DNA of 64,000 nucleotides from an uncultured Nitrososphaerota archaeon (GTDB lineage: Archaea; Thermoproteota; Nitrososphaeria; Nitrososphaerales; Gagatemarchaeaceae), in NCBI GenBank assembly GCA_963703285.1, contig OY969807.1, positions 2,048,001 through 2,112,000 of the forward strand, read 5' to 3'. Shown here one piece after another: positions 1-64,000 of the stretch. The position numbers and the translations under genes are program-made. Within the stretch, counting starts at the first letter, position 1, and each line of letters opens with the position of its first letter. The notes beneath the pieces were generated by a model. The model saw nothing but the letters and a program-made list of their open reading frames with translations. It searched no databases and was not told where the DNA came from.

Positions 1-77
1 GACCTGCTTTTGACGAGGTAATCCTTTGCCTCGTCCTCGGTCATGCCTACCCCCGCCTCAGCTTCCCGGACTCTCAT
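1..77 (-). CDS. 5' end of a gene running off the window, possibly pyridoxamine 5'-phosphate oxidase-like
   Basis: Minus-strand ATG at 77 reads MRVREAEAGVGMTEDEAKDYLVKSR to the window edge; AT-rich box upstream. Confidence 0.4.
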   Translation of the reverse strand, partial: MRVREAEAGVGMTEDEAKDYLVKSR

Positions 78-168
78 GGAACGGACCCGGAAGAGACATG
101 CATATTTCCTCTCGTTTTTTCGCTTGCTAGCATCTGCGGTTTCCCGGCCCAGGGGCGTCCAATGCTGC

Positions 169-1410
169 TCAGGACTCTATACCGCCCAGGCGTAGGGGTA
201 TTCCAAAGTTCTCGTACACCGCCCGCTCGACCGGGCCGACCATCGCGTCGATTTCGGAGCGCAGCTGAACCTGTTCCTCCCCCGTCTCCTTCGATTCGAG
301 CTTCACCCTCCCGATGGCTTCTCCAGCCTCCCTTAGTTTTGCCTCCAGCCCCTTGAAATCCTCAACCACGGTCGTGTTCACCCTCGACTGGAGCGCCTCC
401 ATCCGTCCCGTGAGCGCCCTGTACTCCTGTCCGAGCCTGGGCAGTTCACCCATCATCTCCTCTATGCTCGATACAGTCTTCTCCGGATTCTTAATCTCAA
501 TTTGGCCCAGCAGGATGTGCCTCCTTAGGTCGGCCAGGATCTCTAGAATCGCCGGATCCATCGTGGCGGACAGGACACTGGGGGTCTCGCCGATGTAGGC
601 GTCGAGGAGACGCCTCTTCTCATTGCTCAGATCTGCCATGTAGCCGTATTTTCCTATGGGCCTCGTCAGAGATGAAAAACCGTTGTGGACCCTGGAGGAG
701 ATCTCCGTTCGCCTGTTTTCCAGCTCCAAGAGCTCTCCCCTCACCTTCACCGAAGCCTCGAATTCGCGCGTAGACTTGATATGCTCAATCTGGATTTCGA
801 TGCTGGCTCGAGTCGATTCGAGGGACTGCAGGTGGTCCTCTGAAGCCTTCAGCTTCCCGGCCATCTCCCGCACCTCCTTGACCCGAGCCGTAAGCAGCTT
901 GGCCTGGTCCTGGCAGTGCTTCAGGGCAGTCACCTTGGACGAATGAGTCTTTATGAGAGTGTTCAGCCTCGCGATATCACCGTCTATCTGCTTCCACTGG
1001 GCATACACCCTTACCGAGTAGCTTCTCGCATCCTTCTTCGCGATACGCTTGTAGTTGCTCCATAGCTCGCCCAGGTGCGTCATGTCCTGAGCGACCCCAT
1101 CGCGCAACTCCGCGATGTCCTCGAAAGTCAGTACCTCCTTGGTTGTGTCATCTACCACCTTGTCGATGGCGAGACTCAGCGCGCTCCTCTTGGACTCTCC
1201 CACCATCTCCTCTATGACTTGCTTAATCGAGAGTATCGAGCCCTGTATGCGTCTGCGAATCTGGTCACCCTGTCCGCATATTCCGCGGAGTTCATCATTG
1301 ACCCTATCCGCCACCCAGGAGTCAAGCTCGTCGATGGGGACCCTCTGCTCTTCTTCCACCTTTTTCTTCTTCTCGAAGATCTTGAAAAAACTCAAGAGCC
1401 CTGCCTTCAT
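169..1410 (-). CDS. Long coiled-coil hypothetical protein
   Basis: 413-aa ORF rich in E/K/L/R heptads; no Walker motif seen. Confidence 0.8.
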   Translation of the reverse strand: MKAGLLSFFKIFEKKKKVEEEQRVPIDELDSWVADRVNDELRGICGQGDQIRRRIQGSILSIKQVIEEMVGESKRSALSLAIDKVVDDTTKEVLTFEDIAELRDGVAQDMTHLGELWSNYKRIAKKDARSYSVRVYAQWKQIDGDIARLNTLIKTHSSKVTALKHCQDQAKLLTARVKEVREMAGKLKASEDHLQSLESTRASIEIQIEHIKSTREFEASVKVRGELLELENRRTEISSRVHNGFSSLTRPIGKYGYMADLSNEKRRLLDAYIGETPSVLSATMDPAILEILADLRRHILLGQIEIKNPEKTVSSIEEMMGELPRLGQEYRALTGRMEALQSRVNTTVVEDFKGLEAKLREAGEAIGRVKLESKETGEEQVQLRSEIDAMVGPVERAVYENFGIPLRLGGIES

Positions 1411-1431
1411 GCTTCGGCTGTTCTATTATAG

Positions 1432-1654
1432 TCAATCGGTCGTCGTTCGAGGGAATCGTGAGTCGTCCTTGACGCATCTGTGCGCATCCATGTGAACGCC
1501 TGTGCGCCGGTTCTTCTCCACTTCCTCCACGGGACGAGGTATGTTCCTGACCTGCTTCAGGAAGGATTCGGATTGCGAGGGGCTGGTGAGGCGACACGTA
1601 GCGACCACGAGGACGACCAGCGCGACTGCAATCGCGATTGCAAAGACTCATCAT
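1432..1654 (-). pseudogene. Small single-TM protein gene with disrupted start
   Basis: Frame 1647-1432 reads VFAIAIAVALVVLVVATCRLTSPSQ...TTTD*; the nearest ATGATG (1654) is one base out of frame. Confidence 0.35.
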
Positions 1655-1891
1655 TTGTGCCCCCTAGGTGGCACAAGACCTTCGTTCTCGTCTTCTAGGT
1701 ACTACGTCGTGTACCTCCTTCCTACATCCAGTCCTCTCTTGCGCTCAGCGTAGATGCTTGACCTCACAAAAACCCGCAGTTTGTGCTCCCTAGGTGGCAC
1801 AAGACCTCGTTCTCGTCGTCTAGGTACTACGTCGTGTACCTCCCCCATATATCCGGTTCTCTCTTGCGCTCAGCGCATATGATTGACCTCA
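1654..1891 (+). repeat. Imperfect tandem duplication (~113 bp x2) of a promoter/operator region plus start codon
   Basis: 1654-1766 vs 1780-1891; both carry TTGTGC...GCACAA and AGGTAC...GTACCT inverted repeats and end in ATG(C/A)TTGACCTCA. Confidence 0.9.
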
Positions 1892-2196
1892 GCCAAGTCG
1901 CCCTTGCCTATGGTTTCGGAATCCTCGGCGCCGTGGGAATCGTCTGCGTCGACACCATCATCCGGATGTTCAAGGGCGACGTCATGGAGCAGCTCTTCAG
2001 GTTCATGGTCGCAGGTTTCGGGCTGATAACCCTGGTCGGGTTGGGGGACGCCGTCCTGCTCACGGTCGGTGAGAACGTCCCATCGGGTACGCTTCTGGCT
2101 TCGGCCCTCATGGTCTCCTTCGCTCTCCTCCTGGTCGGTCTGGTCCGACTCATCCAATGGAACGAGAGCTCGAAGGTCTCGACGGTCATTGCCTGA
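1879..2196 (+). CDS. Small 3-TM membrane protein
   Basis: ATG 1879 about 30 nt after CATATATC; three hydrophobic segments; upstream in-frame sequence is the repeat. Confidence 0.75.
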   Translation: MIDLSQVALAYGFGILGAVGIVCVDTIIRMFKGDVMEQLFRFMVAGFGLITLVGLGDAVLLTVGENVPSGTLLASALMVSFALLLVGLVRLIQWNESSKVSTVIA

Positions 2197-2284
2197 CGGA
2201 GCGCACAGCGACCGGTGGCCGGGCCGGAGAGCTCGCTGAGAAGAGACTTATACGCACGTTTCCCGCGCGCAACCGCTAAAGGGA

Positions 2285-2848
2285 TTGGAAGCGCCTTCCG
2301 ACGGCAAGCGGGAGCAGAAGAGGATCAAGACCGTCCTGAGGACCATAAGGCTCCCCGAGGACCTCGAGGCGAAGCTCGGGGGCTTGGCGGCGAACAAGGG
2401 AATAGCGCTGAACGCCCTGGTCTCATCCGTCTTGAACAAGTACGTCCTCTGGGACAACCTCACCGAGCGGTTTGGCTTCGTGACGATCCCGAAGGCGCAG
2501 TTCCAGGATCTGGTCAACGCCGTCGACCCCGCCAAGCTCGAGGAGCTGGCGAGGGTTCACTCGCACCAGTTGACGAAGGACATGATGATGTTCTGGTTCC
2601 AGGATGTCAGGGCCGACGACTTCCTAGAGTATCTCAAGATGAGGGGTCGCTACGGGCTGGACATCAAGGTGGAGCTCAAGCGGGAGGGCTCCAACTTCAC
2701 GCTCATCGTGACCCATGACTTTGGGCCGCACTACACGGCCTACCTTAGGACCGCCCTGGACTCAGAGTTCCGCACGCTCTTCAAGATCATCCCGACCATC
2801 GACGCCACCGAGTCGTCGGTCATGGTCAAGGCCACGCTTCAGACCTGA
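2285..2848 (+). CDS. Ribbon-helix-helix transcriptional regulator with C-terminal ligand-binding (V4R-like) domain
   Basis: N-terminal RTIRLPEDLEAKL...GIALNALVSSVL RHH pattern; CTTATAC box upstream. Confidence 0.75.
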   Translation: MEAPSDGKREQKRIKTVLRTIRLPEDLEAKLGGLAANKGIALNALVSSVLNKYVLWDNLTERFGFVTIPKAQFQDLVNAVDPAKLEELARVHSHQLTKDMMMFWFQDVRADDFLEYLKMRGRYGLDIKVELKREGSNFTLIVTHDFGPHYTAYLRTALDSEFRTLFKIIPTIDATESSVMVKATLQT

Positions 2849-2875
2849 CCGGGGGCGACGGGCTCTTGGTCGTCA

Positions 2876-3217
2876 TCAGCCCTCGGTGCGATCAGGCGGA
2901 CTAGGAGCGGCTGAGTCGGTCTGCACGGAGTAGCCGACCTCGCCATTGGAAAGAAGGATCGGCGCCACCAGCCCCCTGTACTGAGGAGGCACGAACATCC
3001 CGAATGTGAATTCGTCCGAGTAGATTACGGCTTCGCACCGCGCGCATTCGAAGAGCCTCACTGGGGGGAGGTCTTCGTCCGGGACGGTCCCCCTCAGTCG
3101 CAGGGCGTCCTCCTGCGGGAGCTCCGTCACAGGTTCCCGGCATCCCTGGCAGATGACGACCCCTGGAGGCTGTCCCGCTGGCCCGACCAGGTCGTCTTCT
3201 TCAGTTCTCATCCCCAA
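2876..3217 (-). CDS. Small zinc-ribbon hypothetical protein
   Basis: CQGC and CARC motifs in a 113-aa ORF. Confidence 0.55.
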   Translation of the reverse strand: MGMRTEEDDLVGPAGQPPGVVICQGCREPVTELPQEDALRLRGTVPDEDLPPVRLFECARCEAVIYSDEFTFGMFVPPQYRGLVAPILLSNGEVGYSVQTDSAAPSPPDRTEG

Positions 3218-3544
3218 TCCTCGTGTTCGCTGGGTTCCGGAGGTAGATAACGAGGAGGTTCACATAGAGGGCGTAACAGCGATACTCGACTGGATAGTGA
3301 TACATAGTACACAATCTCCTCTGCAAAGGCCCCAAGTTGAGCAGATGTGGGTTAGAATTCTCGGATAAACACGCCGTTCCATGTAATTCTCGCAGGAATT
3401 GGGCCTCCCCGTGGAAGACCCTTGCGCTAATGACCACGTTTTTGCGGCCCAGGGAATTCCTGTGCTCATCGCTGGTCAATGGCAAGAGATCCGTTTGCTC
3501 GTCTTGAAAGGAATAATTATCGCGTCATAGCCTCATAGACGTAC

Positions 3545-3706
3545 TTGTCCGATTACGCGTCAGAGGAAGAGAAACTGAGGAAGCTCTACGACCGAGCGCG
3601 CGCACAGGGAAACAGGAAGAAGAAAAAGGAATACAGGGAGAAGATTGCCGAGCTTAACCGGCTTCACAAGTCAGCCCAACGGGAAAGCAACAGATCGGAG
3701 AACTAG
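3545..3706 (+). CDS. 53-aa basic helical protein (below ORF-track cutoff)
   Basis: TTG start reads SDYASEEEKLRKLYDRARAQGNRKKKKEYREKIAELNRLHK...; AATAATTAT box ~30 nt upstream. Confidence 0.55.
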   Translation: MSDYASEEEKLRKLYDRARAQGNRKKKKEYREKIAELNRLHKSAQRESNRSEN

Positions 3707-3857
3707 TAGGGTGGAGGTGAGGAAATGTCGGGGTTCACGACGGAATCGCCCAACAAACAATCTGTCATGTTGGCGGGGTCCGGCAGGTGCGAGAGTCTGA
3801 TTGAAGCCCTGGAGGTCAGGTCATCCAATGGATCCCGAGTCGTGCAGTGCTTTGCTC

Positions 3858-4058
3858 CTAGTCATCACCTGCGATTGCAACCAGCCAGACCACGGCGACC
3901 AAGAGAAACGCGATACCTGCGTAGAGGAAGCTCCCTGTCAGGAACCAGACGATAGCGGCGATGAAAATCGCGGGCAACAGGACGATTGCAGCGGCGATGA
4001 GCACTGCGATGACCAATATGCCTGCCGCCAGGAATATTATCCCGAGGACGGGGGCTAC
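3858..4058 (-). pseudogene. Small hydrophobic membrane protein lacking a start codon
   Basis: Reads VAPVLGIIFLAAGILVIAVLIAAAIVLLPAIFIAAIVWFLTGSFLYAGIAFLLVAVVWLVAIAGDD*; no in-frame start before the upstream TAA. Confidence 0.55.
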
Positions 4059-4160
4059 ACCATCGTAATCTTCGAGACGGACCGTGAAGGCTTAAGAGTG
4101 ATAACGGCCTTGAAGAGCAACAGTGAGGGAGCGAAAAGGTATGGCTTCACTGGAATTTGA
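4053..4160 (+). pseudogene. C-terminal remnant of a DUF4258/RelE-like toxin
   Basis: YTIVIFETDREGLRVITA pattern; overlaps the start of a DUF2283 gene. Confidence 0.45.
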
Positions 4161-4338
4161 TGAGGAGGCGGGTGCGCTCTACCTGCGGCTTAGGAAGGGC
4201 AAGATAACCTCCAGCGAGCCCCTCGCGGACAACGTGATTCTGGACATCGATAAGAAGGGAAAGCTCCTAGGGCTTGAACTCCTTCTCCCGAGGGAAATCA
4301 AGCCGGACGTAAAGGCGAAGCTCCTGAAGGCAGTCTGA
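4141..4338 (+). CDS. DUF2283 family protein (putative antitoxin)
   Basis: FDEEAGALYLRL...DNVILDIDKKGKLLGLELL signature. Confidence 0.85.
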   Translation: MASLEFDEEAGALYLRLRKGKITSSEPLADNVILDIDKKGKLLGLELLLPREIKPDVKAKLLKAV

Positions 4339-4742
4339 CAGTCGCCAGATTGCTTGGCGGGAAGATCATTCCTTAACAATCGGGTGCGGTCAGGCACGAG
4401 GCTTCTGCATCCAGTGCAACGGGGAACGTGGGCACCCAGGTGGCGTGGTGCCGGTTAGTTTGGTTGTTGCGGCCTGGCCTAGGGGTGACCTCGCTTCTTG
4501 ATGGCCTTCGGCGTGGGTCTATCTAGTCCGTACTCGGCGGGCTTCTCTCCCTTGGCGGACTCCTTACTGGGCTTGAATCTCGGCTTGGGTTTCGCAGGCA
4601 TTGTCCTAAGCCTTGGGTGCACGACGATATGAACCTAGCTGCCAGGTAACGTCCAGACCGAGAAGGGCGAGGGTGGCACGGGCTACTCAGCACGCTCTTG
4701 CCCCAAAAACCAAGTGCCTGATGGCAACTTGGTTCCTGAGCC

Positions 4743-5141
4743 TCAGACTTCGGACAACTTGAGGCAGGTGATTCTTCCTGCACGAGTAGTAAACTTGGAG
4801 TTTATCAGGCCCGTCAGATTACCATAGCAGGACGCCGGGACAACGATGAAGAATGGAATCTCACGTTTATCCTGAGTCATGAAGAGGTCTGAAAAGGCCC
4901 GGATCTGCGCAAGGGTTTGCTCATTTGAAAGGAATTCGCAAGTCTCCGCTTCGCCTACGGCAATCAAACCATCGGATCGATTCGCGATTACGTCCGGAAT
5001 GCGCCCCCCGACTTTGACGGGCTCTTGGTAACCTCCAATTCCAGCCACGTGCGTCACTGTCCAACCCTTGCTCTTCAAGTAATCCACCAACCCTCGAACT
5101 AGTCTTTGGTGGAGTGAGCTCGACCCCTGTACGGTGGACAT
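4743..5141 (-). CDS. PD-(D/E)XK nuclease-fold protein
   Basis: HQRLV...YLKSKGW...IPDVIA...VGEAET; ATG 5141 with CTTAATA ~30 nt upstream; lower GC. Confidence 0.6.
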   Translation of the reverse strand: MSTVQGSSSLHQRLVRGLVDYLKSKGWTVTHVAGIGGYQEPVKVGGRIPDVIANRSDGLIAVGEAETCEFLSNEQTLAQIRAFSDLFMTQDKREIPFFIVVPASCYGNLTGLINSKFTTRAGRITCLKLSEV

Positions 5142-5427
5142 TTCAGAAGCCGCCGGCACTGTCCAAGTATTAAGGATGCCCTGACCAAATTCGGGGAGAA
5201 AGTGGCGACTGTCTCTACGGCCCATGGCTGAATTCTCGGTGGCATGTTGGCTTGCTCATTCGTGCTTTGTGGACCACTGAGCTTCATTGCGGGAGTGACT
5301 AATCTCAGTGAACGGGGACCAGAAAGCATTGAGTCACGGATGAGTCCGGCAACCTTCGCGCCAGGATAATGAGTCGTTTTGCAAAGTGTTATAGCGATTG
5401 GACGCAATCCATGTCGTCGAAGGTACC

Positions 5428-5808
5428 TTGGAGAGCTTGGAAGTGGTCAATTTCGACGAGCCTGACGAGACTCGCAAGTTTAGGAAGGGGAAAGTCGACA
5501 TCGCGAAGATTGACGGCGTAAGGGTTGGGCGCGCGGTCTATGAGCCCGGCTGGCGCTGGTCGACGTCCCTCAAACCGCAGCAGAAGACCGAGTGGTGCGA
5601 GGCCCAGCACTTCCAGTACCACCTCTCAGGCAGGCTGCACATCGAGACGAGCGACGGGAGGTCGAAGGTCGTCGAGCCCGGCGAGGTCTCGCTCGTGCCC
5701 TGCCCGCACGACGCTTGGGTCGTCGGGAAGGAACCGGTGGTCGTGATTGACTTTCAGGGCATGGCGCACTACGCAGAGCCAAGAAGGGCCGCTCCGTCGA
5801 GCAGCTGA
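5428..5808 (+). CDS. Cupin-domain protein
   Basis: EPGWRWS, CEAQHFQYHLSG and PHDAWVVG cupin motifs; start uncertain (5398 or 5428). Confidence 0.85.
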   Translation: MESLEVVNFDEPDETRKFRKGKVDIAKIDGVRVGRAVYEPGWRWSTSLKPQQKTEWCEAQHFQYHLSGRLHIETSDGRSKVVEPGEVSLVPCPHDAWVVGKEPVVVIDFQGMAHYAEPRRAAPSSS

Positions 5809-5885
5809 AGCGGATTCCTCACCGCCTGCCGTGGTTCCTGCAGGTGAACCCCGCGCGGCGCGCTCGATCAGGTCGACCGCCCCTC

Positions 5886-6573
5886 TCAGACAATTCTGCC
5901 CGCCATGAGGAGAAGCGCCGACGAGCACGTCAACGCTACCAGGAGCTTGAGTCCTGTCTCTGACCTTCGATATGAGGTGGCCGGAAGCCCCTGCTTCCGG
6001 GCGGATTCTCGCGAACCTGCTGAGCCGAATCTCCTCCCATGCGAGAGCGGCGGTCACAGCACCAACAGCTATCGCCGGGAGTGCGACCGTCGCGGCGTTG
6101 GCGAAGTAGCTCGTGACGGCGGGAAGGAATCCCCAGGCAAACGCAAAGCTCGGGTTGTTGTGGAATGCTCCGCCGAGCACCCTCGACGGCAGCGGATAGG
6201 CGACCGCGAAGAACACCCCCGCCGCTATGAAGGGGACCAGGAGCACGCTGACCGTGGCGGCGTAGTAGAGCCCTAGGGCAATCCCGCCCCCGAGCCCCAC
6301 GATTGCCATCGAGGTCAGCTCCCGCCTGCTCAGCCTCAAGACGTAGTGGCTCCCCTCAGGCTCGAGCTGGTCGAGGGCGTGGGCGCCAATCCCAAGGGCG
6401 AGGAGATAGGCGAGAAGGGTCGCGGCCAGCCTGACCGCGTGCACCTGGGGCGTGACTTCGGCCCCCATCAGGACGAAGGCCAGGACCATGGCGGTGTACG
6501 GAACGTGCAGGATGTTGTACAGGTCCCCGAGCTTCGTCCCCGAGGCAGTGAAGTACCAGGTCTTCCGCTCCAA
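5886..6573 (-). pseudogene. UbiA-like multi-TM membrane protein, frameshifted near 6003 (or sequencing error)
   Basis: LHVPYT...GAHALDQL; a plausible final TM helix (ETGLKLLVALTCSSALLLMAGRIV*) lies in the +1 frame. Confidence 0.65.
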
Positions 6574-6691
6574 GGAGTCTCACCCTAGACGGAGTGCCTC
6601 TGATATAAAGTAGGGGCCCCGGACGAGCCTGGCTATCGTAATCGATACTGTTCAAGATATAGTTATATAATCTATTCCTGCGGCCCTCGCC

Positions 6692-7336
6692 ATGCAAGAA
6701 GGGAGACGGTCCCCATCTCAGAGGGAGGGCGCGGGGCTCTTTGAAGGCGGGAGCCCACATCCTCAGGGCGCTCCGAGGGGTCTGCTTCAGTTCTACGCCA
6801 TTCTTAGCATCGCTCGCAAGCCGATGCGAGGCTACGACATCATGAAGGAGATCGAGAGCAAGACCGAGGGAGCCTGGCGGCCCGGACCCGGGGCGGTGTA
6901 TCCCGTGCTCCAGAAGCTCGCGAATCAGGGTTACATCAAGGTTCAGAAGGAGGCGAAGGGTGGCGCGCCCCGCGTCCTCTACGAGATAACGCCTGCCGGG
7001 CTCGAGAACATCGCCAACGCCAAGAAGATGATGAAATCGTCCACGGAACGGCTGAACCTCATGGGGAGGCTCTTCATCGACGTTATGGAGCCGGAAGACC
7101 TGGTGAGGTTCGTCCTCAACTCTTCGCAAATCCATATCGAGCTCGTCCGCATGATCATCGAATCCGAGAGAAGCGGCCTCAGCGACGAGGACAGGCTGTT
7201 CGTCCTTCGCCAGTACAGACTGAACCTGGAGAGGGAGCTTACCCACGCGGCGGCCCTGATCAAGAAGATGGAGGGTCGAACCGCCTCCGGGAATCACCTC
7301 GCCGGGGAAGCGGCGTCAGAGGGGAGAGGGCCTTGA
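6692..7336 (+). CDS. PadR family transcriptional regulator
   Basis: GYDIMKEI...WRPGPGAVYPVL...YEITPAG. Confidence 0.92.
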   Translation: MQEGRRSPSQREGAGLFEGGSPHPQGAPRGLLQFYAILSIARKPMRGYDIMKEIESKTEGAWRPGPGAVYPVLQKLANQGYIKVQKEAKGGAPRVLYEITPAGLENIANAKKMMKSSTERLNLMGRLFIDVMEPEDLVRFVLNSSQIHIELVRMIIESERSGLSDEDRLFVLRQYRLNLERELTHAAALIKKMEGRTASGNHLAGEAASEGRGP

Positions 7337-8388
7337 GCGCAACCACGCTGGCCTCGCCCGACCTGACCGCCGGAGGCGAGCCCATGATCAGGGTCGAGAG
7401 CCTGACGAAGAAGTTCGACGACTTCGTGGCGGTCGACAGCATCTCCTTCGATGTCAGGAAGGGCGAGATATTCGGCCTGCTCGGTCCCAACGGTGCAGGC
7501 AAGAGCACGACCCTGCGGATACTCTCCACGCTGGCGAGGCCCACCAAGGGGACGGCTTCGATTGGGGGCTACGACATCGTCAGGGACGACACCGAGGTTC
7601 GCAAGCTGATCGGCATCGTCTCCGAGAAGATGATAATGTACGATCGCCTGACGGCGAGGGAGAACCTCTGGTTCTTCGGAAGCCTCTTCGACATTCCTAG
7701 GGACGTGATGAAACCAAGGATCGACGAGCTCCTGGAGCTGGTCAAGCTGACCAAGTGGAAGAACGCACAGGTGGGGACGTTCTCGACCGGGATGCGGCAG
7801 AGGATGAACGTCGTGAGGGCCCTCCTGAACATGCCCCGCGTGCTGTTCCTGGACGAGCCGACCCTGGGACTGGACCCCCAGGCCTCCGTCGAGATTCGGG
7901 AGTTCGTGAAGAAGCTCAACAGGGAGAACGGGACCACGATAATCGTGACGACGCACACGATGGTCGACGCCGACATGCTCTGCGACCGCATAGCCATCAT
8001 CGACCACGGGAGGGTGGTCGCCCTGGACACCTCGGGCAACCTGAAGAAGCTGGTCTCCGGGGAGGACTCCACCGTCCTGAAGCTGGAGATCGCAAATCTC
8101 ACGACCGACCTCCTCGTGTCCCTCCGAACGCTCGACTGCGTGAAGTCCGCCTCTCAGGAGAGCTCCACCCAGATTCGGGTGATTGCGCGCGGCGACGACG
8201 CGTTCGACAGCGTGATTGACGCGGTGAGGAGGAAGGGAGGGAGGATAACGTCGATGGAGAACGTGCAGCCGACGCTCGAGGACGTCTTCCTGCACCTGAC
8301 GGGGCACGAGGTGAGAGACAGCGCCGACAGGAAGATCCCGCTGCAATCGCGCCATGGATTCGGCGCCGGGCCAGGGAGGATAAGGTGA
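7333..8388 (+). CDS. ABC-2/DrrA-type exporter ATP-binding subunit
   Basis: GPNGAGKS, FSTGMRQR, LFLDEPT; C-terminal PTLEDVFLHLTG. Confidence 0.95.
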   Translation: MSATTLASPDLTAGGEPMIRVESLTKKFDDFVAVDSISFDVRKGEIFGLLGPNGAGKSTTLRILSTLARPTKGTASIGGYDIVRDDTEVRKLIGIVSEKMIMYDRLTARENLWFFGSLFDIPRDVMKPRIDELLELVKLTKWKNAQVGTFSTGMRQRMNVVRALLNMPRVLFLDEPTLGLDPQASVEIREFVKKLNRENGTTIIVTTHTMVDADMLCDRIAIIDHGRVVALDTSGNLKKLVSGEDSTVLKLEIANLTTDLLVSLRTLDCVKSASQESSTQIRVIARGDDAFDSVIDAVRRKGGRITSMENVQPTLEDVFLHLTGHEVRDSADRKIPLQSRHGFGAGPGRIR

Positions 8389-8394
8389 GTCCGG

Positions 8395-9594
8395 ATGGGG
8401 GCCAAGAGTCTTCTTTCGCACAGCTTCAGAATCGCCTGGAAGGACCTGGTCGAGCTCAAGAGGAACAGGTTCGGTCTGGTCCTGCTCATCGTGATGCCCC
8501 TGTTCATGCTGGCGCTGGTCGGTTTCATCTACCCGACGAGCGGGAGTTCGGTCAGCAACGTCCCCGTCGCGGTCGTCGACCTGGACACCGGTTACCACAA
8601 CTCGACGATAGGGAGCCAGACCTTCGTCTCGGTCCTGGACCAGATCAACGGCAAGACGGGCATGATGAAACTCTCGTCCGTGCCGAGCGTCTCCGACGTC
8701 AGAACCTCGATCCAGAGCGGCAAACTCGAAGGCGCGATCATAATCCCGAGCAACTTCACGCAAAGCCTCCTCAGCGGTAAGCAGGGCGCGGTGACTATCA
8801 TGACCGACCAGTCCAACCCCCAGGTGTCCGCCACCATTCAGACGCTCTTGTCCGGGGTCTTCGGCGAGATGAGCACGGCGTTAGCCCAGCAGAACGTCCA
8901 GGCTCTCAGTCCGACGGTCAACGCGACCGACTCCCTGGCGATAGTCCAGCCATACAGGGTTCAGATGCAGGGCGTCGTTCCCGGTGCCTCCAACTACTTC
9001 GACTTTCTCGCTCCAGGCATAATGGCCATGGTCGTCATGATGAGCGTCATGACCGGCCTGCCCGGTGCGATATCTCAGGAGAAGGAGATCGGCACCATGG
9101 ACGGCATGATGGTGGCCCCCATAAACAGGCTGTCGGTCATCCTGGGGAAGACCCTCAGCCAGACGGTCAGAGGAATGCTCCAGGGAGCCATAATCCTGGT
9201 TCTGGCGGTCCTGCTGTTCGGCGTGACCATACATGGGAACGTCATCCTGGTCTTCGGATTGCTTCTGCTGGGCGTGTTCAGCTTCGTCGGTCTGGGGATA
9301 GTGCTTACGTCGTTCGCGAAGGACCAGCAGACCGCAACGATGCTGATGACCACGCTGATGTTCCCGATGATGTTCCTCAGTGGTGTGTTCTTCCCGATAC
9401 AGCAGATGCCCTGGTACATGCAGGACATATCGAAAATCCTTCCGCTCACCTACGCATCGGACGCCCTGAGGAAGGTCATGGTTCTGGGCGCTGGGATAGG
9501 AGACATCACCACGGACCTGGCGATTTTGATAGCTTTCGGAGCTGTGCTGACCGCGATCGCCGTCCCCGTGTTCAGGCGACAGATGACAAGGTAG
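8395..9594 (+). CDS. ABC-2 type exporter permease
   Basis: N-terminal TM, large outer loop, EKEIGT motif, FLSGVFFP, PLTY; follows the ATPase. Confidence 0.93.
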   Translation: MGAKSLLSHSFRIAWKDLVELKRNRFGLVLLIVMPLFMLALVGFIYPTSGSSVSNVPVAVVDLDTGYHNSTIGSQTFVSVLDQINGKTGMMKLSSVPSVSDVRTSIQSGKLEGAIIIPSNFTQSLLSGKQGAVTIMTDQSNPQVSATIQTLLSGVFGEMSTALAQQNVQALSPTVNATDSLAIVQPYRVQMQGVVPGASNYFDFLAPGIMAMVVMMSVMTGLPGAISQEKEIGTMDGMMVAPINRLSVILGKTLSQTVRGMLQGAIILVLAVLLFGVTIHGNVILVFGLLLLGVFSFVGLGIVLTSFAKDQQTATMLMTTLMFPMMFLSGVFFPIQQMPWYMQDISKILPLTYASDALRKVMVLGAGIGDITTDLAILIAFGAVLTAIAVPVFRRQMTR

Positions 9595-10229
9595 CCATTT
9601 CAGGCCGCCATCTAGACGGGAAGAATCAAAGCTCCCCCAACTGGAACAGGGGACTCGAACAGAAGACTGAAGCAGGTGGTCTCCCTGGCCTCTAGACTCA
9701 TCTCTCAGTCTTCGGAGCCAGTCTTGGTATTTGGGAGTTCTTCCAATTGTCTTATCGACTGCGTCAAGTTTCACTCAATCTTCGACGCCCAGAACATTCC
9801 GAGCTGAAACAAAGGACGGTCGACGAAGTCCTCCCGCCGCAGAGGGGCTCCTTCCGCGCCCCAAAACTCATTTTACAGAGCTCCCAAATTTCCCAAGTTA
9901 TTGATACAAATGACTCGAAAAATTGCGTTGGCTACCCTCTTCTCCCCAATCCTATGAATATCCTTCATTTAGTAATTGCCTTTCTTGCAATTCCGGAATT
10001 CGCATAACATATGCTAGGTTGTTAAATACGTTTAATCTAACTCGTACGTGAGTTGGTGACTGCCTGAAGGGGTCCGATGGTGGAGAACCTCGCTTCAAGC
10101 CCGCTATCTTTGACTTCGATGGACCGCCAACCTCACCCGTTTCCTTCCTAGCACGGCTAGCATCAGGCCCGTCGGTCTGCGCCGCGCCCAACCTCAAGCG
10201 GGTCGAACTGGACGACGGGCAAGGACAGA

Positions 10230-13200
10230 TTGGTGAATAGAATGGATATCAAACCAGAAGCAACGGCCAACACGATAGTCCTCCCGGCTCCTAGCCAGGA
10301 GGTCCAGACGCTGCCCCCGAGGTTCATCGTCGGGCAGCTGCCGGTGACGCTCGTACAGAGCTGGGCGCCGGCGTGGTTCTATAGCGCGCTCAACTGGCTG
10401 GGCAAGTCGTACTACGACGCGAGCAACGTCCAGCAGAGCTTCAACGACTACATGGTAGGGTCGGACGTCGACCCCTACTCGAGCCTCGGCTCCACGCGCC
10501 TCTTCGTCATAACGAAGCTCCAAGAAATATTCCAGCTCACCCTGGCCTCGGACTCGAGCTCCAACGCGCCGCTCTCTGGCGGGACCACGTATCCGAACAC
10601 CGATGAAGGGATCCTGCAGATGTACCAGGCCCTCTCGGCGAGCCCGATCTTCTCCTCGGTGAACTACTGCTACGTCCCGGGCCGTCTCGCCGCCGACGTC
10701 AACCCCGACGCCTTCGCGACGTTCGCGGTCGCCGAGGGCCTCGAGAGCGGCTACGACACGGCCTCCGGGCTGAGGACCATCGTTCTCGGCTCTGCCGTCT
10801 CCCAGGTGGTCCCCCTCGACGACTTCCTCCAGACCCAGAACGAGCAGATCTACGACGACAGCCCCGTCATAGTGCCGCTCGTCACGGCCCTGGTCTACGA
10901 CTTGACCCAGTACAACACGGTGGGGGCTACGACCTTCCTCCTCCCCGTCTACTACACCCGCGACCAGGTCTCGCCGGCTACCTACTACGTCAGCCGGCTG
11001 GGGTCGACCACGACGGTGGCCGGCCAGACCGCTAACTGCGGCCAGACGGCGCTCTTTCCGGGCGGCGCCGGCTACAGCGGCGCGAGCGCGACCTCGCTGA
11101 CCGTGCAGACGACCTCGGTCGTCTCCTCGGGGGGAGAGACCTTCACCACCTACAACTTCGGGACGGCGACGGCTGTGACGACCTCGACCCTGAGCCCGAG
11201 CGTGGAGACGGGCGTGATGTCGCTGACCTACTCCGGTTCCTCGCCCTCCACCATCTTCGCCGCCCAGGGGATAATCGGCTTCTACCGCGATTCGTCCTGG
11301 ACCACGAGCCTCGGCGTGCCCATCTACGACTTCGGGGCGCAGAACTCGTCATTCACCGCCGCGACGCAGGCGCTCGTCACGCCCGCCACAGTCTACGACC
11401 CCACGAATCCCTTCCTCAACGGCGGGTCTCTGCCGAACGTCATCCACAAGCTGACCCAGGCAGCGTACGTCTACTCGACGGACGAGCTGGTCTCGATACT
11501 CGATACCGCCATCGCGGCGAAGGACACCGACAACGGCGCCGGGCTCAGCGTGACGACGGCCGCGCTCGAATTCGACATGAGCTCCAACCCCGCGGCTTCA
11601 GTCGTAGACCAGCTCACGGTGCCGGTGACCGTTACGGTAACTACGACTCCGACGCCAGTGAAGCTTCCGACATTCAACGCGACGACGGTGGCCGTCAATG
11701 AAGCGGGAATCAGCGCTGCGGCGGCCCAGCCCGCGACCGGCGTGGCGGTCCTGGCGCAGTCCCCCGCGAACGCGTCCGTCGCGCCAAAGACCATGGATGT
11801 GGCCGCGCCCGCAAAGTCAGCGGCGATGGCGGCCGCCCCGACGGCGACCATCAGCAAGACGCTGGCCACCGTCAACCTCTCGCAGTTAATCGGCTCCGGC
11901 GCAAGCGCCCCCGGCCAGAGCCAGCTCGGCCCGGTGACGGTCCAGGTCGGACTGAGCGCGTCCATCCCGCGCGAGGCGCTCAGCGGCACGGGCATCACGG
12001 GCATCGAGATAGGCACGGCGTTCCCCCAGCAGCCGCTCGGGGCCGGCGCGGCGTTCGAGGCGGTGACCGCGGGCATGGCTTTCAACCTGATGGACCGCCA
12101 CAGCGCGACCCCGTCTCTGGCTCCGGTCGACCTCGCGACCTCGACGGCCGGCTACGCGTTCGCCGACGGGGTGTACTACGTGCTCTCGCTCACAGGGGCG
12201 AACCTGACGGTCCGCGGTTCCGACGATTCGTCCGCCACCAGCGAACCCACCCTGCCGGGCTCCCCCGACCCCAGCCACACCTACGTCGGGGCGATGGTCT
12301 ACTCCTCATCCACGGCGTCCGTCACCCTCTACCCCCTGCTGCAGCTCACGCTGCCGGCACCGAGCGTGGGCTCTCACGGCGTCCTCCAGGGCGGGATCTA
12401 CAGCGTCCGCCTGACCTTCGGTGACGCGAACAGCCAGTACGACGTCGTCGACTCGACGCAGACGGTCCTTGACTCCAACGTCACCGTCCCCAACCCCAAG
12501 CCCGCCGATGGCTCGAACCCGCAGTCGGGCGACCTCTACTTCGGCAGCTTCATGGGCGGGGCGAGCGTGATGACCGTCTGGTCGGTCCCCGTCTTCCTCG
12601 CCGTGGAACCGTCGCAGCTGCCGGGCGCCAGCTACAACGGGACCATGACACTGGACGCCCTGACGAGCGGCCTCCCCGGCTACCAGCTTCAGATCACCGA
12701 CAGCTCGCTCTTCGTCTACTCGAACATCAACGTCGACACCGACGCCATCGGCTCGGTCAGCGCCAAGAACGTCTACCTTGCGAGCGCTGTAATCAACTCC
12801 TCCCCCGACGACCTCTCCCCGGAGGCCTTCGCGCCCTCCAAGCTCGTGATGGGGCTAGTCCGCCAGGCCCAGATGGGGACGGTCCTCAAGTACGTCTTCG
12901 TGCCCGAGGACGACAGCGTCGTCATCGGCGGGACGCGCTACATGCTGAGCGTCATCAACCTGGGGGACGTCGACGGCGACCCCAACTCCCGACCCTATCC
13001 CCCCGTCTACTGGCCCCAGATGCAGTACTGGCAGTTCGCCAACCGCCACGACCCGTACCTCGCCGTCGAGTACACCGGAGCGACCGAGCAGGACCGCATC
13101 AGCCAGGCTCAGTCCGACACGGTCCGGATCGGCCTTCAGACGTCCCAGGCGCAGGAGCCGATGCAGATGTACCTGGACACCGCCGGGATGACGGTCTGGC

Positions 13201-16200
13201 CGATCTACCCGTTTCCCTACGCGACGTCCACGCAGAGCGTCGACCAGGGGAAGCTAAACGTCATCACGAGCACCATCCGGCAGATCCTCGCAACGACCTT
13301 TCCTACGACGGCCCCGTTCGCCGCTGGCCCCCTGGACGCGGAGCAGATCACCCTTCCCGCCTCGCTGCAGCAGAACAACCCGTTCACCGCCGGGACGGCG
13401 GCCACGACGAACCCGAACCCCTCCGCCAGCGACGCCATCACCCAGCTGGTGTCGGAGCCCTCCACCACCGGCCTTGAGGTGATGAACCTCAGCCCCGACC
13501 TCGTCGCCAACACGTCCGTCACGGACATCGGCGCGCGGCAGAGCCTCCAAGACCTGCAGTCCCAGCAGACGGACGCCAGCCTGTCCAGCGGCAAGAGCCT
13601 CGCCCCCCAGGTCGACGTCGTGCAGGTTCGCTCCACCACCGCGGCTGCGACGACGGCCGCCGTAGCGTTCGGCCGCCAGTTCCAGCCCATCTTCGGGTTC
13701 TCCGTCTACAACCCCGGCACCGGCGAGGCCTACATCGTCGAGGTGGTCGACGCGGACCTGGACATCCCGGACCAGCTCCCCGACCCCACCAAGAACGTGA
13801 CCTACGACCCCTACTACGTCCGCGTGGTCTTCCTCAGCAACCTTACCTGCTACAACATGTCGATAATCGTCCCGTCGTTGGTCCGCGACCAGTACCAGTA
13901 CTTCGCCCATCAGGGGACCTCGTACCAGAACCTGCTCAGCAAGACGAACGAGCTCGACATCGGATACGTCTACTCCCTCTACGACAACAGCAACAACTTC
14001 GACAGCCTGAACTTCAGCCCCTATCCCGCCACCACACAGCTCTCGTCGCTCAGCCCGTCGGAGACCTACCTCTACACCAACTTCCCATACTCCACCAAGC
14101 AGACCACTCTCTTCAGCCCGACGTCCCTCTTCGCGAGCTACTCGACCTTCGTGGAGCCGGTCGCGACAGGGGAGACCGCGACAATGGACGAGAGGTTGGA
14201 GGTTGAGAAGTCCGTGGCGTTCGACGCCTCCAAGATCTCCTTCATCCGATTCGCATCGCCCCCTGCGTACTTCGTCTGCAGGCGCGAGAACTGGAACGCG
14301 GACTGCCACCTGATGCAGGCCACGAATCCCGAGGGAACTTCGATCTACCTGGCGTTCGGAGGCGGAGACCTCGTGCCCTTCAGGCTGGACGACACCGTCA
14401 CGGTCGACAAGCGCCAGCCCGCGCACATGTACGAGTTCACCTACACCTTCGCCGACCAGCAGTACGACTCGGCGCAGACGATCTCGGTGGCAAACACGCC
14501 CTACGTCGTCGCCGTCGCTACCAACAACGGTGTCACATCGTACACCAACTTCTCGATCAACTCCACTTCGGGCACGGCCGACATCCAGATAGGCGGCAAC
14601 GCGACGCTGCAGTTCCCCACGCAGGTCTACATCGTCGGCGAGGCGAGCACCACGCTGACCTCGATTTCAGATATCAACCTCGCACTGGGCACCGGATTCA
14701 CCGACACCGGGGACTTCCTGAACCAGGACGCGCAGGGGAACCTGACGAATCAGGAATTCCAGGTACTCACCTACAACAACCTCGTCTACCTGATTCGGGC
14801 GGTCTCCAACGTCAAAGCGCTCGCCGCGGTAGGCGAGATCAAGATTGACAAGAAAGGCAAACGCGTGGTCGTGGCCGAAGGCGCGGTCTCGGGACTCCTG
14901 ATCGACACCTACGTCCCCGCGACGACGGGCAACCTCGCCCTGGCGCAGGGCGCGCGCTACCAGCGCAGCGGGCTGCAGTTCTTCGGGGCTTCCTACACGC
15001 CCACGACGATGCAGGACAGCCTCGACACGCTCAACTTCACCAGCATCACGGGTGGCACGTTCTACGCGCCGACTATCTTCATCCCCATCCCCGAGCTCGA
15101 CAGCACCAAGGGCTTCGTCGCCAACCTCTCCGACTACCTCGGGCAGCAGATCTGGACGTTCATCTATCCCGAGATCGTGGCGCAGCCAGACACCACGGTC
15201 AACGGCGTCAAGTATCCGAATGGCTACAACCTGGACGGCGACGGGAAACCGATACTCAGCCTTCAGAAGCTCCACTTCGTCTACGACCCCATAGCCGTCA
15301 TGTTCACCACCAACGACCTGGCGCACAAGTACCCTCTGCTCCCCAAGGTGCAGATCCTCGCCCTGACCAACGGACAGATTCAGGAGGGCATCTGCTGGCG
15401 CACCGCCAACGTCCAGCCCCAGCGCCTTCCCCCGGCGAACATCCTCGCCCAGCAGATCCTCACGGAGGGCCTAGTGATGGACGCGACCAACATCGTCTAC
15501 TCCTCCCACAACCGCTCCGTCATCACCGCGGCCGGCCCCGGCTACATGGGCATGTCAGTCAACAGCTTCGTCTCCGTCTCAGGGGTCGTCTACAACATCG
15601 AGGAGGGTGCCCTCTCCGAGTCGACCGACCAGACCGATCAGGGCCTCATATCGGCCGTCGCCTCCGTCTCGAACATGCTCGTCTCAGTGCTCTTCGACTA
15701 CGACAACAACGACCTCGGCACCCTGACCGACTACGACGAGCGCCTTTCGACGAAGGGCGTCGTCTTCCTCAACGGTTACCTGAGCGCCACGGGCTACAGC
15801 TTCTCGAGCCCCGACCACTTCGACGTCAACGACGTCCTCCCGTCCCAGGTCCCGCTGCTCGAGGAGGTCGCCGACATCTTCGGCTGGGACGTGGCCTTCT
15901 ACAACATGGACGCCAGCCTGCCTCGTCAGTTCTGGAGCCTGACCTACGACACCTTCACTGCGCCGGGGCTGCCGAACTACACCCCCAACGTCCCGCCACC
16001 GCCCGTGGACCCGACCTTCTTCAACCGCACCCGTTCGCTCGTCCTCAGCCTGCAGAACCCTGTCCGTCCCACCCAGCTCGGTCTAATGGACACCTACAAC
16101 TCCGTCGTCTCGGCCAACCTCCACCTTGAGAACGGCGTCACCGGCTCCATCTTCCTCAGCAAGAAGGCGGACCGCGACATCGCCTCGATTGGGTCCAACG

Positions 16201-17085
16201 CGACCGAGCAGGGGGCCAACCAGGTCTACGGACTCCCGACGAAATACGACTTCTTCATCTTCTCCAAGGACCACTACTGGACCCTGAAGGGCGCCTACTT
16301 CGAGCTCGTCGACAACGGCTACGCGATGTGCCTGGTGGACGACGGCTCGGGGACGGGGACCAAGGTGGCCAAGTACTACATCGACCAGGACGGCAACTAC
16401 AATGAGCTGCTCAGCTACGTAATTTATACGCCGAACGGGGGCATCATCGAGTCCTCAACCTTCGCGGTCAAGGTGACGCTTGGCGCGCCGGCCAACCCGG
16501 GCGCGACCCCGGCGATCCCAGAGACGCCAAACAACGTCAACCCCCAGGACGTCGTGGCGCAGATAAATAAGGTCTCGAACCTGGTCTACGCCGCGTTCGG
16601 GCCCTCCTCCCCGGGACAGCCGCCGGCGTACATCCCCATCCAGGCCGTCGGCGGCGAGGTGCAGGCCACCCCGATCCTCGGTCCGCCGGGCTTCAACGGG
16701 TACGCGCTGAACGTACTAGGCGCGAACAGCCAGCCGGTCCAGATCTCGCAGATATTCTCCGCCAACGTCGCCTACAACATCGCCGGTCCGACGACCATCG
16801 TCCCCTACAGCCAGAAGAGCGAAAAGGCGGTGCCGTTCTACGGCTCAATCTCGCACGGGCTGGACAAGATGGTCCCCGTCGCAGTCCTCAGGTCGGCGGA
16901 CCTGACCTCGTACATACCGGCTACGACAGTCCCAGCAGGGCCCACAACGGGATTGTACGGGGGGAATGGGCTTGGCGGACTCATCGGAACGCCCTTCAGC
17001 TTTGCATTCCAGGGGTCCGGAGCAATCCCGCCCGCCATCGCCAGCAACCCGACCCCGGGGACGACGATGAAGGCGGACAGCCAGA
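10230..17085 (+). CDS. Giant beta-rich protein, N-terminal part (coding signal ends at the frameshift)
   Basis: C/G third-position bias and S/T/Y/N-rich sequence up to ...TTMKADSQ; afterwards the frame becomes R/H/G-rich shadow; start TTG 10230 or ATG 10242. Confidence 0.85.
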
Positions 17086-20000
17086 ATCTTCTACACATTC
17101 AACGCCGTGAGCGCCACGGTCATGGACTCCACGGGCAAGTCGGCGAGCGCCAGCGGCGGCCAGTACTTCGTCGACACGACGGACCCGGCGAACCCCATCT
17201 ACGGTGTCGTCACCCTCCCCAAGTTCCTCTTCAACGGGAACACTTACACGGTCAACCTGAGCACAACGCTCTCCGACGGCGTGACCTCCAAGTACACGCT
17301 GGTCGTCGGTGGGCAGAGCTTCCCCTTCAGCTCCGGCAACCAGGTCACGGCCGACAAGACGACGTTCACCTTCAACAAGGCCGTCGGACAGATCTACACC
17401 GTCACCTACGCGGCGGTCGACGCACCCGCCGGGAGCGAGGCTCCAACGCCGATCACCTTGACACCCTTCTCCATAGCCGCGGGCGGCCTCCCCATCGCGA
17501 TCATCGACGTCTTCAACAACCCGGGAGGGCTGAAGGACATCCTCCTCGGCGTGATAGGACGGCTGTACACCTACGACCCGATCAACGCCCTCGTCACCGT
17601 CAGCGAAGGGGCCACCACGACGGTTGTCCCCCTCATGACGGGAATAACGGTCACATCGAACAGCGGCTACGGCTACGTGATCAGCATCAACGACAACGTC
17701 TACACCGTCAACGACGGCCCAACCTATCCGTACCCCGCCTCCACGATCGGCACGCCGGCCGCTTACCCCCTGATGACGGCGCCGCAGATGTTCACGATGG
17801 GCGGGAACTTCTACACCTTCGACCAGAGCGGCGGGAACTACGTCAGCGTCACGGGCAACGGCCAGACCTACCCCGTCAACCTCTACCAGTTCTCGATCAA
17901 CGGCGAGGTATACATCATCAACACCAACGTCCAGCCAAACACCGTCGTGGGCGGAGGGAACGTCTACACGATGGAGGCGTCCAACACCCAGTTCGAACTC
18001 AACGGGGTGCAGTACACCATCATCATGAAGACCTCGCTCAGCGGTGCGACGGTCTCCGGGCAGTTCAACATCTCTCAGGGGAATGTCGTCGTAATCGAGG
18101 ACTACGTCTACCAACTCGACACGCTCAACGGGCAGATCGTAGGGAACGGCACGACGTACCCACTGACCACCTCGGGGTTCACGTACACGATCACGACCTC
18201 GAACAACAGCTTCACCGTGACAACCGAGCCGAACGCGGCGACGGTCACGATAGGGGGCGTGGTCTATCTAATCAACAACACCACGGTGGTCGCCGACGGC
18301 ATCACCTACCCCATCCTCGTGTACAGGAGCTTCGTCGACGGCGGGACGACGTTCGACATCGGGCTGGAAGGCACGGTCTCCGTCCCTCCGCCGCTCTCGC
18401 TGACGGGGTCCGCGCCCTACACCGGGGCGACCTTCACCGACGGTTCCGAGACCTACACAGTGAACGAGTCGGCCGCCTTCGACGGCACGTCCTACTACCT
18501 GATGACCGGGACGCCGCCCCAGTTCGCCACGGCCGGCCTGACCTACACGGTCCGGACCGACGGCGTCTCCATCGCCGCAGGGCCTGCGCCGACGTTCATC
18601 GTCGACGCGACCGGGCCGCTATCTCCCAACCAGTTCACCTTCGGGGCTGAGACGATCTACTTCGGGCGGACCACCGACGTGGCCGCGTTCGACGGGACGA
18701 ACTTCTTCGCCATCGCGGAAAACGAGTTCACCGACACCAACACCGGACTCACCTACAGCATCAGCGGGAACACCGCGGTCAACCAGGGCAACAGCTATGA
18801 GATCTACAGCAACCTGGGCCAGAGTCCGTACTTCGAGGTGCCGGGCGGCCCCACCTACTACGTCAACGTCGCCGTCGCGGATTCGGGCACGGCGACGGGG
18901 AACATCTACAGCGTCTTCCCCATCAACGGCGGGGTCTTCACCATCCCGCTCGTCTACACCATCACGGTCTCGGGCAGCACCGTGACGGTGAGCGCGTCGA
19001 CCTTCACGGGCGGCCCGACCGCGACGTCCACCCTGACCGCGGCCGCCGGGTCGCTTACCGGCGGATACTTCACCGACCCGGTCACGAAGATCACCTACAC
19101 CTGCGTCGTCGACGCCGGCGTCGTTACCTTCGTGGACTCGAACAACGCGGTCTATCCCTACCCAGCGCCCAGCACGACGAACACATTCGTGGCCTCCGTG
19201 GTCGTCACCACCGCGGTCACCCTGGCCGTCGACAGCGAGGCGACGCCCGATGTCTACCCGGTCCTCAGCAACCAGTTCATCGTCGGGACGACGACCTACG
19301 CGGTCAACGTGTCGGTCGCGTACGAGAACGCCTCGGGGCCCTACTTCCCGATGGTCAACGGCCAGTTCATCGTGCCGAGCACCCCTCCCGTCTCGAACCT
19401 GGCATACGCGGTGCAGGGCGGGTCGGTCACCAAGGGGTATGTGATTTCGGCGGACGACGAGTTCTCCGCCGACGGGAACGTCGTCTACACGGTCAACGAC
19501 GTCAACGTCGTCAGGGCGTCGAACCAGGCCACGCTCACCGGCACAGCCCCGAACCAGACCCTCACATATGGATCGTTCACCTACACGCTCGACACCACGA
19601 CCTCGCTAGCGGCACTGGAGCCCGCGGGGCTCACCTACGACACGAGCACCAGCCAGTTCACCGTGTCCTACAACGGCGTCTCCGTGACCTACACGGTCGG
19701 ATCCCAGACCGTCACAGACAACCGTCATCCTGCGGACACCTTCCCGTCGACCGTCTCTGGAAGTCAGGTCACGTTCACCGACACGGTCAGCGGCATCACC
19801 TTCTCCTTCGACGACAGCGGGGACAACCAGATCAGCGTCGGGTTCCCCTACACCAACCAGTTCTTCGTGGACCTCCTCAACGGCATCACATACTATGTCG
19901 ACGGGACCACCAGCACCGTCGAGGCCATCTCCTACGTCCCGGAGACCACGCAGTACGGCTTCGTAGCCGCCAACGGCCAGACCTACCTGATCCACTACAA

Positions 20001-23000
20001 CGACGTGGGCGTCGTCTTCCCCGTCATCTCGGGGGCCAACGTCAACGCCGGCATCGCCACCGTCGGCTCGGACACCTTCACGGTCAACATCGACCAGGTC
20101 CAGCCGTCGTCGGGTGCCGCTGGCATCCCCGTCAACCTCAACTCCTTCGAGATCAACGGCAACCTCTACACCATCACGGGGACGCCGACCGGGACGGACT
20201 ACTCGGCGTGCAAGGTCGTCGGGGACGCGATCACGCCCAAGAACTTCACCTCGGCGAACACGTTCGTCCTCACCGACCCGACGGTCACCTACACGCTGCA
20301 GCTCAACTCGGCGAACCTCCCCGCGGCGGTGGTCGCAACCTTCGCTGTCAGGCCTAGCCAAGACCTGATTGTCGTCAACGACGACGTCTACGTCGTCACC
20401 TACAACACGACGACCACCGGGTCGCTCCTGGGCCAGGGCCAGGCATCGATCGCTATCACCAACTCGAGCTTCACCCTGACCAACCCCTTCGACTCGACGA
20501 AGGCGAAGTTCGTCTTCGACGACCTCGACATCTACGACGCCGGCTCGGTGGTCGGGCAGTTCGCCGTCTACCAGATGCCCACGTTCTTCATCGGCAACGC
20601 CACCTACACGCTGAACCCTGTCGACCTGCTGGTGACGGACAACAACGACCGGCCGTACCCGTTGCTCCCGAGCCCGATGATGTTCAGCATAAACGGCTTC
20701 AACTACGTCATCGACACGAACCGCACGCCGCACGCAATCGTCGGCAACGGCAACGTCTCTCCTCTCTCGACGGACGTCACGGTCCAAAACGGGCTGCCGG
20801 TACCCAACTCCACTTTCACGCTCAACGGCCTCGTCTACGCCTACGTCGAGGACACTACGCACAACCTCCTCGCGGTAACGGGGACGAAGAGCTACATGAT
20901 TGCCCAGCCGGCGCTGACCTTCAAACTGGATTCCAGCCTCGTGTTCACCATAAGCACGACGCCTCCGGCCGCTGGGAACTACGTAGGGACCATGGCCCCG
21001 ATCGGGACAATCACCGCCGCGGGCCCGCTGACCCTCAACCTCTACGCTGGGACGCCGGAGTCGGGGAACGCCGACTTCTTCACCTACAAGAACGTGCTAT
21101 ACACACTGGTAGAGTCCGAGGGCGTCTACATCGCCGTGCAGAAGACCTACACGGTCTACGCGTCCACGCCGACCGCCACCCAGCAGCAACTCGCGGTCTT
21201 CGACCTCGCCGGCACAACGTACATGGTGACCGACGGGACGACAGCGGGCACAGCGACCCCAGCTGGGATAAACCCCGGGACCCTGTGGGCGGCCACGTCA
21301 ATCTCGGCGACCCCCCCCGAGACGCAGTTCGGCCTCGTCTACGGGTTCACAGCCCAGCCCATAAGCGTCTCGCAGTCCGCCACCACCCAGGTCTTCCAGT
21401 TCGTGGTTAGCACCACCGTCAGCAGCATCAGTACCACCACCAGCAGCGGCAGCACCAGCACCGGCAGCACCAGCACCACCACGGTCAACACGCTCTACGA
21501 CATCGTCTACACGCCCGGAAGCAACGCGAACGTGGTCAAAGTCGACGTCCCCGACTTCCTACCGACCTTCACCCAGAGCTGGCCATTCAACTTCCTCACA
21601 TCCTATCCGCTGACGTTCGAGACGGGAGGGTACAACGCGTTCACGACCTTCGTCTCCGAGACGTCGACCCCCAGCGAGAGCTTCGCGGGGGCCTACAGGA
21701 CTCCGGTGATCTCCACCGACGGCGCGGTCGACTCCATGCTGGGCACCGAGGGCGACTTCAGCCTGGAGTTCTGGCACTCTCTCCCGCTGACGGCGGTCAA
21801 CGACTACCACCCGTTCACCTACTATGCTAGTAACCAGAACCCCCTCGTCTACTACGTGGACGTAGACTTCTTCAACGGCTACAACATCTTCGTCCGGATC
21901 AACAACACGGTCATGCAGGCCGTGACCACGCCCCCCGTCTTCACATCCCGATGGCGCCACTTCGCCCTCACCTACTCCCAGCCCTACGTGATGCTCTGCC
22001 TGGGGGCGGGCTTCGAGGTCAAGGACGGGACGAACTACAACTTCAACCGCAACTTCAGCATCGCCATGACCTTCAGCGTCACAGACGTGAACACGCAGCA
22101 GGGACTCCTCTACAAGGGCACCGCGTCCTCCATCACCTCGCCCGAGCTCAGCTTCTCGTACCAGGTCGGCGTCTCGGGGGGTAACGTGACCTTCCAGCTG
22201 ACGGACACTTCGCTGACGGACGGTCAGCCTACCCCAAGTACCATCTTCCAGGGACCATCGATCAAGGCCAAGACCTTCTACCAGGTGATCATCGTCAAGC
22301 AGACGACGACCACATCGGGCAGCACCAACTCCGACGGTACGACGGACCCCTACGGGCAGCCCTTCGACGTCAGCGAGCTGACACCAGCTACGACGGGTGG
22401 GACGAGCGCGACCATGACGGCACCGCCGACCTCGGGCAAGGCGCCCGTCACGTTCTCCGATGTCAAGGGCACCGGAAAGACACCGAAGCTGGACTCGCTC
22501 ATGACGGCGATCGGGGCGGCCCAGACCGGGCAGAGCTACTCGGTCTCCATCTCGGTCCGCACCGTCAACGACGACGGCGGCTTCGGCCAGTGGACGACCG
22601 TCAATCTGACGCAAGCCGTGACCAGCGACGCCGGGCTCGCGGTGAACAACACAGGATCCGCGGCCCTGTTGATAGGTCAGGCCTATGACACCTCGGGAAT
22701 CTTCTGGCCCATGGGTTCATCGGATGGCCTTGTGGGGAACATCCAGAACGTCTACCTGTTCAACGGTGCGATCAACCCTCAGGGTATCAACACAGCCGCC
22801 GGGCTGGTCGATATCTCGAGCGCGACCTCGAACGATCTCATCAAAGCCGGCCTCGTCGGCTACTGGCCCGCGCAGTACGACCCGAACGGCGTAGTGAACA
22901 ACACCGTCGACCCGGACGGCGTCGCCGTCTCCAGTAACATGTTCCTCGCCAAGCTCGCCCCGCTCAAGGGCCAGGAGCTCCAGGCGACGAGCCTGTACAT

Positions 23001-26000
23001 CGACGGATACTCCATGCCCCTGGAGCTCGTGTCCGGCAGCGCGATCCCTTCCTCGATGGTCCCGTACCCCGGCGGTTCCTCGCTCCTCGAGTTCAACGCA
23101 GGCGCCTACAAGCTCGAGGAGATCAGCATGTGGAGCATGTGCCGCCAGCAATACCAGGTCCTTGACGACATGTTCGGGCGCCTCATCCCGACCAACGAGC
23201 CGTCACTTGTCCTGTACCTGAGCGCGTCCTTCCAGGTCCAGGCGATCGACGCCCCGATCCTCCCGATGAGCAAGTACATCGATGACGTGGTCGTCAAGAA
23301 CGCGGTCACCTTGGTCGACCCCGTGACGTTCTCGCCGGCATCCCTGGACCTGGTCGGCTCCCCTGACGTGGGGACGTGCGGCCCGCTGGTCACACCAAAC
23401 CTGTACACCCCGCCCGGCGTTGCGCTGACCGTCTGCGACACGGTACCGTACATGACCACCTACTCCATCACGCTGAACAGCGTGACGCAGACGCTCGCGG
23501 GGGAGATCAACGAGGCGTACGTCTACGTCAACAACTCCGTGCTCACCCTCTACGCCGGGAAGATGGTCGGAGAACTGGTCCTCACTTGGGTGTCTCAGGT
23601 TCAGGGCGACGTCCAGCTCATGGGGTACGTCGAGGGCGCCCCGCCGGCCCCGATGGCCAACCTTACCAACAAGTCCTCGTACGCAGGCGCAACCTCGGTC
23701 ACTTTCACTATGCCGACGTCCGTCAGCCTGAAGTACCAGAACTCGAACGATTTCTCGAATGAGGTAGCCTGGAATATCTCCGACGGCATAGGCGTCAAGT
23801 TCGGCATCGCCGCGGACTTCGCCCCCTTCGGATTCGGCATACAGGCCGACAAGGCAATTCTGGACGTCAGTTTCGACGCAACAGAAGGGGGTGACATTTC
23901 GGACAAGACCACCGAGAGCGAGTCGCAGCTCACATCATCGAACAACGTGCAGGAGTCGTACAAGTACACGGTGAAGATGGAGGGGACGCTCGGTCCCTTC
24001 ACAGGGGACCTATTCATGGCGAGTCTGAACACGCTCACCACGCCGTCCACCACCGTAGGAGTCTCCGCCTCCAAGACCGCCATCCTCCCCAACCCGAACC
24101 TGGGCGGCTTCACGACATCAAACCCACCCGCTCCCCTGCCGAAGTCCGGCGTGACCGAGGAGAAGTTCGGGCAACGGATGTACACCCCCTCGCCCTACGG
24201 CCAGGCCTTCGTAATCTCGCAGACGCTCGACGTCTACCAGCAGACGCTGCTCCAGACCAACACGGTCTATGGTTACGTACAGGTACCGAACTCACAGATT
24301 CCCCCTGACCTGAACATCGTCTCCTTCAGGCTCAACAGCAGCTACATCCGGCCAGGGTGCCTCGACGGCGTCATCGGGTACGTCTACAACCCCGCGAGCC
24401 TGCCGACGGGCGCGCAGACCTACACGACCTCGACGGGCGAGATGCAGGTCCTCTACGACGGGAACTTCTCGCAGGGGGAGGTCGGCAGCGACGCGAGCTA
24501 CATGCAGGTCGTAGAGGCGTACCAGATGAAGAAGCAGATCGACCAGGAGACCTTTACCGCCATCGCCGCCTATCAGACGGCCTACAACAAGCAGGGCCTC
24601 CCGGATGACACGAGCCTGCTGCCCCCTCTGGACTTCTACGACGAGTACGTCTGGTCATCGCGGGGCGCCACGCAGGAGGTAAAGCACACCTATTCGACCT
24701 CGTACGAAGAGGTGTATACGACGGAGACTCTAAGCAAGGTGTCCGCCAAGGTCACCCTGAACGCGAAGCTCTATGGCGCGTGCATCACCTGGATGGACCT
24801 GAAGGGCAGCTGGGAGAAGACGATAAAGAGCACGAACAAGTACATCTACACCACCAACAGCAGCACCTCCTTCGACGTCACCGCCTCTTTCGACGGCATC
24901 GAGAACGACACCCAGATGCGGTACGCCTCCAACAACGACGCCCACTTCGTGATGAACAACAACTCGATGTTCAACCCGAACAACCAGAGCGGCCTGAACC
25001 TCATCATCGGGTCCGACGGGCTCGTCTACAACATCGTCCCCTCCGTCTCCTCGGGCGCCGGCCTGCCCCTCTCCAACAACATCGACACCAGCATGACGTT
25101 CACCCAGCCCCAGCCCTCGTACACGTCGGGGAACGCAACGGGGTTGACAGGCAACTTGGAGCCATACGACCGCCCCGGCAAGACGAACCTCTTCCGCACT
25201 TACGCGTTCTTCCTGCAGCCCACCCCTCAGAACGGCGAGGACTTCTGGAACACCGTGATCGACCGCGTATGGATGGCAAACAGCCCCGACCCGGACGCGG
25301 TGGCGTTGAACGCGGTGAAGAACAACCCCTCCGTCCCCTGGCGTCTGCTCTACCGGGTAACCTACTCTGAGCGCTTCCTCCCGCCCATCTCGACCGAGGC
25401 GGCCGTGGTCCCCCAGATCACTCCGGTCATGGCGGTCCCAGTCCTGAACGCGGCTTCCGACTTCCTCTTCACGGCGCCCGGGACCACGCCTGTCCCACCC
25501 CACAACCCGGCGAACGACATCGAGGCCAACATCGTCCTCGCAGCTCCCACAGCCAATGGCGCGAGCGCTGGGACGGTCCCGACTACAGGTTCCGGCGCGG
25601 GCCAGCCGATCCTTCCCAACAACGTGATCCCGTTCGACCTTGTCAAGCCCCCGACCCAGGCGATCGTGAACTGGGGCGACACCAACAATGCGAAGCTGCT
25701 CGGCCAGCTGATTACCTCCGTCCTCGGGCTGAACGTGCTCGCGATGTCGACGCAGGTACTTCCGGGGTCGACGCTGGTCTCCCAGGTGATGGACCCCGCG
25801 AGCGGAGGGGTGCTGTACAGCATCTACACCGATCCGAACGGCCTGACGGTGAACGTCCCGACGAACTCCGGAATAACCGTCTATCAGGACGTAAATGGCA
25901 ATCCCATCCAGTACTACGACGGCAAGGAGTTCCACTCGCTCCAGGCCGACTACATCCCGACGACCGACGGGACTGTGATGTACTACATCCAGCCGCCCTC

Positions 26001-26484
26001 AAAGTACGACCAGAGCGCGTTCAACCTCGTCGGCGACTACGACCTCTTCGGCCACCCGGGCGACCAGTGGCGCTACTACCTCGTCTCCGGGATGAGCGCC
26101 AACATGACCTCGGAACCGACCGTCACGGGCTACGGTCCCTTCCTCTCCTCGACCGGGGCGTCGCCGTACACCGGGTTCACGATCGCCTCTTCGCAGCACG
26201 CCGCCGATGGCTCCAACCACGTGAAGGGGTACGTCCTCGTCCAGGGCGTCCTCCAGTGGCCCAACCTCAACAGCAACGCCGAGACGTTCGCGGACGTGCA
26301 GGTCTACAAGTCGATGAGCCTTCTCGATACATTCCCGATCGGTGACCCAGAGGTGCTCACCTCGTTCTTGGAGGCGCAGTATCCCGGCGCGCCGTTCACG
26401 GGCAACGACGACATCGACCAGGTCTTCGCGAGGAACGTAGTGTCGTACTTCAACGCCTCACAGCAGGCACTGATTCCCGAGTAG
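17086..26484 (+). CDS. Giant beta-rich protein, C-terminal part with LamG/concanavalin A-like domains
   Basis: Frame open from 17071 reads IFYTFNAVSATVMD...; LamG motifs DFSLEFW, WRHFALTY, LYIDG, EEISMWS, LVGYWP. Confidence 0.88.
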   Translation: MFYTFNAVSATVMDSTGKSASASGGQYFVDTTDPANPIYGVVTLPKFLFNGNTYTVNLSTTLSDGVTSKYTLVVGGQSFPFSSGNQVTADKTTFTFNKAVGQIYTVTYAAVDAPAGSEAPTPITLTPFSIAAGGLPIAIIDVFNNPGGLKDILLGVIGRLYTYDPINALVTVSEGATTTVVPLMTGITVTSNSGYGYVISINDNVYTVNDGPTYPYPASTIGTPAAYPLMTAPQMFTMGGNFYTFDQSGGNYVSVTGNGQTYPVNLYQFSINGEVYIINTNVQPNTVVGGGNVYTMEASNTQFELNGVQYTIIMKTSLSGATVSGQFNISQGNVVVIEDYVYQLDTLNGQIVGNGTTYPLTTSGFTYTITTSNNSFTVTTEPNAATVTIGGVVYLINNTTVVADGITYPILVYRSFVDGGTTFDIGLEGTVSVPPPLSLTGSAPYTGATFTDGSETYTVNESAAFDGTSYYLMTGTPPQFATAGLTYTVRTDGVSIAAGPAPTFIVDATGPLSPNQFTFGAETIYFGRTTDVAAFDGTNFFAIAENEFTDTNTGLTYSISGNTAVNQGNSYEIYSNLGQSPYFEVPGGPTYYVNVAVADSGTATGNIYSVFPINGGVFTIPLVYTITVSGSTVTVSASTFTGGPTATSTLTAAAGSLTGGYFTDPVTKITYTCVVDAGVVTFVDSNNAVYPYPAPSTTNTFVASVVVTTAVTLAVDSEATPDVYPVLSNQFIVGTTTYAVNVSVAYENASGPYFPMVNGQFIVPSTPPVSNLAYAVQGGSVTKGYVISADDEFSADGNVVYTVNDVNVVRASNQATLTGTAPNQTLTYGSFTYTLDTTTSLAALEPAGLTYDTSTSQFTVSYNGVSVTYTVGSQTVTDNRHPADTFPSTVSGSQVTFTDTVSGITFSFDDSGDNQISVGFPYTNQFFVDLLNGITYYVDGTTSTVEAISYVPETTQYGFVAANGQTYLIHYNDVGVVFPVISGANVNAGIATVGSDTFTVNIDQVQPSSGAAGIPVNLNSFEINGNLYTITGTPTGTDYSACKVVGDAITPKNFTSANTFVLTDPTVTYTLQLNSANLPAAVVATFAVRPSQDLIVVNDDVYVVTYNTTTTGSLLGQGQASIAITNSSFTLTNPFDSTKAKFVFDDLDIYDAGSVVGQFAVYQMPTFFIGNATYTLNPVDLLVTDNNDRPYPLLPSPMMFSINGFNYVIDTNRTPHAIVGNGNVSPLSTDVTVQNGLPVPNSTFTLNGLVYAYVEDTTHNLLAVTGTKSYMIAQPALTFKLDSSLVFTISTTPPAAGNYVGTMAPIGTITAAGPLTLNLYAGTPESGNADFFTYKNVLYTLVESEGVYIAVQKTYTVYASTPTATQQQLAVFDLAGTTYMVTDGTTAGTATPAGINPGTLWAATSISATPPETQFGLVYGFTAQPISVSQSATTQVFQFVVSTTVSSISTTTSSGSTSTGSTSTTTVNTLYDIVYTPGSNANVVKVDVPDFLPTFTQSWPFNFLTSYPLTFETGGYNAFTTFVSETSTPSESFAGAYRTPVISTDGAVDSMLGTEGDFSLEFWHSLPLTAVNDYHPFTYYASNQNPLVYYVDVDFFNGYNIFVRINNTVMQAVTTPPVFTSRWRHFALTYSQPYVMLCLGAGFEVKDGTNYNFNRNFSIAMTFSVTDVNTQQGLLYKGTASSITSPELSFSYQVGVSGGNVTFQLTDTSLTDGQPTPSTIFQGPSIKAKTFYQVIIVKQTTTTSGSTNSDGTTDPYGQPFDVSELTPATTGGTSATMTAPPTSGKAPVTFSDVKGTGKTPKLDSLMTAIGAAQTGQSYSVSISVRTVNDDGGFGQWTTVNLTQAVTSDAGLAVNNTGSAALLIGQAYDTSGIFWPMGSSDGLVGNIQNVYLFNGAINPQGINTAAGLVDISSATSNDLIKAGLVGYWPAQYDPNGVVNNTVDPDGVAVSSNMFLAKLAPLKGQELQATSLYIDGYSMPLELVSGSAIPSSMVPYPGGSSLLEFNAGAYKLEEISMWSMCRQQYQVLDDMFGRLIPTNEPSLVLYLSASFQVQAIDAPILPMSKYIDDVVVKNAVTLVDPVTFSPASLDLVGSPDVGTCGPLVTPNLYTPPGVALTVCDTVPYMTTYSITLNSVTQTLAGEINEAYVYVNNSVLTLYAGKMVGELVLTWVSQVQGDVQLMGYVEGAPPAPMANLTNKSSYAGATSVTFTMPTSVSLKYQNSNDFSNEVAWNISDGIGVKFGIAADFAPFGFGIQADKAILDVSFDATEGGDISDKTTESESQLTSSNNVQESYKYTVKMEGTLGPFTGDLFMASLNTLTTPSTTVGVSASKTAILPNPNLGGFTTSNPPAPLPKSGVTEEKFGQRMYTPSPYGQAFVISQTLDVYQQTLLQTNTVYGYVQVPNSQIPPDLNIVSFRLNSSYIRPGCLDGVIGYVYNPASLPTGAQTYTTSTGEMQVLYDGNFSQGEVGSDASYMQVVEAYQMKKQIDQETFTAIAAYQTAYNKQGLPDDTSLLPPLDFYDEYVWSSRGATQEVKHTYSTSYEEVYTTETLSKVSAKVTLNAKLYGACITWMDLKGSWEKTIKSTNKYIYTTNSSTSFDVTASFDGIENDTQMRYASNNDAHFVMNNNSMFNPNNQSGLNLIIGSDGLVYNIVPSVSSGAGLPLSNNIDTSMTFTQPQPSYTSGNATGLTGNLEPYDRPGKTNLFRTYAFFLQPTPQNGEDFWNTVIDRVWMANSPDPDAVALNAVKNNPSVPWRLLYRVTYSERFLPPISTEAAVVPQITPVMAVPVLNAASDFLFTAPGTTPVPPHNPANDIEANIVLAAPTANGASAGTVPTTGSGAGQPILPNNVIPFDLVKPPTQAIVNWGDTNNAKLLGQLITSVLGLNVLAMSTQVLPGSTLVSQVMDPASGGVLYSIYTDPNGLTVNVPTNSGITVYQDVNGNPIQYYDGKEFHSLQADYIPTTDGTVMYYIQPPSKYDQSAFNLVGDYDLFGHPGDQWRYYLVSGMSANMTSEPTVTGYGPFLSSTGASPYTGFTIASSQHAADGSNHVKGYVLVQGVLQWPNLNSNAETFADVQVYKSMSLLDTFPIGDPEVLTSFLEAQYPGAPFTGNDDIDQVFARNVVSYFNASQQALIPE
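21409..21483 (+). repeat. AGC/ACC microrepeat encoding a Ser/Thr linker
   Basis: STTVSSISTTTSSGSTSTGSTSTTT. Confidence 0.8.
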
Positions 26485-26599
26485 GCAATCTGCAAAGTCC
26501 CGAGATTCACCATTGCGGAGTCCCGATTCGGGCCGCTGTCGATGTGGGTAGTCGGTCGGCTACGTTGCCGCTTATTAATCCCGCCGAACTTACAAGTCG

Positions 26600-26926
26600 A
26601 TGAGCGTAAACGCAACTTCGTCTGCAAGTTCATCTGCAACTTCGTCTGCGGCTTCAAGCTCCGCATCGCTCCCAAACGTCGGCCCTGTCATCGGAAGCTA
26701 TGCGCAGCAGTTCGCCTCGCAATTCCACCTCGCGGTGACGGGCGTCGATGCCGCTGTCACCCTGGTCGCCTTCTACGCCGGGATTCTGCTGATTCCCGTG
26801 GGGGCCGTCCTGTACTGGGGTCACGTGTGGCGGCGCACGGGGGAGGGGCTGCTCGTGGGAGGCATAATCCTGGTCATCCTCTCCTACACCTTGTTCCCGT
26901 ATCTGCCGACCATCTCGCCTCCCTGA
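26600..26926 (+). CDS. Small 2-TM protein with Ser/Ala-repeat N-terminus (VirB2/TrbC pilin-like layout)
   Basis: TTATTAAT box ~28 nt upstream; two hydrophobic helices around WRRTG; GCAACTTCGTCTGC repeated twice. Confidence 0.7.
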   Translation: MSVNATSSASSSATSSAASSSASLPNVGPVIGSYAQQFASQFHLAVTGVDAAVTLVAFYAGILLIPVGAVLYWGHVWRRTGEGLLVGGIILVILSYTLFPYLPTISPP

Positions 26927-26995
26927 GCTTTACAGCGCGTTACGTAGCTCTCGACTTATAATCCTCGCCCGGGTGCTTGGTCCAGGAGTCGAACC

Positions 26996-27910
26996 ATGAG
27001 CGAATCGAAGCCACTTCCGGACAAGGGGAACAAGGACAAGGATCTCTCATCCGTCTTGATACAAGCCGAGACCACGAGGGTATTCGTCAGCGGGGTAAAC
27101 ATGCGGAAGAGTCCCGGGGACGTCGCGGAGCTGATGCAGTCCATCAGGGAGAAGGGCATACTCGAGCCCCTGCTCGTCAGACCCGTAGAGAGTCGCTACG
27201 AACTGATCGTTGGGTCCCGGAGGTTCGAGGCGGCGAAGCGTCTGGGCCTGAGGACGGTCCCGGCCGTGGTGAGACCTATGCTTGACGAAGATGCTCTGAT
27301 CATCTCCCTTGTGGAGAACATCCAGCGCAAGGAAGTGGAGCCCGAGGAGGAGTACAACGCCCTGATGAAGCTCAAGGGTCTTAACCCCGCCCTCTACTCC
27401 ACGCCGGACCAGCTGGCCAGGGTGATTGGCAAGTCGCGGCAGTACGTCGAGGACAGAATCGCCGCGGTCGAGACGGTCAATATGATCAGGAGGGGGACGA
27501 AGAAGTCGCCCATCGCCGTCAGGCAATCCCCTACGATGGAGGAGAGGAAGGAAGGTGTCCTGCCAGTCAAACACGCCTCGTTCCTACACGAGGCCGAGGA
27601 GGCGCCCACGGTCCAGAGGCTTCCGGAGGAGAAACGCGCTAAGCGACTCTTCGCGCTGGCCGAGACGATCGCGGAGCTCCCGGCGCCTGAGGCACGGAGG
27701 GTGGTGGAGCAGTTCGTCAAGGCACCTCAGAGGCCCATGGAGGAGATTAAGAGAGAGACCGAGAGGCTCCGCTCGTTCAAGCTCGACCTCGTCTTGGACC
27801 CGAGGGTCGCCGACGGCCTCAGGAAGGCAGCCAAGGAGAGGGGGACGACGATGGAGGCTATAGCAACTCTGGCGATTCACGCTTGGCTCCGGCAAAACAA
27901 CTACAGTTAA
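26996..27910 (+). CDS. ParB/RepB/Spo0J family protein with C-terminal RHH-like domain
   Basis: SIREKGILEPLLVRP...YELIVGSRRFEAAK...SLVENIQR; HTH DQLARVIGKSRQYV. Confidence 0.9.
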   Translation: MSESKPLPDKGNKDKDLSSVLIQAETTRVFVSGVNMRKSPGDVAELMQSIREKGILEPLLVRPVESRYELIVGSRRFEAAKRLGLRTVPAVVRPMLDEDALIISLVENIQRKEVEPEEEYNALMKLKGLNPALYSTPDQLARVIGKSRQYVEDRIAAVETVNMIRRGTKKSPIAVRQSPTMEERKEGVLPVKHASFLHEAEEAPTVQRLPEEKRAKRLFALAETIAELPAPEARRVVEQFVKAPQRPMEEIKRETERLRSFKLDLVLDPRVADGLRKAAKERGTTMEAIATLAIHAWLRQNNYS

Positions 27911-27978
27911 CCCGCCACCGTCCTTGAGAATCTGCTCGACCTTGGGATAGCCTTAAGGCGACCACGACAACGAGCAAG

Positions 27979-28248
27979 GTGACCAGTTTGGCCGAAGAGG
28001 AAGAAGAGGCCGTGGAACAGGAGAGGGAGGAAGACGCAGCCCCCGACGTCGAACCCGTAGAAGAGAAGGAGGCGGAGGAGTCAGAGGAGGAGACCGAAGA
28101 CGAATCGGAGGACCATGAGTCTGAAGAGATAGAAGACAGGGAAGACCAGCGCCTCACCGTAGGAGGCCCAAGGAAGAAGAAAGCCAAGTCCAGGACGATA
28201 TCGCGCAAGAAAGCAGCTAAGAAATCCAAATCAAAAGCTAGGAAATGA
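27979..28248 (+). CDS. Charge-segregated low-complexity protein (acidic N-terminus, Lys-rich C-terminus)
   Basis: 89-aa ORF with CTTAAG box upstream. Confidence 0.65.
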   Translation: MTSLAEEEEEAVEQEREEDAAPDVEPVEEKEAEESEEETEDESEDHESEEIEDREDQRLTVGGPRKKKAKSRTISRKKAAKKSKSKARK

Positions 28249-28322
28249 GCAATGGGCTCATGTGTTGGTCCGCGGTTTCGCCCGCCAATCCTTAAGTCCA
28301 GGTTAGGCCCGTATGAGTCAAT

Positions 28323-28691
28323 ATGACCCCCGATCAATACCGAAAGATTGCGCTCAGCTTCCCGGGAGCATCAGAGAGCAGCCACATGGACCACCCGGAC
28401 TTTCGGGTCGGTGGAAAGATATTCGCCACGCTGTGGAAAGAGGGCGGAGTAGCGATACTTACTCTTGACCAGCAGGCTGCGCTCGTCAAGTCGAAGCCGA
28501 CAATCTTCGCCCCGGCGAAGGGAGGCTGGGGACGCAGGGGCTCTACGACCGTGAATCTCAAGTCGGCCGACGAGAGTTCGGTTCGCCGAGCCCTTTCTCT
28601 CGCTTGGGGGAACAAGGCTCCGAAGGCCCATGATTCCCGTCCCAAGAAAACTGCCGTCTCTTCTTCTCGAGCGAAATCCGAGAGGACCTGA
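28323..28691 (+). CDS. MmcQ/YjbR family DNA-binding protein
   Basis: ALSFPGASESSHMDHPDFRVGGKIFATL...GGWGRRGST. Confidence 0.88.
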   Translation: MTPDQYRKIALSFPGASESSHMDHPDFRVGGKIFATLWKEGGVAILTLDQQAALVKSKPTIFAPAKGGWGRRGSTTVNLKSADESSVRRALSLAWGNKAPKAHDSRPKKTAVSSSRAKSERT

Positions 28692-28824
28692 GGCTTCCGC
28701 CTCTTGGACCATCAAGGAAAGAATCGGCTGCTCTGCTCAAGGGCGAAAGGGTCCAATGAGGTCGGCGACTTCGTGCCGCTCCCGCCTGCGTAGCGATATG
28801 TCTCGAGCACAATCCGAGAAATCC

Positions 28825-29949
28825 TCAGCCCACGACCTTGCACATGACGTAGTCTCCAAGACCTACTATCACCCTCGCGTAACCGCTCAGCATCCTGTCG
28901 ACATCCCCGTCGCCCGTGTCGACGAGCAGGGGCCTGCCCCCCAGGGACGCCAGCTTCTGTTTGCTCGCGACGAGGACAACGTTGTCCTTTCCGACCTTTC
29001 TTATGATCCTGCTGCTGAGCTGCTGATTGCCTCTGCCAAAGATGTAGCCCTGGCCGCCGATCAGCGTCACGATTATCTTGGCTCTCTTCCCACCATTCAA
29101 GAGGCGGACCAGCTGCCTCTCGTTTACGTCCCTCGCTATGAGGTGGCCGTCGAGCACCACGTCGACGCCGAGGAGCGTCTTTTCGAGATGAAGCTGCCTC
29201 AGGATGTCTCTCGTGGTCGTCCCAGGGCCAAAGATGTAGAGACAGCCCTTCTCCATGCTCATGAATAGCTCTGTCGCGATGCCCGCGATGACCTGCTTCT
29301 CCGTCTGGGTCCCGCCAGACTTGACGCTCTGAAGATGCTGGCCTTCCTCCGGGATCCGCAGGTATCCGTAGAGCTTTGCCTCCAACACTCCTTCCCGGAA
29401 CGAAGCCTCGTCGATGTCCATGACCTCACCCTCCGAGACCCTCGGAGCAGAAGCCTTCAGGAACTTCAGCGCCACCTCTCCTGCTATCCTGGGCGTCAGA
29501 GCGAAGACCGCGGAGTGCATCTTGACGCCGGTGGGTATCCCGAGCACGGTTATCTCACGGCCCACGGCTCTGTAGATGTCCCTCGCGGTACCATCTCCGC
29601 CCGCAAAGAGCAAGAGGTCTACGCTCAGGTCCATCATCTCCTTTGCGGCGGTCCGGGTGTCCTCCGATGTGGTGTGCCCGCTCCGGATCGAACCGATCAC
29701 GTTTGGCGTGAAGCCGGCCTCCCTTGCCACGCTCTCCCCCATCTCGCCCGCGTAGGCGAAGACATCTATCTCGTCCCTTATCCCGCGCATCGCTTCGATA
29801 GCCTCCGCCGCCCTCCGCGGGGATTCGGGGGACGCGCCCATCTGTCGGGCCCTCCTCACCACCTCCGCACCGTCGGTGCCCTTGAGGCCGACTCTCCCGC
29901 CCATGCCTGCGATCGGATTGACTACGATGCCGAGCTTCTTTCTAGGCAC
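28825..29949 (-). CDS. ATP-NAD kinase/AcoX-like family protein
   Basis: VNPIAGMGG, GGDGTARD, GVKMHS, GQGYIFGRGNQQ. Confidence 0.9.
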   Translation of the reverse strand: MPRKKLGIVVNPIAGMGGRVGLKGTDGAEVVRRARQMGASPESPRRAAEAIEAMRGIRDEIDVFAYAGEMGESVAREAGFTPNVIGSIRSGHTTSEDTRTAAKEMMDLSVDLLLFAGGDGTARDIYRAVGREITVLGIPTGVKMHSAVFALTPRIAGEVALKFLKASAPRVSEGEVMDIDEASFREGVLEAKLYGYLRIPEEGQHLQSVKSGGTQTEKQVIAGIATELFMSMEKGCLYIFGPGTTTRDILRQLHLEKTLLGVDVVLDGHLIARDVNERQLVRLLNGGKRAKIIVTLIGGQGYIFGRGNQQLSSRIIRKVGKDNVVLVASKQKLASLGGRPLLVDTGDGDVDRMLSGYARVIVGLGDYVMCKVVG

Positions 29950-30046
29950 ACTCGTTCACCTCCACGCTCGGCGGGGTTGCACACCGCCCGAGACCCGTTT
30001 CCATCGTGATGGAGCGCATCAGGGACGAGAAAGACAAGTGTCTACG

Positions 30047-31651
30047 CTAGGACCGAACCTTCCTGCTCTGCAGCCTCGAAGCCGGCTCCTTCCCAAGACC
30101 CTTCTTCAGGTACTGCCTCCACGTCACAGCGATCCTCTCTGGCTCGTTGATTCCCGGGTTCGGGACCTTGTGGACCACGGAGTTGTAGGGCGAGTTCTTC
30201 ACGAGCTCCGGGTCCTCGTAGGCTTCCCTCGATATCTCCCGCAGGACCGCCACGTACTCGTCGATGTCGTCCTTCGAGTACGATTCACAGGGCTCCAGGG
30301 TGAAGGGCTCGGGGACAACCCACGGATGGTGGCTGGTCCAGTAGTGCTGGAGGCCGAAGTCGGCCATCCTGCGCTGGACGTCTTCGGTGCCCACCCCAGT
30401 GTCGCTCCGGAGCTTCTCCCAGCTGTACCTGACCTGCTCCAGTCTTCTCTTGCCCGGCGCGTACCGGATCGTCACACCCGGGATCTCGCTGAGCTTCTTC
30501 ATCATGTAGTTGTTGTTGAGGACCGAGCACACCGCCGTCTCCATCAGACCTTCGGCCCCGTGCTGCATTATCCACGCGTAGGACTTGACCAGGCTCTGGG
30601 TGTTGCCCATGAACGACCTCACCTTCCCGATGCTCTCCGGAGAGTCATACTCGAGGTAGTATCCCTTCCTCTTGTCAAACATGACCTGTGGTACAGGCAG
30701 GAACCTGGCCAGGTCTTTCGAGCAGCCTAGTGCGCCGACCGCGCCGCCCATGCTTCCGTGAGGCACGGAGAACGTCTTGTGGAGGTTGAAGTGACAGAGG
30801 TCGAATCCGGCGTCCCTCGCCCGGGTGATGCCAAGCATGCCGTTGGCGTTGGCCTGGTCGTAGTAGCAGAGCGCGCCCACTTCGTGCGCTGCATTCACGA
30901 ACTCGCCTATCCTCGGGTTGTAGATGCCCGTATCCTCCGGGTTTGTGATGAAGATTGCGGCGGTCCTGCGGGAGAGCGCGGCCTTGAAGGCGTCGATGTC
31001 CGCGTATCCGTCCTTGTCGGGCATGACGGTCACCACGTTGAAGCCAGCGGTAGCCGGCCCCGCGGCGTCGCAGGGATGCGAGAACATGGTGGTTACGGTC
31101 TCCGTCCTGTCGAAGTCCTTGCGTGAAGCGTGATAGGCCCTTATCATCGAGGCCGCGGTGAAGGCAGCCTGGGCGCCCCCTGCGGGCTGGAACGAGAACC
31201 TGTCCATCCCCGAGATCTCCTTGAGAAACTGCTCGAGCTTGTAGATGATCTCCATCAGACCCTGCATGGTTTCAGCGGGCTGCAGCGGGTGAATCTCTCG
31301 AATGCCCGGGTGTCTTCCCGCCAGGTGTTCCTGCACCTTCGGACTGTACTTCATCGTGCACGTGCCCTGGCTTATGTCGATCGTGACGTCTGTGCCCATC
31401 GTCTCCTGCGAGAGGTGCATGAAATGGCGAAGGACGCGCATCTGGTTGACCTCGGGGAGCTTCGGAACGGCCTTTCTTCTGAGCTTCTTCGGTATGACGG
31501 AGGTGCCGTTACCAACGAGCCTCCTGACCCTGGCTTCGGGTTCGGTGACGAGGATGCCCCTCTCTCCAGGCACGCTCATCTCGAAGATTATCTGCTCGTC
31601 CCACTTCGCCTCGTGGAACTTCCTGAGCAAGGTACCCGGGTCTCTCCCCAT
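30047..31651 (-). CDS. gcvPB: Glycine dehydrogenase (decarboxylating) subunit 2-like
   Basis: GTCTMKYSPK, HPLQP, PLP-lysine motif NLHKTFSVPHG. Confidence 0.9.
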   Translation of the reverse strand: MGRDPGTLLRKFHEAKWDEQIIFEMSVPGERGILVTEPEARVRRLVGNGTSVIPKKLRRKAVPKLPEVNQMRVLRHFMHLSQETMGTDVTIDISQGTCTMKYSPKVQEHLAGRHPGIREIHPLQPAETMQGLMEIIYKLEQFLKEISGMDRFSFQPAGGAQAAFTAASMIRAYHASRKDFDRTETVTTMFSHPCDAAGPATAGFNVVTVMPDKDGYADIDAFKAALSRRTAAIFITNPEDTGIYNPRIGEFVNAAHEVGALCYYDQANANGMLGITRARDAGFDLCHFNLHKTFSVPHGSMGGAVGALGCSKDLARFLPVPQVMFDKRKGYYLEYDSPESIGKVRSFMGNTQSLVKSYAWIMQHGAEGLMETAVCSVLNNNYMMKKLSEIPGVTIRYAPGKRRLEQVRYSWEKLRSDTGVGTEDVQRRMADFGLQHYWTSHHPWVVPEPFTLEPCESYSKDDIDEYVAVLREISREAYEDPELVKNSPYNSVVHKVPNPGINEPERIAVTWRQYLKKGLGKEPASRLQSRKVRS

Positions 31652-31653
31652 CT

Positions 31654-33048
31654 CTAGACGACCTCCTTGATGGCCCCGACCAGCCTCCGTATGTCGTCCG
31701 CTGTCTTGATCTCGGTCACGCAGTAGAGGCTGCTCTGTCCCAGCTCCGGGAGTTCCTTCGAGAGGTCTTTCCCACCAATGATCCCCTTGGCAAGCAGGCC
31801 CTTGTTGACCTTCTCGACCGTCTTCGCCCTGGTCCCGTCGAAGCTCACCACGAACTCCTTGAAGAAGGGGGTCTTCGGGAACCTCAGCTTCACTCCCCGC
31901 ACTTCAGCGAGCTGTCTGGAGGCGTACTGCGACATCTGCATGATGGCCCGTCCCGTCTCCTCCATCCCCTTTGGCCCCATCAGGGAGAGGTACACCGCTG
32001 CCGTGATGGCCCAGATGCCGGTGCTTGTCCCCGTGAATTCCTTCCCCTTCTCCCGGGAACCGTATGAGGTCCTCTCGTACAGGACCTCGCCGAAGCCATA
32101 CTCTCCCTTCTCGGTCGTCTCGGTTATGCCAAACATCAGGTCCTTGAATTCTCTGATGTAGTCCATGTCGTCGTTAGTCGCGATGAAACCACCCTGGCCG
32201 CCGCCGGCCATCATGGGGATGCCCAAGGGGTGGAAATCTCCGCAGGCGATCGTAGCACCATACTGAGATGGAGGGGCGAGGACGCCGAGCGATATCGGGT
32301 CGGCGTACACGATGAACTCCGCCCTGCGCTCGCGTGCGATCTTGCCAATCTCCTCGGCCTCGCTCTCCAGGACGCCCAGGTAAGAGGGATTTTCTATGAG
32401 AACCGCGGCTGTCTTTGACGTGACGCTAGCCCTCAGGGCTGCGAGGTCCACCAGCCCGGTTGCCGGGTCGAATGCGACCTCCTTGACCGAGATGTGGGGC
32501 TTCAGGTAGTTCTTCAGGACCAGCTTTATCTCGGGGTTCAGTTGCCTCGGGATGACGACCTCGTTGCGCCCGGTCATGCGGGAGGCCATGCGAACGGAGG
32601 TGGCGGCCGCCTGTGCGCCGTCGTAGAGCGGGCAGCTCAGGATGTCCATATCGAGGAGCTCACCCATCAGGCTGCAGTATTCGAACAGAGCCTGCCATTT
32701 CCCGTGGTCTGCGTAGGACTCGCCGACGTACGCCGTGAGGAATTCCCCCCGCCCGTTGATCTCGTCGCACACCGCAGGGACGAAATGCTGCGCGCATCCC
32801 GCCCCCAGGAAGTTGAGGTACTCCTCGCAGTTCTTGTTCTTCTCGAGCAGGCCCTCCACGTGCCTCTTTATCGCATACTCGCTGGTGATGGGTTGAGGCA
32901 GCTTCAGCTTTCGCTTGAACCTCAGGCGTTCAGGTATCTCGACGTACAGGTCCATCACGTCTCGCGCACCGACCTCCTTCAGCATCTGCGCCTTGACCTC
33001 GGGTACCGAGTTTGGTATGTAGGGGAAAACCGTCCTTTCCTTCACCAT
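31654..33048 (-). CDS. gcvPA: Glycine dehydrogenase (decarboxylating) subunit 1-like
   Basis: YIPN, FLGAG, EFLTAY, LYDGA; ATG 33048. Confidence 0.9.
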   Translation of the reverse strand: MVKERTVFPYIPNSVPEVKAQMLKEVGARDVMDLYVEIPERLRFKRKLKLPQPITSEYAIKRHVEGLLEKNKNCEEYLNFLGAGCAQHFVPAVCDEINGRGEFLTAYVGESYADHGKWQALFEYCSLMGELLDMDILSCPLYDGAQAAATSVRMASRMTGRNEVVIPRQLNPEIKLVLKNYLKPHISVKEVAFDPATGLVDLAALRASVTSKTAAVLIENPSYLGVLESEAEEIGKIARERRAEFIVYADPISLGVLAPPSQYGATIACGDFHPLGIPMMAGGGQGGFIATNDDMDYIREFKDLMFGITETTEKGEYGFGEVLYERTSYGSREKGKEFTGTSTGIWAITAAVYLSLMGPKGMEETGRAIMQMSQYASRQLAEVRGVKLRFPKTPFFKEFVVSFDGTRAKTVEKVNKGLLAKGIIGGKDLSKELPELGQSSLYCVTEIKTADDIRRLVGAIKEVV

Positions 33049-33215
33049 GCCCTTGGATTTGATTGTCGATATCTCATAACCCTTTCTAAGTAGGTCTCCG
33101 CAGGTCCTGACTCTCCGGTTAGCAAGGCGAACCACGATCGTGAGCAGTCCGTCGGACGGTCCATCCTGAGCGGGAAATCCCTTAAGTGTCGCCGTTTTTC
33201 GGACCCAATCTAGCG

Positions 33216-34772
33216 ATGAAGTGCAGCGAGGTGAGGGGGTTCCTTTCCGATATCTTCTTTCACAGGGAGCCCGCCCCCATCCCCCCGTTCGACCTGAACT
33301 ACCTTGTGGTCAACGGCTACGTCCAGAGCACCTCCCAGGAGGACCACGACAAGGTCGTCGCCGATGTCTCCAGGCTCACCCAGCTGACAGCCGACGTCGA
33401 CGCAGAGAGACCGGTAGAGGAGCAGGCGCTGGAGGCTCTCGCGAAGGACCAGGAGAAGGAGCACTCCTTCTTCTTCCACTTTCAGGGTAAGGACGAGAAG
33501 GATGCTCTCAGCCAGAGGATCCAGGAGGAGACGACGGCCGCCTCGGGCGAGAACGCCAAGCTAAGCTCTCTGGAGGCCAACGTGAACGCCCTGCTCCAGG
33601 AGACGAGCACCGTCGACCGGATGGTCGCCTACGGCGGAGCGTACCTCTCCCTCACCGGCGTCGGAAGCGTCGTCCTGAACGACCTGAGCGTCAGAGACTA
33701 CAGGGTCGCTGACGAGGAGTTCCCCGACTTCGTCGCCGAGACCATAGCCACCTACGCGGAGTTTCGCTCGATAGCGGACCGGGCCAGCTACTACGTCAAC
33801 CTGTTGCGGCCCCTGGCCCCGCTGATAACGGACCCCTCGACCGGGGCCGACCGCTCCCTGCCAGTGCTGTGGGGCACGGCCCTGGGTCTGGGCAAGCTGG
33901 AGGGCGACCCTTCCCAGATAGGAGAGAGAGTCACCCAGGCCCTCTCCGTCCTCCAGAGCTTCAAGTCCACCACCCCCAACAAGCTGATGGCCGCGGAGGT
34001 CATGACAGCTCTCAGCAACCAGGACATCGAGAGCCTCGGGACGGTCCTTAAGGACCTGGACCACCAGCTGAGGAGAAAGCACGTCCCGAAGGAGCTCTCG
34101 GCCGGGATTGCCGCCGCGTTGATGGCGGGGAGGCGATACGACGGTACCTATCCCATAGACACTTTCTTGGAGTTCAAGGCGGTGACCATGTCGTACGAGG
34201 CCGCGGCGGTGCTCGGGGTCATGAACCTGCCGTTCGTCGACCTTTGCGCCAAGTTCCAGTCGTTCAGGGAGCTCTTCAGCTCCTGGGGGTACACGGCGTC
34301 GGAGGACACCGAGATCGCATCTGCGTTCATGGCGATCGGCGAGCTGAGTGCGGGCGAGGTCGCGGACAAGCTCAAGTATGTGGTGCAGGAGCTGTCGAAC
34401 TACCTTGAGTATCCCTTGGTCGCAGGCGCGATACTGGCCTCGATACCCGTCTTCGAGGCCCACGAGGTCCTCGACCTCATGGAGAAGGCGGTCACCCTGC
34501 TGGAGCACTACATCTCAGGACTGGAGCAATCCGAGGTCGTCGCCCTGGCGGTCAGGATGATTCACGGGGTACGGAACGAGCTCGTCAAGCAGATCGACCC
34601 CACGGCAAAGATTGCCGAGACACCCGTCCAGTTCACCTACGGAGGTTATCCCGGCCTCTGGCTGTGGTACGTGCCCCTGATAGTATCCCACTCGGCCTAC
34701 GCCGCGACGTTCAGCGGGATGAGAGGATTCCATCCGGCTCACAGCCACGGCATCGGAGGCTTTGCGGGTTGA
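33216..34772 (+). CDS. Helical hypothetical protein (DUF4003-like repeats, His/Gly-rich tail)
   Basis: CTTAAG box upstream; coiled-coil N-terminal part; repeated AA-L-A helices; ends HPAHSHGIGGFAG. Confidence 0.8.
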   Translation: MKCSEVRGFLSDIFFHREPAPIPPFDLNYLVVNGYVQSTSQEDHDKVVADVSRLTQLTADVDAERPVEEQALEALAKDQEKEHSFFFHFQGKDEKDALSQRIQEETTAASGENAKLSSLEANVNALLQETSTVDRMVAYGGAYLSLTGVGSVVLNDLSVRDYRVADEEFPDFVAETIATYAEFRSIADRASYYVNLLRPLAPLITDPSTGADRSLPVLWGTALGLGKLEGDPSQIGERVTQALSVLQSFKSTTPNKLMAAEVMTALSNQDIESLGTVLKDLDHQLRRKHVPKELSAGIAAALMAGRRYDGTYPIDTFLEFKAVTMSYEAAAVLGVMNLPFVDLCAKFQSFRELFSSWGYTASEDTEIASAFMAIGELSAGEVADKLKYVVQELSNYLEYPLVAGAILASIPVFEAHEVLDLMEKAVTLLEHYISGLEQSEVVALAVRMIHGVRNELVKQIDPTAKIAETPVQFTYGGYPGLWLWYVPLIVSHSAYAATFSGMRGFHPAHSHGIGGFAG

Positions 34773-35878
34773 AGCTCCAGGCGTTGGGGGGTCGCGGCGA
34801 AGGCGTCTGCGGAGCATTGCTGCTGGCGCTTCTGCTCTTGTCCGCGACCGCCGTGGGCGCGCTCCACGCCTCTGCCTACACTCCGCGGGCCGGCGACAGC
34901 TTCTCCTACTCCGAGACGATGACCGTGAACAACGGTGGAGGCTCCTACTCTGGCTACACCGACCAGACCCTGGTGACGGGGACGGAGAATATGAACGGTG
35001 TGAGCGGAGGGATCGTCTCATCCTCCTATGACTACTCCTACCAGTACTCGAGCAACCAGGGGAGCTCGACCTCGGGCTCCAGCTCGGGACCGTACATGTG
35101 GTCGGCGGACAACTTCACCTACGTGAACGGGACGGACGACCAGGTCGGGTATACTGCGCCGATTTACGTCTGGTTCGCCATGAACGCCTCGCTCCCGGTA
35201 GGAGGCACGTTCTACTCCCTGAACACGCAGTTCACCGTGCTCTCGAAGGACTACAGCTTCCACCTGCCCGCCCTGGACGAATATGTCCAGACGATCGAGA
35301 CCGAAGGGACAGGCCAGTACCAGCGCGACGACTCGTACGGCGTCTTCTCGGCGTCGTACACCTGGTTCGAGTACTTCGACCCCTCCACCGGGTACATCGT
35401 CGGCTACAACTACGTCGAGCAGGACAGCGGCCAGGGCGCTGCCGGAAGCTTCACCTACACCGACGACCTGTACGTGACGTCCACCAGCTATCCGCTGACC
35501 CAGACGAGCGCGCCTCCCACAACCTCGACCACAACGACCAGCGGCACGGGAGTGCCGACCCTCGATTATGTGGTCGTGGGGGCCATCTTGATTGTGATCT
35601 TGCTGGTGATTGCCTACGCGACAATGCGAAGAAGAGGCAGGAGAAGCTCTCTTCCGGAGCACCCTCCGTCACCACCGCCGACCCAGCCACCAGGCCCGCC
35701 ATCCGCTCAGCCACCCGCCCCGCCTGCAGCCCCATGGGGATCCGGGATCGACCTCGGCTCGAAGCCCCCCGAACAGGTCGTGATAAGGGAGGTCGCCATG
35801 GTCAACTGCAAGTTCTGCGGCGCGCTTATCCCGACCACGGCAGAGACCTGCCCGCGCTGCGGAGCTCCGAACAAGTAG
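34769..35878 (+). CDS. Secreted, membrane-anchored protein with Pro-rich linker and C-terminal zinc ribbon
   Basis: TTG overlaps the upstream TGA; signal peptide; Y/S/T-rich ectodomain; TM followed by RRRGRR; CKFC/CPRC. Confidence 0.82.
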   Translation: MKLQALGGRGEGVCGALLLALLLLSATAVGALHASAYTPRAGDSFSYSETMTVNNGGGSYSGYTDQTLVTGTENMNGVSGGIVSSSYDYSYQYSSNQGSSTSGSSSGPYMWSADNFTYVNGTDDQVGYTAPIYVWFAMNASLPVGGTFYSLNTQFTVLSKDYSFHLPALDEYVQTIETEGTGQYQRDDSYGVFSASYTWFEYFDPSTGYIVGYNYVEQDSGQGAAGSFTYTDDLYVTSTSYPLTQTSAPPTTSTTTTSGTGVPTLDYVVVGAILIVILLVIAYATMRRRGRRSSLPEHPPSPPPTQPPGPPSAQPPAPPAAPWGSGIDLGSKPPEQVVIREVAMVNCKFCGALIPTTAETCPRCGAPNK

Positions 35879-35903
35879 GCGACGGCATGGTGGAGACCTA
35901 GCG

Positions 35904-37139
35904 TTGACGATCGGGGTCACCAAACCTGCGCCGATCAAGCTCAGGGGGATGCCCATCTCCCTCGATGTCTACGAGGGCGCCGGGACGGTAACCAACAAGC
36001 ACTTCAGCCGCTTCGAGATGCCGGAGTTCGAGAGGATATACCTCCCCGAGAGCGTGGGGCCCTTCACCGACGGAGCACCCCTAGGAACCAGGGAGCTCCT
36101 GATCGATGACAACAGGAGCGCCGTCAGCAGCCTTCCGTACATGGCGATCGACGGCACCGAATTCTACTTCTCGGTCAAAGGGATAGGCTCGACGACCAGC
36201 CCATTCAGCCGCCAGTCCTTCAGGAGGGAGGAGGTCTGCAGCCTCCTCAAGAACGACGCCATCAGGAAGAGGATCCTCAACTCCAGGGAGAGGGAGATGA
36301 AGTTCCCGAGGTACCTCACCGGGGAGCTGTGGTCGAGGGGGTGCCCCTACGGGTCGCAGGGCCTCGAGTTCGCCACCATCGCGATGAAGGCGGCAGAGAT
36401 GTCCGGTGCCGGCGCCACGTCGATTCACGGGTTCAGGATAGCCCCCCTGGTGAAGATAGTGAAGCTGCCGAAGGCCCTCCAGGACGCGGTCACCCAGGTG
36501 TACTGGTACCGGAGGTTCAAGCAGGTGATGGTCCAGGAAGCCAGGCTCATCCCGTCCAACGTCAGGATCTACTTCCACTCGGACTGGACCATCGGGGACG
36601 ACACCGGGGAACTCTTCGACTACTTCGGGATAGACAGCGACGAGAAGGCGATGGGTTTCCTGAGGAACTTCGTCAAGAGCGGGATCGCGGTCCTAACGCT
36701 CTTCGTCAGGACCATCAGCGACAACGCCAACGGCACCTACAGCGGGCTGGACTTCTACGACGTCTGGCTCGACAAGGACGCGGTCCTGGCCCCGGACGGC
36801 ACCATCTTCTGGGCCGACCTCGAAGGCCTTCAGGCGATAACCGTCGGGGGGACCGACAGGAAGGAGCTCGAGTTCAACATCGAGGAGACCATGGAGCACC
36901 AGATATACAGGTCGCTCTACGAATTCATGTACGCCTACGAGCAGATAGACAGGGAGCGCATCAAGAGGTTCGGGCATCCGGCCGACCGCAAGACACAGTT
37001 CGAGTACATCCTCAGGGAGGCCGTGAAGGACGATGAGGTCATCGACCTACGTCGCAGGCCCGACAGCCTTGAGCTCGTCATAGGCAACATACTCGGGGAG
37101 CCAAGGCTGACCAAGGAGTTCACAATCCTGGACTGGTGA
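35904..37139 (+). CDS. Hypothetical protein, possible SelO/protein-kinase-like fold
   Basis: DNRSA...SVKGIGSTTSPFSR...DKDAVLAPDGTIFWADLEG; strong coding bias. Confidence 0.7.
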   Translation: MTIGVTKPAPIKLRGMPISLDVYEGAGTVTNKHFSRFEMPEFERIYLPESVGPFTDGAPLGTRELLIDDNRSAVSSLPYMAIDGTEFYFSVKGIGSTTSPFSRQSFRREEVCSLLKNDAIRKRILNSREREMKFPRYLTGELWSRGCPYGSQGLEFATIAMKAAEMSGAGATSIHGFRIAPLVKIVKLPKALQDAVTQVYWYRRFKQVMVQEARLIPSNVRIYFHSDWTIGDDTGELFDYFGIDSDEKAMGFLRNFVKSGIAVLTLFVRTISDNANGTYSGLDFYDVWLDKDAVLAPDGTIFWADLEGLQAITVGGTDRKELEFNIEETMEHQIYRSLYEFMYAYEQIDRERIKRFGHPADRKTQFEYILREAVKDDEVIDLRRRPDSLELVIGNILGEPRLTKEFTILDW

Positions 37140-37185
37140 TGATGGAACTGCACAGACGTGAATCGGAGAGCGTGGCGCGAGGCCC

Positions 37186-37953
37186 ATGAGCGAGGGAATT
37201 CGGGTATCGAAGGTCAGGACCATAGACGAGCAGCTCGCCGACCTGCCGAGGGGGCTGTCGTTCTTCGACCCGATCATCCGCCACGAGGTCAAGGAGGCTA
37301 TCGAGGCGGGGGGTGAGGTCTTCCTCTCCAACGACCCCGAAGGGCACGTGAAAGGCCTCTTCATCTACGACGGGTCCGAGGCGACCGGGACCATCTTCAC
37401 GAGGTCCAGGGAGGTCTTCGACCTCTTCTACAGCATGAAGCCCTCCAGCTACATCTTCTCGGAGCTCGAGGCAGCAGAGCTCCCCAGGGAGGTGTGGAAC
37501 ATCTGGCAGCTGGACGTCGACAAGGCTCCCTCGGAGCACAGGTTCAAGTTCCACGTCAGCATGGAGAGCGACGCCGCCGAACTGGAACGCTTCATGGCGG
37601 CCACTCAGCCCGAGACGAACAAGAAGTGGGTGAGGGTCGCCCTCAGCAACGGGGACAGGTGTTTCGTCGTTAAGATAGCGGACAGGATCGTGGCGGTGGC
37701 GTGGATGTCAGTCGTCGATGGGGTGGCGAGGTCCCACGGCCTCTACGTCCTGCCGCAGTTCCGTAGGAGGGGGATAATGAGGGACAACTTCCAGGCCCGG
37801 CTCATCTATCTGAAGTCGAGACACGTCCACACCCTGATCAACGAGATAGCCGAGTCCAACCTAGCATCTTCGGGCCTTGCCGCGGAGGAGGGGGAGACCA
37901 TCGTGGGTAAGGTCTTCCTTTACACAAGCCCCGCTCCCACCAAACCAGAGTGA
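37186..37953 (+). CDS. GNAT family N-acetyltransferase
   Basis: LYVLPQFRRRGI acetyl-CoA motif; NLAS. Confidence 0.85.
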   Translation: MSEGIRVSKVRTIDEQLADLPRGLSFFDPIIRHEVKEAIEAGGEVFLSNDPEGHVKGLFIYDGSEATGTIFTRSREVFDLFYSMKPSSYIFSELEAAELPREVWNIWQLDVDKAPSEHRFKFHVSMESDAAELERFMAATQPETNKKWVRVALSNGDRCFVVKIADRIVAVAWMSVVDGVARSHGLYVLPQFRRRGIMRDNFQARLIYLKSRHVHTLINEIAESNLASSGLAAEEGETIVGKVFLYTSPAPTKPE

Positions 37954-38168
37954 CGGGCTCGCCCGCCGAACGGAGAGATGAACGCAGCACGTCGAGCTGC
38001 TCAAGACTCCCCTTCTCGACCGGCTTCAGCGCCAGCCCGGCCTCATCCGGCAGAGGGGGCAGCGAGCCAGCCGGAGACACTGGGGACTGGCCGAGGCTCC
38101 CGACTCCTGAGAACGGGGGCCTTGAACAAAGTTCGATAGCCGGATAACCTCCCGCACTAAGCAAAGGC

Positions 38169-38432
38169 ATGCGTCATGCAGGCTCCGTCGCGGCGGGCGT
38201 GATCATCCTCCTCCTCCTCATCGCGTTCTTCCTCGTCCCTCTGGTCTCGTACACATTCTCGTCTGTGAACTTCGGCGGCTACTCCGGCAGGGTCTCGGCC
38301 CAGGTCTCCCCGTCCTTCTACGCCCTCGGATGCGGCATAGTGTACAACCCGACCGAGAGCGGCTCGGTGGCCGGCGTCACCGTCAGCCACCAGATCTACT
38401 CGGGCGGCGAGTGGAAGTGCAAGAACGGCTAG
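38169..38432 (+). CDS. Small membrane-anchored protein
   Basis: N-terminal TM followed by a short beta-rich domain with two Cys. Confidence 0.65.
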   Translation: MRHAGSVAAGVIILLLLIAFFLVPLVSYTFSSVNFGGYSGRVSAQVSPSFYALGCGIVYNPTESGSVAGVTVSHQIYSGGEWKCKNG

Positions 38433-38532
38433 GCCAGGCGTCCCGTCCCCAGGACCCACCAAAGGCGTTCGGGGGAACCGAAATATAGAGGCATCTCCCG
38501 CCTTCGAAGGAGCACAGGAGAAGAGAGAAAAA

Positions 38533-39144
38533 ATGGCGGCCGGGAACGGCGACTACGTCTCTATCATAGTGCTAGCCTTGGGCCGTTCCGTGAGGTCCGG
38601 ACGGAACGCGATGCTCGAGGTCATCGGAGAGAGGACTATGATAGGCCACGTCGTCTACGAGTGCCAGACGTCGAAGGCCAAGCAGGTCATCGTCGTAGTG
38701 GGCCCGGACGCCGAAGAGGTCAGGTCCGCGCTGAAGGACTACCAGTGCGAGGTCGTCTTGGACGAGAGCTTCGAGAAGGGGCAGAGCAGCTCCATCAGGA
38801 AGGGACTCTCGCTCGTGAAGGCGAACGCCGATGCCGTGATGCTCATCCCGGGGGACATCTCGCTCGTCGACCGCACCAGGATCAACACCCTGATCCGCAA
38901 GTACTCTACCTGCTACGCCCCCATCGTAAGCAAGGGCTACCTCGGCAACGCCCTCCGCCCCATCCTCTTCGACAAGAACCTTCTCGGCGAGCTGGGGAAC
39001 CTGAGCGACGAGACGGGGGGCCTCAGGACCCTCGTCGCGAAGTACAGGTCGAACAGCCAGTTCGTCAAGAGGTCGGAGGCGTCGCTCCTCCGCAGGGAGG
39101 CGGACAGGCTCAAGACACGGCTTGGCTTCTCCAAGCGCTCGTGA
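38533..39144 (+). CDS. MocA/MobA-like nucleotidyltransferase family protein (degenerate)
   Basis: GQSSSIRKGL, LIPGD, PILFD, DETGG; N-terminal LAAG motif altered. Confidence 0.8.
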   Translation: MAAGNGDYVSIIVLALGRSVRSGRNAMLEVIGERTMIGHVVYECQTSKAKQVIVVVGPDAEEVRSALKDYQCEVVLDESFEKGQSSSIRKGLSLVKANADAVMLIPGDISLVDRTRINTLIRKYSTCYAPIVSKGYLGNALRPILFDKNLLGELGNLSDETGGLRTLVAKYRSNSQFVKRSEASLLRREADRLKTRLGFSKRS

Positions 39145-39156
39145 GCCCTCACCCGG

Positions 39157-40050
39157 TCAGTGCTTGGCTTCGTGCTTCTCGATCGGAGGGGAGACCGGGA
39201 TCCGCAACCCTGCCTGCTTCGCAGCGAACGTGTTCGCCAGATATATGCCCACGAAGATGAGGCCGACTCCGCCCAGCTCGAAGTCGCTCGGGATCGCGCG
39301 GGAGAAAAGCGCCGAGATGGCCAGGGTTATCACCGGCGCGGCGAACGCGAGCGTGGTGATCCTCGATACCCTCTCCTTCCTCAGCAGGGAGATCCAGAGG
39401 TACGCGTTGAACGCGCCCGCCACGAACGCCATGTAGGCCACGTCGACCGCTAGGTCGTAGGAGAATCTGAACTCGAACCCCGGCAGGAGCAGCGCCCAGT
39501 AGGCGACCGTGCTGAAGAGGGACGCCGTTGTCACGGTTCGCACGGGGTCGCGCGCCCCGAGCCGCTTGCTGTAGACCGAGAAGAGCGCCCAGAAGAACCC
39601 GTTCGAGAGGCAGAGGGCCGTCCCGATCAGGGTGAACCCGGAGGAGAGGAACGGGAGGTTGAAGACCGCCACCCCGGCGAAGCCGACGGTCGCGCCTGCC
39701 ACCTCCACCCTGGAGTTCCCCTCCCTGAGCAGCAGCATGGAGAGCGGGACCGAGAAGAGGGGCATCGTGAACGCCAGCACGGCGGAAACGGGCGGCGAGA
39801 CGTAGCTCAACCCGAGGACCCAGAGCGCGCCGCTCAGCCAGAAAAAGAGCGAGAAGACGAGGGTCGCCCTGTCGAGGTCAACCTTGAACCGGGTGACGGC
39901 GAGCAGGGTCAGGGTCATGAACAGGTAGACGACGGCCTGGAACGCGATCGGCGAAGCGTAGGCCAGCCCGTCCTTGACGAAGAAAAACTGGAATGCGAGG
40001 ATGAGGATGCAGAGGATGATGTTCCTTGTCTGTGTCAAAACGCCGGTCAC
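39157..40050 (-). CDS. EamA/DMT family transporter
   Basis: About 10 TM in two EamA-like halves. Confidence 0.88.
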   Translation of the reverse strand: MTGVLTQTRNIILCILILAFQFFFVKDGLAYASPIAFQAVVYLFMTLTLLAVTRFKVDLDRATLVFSLFFWLSGALWVLGLSYVSPPVSAVLAFTMPLFSVPLSMLLLREGNSRVEVAGATVGFAGVAVFNLPFLSSGFTLIGTALCLSNGFFWALFSVYSKRLGARDPVRTVTTASLFSTVAYWALLLPGFEFRFSYDLAVDVAYMAFVAGAFNAYLWISLLRKERVSRITTLAFAAPVITLAISALFSRAIPSDFELGGVGLIFVGIYLANTFAAKQAGLRIPVSPPIEKHEAKH

Positions 40051-40149
40051 CCCATAACTTCAGGCGCATATAATCACCACTCGAGAATTTAGCGTTCGTC
40101 CGGCGATGCGCCACCCCCCCGGGCGAGTTGCGCCACAGCTCGGGCGGGC

Positions 40150-40473
40150 CTACTTCCATCTGGCGAGCGTCTCAGCGGCGTAGTGGCCCCTGAGGAACTC
40201 GATGGACTCGCAGAAACCTGCGACCCCGGCGGATTGAAGCGGTCCTATCGCCTGCAGCTTCCTCTCCATCCGCCGTATCACGCTCGCCCTCCGATTCCCC
40301 AGCAGCGTCTCCAGGACCGAGAGGTATGTTCGCGGATCCTCCAGCGCCACCCGGGTGTCCAAGCAGACCCTCGTCGCCAGCGCTATCGTCTGGCCCAGCA
40401 TCTCCCTGAGCGATTCCTCGATTGCGTCCTGGAGCAGGCGGTCGAACCTGCCGTCTCCACGACGGGACTCCAC
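40150..40473 (-). CDS. Small helical hypothetical protein
   Basis: LLQDAIEESLREMLG...EDPRTYLSVLETLLG. Confidence 0.6.
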   Translation of the reverse strand: MESRRGDGRFDRLLQDAIEESLREMLGQTIALATRVCLDTRVALEDPRTYLSVLETLLGNRRASVIRRMERKLQAIGPLQSAGVAGFCESIEFLRGHYAAETLARWK

Positions 40474-40547
40474 GGCCCTTCCCGGGGTCCGCCAGTCCCT
40501 TTGGGTCCCCCTCGTGGCCAGGGTCTGGTTCGCCCTTCCTCCGGCCT

Positions 40548-40817
40548 TCAGTCCAGCGAGGTCGTCTTGACGGTGGAAGGTGTCTGAAGGTGCAGCATCC
40601 TCGAGACGGCGCTCAACAACAGGCTCCTGTCGCCCTGAGTCAGGCGGGAGTCAATCCTCACCTGGCGTTCAATGTCGCCGATCGACACGAGGCTTGTGGT
40701 CTGCCGAAGGGCGTGCTCGTAGCCGAGCCTCTTCACAACCGATATCTCCTCCCTCAGGTCGCGGTCGAGCATCCGCATCAGCTCTCGCTTCTGCAGCGGT
40801 GAGATCATCCAATTCAC
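40548..40817 (-). CDS. Hypothetical protein
   Basis: 89-aa ORF with TATATA box ~28 nt upstream. Confidence 0.55.
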   Translation of the reverse strand: MNWMISPLQKRELMRMLDRDLREEISVVKRLGYEHALRQTTSLVSIGDIERQVRIDSRLTQGDRSLLLSAVSRMLHLQTPSTVKTTSLD

Positions 40818-41026
40818 GACCTCTTCTTCGCACAGGAGCCTATATACCGGATTTCCGAGATTGTTCTAGAATTGTTAGAGAATCTCGTCCCAATCTCGTT
40901 CGCCCCGCCCTGTGACAGGTCCGCCCCCTCCCCCAACGAGATACTTGAACCTCGCACCTCGTCGCGAACCGTGGCGTCGTCAAGATTGAGACATTTTTAT
41001 ATAGTCACCCACCGAAAATATAACAT

Positions 41027-41668
41027 ATGAAAATTAATCCCGCTTTGACGATAGCGCAAACGCTGGACCCGAAGCCCCTCAATCACATCAGCGAGCTTTA
41101 CGGCCGAGCACGGTCCAGGGCCACGGCCTACAGGATTATGAATTCGCTCGAGCGACTCGGCTTCCTAGAGAGGAAGGGAGGCGGGTACTTCACAGTGAGG
41201 GACTCCCTCTTTCAGCCCTATCACGTCTGGGAGCATCTCGTCCCCTCGCTGCAGTCGCTGAGTCAGGTGAGATACTTCGGAAAGACGTACAAGAGGAGCG
41301 ACGCAACGCTGGCGTCCGAGCTGCTCAAGGGGATGGTGACGCTGGACTACCGCGCCTACGAGCTGACGCGCCTCCAGACTCCGGGCCGTCTGTTCATCTA
41401 TGTCGACGACCTCGACAAGGCAGCTGCCCGACTTACCGCGGCCGGTTTCTCGGAGGGAGAGAAGGGCAAGGTCGCGATCCTGCCGGCGCTGGGGGACTTC
41501 GAGAACGAGATTCAGCGGGTGTATCTCGACTGCCTGGCGTTCGGCGGCCGGAGCTCCCTAGACGCGATAGCGATCGAGCTCAAACACGGCAACAGGCTGG
41601 CGAAGAGGGGTGCGTTCCCGGCCCACCTGGTGGCGAAGGTGTCCGAGGACCTCGCGGAATCGTCCTGA
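41027..41668 (+). CDS. Winged-HTH protein with AbiEi-like C-terminal domain
   Basis: SRATAYRIMNSLERLGFL; IQRVYLDCLAFGGRS; TTTATATA 30 nt upstream. Confidence 0.7.
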   Translation: MKINPALTIAQTLDPKPLNHISELYGRARSRATAYRIMNSLERLGFLERKGGGYFTVRDSLFQPYHVWEHLVPSLQSLSQVRYFGKTYKRSDATLASELLKGMVTLDYRAYELTRLQTPGRLFIYVDDLDKAAARLTAAGFSEGEKGKVAILPALGDFENEIQRVYLDCLAFGGRSSLDAIAIELKHGNRLAKRGAFPAHLVAKVSEDLAESS

Positions 41669-41819
41669 ATACGCCACACCGATTTCGGCTCCGTAGAGCA
41701 TCGAGACGCGGACCCGCTCACCTGAGTTCAGGCAAGCAAGGCCCGCTCCGATTCGCCCCGTGGTGACGTCGGAGGGGAGAAATCATAAAGACCCCCCCGC
41801 CGCTGTAGAGAGCATCGCA

Positions 41820-43295
41820 TTGCAGACACAGATACGGGAAAACTACGGCAAGCTGAAGCTCCTGATCGACGGCGACTGGATTGAATCGAGCTCGTCAGAC
41901 CTCGGCGAGGCCTACGACCCCGGAAAGGGCGCGAGGCTGGCGCAGGTGCCGTTCGCCCTCCCAGAGGAGGCGGACCGCGCGGCGGAGGCCGGAGCGGGGG
42001 CCTTCGAGAAGTGGCGGAACGTCTCGATACTCGAGCGCGTCAAGTACCTGTACAGGCTGAGGGACACCCTGGAGCGGCACTCCGAGGAGCTCGCGACGAT
42101 CAACACCCAGAACCACGGCAAGACACTTGAGGAGAGCCGCGGGGAGTTGAAGCGCTGCGTGGAGAACGTCGAGGTCGCCATCGCAGCAGCCTACACCCTT
42201 GCGAAGGGAGACACGCTCGACCAGATAGCCGAAGGGATCGACGTGAGCTTGTCCAAGGAGCCCCTCGGCGTCTTCTCCGTCGTCTGCCCCTTCAACTTCC
42301 CGGTCATGGTCCCGTTCTGGTTCATCCCCTACGCACTGGTCCTGGGGGACACCGTCGTGGTCAAGCCCAGCGAGCTCACCCCCGTACCGATGCAGCGCGT
42401 CGCCGAGCTGATACAGGACGAGGTCGGGCTGCCCCGCGGCGTTCTCAACGTCGTCCACGGGGGGAGGCAGGTCGTCGAGCGCCTGATAGCCAACAGGGAG
42501 GTGAAGGGCGTCACCTTCGTCGGGTCGACCCCGGTGGCCCGTCAGATCTACCGGATGGCGGGAGAGCACGGGAAGCGTGCCATCGCCAACGGCGGCGCCA
42601 AGAACAGCGTCCTCGTGATGCCCGACGCGGACCTCGACGCATCGATGTCAAACATGGTCTCATCCTTCTTCGGGAACACCGGACAGAGGTGCCTGGCTGG
42701 GGCGAACCTAGTCTCGGTAGGGGACGTCCACGACGTCCTCCTGGACAAGTTTGCAAGGGCCGCCCTCTCGCTCAAGGTCGGGTACGGCCTCGACGCTGGC
42801 GTCCAGATGGGGCCGCTCGTGACGGAAAAGGCCCGCGCCCGCGTCTCGGACTACGTCGAGGTGGGGGTGACAGAGGGAGCCAAGCCGGTCTCGGACGGGA
42901 GGACGCTCAGGGTCCTCGAGTATCCCAACGGATTCTACCTGGGGCCGACGATCCTCGACAAGGTCAACCTTGACATGAGGATAGCCCGGGAGGAGATATT
43001 CGGTCCGATCGCGAGCGTGTTGAGCGCCGAGACGCTCGATGGCGCCATCGAGATGATAAACGGCTCGACCAACTTCGGCAACATGGCGTGCATCTACACC
43101 TCCAGCGGGAGGTCCGCCCGAGAGTTCAGGAGGAGGATAGACGCGGGCAACATCGGCATCAACATAGGAGTGGCCGCGCCCTCGGCGTACTTTCCCTTCG
43201 GGGGGCGCAGGGACTCCTTCTACGGCGTGCTGCACGCGCAGATTGACACCATCGAGTTCTTCACGGACAAGAAGATCGCCATCTCAAGGTGGTAA
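41820..43295 (+). CDS. mmsA: CoA-acylating (methyl)malonate-semialdehyde dehydrogenase
   Basis: PFNFP, KPSE, FVGST, GGAKN, GQRCLA, EEIFGP. Confidence 0.9.
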   Translation: MQTQIRENYGKLKLLIDGDWIESSSSDLGEAYDPGKGARLAQVPFALPEEADRAAEAGAGAFEKWRNVSILERVKYLYRLRDTLERHSEELATINTQNHGKTLEESRGELKRCVENVEVAIAAAYTLAKGDTLDQIAEGIDVSLSKEPLGVFSVVCPFNFPVMVPFWFIPYALVLGDTVVVKPSELTPVPMQRVAELIQDEVGLPRGVLNVVHGGRQVVERLIANREVKGVTFVGSTPVARQIYRMAGEHGKRAIANGGAKNSVLVMPDADLDASMSNMVSSFFGNTGQRCLAGANLVSVGDVHDVLLDKFARAALSLKVGYGLDAGVQMGPLVTEKARARVSDYVEVGVTEGAKPVSDGRTLRVLEYPNGFYLGPTILDKVNLDMRIAREEIFGPIASVLSAETLDGAIEMINGSTNFGNMACIYTSSGRSAREFRRRIDAGNIGINIGVAAPSAYFPFGGRRDSFYGVLHAQIDTIEFFTDKKIAISRW

Positions 43296-43447
43296 CCGCT
43301 AGAGACACAGGAGTTCGTCGTGCCTGGGGCCGGCCGTGAATCCGCCAACTATCACAAGGACGTGGGCCGGCAGGGGTCCTTGGCCCCCGAAGAAGAACCG
43401 CTCCTGGAACTACAAGTTAAAAGGCGGCCGTTTCAACAGTTCCACCG

Positions 43448-44752
43448 TTGAAGTCCACGCTCTCCAACGAATCCGAGTATCTGATGCGCTGCTTACCGCA
43501 CCAGGAGGACATCACGGTCAAGGACGCCAAGGGGATGACGATAACCGACACCACCGGCAAGAAGTACCTCGACCTCTTCGGTGGGATTGCCGTCAACAAC
43601 GTGGGGCACTGCCACCCGAAGGTGGTGGCCGCGATAAGGGAGCAGGCGGGCCGTTTCATGCACACCTCGAACTACTACCACAACGACGTCCTGCCCGCTC
43701 TGGCCCGGCGCATTGCGGAGGTCTCGCCCCGCGGGCTTCACCGCAGCTTCTTCGCGAACAGCGGAACCGAGGCCATCGATGGGTCGGTCAAGCTCGCCAA
43801 GAAGTTCGCCTACGTCAGCGGCAAGAACGGGATGGGGGTGGTCTCGCTGCAGGGTTCGTTTCACGGAAGGCTATCGCTTACCCTCTCGCTGACCGGCCAG
43901 AAGAAGTACAAGTCGAAGCTCGGAAGCTATGCGTCGTTCCCGGGCATCTTCTACGCGCCCGTCCCCTACCACTACCGATACGGGGGCGACGAGTCGCCCG
44001 ACGACTTCGGTTTGGCGTGCGCGGAAGACCTGAGGGAAATCATCGACGAGTACTCAGAGGGAGACATCAGCGCCGTGATAATAGAGCCGATCCTCGGCGA
44101 AGGCGGGATAATCGTGCCCCCGGACACCTATCTGCCAAAGGTACAGCAGACCTGCAAGTCGAGGCAGATTCCCCTCATCATCGACGAGGTCCAGACGGGC
44201 ATCGGGCGGACCGGAGAGATGTTCGCGTCCCAGATTTGGAACATCCGGCCTGACATAATGGCCTTCGCCAAGGCAATCGGCGGCGGACTCCCCATGGGAG
44301 GCTTCATCGCGACCGATGAGGTGGCTTCCTCGTTCGAGGAGGGCGACCACAACTCCACTTTCGGGGGCAACCCTGTCTGCTGCGCCGCGGCGCTCGCGGT
44401 CCTCGATGTGATGGAAGAGGAGGGCCTGGTCAACAGGTCCAAGAGGATGGGCGACTACGCCCTAAGAAGGCTGGGCGAGCTCGCAGAGAGGTCCGACCTC
44501 ATCGGTGAGGTCAGGGGTCGAGGGTTGATGATAGGCGTCGAGCTGGTGAAGGACCGGAAGAAGACGCCGGCCGAAGCTGCCGCGGTGAAGGCAAAGGACA
44601 GCCTGAGGCGCCAGGGATTTCTTATCGGGGTAGGAGGGCTGTACCACAACGTCCTGAGGCTCGAACCTCCGCTCATAATCACGGAGAACGAGATCGACGC
44701 GAGCGTGGACGCCCTAGACTCCGCCCTGCGTTCGACCGGCAAGTCTGTCTAG
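43448..44752 (+). CDS. Class III PLP aminotransferase (beta-alanine/GABA-type)
   Basis: GHCHP, SGTEA, SFHGR, DEVQTG, AKAIGGG, STFGGNP. Confidence 0.92.
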   Translation: MKSTLSNESEYLMRCLPHQEDITVKDAKGMTITDTTGKKYLDLFGGIAVNNVGHCHPKVVAAIREQAGRFMHTSNYYHNDVLPALARRIAEVSPRGLHRSFFANSGTEAIDGSVKLAKKFAYVSGKNGMGVVSLQGSFHGRLSLTLSLTGQKKYKSKLGSYASFPGIFYAPVPYHYRYGGDESPDDFGLACAEDLREIIDEYSEGDISAVIIEPILGEGGIIVPPDTYLPKVQQTCKSRQIPLIIDEVQTGIGRTGEMFASQIWNIRPDIMAFAKAIGGGLPMGGFIATDEVASSFEEGDHNSTFGGNPVCCAAALAVLDVMEEEGLVNRSKRMGDYALRRLGELAERSDLIGEVRGRGLMIGVELVKDRKKTPAEAAAVKAKDSLRRQGFLIGVGGLYHNVLRLEPPLIITENEIDASVDALDSALRSTGKSV

Positions 44753-44771
44753 TACATTCTGGGAGTTCCCC

Positions 44772-45605
44772 TCAGCCCGCAGTCCCGCCAGCGCCTAGAG
44801 TCTCCGGCGGAACGAAGGCCCGGTACCTCCGGTTCACCGCCACGACGATCGCGACACAGAAGATGAACCCGTAGGTGATGCTGGCGGCGTGGACCAGCGC
44901 GGTCGGAGGTGGCTGAACGAGTATGGCCGGGGGAGGAGGGATTACGACCGTGGGCGTGCCCCCGTTCCCGGAGACAACGACCTGGTGGGCGGGCAGCGTG
45001 ACCAATCCTGCGAAGAGCAGGAGCAGGAAGACATACGCCGCAAAGGCGCAGACGAGCGCAAGCTGGTCCCTGGGCCGGGACGGCCGGAGCACGGATCCCT
45101 GCCTAGCCACCAAGCGACCCTTCCTCTGCAACGCAATCAGGCCGAAGCAGATTAGGAAGGCCGCGAAGGTGTACCCTATCACGGCGTTGGAGAGACCGGA
45201 CATGCCGTAGAACGAGCAGTAGCTTCCGCAGATTCGGGGGGTCACGTAGACCGACGATATGGCCGTCAGCTGGGCGAACCCCCCGACTGCGACCGCAATG
45301 AGCGGCAGGAGATACGCCGAGGTGACCCGGAGCGCGCGCGGGAGGTACAGGAGCACCATCAGGAGGAAGGCGGAAGACGTCACGACGTTCTCGACGTTCA
45401 CGGACCCGTCGTAGACGAAGTTCGAGGTGAGGAGCCCGAGCGGGTTCCCTGGCGAGCCCTCCACGGAGGGCGCCGGGGAGATTCGGTAGAAGGAGAAGAA
45501 CACCATCACCGAGGAGAGCGCGACTACGGGAAGCGCGACGAAGAGGACGCCGACCGCACGCCTCGCCGAGAAGCTCGACAAGCGACCATGCATGACTTCT
45601 ATCAT
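44772..45605 (-). CDS. Divergent rhomboid-like intramembrane serine protease
   Basis: Multi-TM; GMSG motif and distal VHAASITYG. Confidence 0.55.
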   Translation of the reverse strand: MIEVMHGRLSSFSARRAVGVLFVALPVVALSSVMVFFSFYRISPAPSVEGSPGNPLGLLTSNFVYDGSVNVENVVTSSAFLLMVLLYLPRALRVTSAYLLPLIAVAVGGFAQLTAISSVYVTPRICGSYCSFYGMSGLSNAVIGYTFAAFLICFGLIALQRKGRLVARQGSVLRPSRPRDQLALVCAFAAYVFLLLLFAGLVTLPAHQVVVSGNGGTPTVVIPPPPAILVQPPPTALVHAASITYGFIFCVAIVVAVNRRYRAFVPPETLGAGGTAG

Positions 45606-45906
45606 TGTCTATGAGCCTACTGGGCTCCCCGCCCAACCATGGCCCGTCTCACCAAGCGCTGGATAGTGAATGGCGCTCTAGAAAAATCATACCATCCGCA
45701 TCTCGAGTTCGGAGAACGCAGCAGCAACACCGCTATCTCCCCCGATGACAGCCACACCCCTGTTACGGGTGGACGCCAGGTCGGGCGAAGGGTCCCGCCA
45801 CCAACTCTCTTCTCCTCCGCACGTTCTCATTTTTGATACAAAGCCAAACAGGTACGGGGAATTGGACAAATACAAGAAATATTTCGGTCGGTCATCGGGA
45901 ATTGTG

Positions 45907-46695
45907 TTGACAGAAAATAAGAAAAGTGCGAAAGGCGTTCGGAAGTCAGTTAAACCGAACAAGACATTTGCAAAGAAGGTAGGTGTTTCCGCCGGACCAA
46001 TCGACACGGTCCTGGAGACGAAGGTTACCAAGCGTACCCTCCTCAAGGGTACCATTGCGGCGGGCGCCGTCGTGGGCGTATCCGCCCTGGCGCTGCGAGG
46101 GGGTGTCCTGCAGACCTCCGGGAGCGGCGTACAGCAGACCTCGTCGGTGCCGGCTGCGCCTGCGGCTGCAGCGCCCAACCCGTTCGCCGCCCAGACGGTG
46201 ACGTTCACGGTCAACGGAACCAGCTACACGGTCTCGGTCGAGCCGAGAGACATGCTCGCCAACGTTCTCAGGGACGACCTCGGGCTCGTCGGCACAAAGA
46301 TGGGGTGCAACAGGATGGCGTGCGGCGCCTGCACGGTCCTGATAGACGGCGAAGCCCACGAGGCGTGCCAGTACCCGGCGATAAGGGCAGGCGGCCACAC
46401 GATACTGACGACCGAGGGGGGCGTCCCAACGACGACGTCGACTGGCACAGTCACGGTGCCGGCTGACCCGGTGATCGCCGCTCTTCAGGCTGCGTGGGTC
46501 CAGAACGACGGAGGCCAGTGCGCCTTCTGCGGCGCCGGCAACATCATGGCCGCCGCGGCGCTGCTGAAGCAGAACACGAGCCCCACGGTGGCTCAGATAC
46601 AGCAGGCCCTCTCGGGCAACCTCTGCCGGTGCGGCAACTACCTGGCCATAATCGCCTCCGTGCAGGCCGCGGCGACGGCCCTTGGAGGTGCTTGA
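45907..46695 (+). CDS. Molybdo-flavoenzyme [2Fe-2S] subunit with Tat-like signal (PaoA/CoxS-like)
   Basis: TKRTLLKG + hydrophobic stretch; GCNRMACGACTV; QCAFC; GNLCRCG. Confidence 0.9.
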   Translation: MTENKKSAKGVRKSVKPNKTFAKKVGVSAGPIDTVLETKVTKRTLLKGTIAAGAVVGVSALALRGGVLQTSGSGVQQTSSVPAAPAAAAPNPFAAQTVTFTVNGTSYTVSVEPRDMLANVLRDDLGLVGTKMGCNRMACGACTVLIDGEAHEACQYPAIRAGGHTILTTEGGVPTTTSTGTVTVPADPVIAALQAAWVQNDGGQCAFCGAGNIMAAAALLKQNTSPTVAQIQQALSGNLCRCGNYLAIIASVQAAATALGGA

Positions 46696-46699
46696 GAGA

Positions 46700-49081
46700 A
46701 TGTCTTCCTCCTACTCACTGGTGGGCAACGCCAGCGTCACGAGACGGGGCCTCATCAACAGGATCAACGGGACGGGGCACTTCACAACCGACATCTCGGC
46801 GAGCGACATCGGGGCCTCCAGCATGGTCTACTTTGGCCTGGTGATGAGCCCCTACCCGAGCGCGCTGATCAAGAGCATCGACGTGAGCAAGGCCGAGGCG
46901 GCGGGATACACGACGCTGACCGCAGCCGACCTGCCTGCATACAACTACGTTAACGAGGGTCGAAATTTCCTGCCCCTGGCGAGGGACTCGGTCCTCTTCG
47001 CCGGCCAGCCGGTGGCGGCCGTCGCCTCGACCGACCCGGACACCATCACGGACGGCATCGACCTCGTGAACGTGGCCTACGAGCCGCAGCCATACGTCTT
47101 CGACGCGGAGGAGGCGCTCAAGCCTGGCGCACCTCAGCTCTACCCGGGAGGGAACAGCCTGACGGGCCCAGAGCCGGTCACGATTTCCTACGGCGACGTC
47201 GAGACGGCCCTCTCCGCGGCTGACGCTGTGGTCACACAGAGGTTCGACTACCCAATCCTCCAGCACTTCCAGATCGAACCGAGCGGCTGCGTCGCCTGGT
47301 GGACGGGAGGCACGCTCTACACCTATCAAAGGTCCAACTACGCCTTCGGCGACCAGTCTAGCCTGGCGAGCTACTTCGGGATCCCGGTCTCGGACGTGGT
47401 CTGCAGGGTGGCCCTCGGAGGCTCAACCAACTCCATGAACGGCGGGATGTTCGGCAACGCCGTGAACGAGAACTCGCTCGTCATCGCTGCTGCGATGTCC
47501 CAGAAGGTCGGCGCGCCCGTCAAGTGGGTTGGCACTCGCTTCGCGGACGCACGCTCGACAAACAGCAGGTTCCCCACTAGGTGCTACTGCGCGTTCGGCG
47601 GGACGAAGGCAGGCCTCCTGACAGCGATGCAGGTGAACATGTACTACAACATGGGCGCCGTCGGAGGCAGCATGACGGACGGCGCTGACGACTTCTACAA
47701 CACGTACGTCGTCCCGAACCTCGAGATCAACCAGTACGTCGTAAGCACCAACGCGTACAGCATGGGCACCCCAATGAGGGACGTCGGAGAGAGCCAGACC
47801 CACTTCGCGATGGAGTCGACCATAGACATGCTCGCGGATCAGCTCGGGATCGACCCCGTCACCTTCAGGCTCAACAACATGAGGACGAGCGCCACAGCCA
47901 CGGACCCCGTGGCCGGCACGCCCTACAGCACTCTCCCCCAGCCGCAGGTCTTCAACTCTGCAACGAGCGCCTTCAACTGGACGTCGCTCTGGAAGGGCTG
48001 GGGCGTCCCGAGCTCGACGAGCGGCTCCATCCGCTACGGCGTCGGCCTGGCTCTCGAGAGCTGCAACAAGGGAGGTTACATGCCTGTCTGCTGGGGCCAG
48101 ATAACCGTCAACCCCGACGGGAGCGTGGCCATCTACAACGGACAGTCCGACCAGGGAGGGGGCACCACCACGACGCTTCCCCTGCTGGCGGCGCAGTTCA
48201 TCGGACTCAGCTCGCTCGAGAACGTGACATACTACTCTGGCGACACGTCGGTCACCTCTGACTCCGGCGGCACCTTCGGCAGCCTGGGCACGATGACCGG
48301 CGGCCTCGGGGTGCTATCCGCCGCCACCGCCCTCGGACGCGCGTGGTTCCCGATAGTGGCGGCAGCCCTGGCCCCCGGCACCAAGGCGTCCAACCTCGCG
48401 TTCGGCGGTGGCATCGGAGCCGGCTTCAGCGGCGTCGGCGGGAGCGTCTCGCCGCAGCCCTCGGGAATAATCTACGACACGACGAACCCCTCCAACCAGA
48501 TGACCTTCCAGCAGGCGGCGGCGCTCCTCAGCGCGCCCCTCACAGTCACCGGGTACGGGCCCCCCTCGGAGTTCCCGGGCCTCGCGTTCACGCACCGCGA
48601 CTCCGGGACGAAGATCGCGATGGTGGCCGTCGACACGCTGACCGCCGACGCCGAGGTCGTGAGCGTCGTGAGCGCGCTGGACATAGGCCGCGTCGTCTTC
48701 GCGAAGGGAGCCCGGTCCCAGCTCGAGGGCGCCTTCATCGGCCTCGGGATGGGCGAGGCGCTCTTCGAGGAGGTGCTCAACGACCCGACGACTGGTCTCG
48801 CCCGTTCCGGAAGCTACCTCAACCCGAACTACCTCGACATGAAGATACCGACCATCATGCAGGCACCCTCCAGCTTCACGTGCCTCCCCTACGAGAGCCT
48901 CGACCCGACGGGCCCGTTCGGGGCCAAGGGGATGGGCGAGGACTCCCTGTGCGCCACCTCGGCCGCGATAGCGAACGCGATGAGCAACGCCCTGGGCGGC
49001 TACAGGTTCACGAGCGTCCCAATGAGGAAGGAGGACATTGTGGCCGCGCTGCAGTGGATGCAGGCGAACGGGAAACTCTAA
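46700..49081 (+). CDS. Xanthine dehydrogenase family molybdopterin-binding subunit (PaoC/CoxL-like)
   Basis: GQPVAAV, IEPSG, PMR, DPVTFRLNN, GPFGAKGMGE. Confidence 0.9.
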   Translation: MSSSYSLVGNASVTRRGLINRINGTGHFTTDISASDIGASSMVYFGLVMSPYPSALIKSIDVSKAEAAGYTTLTAADLPAYNYVNEGRNFLPLARDSVLFAGQPVAAVASTDPDTITDGIDLVNVAYEPQPYVFDAEEALKPGAPQLYPGGNSLTGPEPVTISYGDVETALSAADAVVTQRFDYPILQHFQIEPSGCVAWWTGGTLYTYQRSNYAFGDQSSLASYFGIPVSDVVCRVALGGSTNSMNGGMFGNAVNENSLVIAAAMSQKVGAPVKWVGTRFADARSTNSRFPTRCYCAFGGTKAGLLTAMQVNMYYNMGAVGGSMTDGADDFYNTYVVPNLEINQYVVSTNAYSMGTPMRDVGESQTHFAMESTIDMLADQLGIDPVTFRLNNMRTSATATDPVAGTPYSTLPQPQVFNSATSAFNWTSLWKGWGVPSSTSGSIRYGVGLALESCNKGGYMPVCWGQITVNPDGSVAIYNGQSDQGGGTTTTLPLLAAQFIGLSSLENVTYYSGDTSVTSDSGGTFGSLGTMTGGLGVLSAATALGRAWFPIVAAALAPGTKASNLAFGGGIGAGFSGVGGSVSPQPSGIIYDTTNPSNQMTFQQAAALLSAPLTVTGYGPPSEFPGLAFTHRDSGTKIAMVAVDTLTADAEVVSVVSALDIGRVVFAKGARSQLEGAFIGLGMGEALFEEVLNDPTTGLARSGSYLNPNYLDMKIPTIMQAPSSFTCLPYESLDPTGPFGAKGMGEDSLCATSAAIANAMSNALGGYRFTSVPMRKEDIVAALQWMQANGKL

Positions 49082-49094
49082 GTGGTGAAGACAG

Positions 49095-50108
49095 ATGAGA
49101 AACGAATTAGCGCAATTCGGATACCTACAGCCAACATCGGTCAGTGACGCGGTCTCGCTCCTGACCAAGTACGGCGGTCAGGCGAGGGTCATCGCCGGAG
49201 GTACCGACCTACTCTACCAGATGAAGGAGCACATCGACCTCCTCACGCCGCAGTATGTCGTCGACATCACCGGGCTCAACCTGAGCGGCATAAGCTACAG
49301 CTCGAGCTCGGGACTCACGATAGGAGCCACCACCAACGTCTCAGACCTGCTCAACAACTCCGACGTCAAGGCGAACTACGGTGCGCTCTACGGCGCGGTC
49401 TCCGGCCATCCCGCGCAGATCGCCAACCAGGCGACCGTGGCGGGCGACATCTCCCAGGAGGTCTGGTGCTGGTACCTGAGGAACAACTACGACTGCTGGC
49501 GCAACGGCGGGAACGTCTGCTACGCACCCAACGGCGACAACCGCTACTACCACAGCCTCTTCGGCGGCAACCTCTGCTACGCAGTGCACGCGGGCGACAT
49601 AACGCCCGCCCTCTTCGCCCTCAACGCCACCGTGACCATCCAGGGACCAGGGGGTTCGACGACCGAGTCGATGGACTCCTTCATGCCCGGCGTCACCATC
49701 GTCGACGGCCGCGTCAAGGAGAACAGCCTCCGATACAACGAGATCGTGACCTCGATAAACGTCCCCGCCCCCGCATCCGGCTCGGTCAGCGCCTTCTACA
49801 AGGCGAGCGATAGGAACGCAATCGACTTCGCACTCGCCAACTGCGCGGTCAGCGCGACCCTGAGCGGGACCACCGCCTCGAACGTGAGGCTGGTCCTGGG
49901 AGGGGTAGCCAACAAGCCCATCCGCGCCACGGCCGCAGAGAGCTACCTGAACGGACAGCAGCTCAACGCGAGCGTGATATCGGCCGCTGCCACCAAGGCC
50001 CTCTCCGGTGCCACGCCGCTGACGACGGGCACGGGGAACGCCTTCCGGGTCTACATCGCTCAGGGGGTCGTGCAGAAGGCCCTCAGCAGCCTGGTCAATA
50101 GTTCATAA
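49095..50108 (+). CDS. Molybdo-flavoenzyme FAD subunit with probable [4Fe-4S] insert (PaoB/HcrB-like)
   Basis: AGGTDL, ATVAG, CWY..DC..NVC..LC, DFALA. Confidence 0.9.
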   Translation: MRNELAQFGYLQPTSVSDAVSLLTKYGGQARVIAGGTDLLYQMKEHIDLLTPQYVVDITGLNLSGISYSSSSGLTIGATTNVSDLLNNSDVKANYGALYGAVSGHPAQIANQATVAGDISQEVWCWYLRNNYDCWRNGGNVCYAPNGDNRYYHSLFGGNLCYAVHAGDITPALFALNATVTIQGPGGSTTESMDSFMPGVTIVDGRVKENSLRYNEIVTSINVPAPASGSVSAFYKASDRNAIDFALANCAVSATLSGTTASNVRLVLGGVANKPIRATAAESYLNGQQLNASVISAAATKALSGATPLTTGTGNAFRVYIAQGVVQKALSSLVNSS

Positions 50109-50109
50109 G
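50102..50109 (+). promoter_or_regulatory. Putative TATA box overlapping the FAD-subunit stop codon
   Basis: TTCATAA starts 30 nt before ATG 50132; same spacing at 51977 and 53415. Confidence 0.6.
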
Positions 50110-50131
50110 GCACGAGTGCAGTACTCCCTGT

Positions 50132-50377
50132 ATGAGTTCCAGCAGCGCCCCGGAGCACCTCCCACCGGAGGTGCTCACCATCCCCGAGATGCTCGAGAGG
50201 TACAAGGACCACTGGGTGGGCATCGAGGTCACCGAGAGGGACAAGAGCCTCCAGCCCGTGAAGGGGAGGGTCCTCGCGCACGACCCAGACCGATACGGGT
50301 TGAGGGAGAAGACATCCAGGTACCCAGAGGTCTGTATCTTCTATGCTGGTGAGCCGCCATTTCCTCTGCTCCTGTGA
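50132..50377 (+). CDS. DUF5678-like small protein, copy 1
   Basis: YKDHWVGIEVTERD...GRVLAHD...IFYAGE; 81 aa. Confidence 0.8.
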   Translation: MSSSSAPEHLPPEVLTIPEMLERYKDHWVGIEVTERDKSLQPVKGRVLAHDPDRYGLREKTSRYPEVCIFYAGEPPFPLLL

Positions 50378-50808
50378 CCGGGGCAGCAACACTCGAGCAT
50401 GCCTTCGGGAAGCTCCCCACGGTTTTCGCTAGGGTCAAGGGACGGAACGGCAAGGTAAGGGAGTACAGTGCGCTGGTCGTCCCTACCTCTGAGTTCTGCA
50501 TACTCCCGACCGTCGACGCCTACAGTTTGGGATACCCTGAGGTCATCTCCAACAACTCGCGCATCCCACCGAAGAATTCGATGGTGCTCGCCACCTACTC
50601 GGGGTACACGAGAGGGCTCCCCATCAGGATACCCCAGGTCGACATCGGCAGCATCTCGTCCAAGGACGTCGAGTTCCTGGTGATCGACCTGCCGCAGGTC
50701 ATCGGCTTCGACATGGTCCTCGGGCAGTCACTGCTCAGGTGCATGAGGGTGGAGATGGACTTCTCGTCGCGCACGCTGAAGATAGAGGGAGCCGCGGGCC
50801 CGAGATGA
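50374..50808 (+). CDS. Retropepsin-fold protein A lacking the catalytic Asp
   Basis: ALVVPTS at the DTG position; FDMVLGQSLL; GTGA overlap with upstream gene. Confidence 0.75.
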   Translation: MTGAATLEHAFGKLPTVFARVKGRNGKVREYSALVVPTSEFCILPTVDAYSLGYPEVISNNSRIPPKNSMVLATYSGYTRGLPIRIPQVDIGSISSKDVEFLVIDLPQVIGFDMVLGQSLLRCMRVEMDFSSRTLKIEGAAGPR

Positions 50809-51248
50809 GGTTCGCGCTGAACAAGCAGATGAGCCTGTTCGCGAAGGTCAAGGGACCGAACGGCCACGTCAGCGAGCTCAACTGCCTGCTCGACCCCAAC
50901 ACACCATTCACGGTTCTCTTCACGCGGGACGGGGTGAACCTTGGCTTCCCGGAGGCGGCCCTCCGTCCACGCGACTGGCAGAAGCTACACCCGGATCGTG
51001 TGGTCTACATCGCCGGGCTCCGGGGCATCGAGATGACGACTGCCCTTGAACTCACCGAAATCAGGCTGGGCGACCTCGTCGCCAGGAACGTGAAGACAGT
51101 AGTGTTGGAGATGGGCCTGCCGCGGATGTTCCCGTTCGAGATGATCCTGGGACGCTCCTTCCTCGACAACTTCAAGCTGACGCTAGACCCGCAGAAGGGT
51201 GTCCTTAAGCTTGCGGAGCCGCGGAAGCCGACGAAGCCGTTCAAGTGA
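50805..51248 (+). CDS. Retropepsin-fold protein B
   Basis: CLLDPNT; FEMILGRSFLDNF; ATGA overlap. Confidence 0.8.
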   Translation: MRFALNKQMSLFAKVKGPNGHVSELNCLLDPNTPFTVLFTRDGVNLGFPEAALRPRDWQKLHPDRVVYIAGLRGIEMTTALELTEIRLGDLVARNVKTVVLEMGLPRMFPFEMILGRSFLDNFKLTLDPQKGVLKLAEPRKPTKPFK

Positions 51249-51325
51249 GGAGGACGGTCAGCAACCCAAACCTTCTCGGGCAACAGCTTAACTACGCCGA
51301 CGGTGCTCGACCTGCCGCGGTTGGC

Positions 51326-51781
51326 ATGAAGGTAAGCTCGATCGCTCGCAGTTCGGCCGTCATTGCCGTAGTCCTCGTGCTGGGCTTGGGCCTCTTCCTA
51401 TTCGCGAATCGCACGCAGCCCTATTCGGTCACGCCGACCACCACCTCGACGGTCCCTGTCGCTCCTTCGTCCACCAATGCCGCTGTGATGAGGTTCACGA
51501 GTCCGAACGCGAGTGTGCCGCTCGAGGTCGGCGAGGTCCTCACAATCTCGGGCTTCATCACGCCCGCGCCCTCTCTGCCTGACTACGTTGTCGTCCAGGC
51601 CGGAGAGTCAGACTCCACAACTGCCATTGACGGAGTCGCCGTCCCGTTGGCGCCGGATGGTTCGTTCTCCTACTCTATCGTAGTGAGCCCGCTGTGGGAC
51701 GCAGGCCAGTACCTCATAACGGTCACCGATTCCAGCGGAGTGACAGGAATCTCGAGCTTCTTCATCCTTCCTCAATCTTGA
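51326..51781 (+). CDS. Membrane-anchored Ig-like beta-sandwich protein
   Basis: N-terminal TM, S/T linker, LTISG...DGSFSY...GQYLITVTD. Confidence 0.7.
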   Translation: MKVSSIARSSAVIAVVLVLGLGLFLFANRTQPYSVTPTTTSTVPVAPSSTNAAVMRFTSPNASVPLEVGEVLTISGFITPAPSLPDYVVVQAGESDSTTAIDGVAVPLAPDGSFSYSIVVSPLWDAGQYLITVTDSSGVTGISSFFILPQS

Positions 51782-51795
51782 CGACAGCGTCGATG

Positions 51796-51983
51796 ATTCG
51801 CGCCACGGCCGCAGAGAGCTACCTGAACGGCCAGCGGCTCAACGCGGGCCTGATTTCGAAGGCAGCGTGAAAAGCCCTCTCTGGCGCGACGCCACTCACA
51901 TCGGGGACGGGTAACGCGTTCCGCGTCTTCCTGGCCCAGAGAGCAGCTCGAACGCACTCACGAACCTGACCAACACTTCATAA
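51796..51983 (+). pseudogene. Remnant of an FAD-subunit paralog 3' end
   Basis: IRATAAESYLNGQRLNAGLISKAA*KALSGATPLTSGTGNAFRVFLAQ, homologous to 49920-50108. Confidence 0.85.
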
Positions 51984-52006
51984 AGCACGAATCAAGACAG
52001 TCGCAC

Positions 52007-52252
52007 ATGGGCTCAACCAGCGCAACGGAGCGTCCCCCACCAGAGGAGCTAACCCTCGCCGAGATGTCCGCGAGGTACAATGACCGATGGGTCGCCATCG
52101 AGGTCACCGAGAGGGACGAGAACCTGCAGCCGGTGAAGGGGCGCGTCCTGGCAGACGACGTCGACCGTTACAACCTGAGGCAGAAGACCACCAAGTACAG
52201 CGAGGTGTGCATCTTCTACACCGGCGACCCACCTTATCGTCTCCTGCTGTGA
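52007..52252 (+). CDS. DUF5678-like small protein, copy 2
   Basis: 81 aa, collinear with copy 1. Confidence 0.8.
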   Translation: MGSTSATERPPPEELTLAEMSARYNDRWVAIEVTERDENLQPVKGRVLADDVDRYNLRQKTTKYSEVCIFYTGDPPYRLLL

Positions 52253-52687
52253 AGCAGACACAGACCTCGATCGTCAACCGACTCCAGAGGTTTACCCTGG
52301 GCCTTCGTTCGGCTCACCGGCCGGATGGGGTCGTGAGGGAGTATCAGGCCCTCGTCTCTCCGACATCGGAGTGCAGCGTGGTCCCCAAGGTCGACGAGTT
52401 CCGCCTGGGCCTACCCCCGGAGGCGGTGATAGCCAGCAACGGAGTACTCTCTAAAGGCATGGTGTCCTTGTCAGTTACACTCGTTCGGACGAGGGGCTAG
52501 CTTAAAGATGGCTCGGATTGACATAAGCGGAATGACGTTCAGAGATGTAGAGTTCATGGCCTTTGACCTCCCACCGTCCGCCGCTCATGACGTCGTCCCC
52601 GGACCGACCCTACTGAAGCATCTCCAAACCCACTTGGGCCTCACATCGCGCTCCACTAGGCTTCAGGAGGCTTGCGCCCCTCAATGA
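52249..52687 (+). pseudogene. Frameshifted retropepsin-fold protein A, copy 2
   Basis: VREYQALVSPTSECSVVP then TAG at 52498; homology resumes in +1 frame (RIDISGMTFRDVEFMAFDLP) to TGA 52687. Confidence 0.8.
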
Positions 52688-53181
52688 AGTTTGAGCTTAG
52701 GGAGCCGATGACGGTCTTCGCCAAATTGAAGGGACCGAAGGGAGCGGTGCGGGAACTCAGAGCCCTGATGGACTTCAACACCTCCTTCTGCCAGATGTTC
52801 ACGAAGGACGCCTTGCAACTGGGGTTCACCGAAGGGGTTCTGCGCCCGCGCGATTGGCAGAGGATTCACCCAACGCAGGTGCCCTACATCTTCGGCTTCC
52901 GAGGTATAGAAAGGGGCATCCTGATGAAGATGCCAGAGATTTCCGTCGGGAGACTCACTGCAAGGGACGTCGACGCGATGGTCACTGACCTCGACCTGCC
53001 GAGGTTGCTCCCCGTCGAGCTGATTCTTGGCCGTTCGTTCTTGGACAACTTCAGGCTGACGGTGGACGGTCCAGAGGGAACCATCTCACTGGACGCTGGC
53101 AAATCGGCAAGCGGCGCCGTTCGGAAGCGCACTCCGCCCAAGTCGGCCATTCAGGGTCGACCCAAGACAGCAGCCCCCTGA
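52684..53181 (+). CDS. Retropepsin-fold protein B, copy 2
   Basis: ALMDFNT; LRPRDWQ; ELILGRSFLDNF; ATGA overlap. Confidence 0.8.
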   Translation: MKFELREPMTVFAKLKGPKGAVRELRALMDFNTSFCQMFTKDALQLGFTEGVLRPRDWQRIHPTQVPYIFGFRGIERGILMKMPEISVGRLTARDVDAMVTDLDLPRLLPVELILGRSFLDNFRLTVDGPEGTISLDAGKSASGAVRKRTPPKSAIQGRPKTAAP

Positions 53182-53339
53182 GGTAGAGAGGAAGAGCCAT
53201 CCCTGGGTGGCAATGGTCGGCCGGGCGCCCAGGGTCAATAGGTTACCTCGTAGGACTTCGAACGCTTGCGAACTGATAAGAGAAAGTCGATAACAATAGC
53301 CGCGCTCAGTTGAGTACGTCAAAACCGTTAGCGATTCCA

Positions 53340-53421
53340 ACGGGCACCGGCAACGCGTTCCGCGGCTACATAGCCCAGGAGCGGTGAAGAACGCGCTGCG
53401 AGGCCTCCCAACAGTTCATAA
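53340..53421 (+). pseudogene. Second remnant of the FAD-subunit 3' end
   Basis: TGTGNAFRGYIAQ...TTCATAAG, homologous to 50025-50109. Confidence 0.75.
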
Positions 53422-53444
53422 GGCGAGCCTTCCCGGTCGACGGC

Positions 53445-53690
53445 ATGAGCCAGACAGGCGCTGCGGAGAGCGCCAAGCCAGAGGAGGAGACGCTCTCCCA
53501 GATTTCCGAGAGGCACAAGGACAGATGGGTGGCGATCGAGGTCACGGAGAGGGACGCGAACCTGCAGCCAGTAAAGGGGCGCGTCGTGGCCGAGGATGTC
53601 GACCGGTACAGGCTCAGGGAGAAGATAGCGAAGTACGCCGACATCTGCATCTTCTACGCTGGCGAGTCGCCATATCGTTTGCTCCTGTGA
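53445..53690 (+). CDS. DUF5678-like small protein, copy 3
   Basis: 81 aa, collinear; followed by a short protein A remnant (VTAPSPLYEQAFG). Confidence 0.8.
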   Translation: MSQTGAAESAKPEEETLSQISERHKDRWVAIEVTERDANLQPVKGRVVAEDVDRYRLREKIAKYADICIFYAGESPYRLLL

Positions 53691-53968
53691 CCGCGCCCTC
53701 TCCGCTATACGAGCAGGCATTCGGGAGGCCAGCGCAGTCTTCAGCCCACTACTCTAGAGAAATCACTTTCGGCGACCTCCCCCAAGACTCGATTAGTTTC
53801 AGTCCCCTATGTTCATTATAGCCTTGCAGCTGCGCTCTTGGTGTATGACCGAGAAGAAGAACGGCCCTGAACGGAAGCTCAAGCCCGAAGACTACGAGAT
53901 TTACCACGACTCCATTAGGCGTAACCCACTTCCTGCCGCCGAAGAGATGCAAGACGTGTGAGGACTGA

Positions 53969-54211
53969 ATGAACAGCGTAATCCTCGAGTGCCCTAGATG
54001 CCTCAAGATGTTCATGGTCTCCACGTCCAGGGCGATCCAGGTGGGCGAGCGGACTTGGGGCACGAGGTGCAAGTGCGGTCACATCATCGAGTTCAGCTTC
54101 GACTACATGGACCCTATCGAGATTTGGGCGCAGCCGACCGTTGCGAACAGGATGAGGAAGATTGAAGGACACCCGGTGAGGGTGCAGGGGCTGACGTACA
54201 CGAAGGGCTGA
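53969..54211 (+). CDS. Small zinc-finger protein
   Basis: CPRC and CKCG motifs. Confidence 0.65.
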   Translation: MNSVILECPRCLKMFMVSTSRAIQVGERTWGTRCKCGHIIEFSFDYMDPIEIWAQPTVANRMRKIEGHPVRVQGLTYTKG

Positions 54212-54282
54212 AATCGGGAGGGCTTGGTCTTCTCTGTGCCCGGTGGTGGAACCCTTATAGAGAACTACGTCCACTTTGAATC

Positions 54283-54789
54283 ATGGCAGGAAGACCGACC
54301 TCCAGCCATTACCCCATACGTTCCCCGAAAATCTCTAGGGTGGACAAAGCGATACTGAAGGTGCTCCTCGAACCGGATGGGAACCTGTCGACCCAGGCCC
54401 TGGCCGAGAAGCTCGGGGTCCCGCTGTCCACCATCCACCGCAGGCGAAAGCACCTCGAGAACATGTACCTCGACATCACCTACTCTCTGAGGCTGAGGAA
54501 CCTAGGGTTCAGGCGGATAGACTTCTTCCTCTTTACGGGAGGAGGCAACACCGCGGACATAGGGCACGAGCTCCTGAAGCACAAGGAGGTCGTCTCCGTC
54601 GGCAGGTCCGTGGGGGAGCACACCATAGACCTCAGGGCGGAGGCGATCATAAAGGACAGCGCCCAGCTGCTCGACCTTCTCGAGGCTATGAAGGCCATGC
54701 CGAACGTGAGAGACGTCATCTGGAGCGAGATAGTGGACGTCATAGGCAAGAAGAGGTCGATCCCGTCCGAAGTCATCGACTCGCTCTAG
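54283..54789 (+). CDS. Lrp/AsnC family transcriptional regulator
   Basis: VDKAILKVL...LAEKLGVPLSTIHRR + AsnC-like C-terminal domain; CTTATAG box. Confidence 0.88.
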   Translation: MAGRPTSSHYPIRSPKISRVDKAILKVLLEPDGNLSTQALAEKLGVPLSTIHRRRKHLENMYLDITYSLRLRNLGFRRIDFFLFTGGGNTADIGHELLKHKEVVSVGRSVGEHTIDLRAEAIIKDSAQLLDLLEAMKAMPNVRDVIWSEIVDVIGKKRSIPSEVIDSL

Positions 54790-55042
54790 GGCCCGACACG
54801 AACTCTATGCTCTAAAACCAACCAAAAATGGGCTGTAATCCCGTCATCTCTCCATTTGGTATTTATAGTCGTTTAGGGCACAAAATCGAGGATTCCTTCC
54901 CTTATCATTCCTCTTTTCGAAACGAGGCCTTTTGTACGTCCGCCGGCTAATGCAAAAGCGTTACAATCTGAGCTTCGGCGTTGCGCCTCGGCCCAACATC
55001 GCGGGGAGGACTGGGAGGAAGACAGCTAGTGTGCTAGCGGCG

Positions 55043-55417
55043 ATGGCGGAACAGACCGGGGATGACACGAGGAGGACGAGGATTCACCTGGACGGGTCCA
55101 CCTCCAACAGCATAGTCGCCGCCCTCTCGCACGAGGTCTCCCGCAGGATACTCGTATCGACCGTGCTCAAGGCCAGGACCGTGCAGGACATCAGCAGCGA
55201 GCAGGCCATCCCCCTCAGCACCTGCTACAGGGTGTCGAACGAGCTGCTCGCCCAGGGGCTGCTCGTGGTCGAGAGGGTCTTTGTCACGGAAGGAGGCAAG
55301 AGGTACTGCGTCTACAGGAGCGCCTTCAAGACCATTGAAATCATTTCGAACTTCCATGGGGTGTACATCTCTGCGGAACTGAACGATGACGTGCTGGAGA
55401 AGGTCCGTTTCAGGTAG
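55043..55417 (+). CDS. Winged-HTH (ArsR-like) regulator
   Basis: SRRIL...IPLSTCYR...LLAQGLLVVE...GKRY; start uncertain. Confidence 0.8.
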   Translation: MAEQTGDDTRRTRIHLDGSTSNSIVAALSHEVSRRILVSTVLKARTVQDISSEQAIPLSTCYRVSNELLAQGLLVVERVFVTEGGKRYCVYRSAFKTIEIISNFHGVYISAELNDDVLEKVRFR

Positions 55418-55452
55418 TTCTAACCCCAACCAAGAGGCGTCGCAGTCAGCGA

Positions 55453-56286
55453 TTAGGTCGTAGCCGCCGCAGCCTCGAACCTGGTCGAGAGCCATGGCAT
55501 CGCCTCGGTTATGAAACTCGGCCCGTGGTGTGCCAGGAAGTCGAGCGGCCCCGGTGTCAGGAAGTACCGGCCACCCTTCATCGCCCCCAACCCCTTCCAT
55601 CCCCTCTTGTCTATCAGCCTCTCAAGGTCCGCAGCGTCGAACTTCGAGTACATCTTCGCCTCGTAGATGAAGACATCGGGCTCGCTGGCGGCTACCTTCG
55701 CCAGGTCCGGCGTCAACCACTCCGAACGGACGTCATCGAAGAGCGTTGAGACCCCAACGAGGTGGAGGGCGTCCGTGATGTAGCTGTACGCACCGAAGCT
55801 GACCGGTCCGCCAAGGTCTATCTCGACGTAGGCGCGCAGCCTCTTGGCAACTGGCGTTAACCCAGCCGCCTCTCTCAGGAGACGGGCGGACAGTCGACGC
55901 GCCTCCGACGCCTCCCCGACGACCAGGCCGACCTTGACGACCATATCGATTATTCCCGAGACGGAGACCGGGAGGGTGATGGGGTAGACCGGAAGGTCGG
56001 AGGAGAGGCGGAGCGCCAGGTCCCTCTGGTAGCCCGTGATTGTGAGGACGAGGTCGGGTCTCATCTCCTTCAGCAGGTCGAGGTTGGTGGTGCTGTAGCT
56101 CCCCACTTTTCGCCGTGCCCTGGCCTCCTGGGGCCTAGCGCAGAAGGCGCTCACCCCGATGACCCGCTCCCCCAGGCCCATCAGGAACAGCGTCTCGGTT
56201 ACCGCAGGGCTCAGGCTCACTATCCTCTCGGGACGATCTGGCGCCACGACCTCCTTACCGAGCACCTCGTTGTAGATGGTCACCAT
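55453..56286 (-). CDS. BtuF-like helical-backbone metal/cobalamin-binding protein, no signal peptide
   Basis: RIVSLSPAVTETLF...VIGVS..C..P; PDLVL. Confidence 0.88.
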   Translation of the reverse strand: MVTIYNEVLGKEVVAPDRPERIVSLSPAVTETLFLMGLGERVIGVSAFCARPQEARARRKVGSYSTTNLDLLKEMRPDLVLTITGYQRDLALRLSSDLPVYPITLPVSVSGIIDMVVKVGLVVGEASEARRLSARLLREAAGLTPVAKRLRAYVEIDLGGPVSFGAYSYITDALHLVGVSTLFDDVRSEWLTPDLAKVAASEPDVFIYEAKMYSKFDAADLERLIDKRGWKGLGAMKGGRYFLTPGPLDFLAHHGPSFITEAMPWLSTRFEAAAATT

Positions 56287-56430
56287 CTTTCGTCGGTCCC
56301 CCTCATCCGAGAGATGTGCTCGTCGCCGTGCTCGGGAGAAGGTCCGTCGACCGGTCCGTGATTGCGCACATCCCAGACGTCGTTGTAACAAACGTTAAAT
56401 AAACAACGCAGCCTCACCGGGACAATCACC

Positions 56431-57192
56431 TTGGAGTCCAGGGTCGTCGAGCGCAGCGCCTCCTCTGGAGCGTCAGAGGCGTCCGCCGCAGCCGAAGCGT
56501 CGAAGAAGGTGGTCGTGAAGCGCTACGTGAAGTACACCTTCTTCAAGGTCGCCAGAGAATGGAGACTGCTCTCCAACGAGGAGAGGGACTCCCTGAAGCA
56601 GGGATTCCTGCGCGTCATCAGCACCCGGCCGCCCGAGGCCAAGCTGAGCTTCTTCTCCCTTGTGGGGATAAGGGGCGACTCCGACTTCATGATCCTTGCA
56701 GACTCCGAGTCCATAGAGCCGTTCCAGTCGCTCGTCTCTGCGCTCCTCGCCACCTCGCTCGGCAAGTACCTCGAGGTACCCTACTCCTACCTCGCGATGA
56801 CGAGGGAGTCGCCCTACCTCGGGACGCACAGGCACGAGGGTCAGGAGGGTTCCGAAGGCAGCTTCCAGTCGCGCTCCAAGTACCTCTTCGTCTATCCCTT
56901 CGTCAAGAAGAGGGAGTGGTACAGGCTACCCGTCGTAGAGAGACGTCGAATCATGGCGGACCACTTCAAGATAGGCCACAAGTACCCCTCGATCAAGATT
57001 CACACGGCATATTCCTTCGGTCTCGACGACCAGGAGTTCATGCTCGCGTTCGAGGGGGACGACCCCTCGGAGTTCCTCGCCTTGGTGGAGGAGCTGAGGA
57101 GCTCTGAAGCTAGCATGTACACGCAGCTCGAGACGCCGATCTTCACCTGCCTGCGCGCGACCCCGGACAGAATGCTGCAGTTGCTAGGCTAG
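56431..57192 (+). CDS. Chlorite dismutase/coproheme decarboxylase (Cld/ChdC) family heme protein
   Basis: YPFVKKREWY...MADH...YSFGLDDQEF. Confidence 0.88.
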   Translation: MESRVVERSASSGASEASAAAEASKKVVVKRYVKYTFFKVAREWRLLSNEERDSLKQGFLRVISTRPPEAKLSFFSLVGIRGDSDFMILADSESIEPFQSLVSALLATSLGKYLEVPYSYLAMTRESPYLGTHRHEGQEGSEGSFQSRSKYLFVYPFVKKREWYRLPVVERRRIMADHFKIGHKYPSIKIHTAYSFGLDDQEFMLAFEGDDPSEFLALVEELRSSEASMYTQLETPIFTCLRATPDRMLQLLG

Positions 57193-57201
57193 CTCGGGCC
57201 G

Positions 57202-57588
57202 CTACTTCCCTTCCTTGGGTTCGAACATTATCTTTACGTCTTTGACGCGCCGCAGGGTCCTCGACATCGACGGTCTGGGGTGGATGAGCGAGTACGTCTT
57301 CGCCGCCAGCTCTCCCATGGCCTCCGACTTTCTGATCCTGTCCAGGGACGCGTGATTTGGGAGCTCCCACAAATCGTAGCAATCGTAGTCTCCCTCCTCG
57401 TTAGAGGAAGGGATGACGGTCATGTAAGTCTCGAGGTACTTGATGCCTGTCTCTTCCTTCATTCGTTCGCAGATTTTCCTGAACTCCTTGGATCCGATGA
57501 ACTTCCGGTACGCGCCGACCTTGCCTTCCCTGATGTTGTATCCTAGAAGCCAGATCAGAGGCAACGGAGCGTGTAAAGGCGTCCGCAC
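57202..57588 (-). CDS. Hypothetical protein (dimeric alpha-beta barrel-like)
   Basis: 128-aa ORF abutting the upstream gene; YLETY...YDCYDLWELP. Confidence 0.7.
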   Translation of the reverse strand: MRTPLHAPLPLIWLLGYNIREGKVGAYRKFIGSKEFRKICERMKEETGIKYLETYMTVIPSSNEEGDYDCYDLWELPNHASLDRIRKSEAMGELAAKTYSLIHPRPSMSRTLRRVKDVKIMFEPKEGK

Positions 57589-58031
57589 TATTTATGCTTG
57601 CGCCGCGTTCTGGCGGTGAGCGGCTTCGCGCTGGGCTCTTCCTCGTGCTTTCCCTCCAGATACTCTTCAGCGCTCTCGAAGGCGTAGCCGCAGAGGTGAC
57701 AGTAGGCTGAACCCTGCCTGTTGAGGCCGTTGCAGCTGGGGCACTGGAACGATATGACGGAGTATGTCTCCGGAGGGGCCTCAGGCTTCTCTTCCGGAGG
57801 GTAGGGTATCGAGACGAGGCACTCGGTGTGCTCGACGTTCGGGTGCTTTTCGATGATGTCGTACATCGTCTTTGAGAGCTCTTCCATGTCCTTCGCCGAG
57901 ATCACCAGCACCGCATCGTATCTTCCGAAGACGCTGCTCGCCATCTGGACCCCCGGAATCTTCCTGGAGGCGATGATCTGATGGGATGTGCCCGGCTTCG
58001 TGCGCAGCAGCACGTAGGCTATCACGGCCAA
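57588..58031 (-). CDS. Lrp/AsnC ligand-binding domain fused to a zinc ribbon
   Basis: AYVLL..KPG...VFGRYDAV; CPSC/CHLC. Confidence 0.8.
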   Translation of the reverse strand: MAVIAYVLLRTKPGTSHQIIASRKIPGVQMASSVFGRYDAVLVISAKDMEELSKTMYDIIEKHPNVEHTECLVSIPYPPEEKPEAPPETYSVISFQCPSCNGLNRQGSAYCHLCGYAFESAEEYLEGKHEEEPSAKPLTARTRRKHK

Positions 58032-58038
58032 CCTTGCA

Positions 58039-58284
58039 TCACGCCTTGTGCGAGAGTGCGAGTGCGGTCTCCGTGTGGATGACGTTGGGTACCTTCTCTA
58101 TTACCCTGTAGATCATGTCTCCCAGGCTCTCCATGTCGCGCGCCTCGACGGTGACGATGGCGTCGAACCTGCCGTATACGGAATCGACCTGCGTCACCCC
58201 CTTGACCTTGGTTATCTTGTTCAGATATCCCAGCACCTCCTCGGAGGTACCCGGCTTCGTTACGAGGAAGACGTAAGCTCTCAT
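58039..58284 (-). CDS. Stand-alone Lrp/AsnC ligand-binding domain protein
   Basis: AYVFL..KPG...VYGRFDAIV...VIHTET. Confidence 0.85.
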   Translation of the reverse strand: MRAYVFLVTKPGTSEEVLGYLNKITKVKGVTQVDSVYGRFDAIVTVEARDMESLGDMIYRVIEKVPNVIHTETALALSHKA

Positions 58285-58462
58285 GTCACCGTCATGCTTC
58301 TCCCGGCCTCTTATAATCATTGGAAGGGACCCGCCGGGCTCGGCGCCGACGCTCACAGGCAGGGAACACTAGATCGAATCTGTTCCTGTTCGCGCTCCTC
58401 TTCAGCCTCCTCTTAACCATCTAGAATACCGCCGAGCAAGCAAGCGGCGTCCCCCGAACCGG

Positions 58463-59137
58463 TCATGCGGTCGCGTCGCGTCCGTCCGACCCAGATGTCC
58501 CGAGGGTCTCGATTGACGCGATCCTTTCGAGGCTCTCGATCCTCCCTCGTATCGCAGGTTGGGCTCTTGCGCTCGCCTTCGCAGGCGCTCCCCTCCTGCT
58601 CCTGGGCCCGCCCATCGACTCGCCTATGCGGATTGCCTCTATCAGTTCTCGCCCCTGTATGAATGAGGCGGCGAGAGCGTCGCACCTCATTTCCTGCTCC
58701 TGAAAGGGCTCCGCGTTCAGCCTGAAGGCGAGGAAGAGCGACCCGAGGAGCCCGACCAGGGTGACGCACTCCGCGAGCAACAGGGATCCAGTCAGGAGGA
58801 GAGCCACGACGGAGATTGCGGCGGAGACCGCCAAGGACGGGACCACGAGTCTCTTCCTCGCGTACTATCCGTCCTTCCCGAGGATGTGTGCGAACTCGTG
58901 CGCTCCGGCCGCGAGCCTCTGGCTCTCTGTTAGGCGTTCGTAGTATCGGGCCCCGAAGAGGACTTTGTTCCCGAGACTCACGGCGGGGACGCGTGCCCTC
59001 GTCATGTAGTACCTCTCCCTCGGATCGCGACTCAGCAAGTGCAGAGCGTTCATCCGCCCTGCCAGCGTGTCCAGTCCCGGGGACTCGAAGGGCTTCGCGC
59101 CAAAGAACAGCCTCAGGTAAAGGGAACCGGTGTCCAT
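58463..59137 (-). pseudogene. M48/HtpX-like zinc metalloprotease interrupted by an in-frame TAG
   Basis: HEFAH, TAG at 58865-58867, then in the same frame TM helices, QEMRCD and PAIRGRI. Confidence 0.7.
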
Positions 59138-59356
59138 CCGGCTTCCCTCAGGAGAGCGGCTTCCGGAGGCCTGCGCGACCTGGTCGACCGGCGGATGGGC
59201 TCATGGACCTGTTTTGACCGACCCCCTAGTTGAAACTTATGAAAGCCGATTCCATTCTCTACCCCTGCTTTTGTCCAAGCGCCCGGGATGCGCTCTCCCC
59301 GGTTCCTCCTCGCCCGCCGAAAAGGTTGAAAGGCCGCAGCAGGACGCGCCGCCGGC

Positions 59357-60247
59357 ATGGTAGCAGCCGACCCGGCCCTCCTGGAGGTCGCGAGGGAGGG
59401 TGTCGACGACGAGCTCACGGACTACACCCTGTACACCACACTAGCGAAGACCCTCAAGAACGAGGTCTTCGTCAGCGCCTTCGCGAAGCTCGCTTCGATG
59501 GAGCAGAGACACCTCGAATTCTGGCAGAAGTTCGTCCCCGACCACCGCGCGCGGCTGAACTCGTCCCTAATCCGCAGAGCCCTCTTCTTCAGGCGCATCT
59601 TCGGCCTCACCTTCGCGATCCGCTACCTCGAGAGGCACGAGATTAACTCCATAAAGAAGTACAAGTCCGTCGCCCACCTGGTACCCCCGGAGGACAAGGC
59701 GGCCTTCGACGAGGTCCTCGCGGACGAGGAGGAGCACGAGAGCGGACTGAGCGCCGATGTCGAGAGTTCCACGGTCCGATACATCTCTTTCGTCGTCCTC
59801 GGCCTCGCGGATGCGCTCGTCGAGATATCGGGCATCCACGCAGGGTCGCTCGGGATATACAACAGGACTGAGATAGCGGGCCTCGCTGGAATCATAGCCG
59901 GCGCCGCCGCGTCACTTGCGATGGCCTCGGCCGCCTACGCCCAGGCCAAGCAGGGCTTCAAGGGTTCGGCGAGTGCCTCGGCGGCGTACACGGGCGTCTC
60001 CTACTTCATCACCGCCGTGATCCTCGCGACCCCATACTTCCTGACGAAGAGCCAGGTGGAGGCCCTTGGAATATCGCTTACCCTAGCGGTGCTGATAGTC
60101 ACGTTCGCCTCCTACTACGGCTCGGTGATATCGATGAAGCCCTTCAGGAGGGACTACCTCGAGCTCCTGGGGATACTCCTCTCCGTGACCCTCGCGCTCT
60201 ACCTGTTCGGGTACTTCATCAGGATAGAGACCGGGATAACCGTCTGA
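59357..60247 (+). CDS. Rubrerythrin/ferritin-like domain fused to a VIT1/CCC1 transporter
   Basis: EQRH and EEEH di-iron motifs; VLGLADALV VIT1 motif; C-terminal TMs. Confidence 0.88.
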   Translation: MVAADPALLEVAREGVDDELTDYTLYTTLAKTLKNEVFVSAFAKLASMEQRHLEFWQKFVPDHRARLNSSLIRRALFFRRIFGLTFAIRYLERHEINSIKKYKSVAHLVPPEDKAAFDEVLADEEEHESGLSADVESSTVRYISFVVLGLADALVEISGIHAGSLGIYNRTEIAGLAGIIAGAAASLAMASAAYAQAKQGFKGSASASAAYTGVSYFITAVILATPYFLTKSQVEALGISLTLAVLIVTFASYYGSVISMKPFRRDYLELLGILLSVTLALYLFGYFIRIETGITV

Positions 60248-60255
60248 GGCGGAGA

Positions 60256-60666
60256 CTAGGGGGACGGGGATGTCACCGGCACGCCTGCGAGCCTCTCCAG
60301 CGCGTGCCGCGTGCCCGACCTGAAGTGCGACGCGTTCCAGGGACCGAGGACCCTGAAAGCGCCCCTGAAGTCGACGTTCCACTCGGCCTCGACATCTTGG
60401 TCCGTCACCACAACGGTCTGCCTGCCCCTGATGGGTCCGCCCACGTACTCGATGGTAAGCGTCCTCCCCTTCTCGTCCATCGTCACCTCCGCCCTCCCCT
60501 TGCCTCCGAAGGCGAAGATCACGTCCGCCACGGTCTTGTCACCCTCCTGCCTGACCCTGAACTCCCTCGTCCCGTGCCAGTAGGTCGGGATGGCTCCGAG
60601 GTCTGATACCCTCGCCCAGACTGCGGCGGGGTCGCCCCCGATTTCGCGGCGCTCGGCGAATCGCAT
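60256..60666 (-). CDS. SRPBCC family protein
   Basis: AVWARVSDLGAIPTYW; C-terminal helix ALERL. Confidence 0.8.
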   Translation of the reverse strand: MRFAERREIGGDPAAVWARVSDLGAIPTYWHGTREFRVRQEGDKTVADVIFAFGGKGRAEVTMDEKGRTLTIEYVGGPIRGRQTVVVTDQDVEAEWNVDFRGAFRVLGPWNASHFRSGTRHALERLAGVPVTSPSP

Positions 60667-60834
60667 GCTGGCAGGACCAGCGGCCCCAGTTTTATCGCTT
60701 CGGTCCAGGTTCGGACCTCACAGAACCCGAACGTCGCTTCGGAGGTCAGGCCCAGAAGGCCCGTCGGGACCGGGCCGCCGAGAGGGTTCAGCTCCATGCG
60801 AGCGGTCTTCCAACGCACCCGTCGCGGATGGTTT

Positions 60835-61245
60835 ATGAGCGACCCTCGGCTGATGGGGATGGACATGCCTCCAGATGACGGCGCGGCGAGGTCGGACCTG
60901 CTAGACCTCCTTCCCCTTCTCTCGTCCGGAGGAATCACCATCACCGTGGGCGGATATCCCCTCCTCTCCATCAACTCGAGCGAGAAGGTCATGGACATGG
61001 AGGTCCAGGGAGTGAAGGAGGCTGGGCTCAAGCTGTCAACCCTGATAGAGGTGGCAGAGCGCGACTCTCACCTCCTGGGCGCCTCGGCCGCTCTTGCGAG
61101 CAAGCTCTCGCACCTGGGGTGGAGGCTCACCCTCTATGACAAAGGCAGCCGCCTTCTTGCCGTCGGGAGCGGCATCTCGAGGCTGACGGGCCACGTCAGC
61201 GTGAACCCGCTGGATCTGCGGAAGCTTCTCGACGATTTGAGGTAG
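60835..61245 (+). CDS. Hypothetical protein
   Basis: Normal composition and coding bias; start uncertain. Confidence 0.65.
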   Translation: MSDPRLMGMDMPPDDGAARSDLLDLLPLLSSGGITITVGGYPLLSINSSEKVMDMEVQGVKEAGLKLSTLIEVAERDSHLLGASAALASKLSHLGWRLTLYDKGSRLLAVGSGISRLTGHVSVNPLDLRKLLDDLR

Positions 61246-61255
61246 TGTCCGAAGC

Positions 61256-61519
61256 CTACTTCGCAGGCACGGCCGCCGACAGCATCTCTACGTGCTTGTT
61301 TGCAAGGGCCTTCCTCTCCTCCTCCGTCATCTCCCTCATGTGCACCGAGAGGGTGACCGTGCCGTTCAGCTCCAGGCTCATCCTGACGTTCGGGAGCGTA
61401 ACGCTCACCTTGTCAAAGTTCAGTTCGAGTTTCGAGTGCTTGTTCGCAAGGGCCTCGAGCACGCCGCCGAAGACCCCCTTCTCCAGTCCTGCCATTCCCT
61501 TCTCCTTTTCTTCAGACAT
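61256..61519 (-). CDS. Small hypothetical protein
   Basis: ATG 61519 with TAAATA box ~28 nt upstream. Confidence 0.65.
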   Translation of the reverse strand: MSEEKEKGMAGLEKGVFGGVLEALANKHSKLELNFDKVSVTLPNVRMSLELNGTVTLSVHMREMTEEERKALANKHVEMLSAAVPAK

Positions 61520-61569
61520 ACCCTCGAAAGTCGGACGACGGGTATTTACACATTTGGCCGGCAATCTCC

Positions 61570-62703
61570 CTAGAGGTGCCTCGTCTTCCTCCTGACGACG
61601 ACCCCCTTCGACGCGAGCTCGGACAGGAGCCTCCTCACCTCCTTCGCACCGAGCGCGCTCTCGGGAGGGAGGACGCCCGCGCCGGCTATCTCGCCCCTGC
61701 CGAGCATCCTCGCGACCGTGGCTGCGGTGAAACCGGTGGTGCGACCCATCGAGGTTACATTGTTCTCCTCGTCGTAGTCGTCGAGGAGCTCGAAGGAGAC
61801 CTCGACCCTCTTCCCCCGGCGAGTTCCGACCGTTATGACCCTCATCACCGTGAAGTCCTTCGGGTCCCCCCTCGTCAGGAGCTTCTGAAGCACCGCGGCG
61901 GAGACTTCGGAGGGCACAACCGAGACCCCATCCACGTGGACCGCATCGCTGCTGAAGAACCCCGCGTCGAGGAGGAACTTTATCCTCTCGGCGTGTCCCG
62001 GGTATCTCAACGTCCTCTCGTCCAGCTGCTCCAGCCCCTTGAGCGAGTAGATGGAGGATCCGAGGCCGTCGGTGTAGAACGCCTCGAGCGTCCCTATCGG
62101 CTCGCGGAACCTCACCTTCTCCACCTCAGCGAAGGGCCCCACGTACCTCACCTCCGATGACCTCACCACCCTTGCGCTCACGTACTCACGGATGAGCCCC
62201 TTGACCGAGAAGAGCAGCCTGTACGAGAGCGGAGGCTCCGGCTTCTGCGGCAGCCCCCCCACGTAGATGTGGCCCTCCCTGGGCCGGTCCATCGACCTCA
62301 TCCCCTCCGCGACGAGGATGTTGGAGAGACCTGGCGCGACGCCGCACCCCGGCATCAGGACGGACCCTCGCTCCCTGGCCCTCCCGTCCAGGGCCATCTG
62401 TTCGTCCTCGAAAGCGATGTTCACGAGCTTTGCGCCGCAGTCGATGGCAGCCAGGTCTGCCGGATGGACGACTCCGTGGGGAAGCGCGCTGACCGCGGCG
62501 TCTGTCCCCCTGAGGAAGCGCTGGACGCGAGCCCTGTCGGTCACGTCAATCTTGGACGTCACGGCCCCGGACTTCTCCTTCACAGCGGCGAGCCTGTGCT
62601 CGTCGAAGTCTGCCACCCTGACCTCATCCACATCCTTCGACCTGGCAAGGTCCCAGGCTACGGCCGAGCCCATCATCCCCGCCCCGATGACAGCTATCTT
62701 CAT
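61570..62703 (-). CDS. Saccharopine dehydrogenase/lysine 6-dehydrogenase family protein
   Basis: GAGMMG, CGVAPGLSN, GGLP, TLRYPGH, MGRTTG, GVLPPE. Confidence 0.9.
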   Translation of the reverse strand: MKIAVIGAGMMGSAVAWDLARSKDVDEVRVADFDEHRLAAVKEKSGAVTSKIDVTDRARVQRFLRGTDAAVSALPHGVVHPADLAAIDCGAKLVNIAFEDEQMALDGRARERGSVLMPGCGVAPGLSNILVAEGMRSMDRPREGHIYVGGLPQKPEPPLSYRLLFSVKGLIREYVSARVVRSSEVRYVGPFAEVEKVRFREPIGTLEAFYTDGLGSSIYSLKGLEQLDERTLRYPGHAERIKFLLDAGFFSSDAVHVDGVSVVPSEVSAAVLQKLLTRGDPKDFTVMRVITVGTRRGKRVEVSFELLDDYDEENNVTSMGRTTGFTAATVARMLGRGEIAGAGVLPPESALGAKEVRRLLSELASKGVVVRRKTRHL

Positions 62704-62805
62704 CGCGGCGAGAGGGTTGTCATCCCGATTTAACGGTTGGTTGCCGTGGAGCGGGGACCACGACGACCAAGGGCGCGGTCGTCCGTCCACCGCAACGATG
62801 CCGGG

Positions 62806-63708
62806 CTAGGGCTCCCTCAGCCCGAGCGACTCGATGAAATTTATCGCGTCCTCGACGGACGGCTGAGCGGCGAGGCCGTGCCTTCCCTCCGCCCTGCAGT
62901 AAGCCCAAGTCGACCCCGCCAGGAGAGGGAGGAGCCTGTCGGTACTCAGCCCCGGCCCAACGCTGGTCACGGCGAAGGGCACCGTCGCCTCCCTCTGGAG
63001 CGAGAAGACGCAGCCCAGGACCTCGAACAGGTCCTGCCTCTGAGGCGTGTGCGACATCATGCTGACGAACTTCCCTCCCCTCTTCTCTGCCGCCCGCAGG
63101 ATCCTCCGCGCCTGCGTTTTTCGAAGCACGCCGGGCAAGCTACACGACATCACGACCTCGGCACCCGAGGCCCTCACCTCCTCGGCGAGATTGGACTGCA
63201 GCCTGACGACATCTCGTTCCATCGAGAGACCAGGGAGACTCAGACCAGGGAGACTCCGACCAGGGCCCGGGCCGCGTCCTGGTCTGCGCTTCCCTCCTCT
63301 TCCTGACGGCGAGCTGAAGGTGTCGAGCTCGATGTCGGCCGCGGCGGCTCCCAGCCCCACAGCAAGCTTCAGCGCATCCACCCTCGACTCCTCACTTATC
63401 TCCGGTAGGCGCGGGTAACCGTAGAGCGCCATGTACGACGGCCTTCGGTGGGCTGCTATGCAGGGCTTGGACGTGGAGCGGAAGATGTCTGATAACCCCT
63501 TGGAGCCGAGGGGAGAGAGGTTGACCTCGAACGAATCCACCATCCGATCGTACTTCTCGATCAGCTTGAGGCAATCCTGCACCGTCGGTTCGCTGACGAC
63601 CAGGCACGTGAACGGGACGCGGAGCTGGGAAAGCCCCGTCAGAGGACGGCCCCCAGAGGAGACAACTGACTCGAGCGGCCGGCCAGAGGCGGATGAACTT
63701 AAACCCAT
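62806..63708 (-). CDS. Type I 3-dehydroquinate dehydratase-like protein, apparently degenerate
   Basis: SFEVNL, ADIEL, VVMS, DRL, AGSTWAY, QPSV follow the AroD motif order; start uncertain. Confidence 0.6.
   Translation of the reverse strand: MGLSSSASGRPLESVVSSGGRPLTGLSQLRVPFTCLVVSEPTVQDCLKLIEKYDRMVDSFEVNLSPLGSKGLSDIFRSTSKPCIAAHRRPSYMALYGYPRLPEISEESRVDALKLAVGLGAAAADIELDTFSSPSGRGGKRRPGRGPGPGRSLPGLSLPGLSMERDVVRLQSNLAEEVRASGAEVVMSCSLPGVLRKTQARRILRAAEKRGGKFVSMMSHTPQRQDLFEVLGCVFSLQREATVPFAVTSVGPGLSTDRLLPLLAGSTWAYCRAEGRHGLAAQPSVEDAINFIESLGLREP
63227..63265. repeat. 15-bp tandem repeat (2.6 copies)
   Basis: AGACCAGGGAGACTC x2 plus a partial copy, giving SLPGLSLPGL. Confidence 0.85.
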
Positions 63709-63727
63709 GGGAAGCGGACCGATTCGG

Positions 63728-64000
63728 GTGCCTGAGAGGATATCAACCCCCCTACCCTCCCTCGTCCATCGCATGATCCTGATAGACTGTTCCGAGCTGC
63801 CCGTCGACGAGAAGTTGGCTCTCGCGGCCCGGATCTCGGACGAGATGGACGGGAGGGTGATTGCTCTGGTGAAGGGCAGGGACATCGTCCTCGACGAGGT
63901 CTCCGGCGAGACGCCCGCCATCTCTTCCGTCAGGTCCATCGTCGAGGACTTCGTCTCACATCGAAAGGAAGGCTCGCGCTACTCCCTGGATGTCTCCGGC
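63728..64000 (+). CDS. 5' part of a hypothetical protein running off the window
   Basis: CTTAAA box 30 nt before GTG 63728 (alternative ATG 63773); reads MILIDCSELPVDEKLALAARISDE..., open to the end. Confidence 0.65.
   Translation, partial: MPERISTPLPSLVHRMILIDCSELPVDEKLALAARISDEMDGRVIALVKGRDIVLDEVSGETPAISSVRSIVEDFVSHRKEGSRYSLDVSG

Follow-up and report, generated by a model that had tools for sequence, protein, structure and literature searches.

A giant solo gene in an archaeal genome, very probably split by an assembly insertion error, and its relatives in scattered soil and peat bacteria

Giant adhesins of the RTX type, such as LapA, SiiE and the ice-binding proteins of the MpIBP type, leave the cell by type 1 secretion, and giant toxins that lack a signal peptide, among them the Tc and large clostridial toxins, are released by lysis-type routes. 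Giant surface proteins of archaea include halomucin and the PGF-CTERM S-layer glycoproteins. The gene described here lies in a 64,000-nucleotide stretch of DNA (hereafter the window, meaning the whole stretch analysed) from an uncultured Nitrososphaerota archaeon, whose small-subunit rRNA (1486.6 bits, full length) and large-subunit rRNA were both best matched by archaeal models. Like the archaeal surface proteins, its product is giant, Ser/Thr-rich, acidic and encoded by an archaeon; unlike them, it had no signal peptide, PGF-CTERM or transmembrane tail, its nearest relatives were bacterial, and it was absent from 59 of the 60 relatives searched. Positions 10242-26484 very probably form one gene for an acidic, beta-rich protein of 5,413 residues (~574 kDa), with the frameshift at 17085 an assembly insertion error. 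The gene is among the largest archaeal genes.

Two long open reading frames overlapped in different frames, ORF1 (10230..18650, 2806 aa) and ORF2 (17107..26484, 3125 aa), which a preliminary description, made from the DNA letters, had taken for a single gene of about 5,400 codons cut by one base; this reading was right. In line with that description, the translation of ORF1 was coding-like as far as ...TPGTTMKADSQ (CAG at 17082-17084) and then became an R/H/G-rich shadow up to 18650, and the second frame, preceded by a TGA at 17068-17070, was open from 17071 and read IFYTFNAVSATVMD... from the ATC at 17086. Deletion of one A of the AA at 17085-17086 joined 2285 and 3132 codons into the 5,417 that had been counted from TTG 10230. 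That start lay in the correct frame and gave way to a likelier one, ATG 10242, at codon five counted from the TTG. Exactly there 11 homologues began; in the N-terminal alignment, the initial methionine of homologues fell in the column of this ATG. Judged from the alignment, ATG 10242 is most likely the start of the gene, which would run from there to the stop codon at 26484 minus one A (5,413 codons); this settles both frame and start (Table 1).

Table 1. Features of the giant gene and its upstream region (window coordinates)
Feature	Position	Strand	Basis
Upstream intergenic region, AT-rich around 9880-10040	9595..10241	+	Sequence; synteny with congeneric genomes ends at its start
First 2,281 codons of the giant gene (N-terminal part)	10242..17084	+	Translation; aligned to homologues
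Surplus A (either A of AA 17085-17086)	17085..17085	+	Sequence; short-read contigs; colinear homologues
C-terminal 3,132 codons and stop of the same gene	17086..26484	+	Translation; homologue coverage 100%
ORF1 shadow tail, open but non-coding in the ORF1 frame	17087..18650	+	R/H/G-rich translation
Laminin_G_3 (concanavalin A-like lectin/glucanase) type module, first half	21739..21978	+	Residues ~1552-1631 of the C-terminal part; PF13385

Continuous homologues, for which the preliminary description had proposed a search, were found. Both halves lay on one chain of 5,040-5,465 aa in 112 of the 119 homologues listed, none of the 119 began at the junction as a second gene starting at 17107 would, and the junction was colinear, with zero residues gained or lost, in 103 of the 111 that reached it. 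The N-terminal part was 50-69% identical to full-length homologues, of which residues ~1-2309 were aligned; its alignments stopped at residues 2283-2285, and no homologue aligned to the shadow tail of ORF1. Homologues of 5,220-5,465 aa covered 100% of the C-terminal part, with identities of 55-71%, and bacterial copies were 50-72% identical to the window gene over their entire length. Mean column identity was 63% across the full length, with hundreds of invariant residues throughout, and dN/dS values of 0.09-0.20 in nine pairs indicated purifying selection. In the N-terminal part, 92% of conserved columns agreed with the family consensus, and no hidden out-of-frame stretch was present. Variable linkers lay at residues ~482-586, 971-1073 and 1260-1330 of this part and ~1731-1813, 2188-2211 and 2464-2490 of the C-terminal part.

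An error, a recent inactivation and recoding had each been put forward as the cause of the shift. The first is the one to which the evidence points, as all three of the short-read contigs covering the site lacked the base; recoding gained nothing in its favour. The contigs, from runs X1, X2 and X3 (373, 234 and 230 nt), each omitted one base at 17085 and were otherwise identical to the window. That of X1, in which the share of the window's words was highest (0.70), had a depth of 8.46 and was identical over 354 aligned bases except for the missing base. The three runs came from one study, one of them possibly being the sample behind the window's assembly, and were compared as assembled contigs of depth 2.5-8.5, which lose rare variants. 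One covering contig had Nextera adapter ends and is therefore from a short-read library. Among related loci, frame breaks were found in 12 of 21 titled 'MFD....bin... contig_' versus 0 of 15 other loci, which included the isolate chromosome of Dyella acidisoli. Breaks in the MFD loci numbered up to ~25 in one gene, and L006, an MFD locus classed as 'intact', had a compensated out-of-frame stretch. From their titles and the abstract of PMC12313526, we infer that the 'MFD.bin.' loci are long-read assemblies.

It is very improbable that the frameshift is real in this strain, that is, a recent inactivating insertion into a gene that is intact in its soil neighbours. The extra base does stand in the assembly, the gene is dispensable, being present in only 1 of 60 relatives, and minority variants would be invisible in contigs. 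Against this, the X1 contig is the same sequence without the base and X2 and X3 agree; agreement with the family consensus reaches 91-92% of conserved columns in both halves, with decay on neither side of the junction; and frame breaks among relatives follow assembly type, not lineage. Programmed frameshifting that joins both frames in translation has a negligible probability, as the overlapping open frames are all that speaks for it, GAC AGC CAG AAT CTT (17076-17090) has no slippery run, a shift occurs here in 0 of 119 homologues with 103 of 111 colinear, and the base is missing from the DNA of three runs.

With the surplus A taken out, the site reads GATC, which of all palindromic 4-mers is the most under-represented in this genome (observed/expected 0.63). 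Methylation might thus have played a part in the error; a wholesale GATC-to-GAATC error was ruled out by the 8,267 GATC sites that remain. A genome-wide scan for frameshifts by GC3 periodicity flagged 149 places and missed the known site at 17085; as this positive control failed, the scan was not used. At 16 kb, a gene offers indel errors a large target; in public long-read-style assemblies of this kind, gene calls report fragments (the called product in the window has 2,601 aa), so that giant genes are under-counted.

The giant gene is a solo, orphan unit, present as a single copy in the 2.25-Mb genome of its host. Across 36 loci and the window there was no conserved neighbour gene and no flanking DNA was kept; DNA similarity to the other loci began at ~10361 and ended at the stop codon, and no downstream ORF was conserved among the loci compared. 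The largest cluster of neighbours, a generic outer-membrane barrel, was found at 6 of 37 loci. No secretion genes (ABC, MFP or outer-membrane) were conserved near the gene at the 36 loci and the window, and no lysis cassette, holin or immunity gene was found near it. A DrrA/DrrB-type ABC-2 operon was situated upstream in the window; in the congeneric genomes G001 and G014 an operon of this type occurred without an adjoining giant gene, and in G009 it was on another contig than the giant gene. The homology of these three congeners to the window stopped at 9595-9598 and resumed at differing places, leaving the empty site undefinable.

Carriers of the family were scattered soil and peat bacteria, mostly Acidobacteriota, with Alpha- and Gammaproteobacteria, Bacteroidota, Eremiobacterota/Vulcanimicrobiota and Actinomycetota also represented, as well as a second species of the host's archaeal genus. 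The family spans one archaeal genus and no fewer than six bacterial phyla and is rare within each group. Of 60 relatives of the window genome, 1 carried it; the counts were at least 1 of 300 other genomes for the family of carrier G061 and 0 of 200 for that of Dyella. One carrier, Dyella acidisoli 4MZ03, is in culture and has an intact frame of 5,456 codons, which makes bench study possible. An N-terminal profile (1,074 positions) searched against 1.84 billion proteins gave 194 matches, the best 150 of which look like family members or fragments. Roughly 140 clusters and ~190 fragments of the family are available for alignment. Among the titles and abstracts listed by literature searches, no paper dealt with the family.

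The gene tree cut across phyla, its starred clades uniting Massilia with Acidobacteriota (95), Reyranella with Acidimicrobiaceae (96) and Cybelea with Acidobacteriaceae and Puia (99), and placing Dyella within an Acidobacteriaceae clade (100). The two archaeal copies had differing chromosomal contexts and were not sisters in the free tree; their monophyly was not rejected by an AU test (p 0.138). Most hosts are metagenome-assembled genomes in which some taxon labels could be binning errors; several copies, however, lay on contigs of 0.7-5.9 Mb with host-typical neighbour genes. The GC3 of the gene tracked host GC (r=0.76, n=19, points not independent), which argues against very recent transfers. 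By these sequence comparisons, the giant gene travels alone and is spread horizontally among many bacterial phyla and an archaeal genus.

The composition that had been described as extracellular in character, S/T/Y/N/V-rich and low in K and R, was reflected in a T+S content of 19-22%, K of 2.0%, R of 1.0-1.9% and a pI of 4.1-4.3; D, E, K and R together made up ~11%, and the protein was rich in T, S, V and N. The reported lack of export and anchoring signals also held. By crude tests, no transmembrane segment was evident (highest 19-residue Kyte-Doolittle mean 1.69 anywhere) and no signal peptide either, the first 45 residues varying in length and sequence among homologues and having no hydrophobic core or twin arginine. 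The sole PGF was at residue 2149 of the N-terminal part, away from the C-terminus ...YFNASQQALIPE, which is not hydrophobic and carries no LPXTG or RTX motif; GG.G.D matched in neither part. Neither part of the window's protein matched a Pfam, NCBIfam, PADLOC or PHROGs family, and the protein had no Walker A, HExxH or CxxC motif. Profile searches with all five parts found no PDB relative at E<0.2, the best rows being at chance level (Pappalysin-1, E 0.2; retinol-binding protein, E 0.34; RNase A, E 1.1), and the ESM Atlas had no entry for the window segment or a fragment of it.

A likeness to known domains was seen at one place, the Laminin_G_3-type module. PF13385 scored 19.6 bits against the window segment (20686-22881; cut-off 27.6; not at E<=1 by hmmscan) and 25.4 bits against the same place in the Dyella orthologue, with model positions 13/14-88/89 aligned in both. 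Of 18 orthologous segments, 6 reached E<=1 with the model (best 2.9e-8) and that of the window did not; hhalign of the lectin-like segment against three true Laminin_G_3 domains gave a probability of 0.2%. The E 0.2 match to Pappalysin-1 was to its N-terminal module and lay downstream of the first half of the Laminin_G_3-type module. Hits of Pox_VERT_large in 15 of 19 C-terminal segments scored 16.6 bits (cut-off 25), covered a single conserved stretch of 60 residues and were put down to chance. Weak BLAST rows (E 3e-5) suggestive of an internal duplication between the N-terminal and central parts were considered compositional, with an hhalign probability of only 0.5%. AlphaFold2 models of window 22882-26481 and 13485-17084 (1,200 aa each, 19-sequence alignments) had mean pLDDT of 30.9 and 31.9 and were unusable; with such shallow alignments (60-72% identity) and long pieces, these low values are uninformative on the fold.

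The preliminary description had proposed a giant adhesin or toxin with an unknown export route. An extracellular protein fits the composition and the Laminin_G_3-type module; matches to adhesin or toxin families were absent, as were signs of an export route. Our preferred reading, a tentative one, is of a large beta-structure that binds glycans at the cell surface or outside the cell, be it an adhesin, a matrix protein or a fibre. The lectin module would bind glycan, and export might proceed without a dedicated neighbour gene, for example by lysis, in vesicles or through some general system of the host. Such independence from the envelope would account for a solo gene functioning in Gram-negative bacteria, in an actinobacterium and in an archaeon alike.

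A more far-reaching proposal, which we regard as rather doubtful, is that the gene encodes a self-sufficient 574-kDa unit, a new class of host-independent giant extracellular machine (an anti-grazer toxin, or a matrix or fibre protein), moving among phyla and archaea as a bare 16-kb gene. If true, such a machine would need no dedicated export, anchoring, chaperone or immunity partner and would bring a benefit independent of envelope type. A self-contained toxin freed by lysis and directed against protist or nematode grazers, fungi or rival microbes is unlikely, even with its giant size, lack of an export signal and transfer as a solo gene in its favour. Here, binding to the target would fall to the lectin-like module and insertion into the target's membrane to long amphipathic beta-hairpins; such a defence would pay in any host, which could account for spread across phyla and domains. 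Two stretches near indel-rich loops, ~2200-2260 and ~2530-2600 of the C-terminal part, have alternating patterns and were modelled as 30-residue hairpins, but the hairpins come from an unreliable model (pLDDT ~31), toxin, pore and enzyme families are all unmatched, a lysis cassette and immunity gene are absent nearby, and the C-terminus shows conservation instead of polymorphism.

An intracellular structural or enzymatic giant, for which export is unneeded, is distinctly unlikely. The lack of a signal peptide, transmembrane segment and anchor, the occurrence of the gene in hosts with quite different envelopes and the hundreds of invariant residues over the full length would all suit it. Its share of charged residues (~11%) and T/S/N/V-rich, K/R-poor make-up are unusual for a cytoplasmic protein, however; it has no nucleotide-binding or catalytic motif of the Walker A, HExxH or CxxC kind, and lectin-type modules are typical of extracellular proteins. 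Whichever function applies, the set of traits is unusual: a solo gene spread across domains, conserved over its full length and under purifying selection.

With the Laminin_G_3/concanavalin A-like superfamily, the protein shares the module at residues ~1552-1730 of its C-terminal part, which makes up ~3% of its length; the remaining 5,200 residues are unmatched. It resembles polymorphic toxins (Rhs, CDI) in its long beta-rich body and horizontal spread, but its C-terminal 900 residues are 61-79% identical across all loci and there is no conserved downstream immunity gene. Very large size, lack of an export signal, horizontal spread and, in some, a lectin-like part recall the Tc and large clostridial toxins, whose Pfam families, RHS/YD repeats and lysis/holin gene are absent here, as is any sign of a catalytic domain; TcA/TcB/TcC, RHS/YD and glucosyltransferase domains were found neither in the window nor, in piecewise scans at E<=1 to 5, in any of 13-19 homologues. 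The giant type-1-secreted RTX adhesins are likewise ~5,000 aa long, acidic, beta-rich, rich in T, S, V and N and free of an N-terminal signal peptide, but the present protein differs from them in having no GGxGxD, no tandem Ig-like or cadherin-like repeats, no internal repeats of any kind by BLAST or hhalign and no adjacent type 1 secretion genes, and in being encoded by archaea as well as bacteria.

The translation of ORF1 remained rich in T, S, V and N and poor in K and R as far as ...TPGTTMKADSQ (CAG at 17082-17084), after which ~520 codons were rich in R, H and G, as in out-of-frame reads of G+C-rich DNA. The second frame was open after TGA at 17068-17070 and, from ATC at 17086, read IFYTFNAVSATVMD..., which resembles the first part of ORF1 in style. 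Removing one A of the AA at 17085-17086 gave 2,285 + 3,132 = 5,417 codons counted from TTG 10230, as a preliminary description had it. Its count stood, but the start appears better placed at ATG 10242, because the first residue of 11 homologues coincided exactly with this position and the N-terminal alignment put their initiator M in its column; from there, the predicted protein has 5,413 residues, ~574 kDa and a pI of 4.1-4.3. Two further pairs of long ORFs, each on one strand and overlapping in different frames, were seen in the window, one at 43336..44253 and 43448..44752 and the other at 34664..35878 and 35098..35901; G+C-rich DNA may have given rise to these as shadow ORFs, or they may reflect more indel errors.

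Features of the giant gene and its surroundings, in window positions
Feature	Position	Strand	Placement	Remarks
PadR-type regulator and DrrA/DrrB-type ABC-2 transporter	6692-9594		upstream of giant gene	
ORF1	10230..18650	+	overlaps ORF2	2,806 aa
ORF2	17107..26484	+	overlaps ORF1	3,125 aa
108-aa ORF	26600-26926		directly downstream of giant gene	Ser-rich start, hydrophobic stretches; small membrane ORF
ParB/RepB/Spo0J-family gene	26996-27910		downstream of giant gene	E 4e-29
Glycine dehydrogenase, two subunits (GcvPA/PB)	30047-33135	-	downstream of giant gene	

A search with the C-terminal part returned 138 proteins at E<=0.001; among the 120 listed, most were 5,220-5,465 aa long, and most matched over the full query at 55-71% identity. 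We compared both parts across 119 listed homologues, excluding the window's own called product. The two parts lay on a single chain in 112 of the 119, alignments from both sides reached the junction in 111, and in 103 of these 111 the spacing of the two alignments, in residues, was exactly that predicted with one base removed. The remaining seven started within the C-terminal part (residues 100-976), none of the 119 started at the junction or at 17107, and the family consensus over the junction was colinear with the window's two frames. The preliminary description had proposed one gene split by a single base, against the alternative of homologues encoded as two genes with a start at 17107; since most of the listed homologues are single-chain and colinear and none has such a start, its one-gene reading holds.

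Parts of window 16500-17700 were found in five soil-metagenome runs, four of which (X1-X4) were compared with the window. X1, X2 and X3 are from three samples of one study, one of which may be the window's source sample. In each of these runs the site was spanned by one contig, with lengths of 373, 234 and 230 nt at depths of 8.5, 2.5 and 2.9, that was without one base at 17085 and otherwise the same as the window; the X4 contigs did not cover the site. The X1 contig ended in Nextera adapter sequence and so came from a short-read library. Among 36 related loci from species-representative genomes, frame changes occurred in 12 of 21 titled 'MFD....bin... contig_', from once to ~25 times (in locus L037), compared with none of the 15 others (k141, k127, NODE, SPRUCE and bog contigs and the Dyella acidisoli chromosome). 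In L006, a thirteenth MFD locus, the frame stayed open but hid a short, compensated out-of-frame stretch. [quoted passage not shown] At 91-92% of well-conserved columns, both halves of the giant gene agreed with the family consensus; there was no local drop, and neither half has decayed. Given the contigs lacking the base, breaks confined to MFD loci and an undecayed gene, the split at 17085 is very probably an assembly error, the first cause that had been suggested. As X1-X3 are contigs rather than raw reads, of low depth and from a single study, the surplus base could be a true minority variant, but a real recent frameshift is improbable in the face of the same three observations. Recoding, already ranked last in the preliminary description, is scarcely credible, with no slippery run at the site, no shift there in homologues and no surplus base in the contig DNA. 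Without the surplus A, the site (17080-17090) reads GATC, which is more under-represented in the genome than any other palindromic 4-mer (8,267 observed against 13,032 expected, ratio 0.63); one idea is that the A may be a base-calling error linked to a methylated motif. The frameshift, very probably an artefact, is in itself ordinary, and the gene behind it is real; long-gene calls in assemblies of the 'MFD.bin. contig_' type are unreliable.

Searches of Pfam, NCBIfam, PADLOC and PHROGs gave no family match for either part of the window protein. When 13-19 homologues were scanned piece by piece, a single family was added, Laminin_G_3 (PF13385, concanavalin A-like lectin/glucanase superfamily), matched by six of 18 orthologous segments from the middle of the protein (best E 2.9e-8). 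The cut-off is 27.6 bits; the window segment alone (21739-21978) scored below it at 19.6 and the same place in the Dyella gene reached 25.4, so that the window module, itself below the cut-off, is taken as homologous by position. Profile comparison of the module with three true Laminin_G_3 domains was negative, and PDB profile searches gave nothing under E 0.2. An N-terminal profile of 1,074 positions had 194 hits among 1.84 billion representatives, the best 150 of which look like members or fragments of the same family. The giant protein contained no internal repeats and no Walker A, HExxH, CxxC, RTX, LPXTG or C-terminal PGF motifs; nor did it have a segment of membrane-helix-grade hydrophobicity, in agreement with the earlier remark that a TM anchor and a PGF-CTERM-like tail were absent. 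Conservation within the C-terminal region was highest at window 24916-25095 (C-terminal part residues 2611-2670, DTQMRYASNNDAHFVMN...GSDGLVYNIVPSV), a candidate functional core. Fifteen of 19 members matched Pox_VERT_large over these residues below threshold (16.6 bits against a cut-off of 25), which was put down to chance.

Mean column identity was 63% over 23 full-length members and 66% over nine, with hundreds of invariant residues along the entire alignments, interrupted by a few indel-rich linkers, and dN/dS was 0.09-0.20 (nine pairs, dS 0.18-1.17). By title, the 36 loci, several on contigs of 0.7-5.9 Mb, belonged mostly to Acidobacteriota, with Alphaproteobacteria (Stellaceae, Reyranella, Acetobacteraceae), Dyella, Massilia, Puia, Candidatus Cybelea/Vulcanimicrobiota, Acidimicrobiaceae and one Nitrososphaerota archaeon. 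Carriers are rare within groups: at least one of 300 other genomes of the family of genome G061 (stricter filter) had the gene, and none of 200 from Dyella's family. One Acidobacteriaceae MAG carried two divergent copies on two contigs (L028 and L033; 65% and 57% identity to the window), placed in different clades of an earlier, first tree. No neighbour gene was conserved: the largest cluster of flanking ORFs, a generic outer-membrane barrel, spanned six loci, and Pfam showed 76 flanking ORFs of 20 loci to be unrelated housekeeping genes, apart from one ISL3 transposase fragment. DNA similarity between loci ran from ~10361 to the stop codon, so neither flanks nor terminal repeats are shared. 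A maximum-likelihood tree of 1,177 C-terminal columns and 33 rows, leaving out L018, L033 and L037 (many frameshifts) and L036 (lack of cover), contained well-supported clades that mixed phyla: Massilia with an Acidobacteriota MAG (95), Reyranella with Acidimicrobiaceae (96), Cybelea with Acidobacteriaceae and Puia (99), and Dyella within an Acidobacteriaceae clade (100). The window copy grouped with three Acidobacteriaceae copies at a support of 88, which is not strong; the two archaeal copies were not sisters, though an AU test did not reject their monophyly (p 0.138). As gene GC3 followed flank G+C (r 0.76, n 19, rows not independent) and that of the window gene resembled host genes (0.90 against 0.80-0.90), transfers were not very recent.

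The host genome is a single contig of 2,252,123 bp, 96% complete, with one giant-gene copy and with SSU and LSU rRNA genes that best matched archaeal Rfam models. The giant gene was found in one of 60 relatives (completeness 54-100%): one of 22 in the same genus, none of 14 from the family's remaining genera and none of 24 from the order's remaining families. In this sole carrier, the MAG of locus L005 (Nitrososphaerota), the flanks of the gene corresponded to altogether different parts of the window's genome. The upstream ABC operon had orthologues in three congeneric genomes (83-85% DNA identity), and in all three similarity stopped at window 9595-9598. In one, G001, 5.4 kb of unrelated sequence followed before similarity resumed at window 57.6-62.7 kb, so that the giant gene lies at the edge of a non-syntenic stretch of ~48 kb (9595-57640). 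This stretch, which may be an island or a rearrangement, also held the ParB-family gene and ordinary metabolic genes (GcvPA/PB); neither the 108-aa ORF nor the ParB-family gene was kept beside the giant gene in other loci, and the 64-kb window had no tRNA genes. Elsewhere in the host genome, places L056 (1883521-1883748) and L058 (2041661-2041888, ~6 kb ahead of the window) had the same weak Laminin_G_3 score (13.1 bits) and an identical set of three in-frame stops, which suggests a repeated, possibly degenerate element.

The giant gene ranks with the largest archaeal genes, and both its conservation and its scattered, cross-domain spread as a single gene are unusual. Hosts with three kinds of envelope keep the solo gene intact, which points to a protein that works without a host-specific partner. 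The protein is acidic, rich in T, S, V, N and G, and has ~11% charged residues; such a composition with a lectin-type module is typical of extracellular or surface beta-proteins. On these features we tentatively favour an extracellular structure that would bind glycans, as an adhesin, matrix or fibre, and would leave the cell by lysis, vesicles or a general route. A toxin released by lysis and aimed at grazers or competitors seems unlikely, and an intracellular role slightly more so. Giant RTX adhesins and signal-less giant toxins each share with the giant protein its size and the lack of a signal peptide, but every tested defining feature of either was missing; the description that fits best is an orphan family of giant proteins with one putative lectin-type module.
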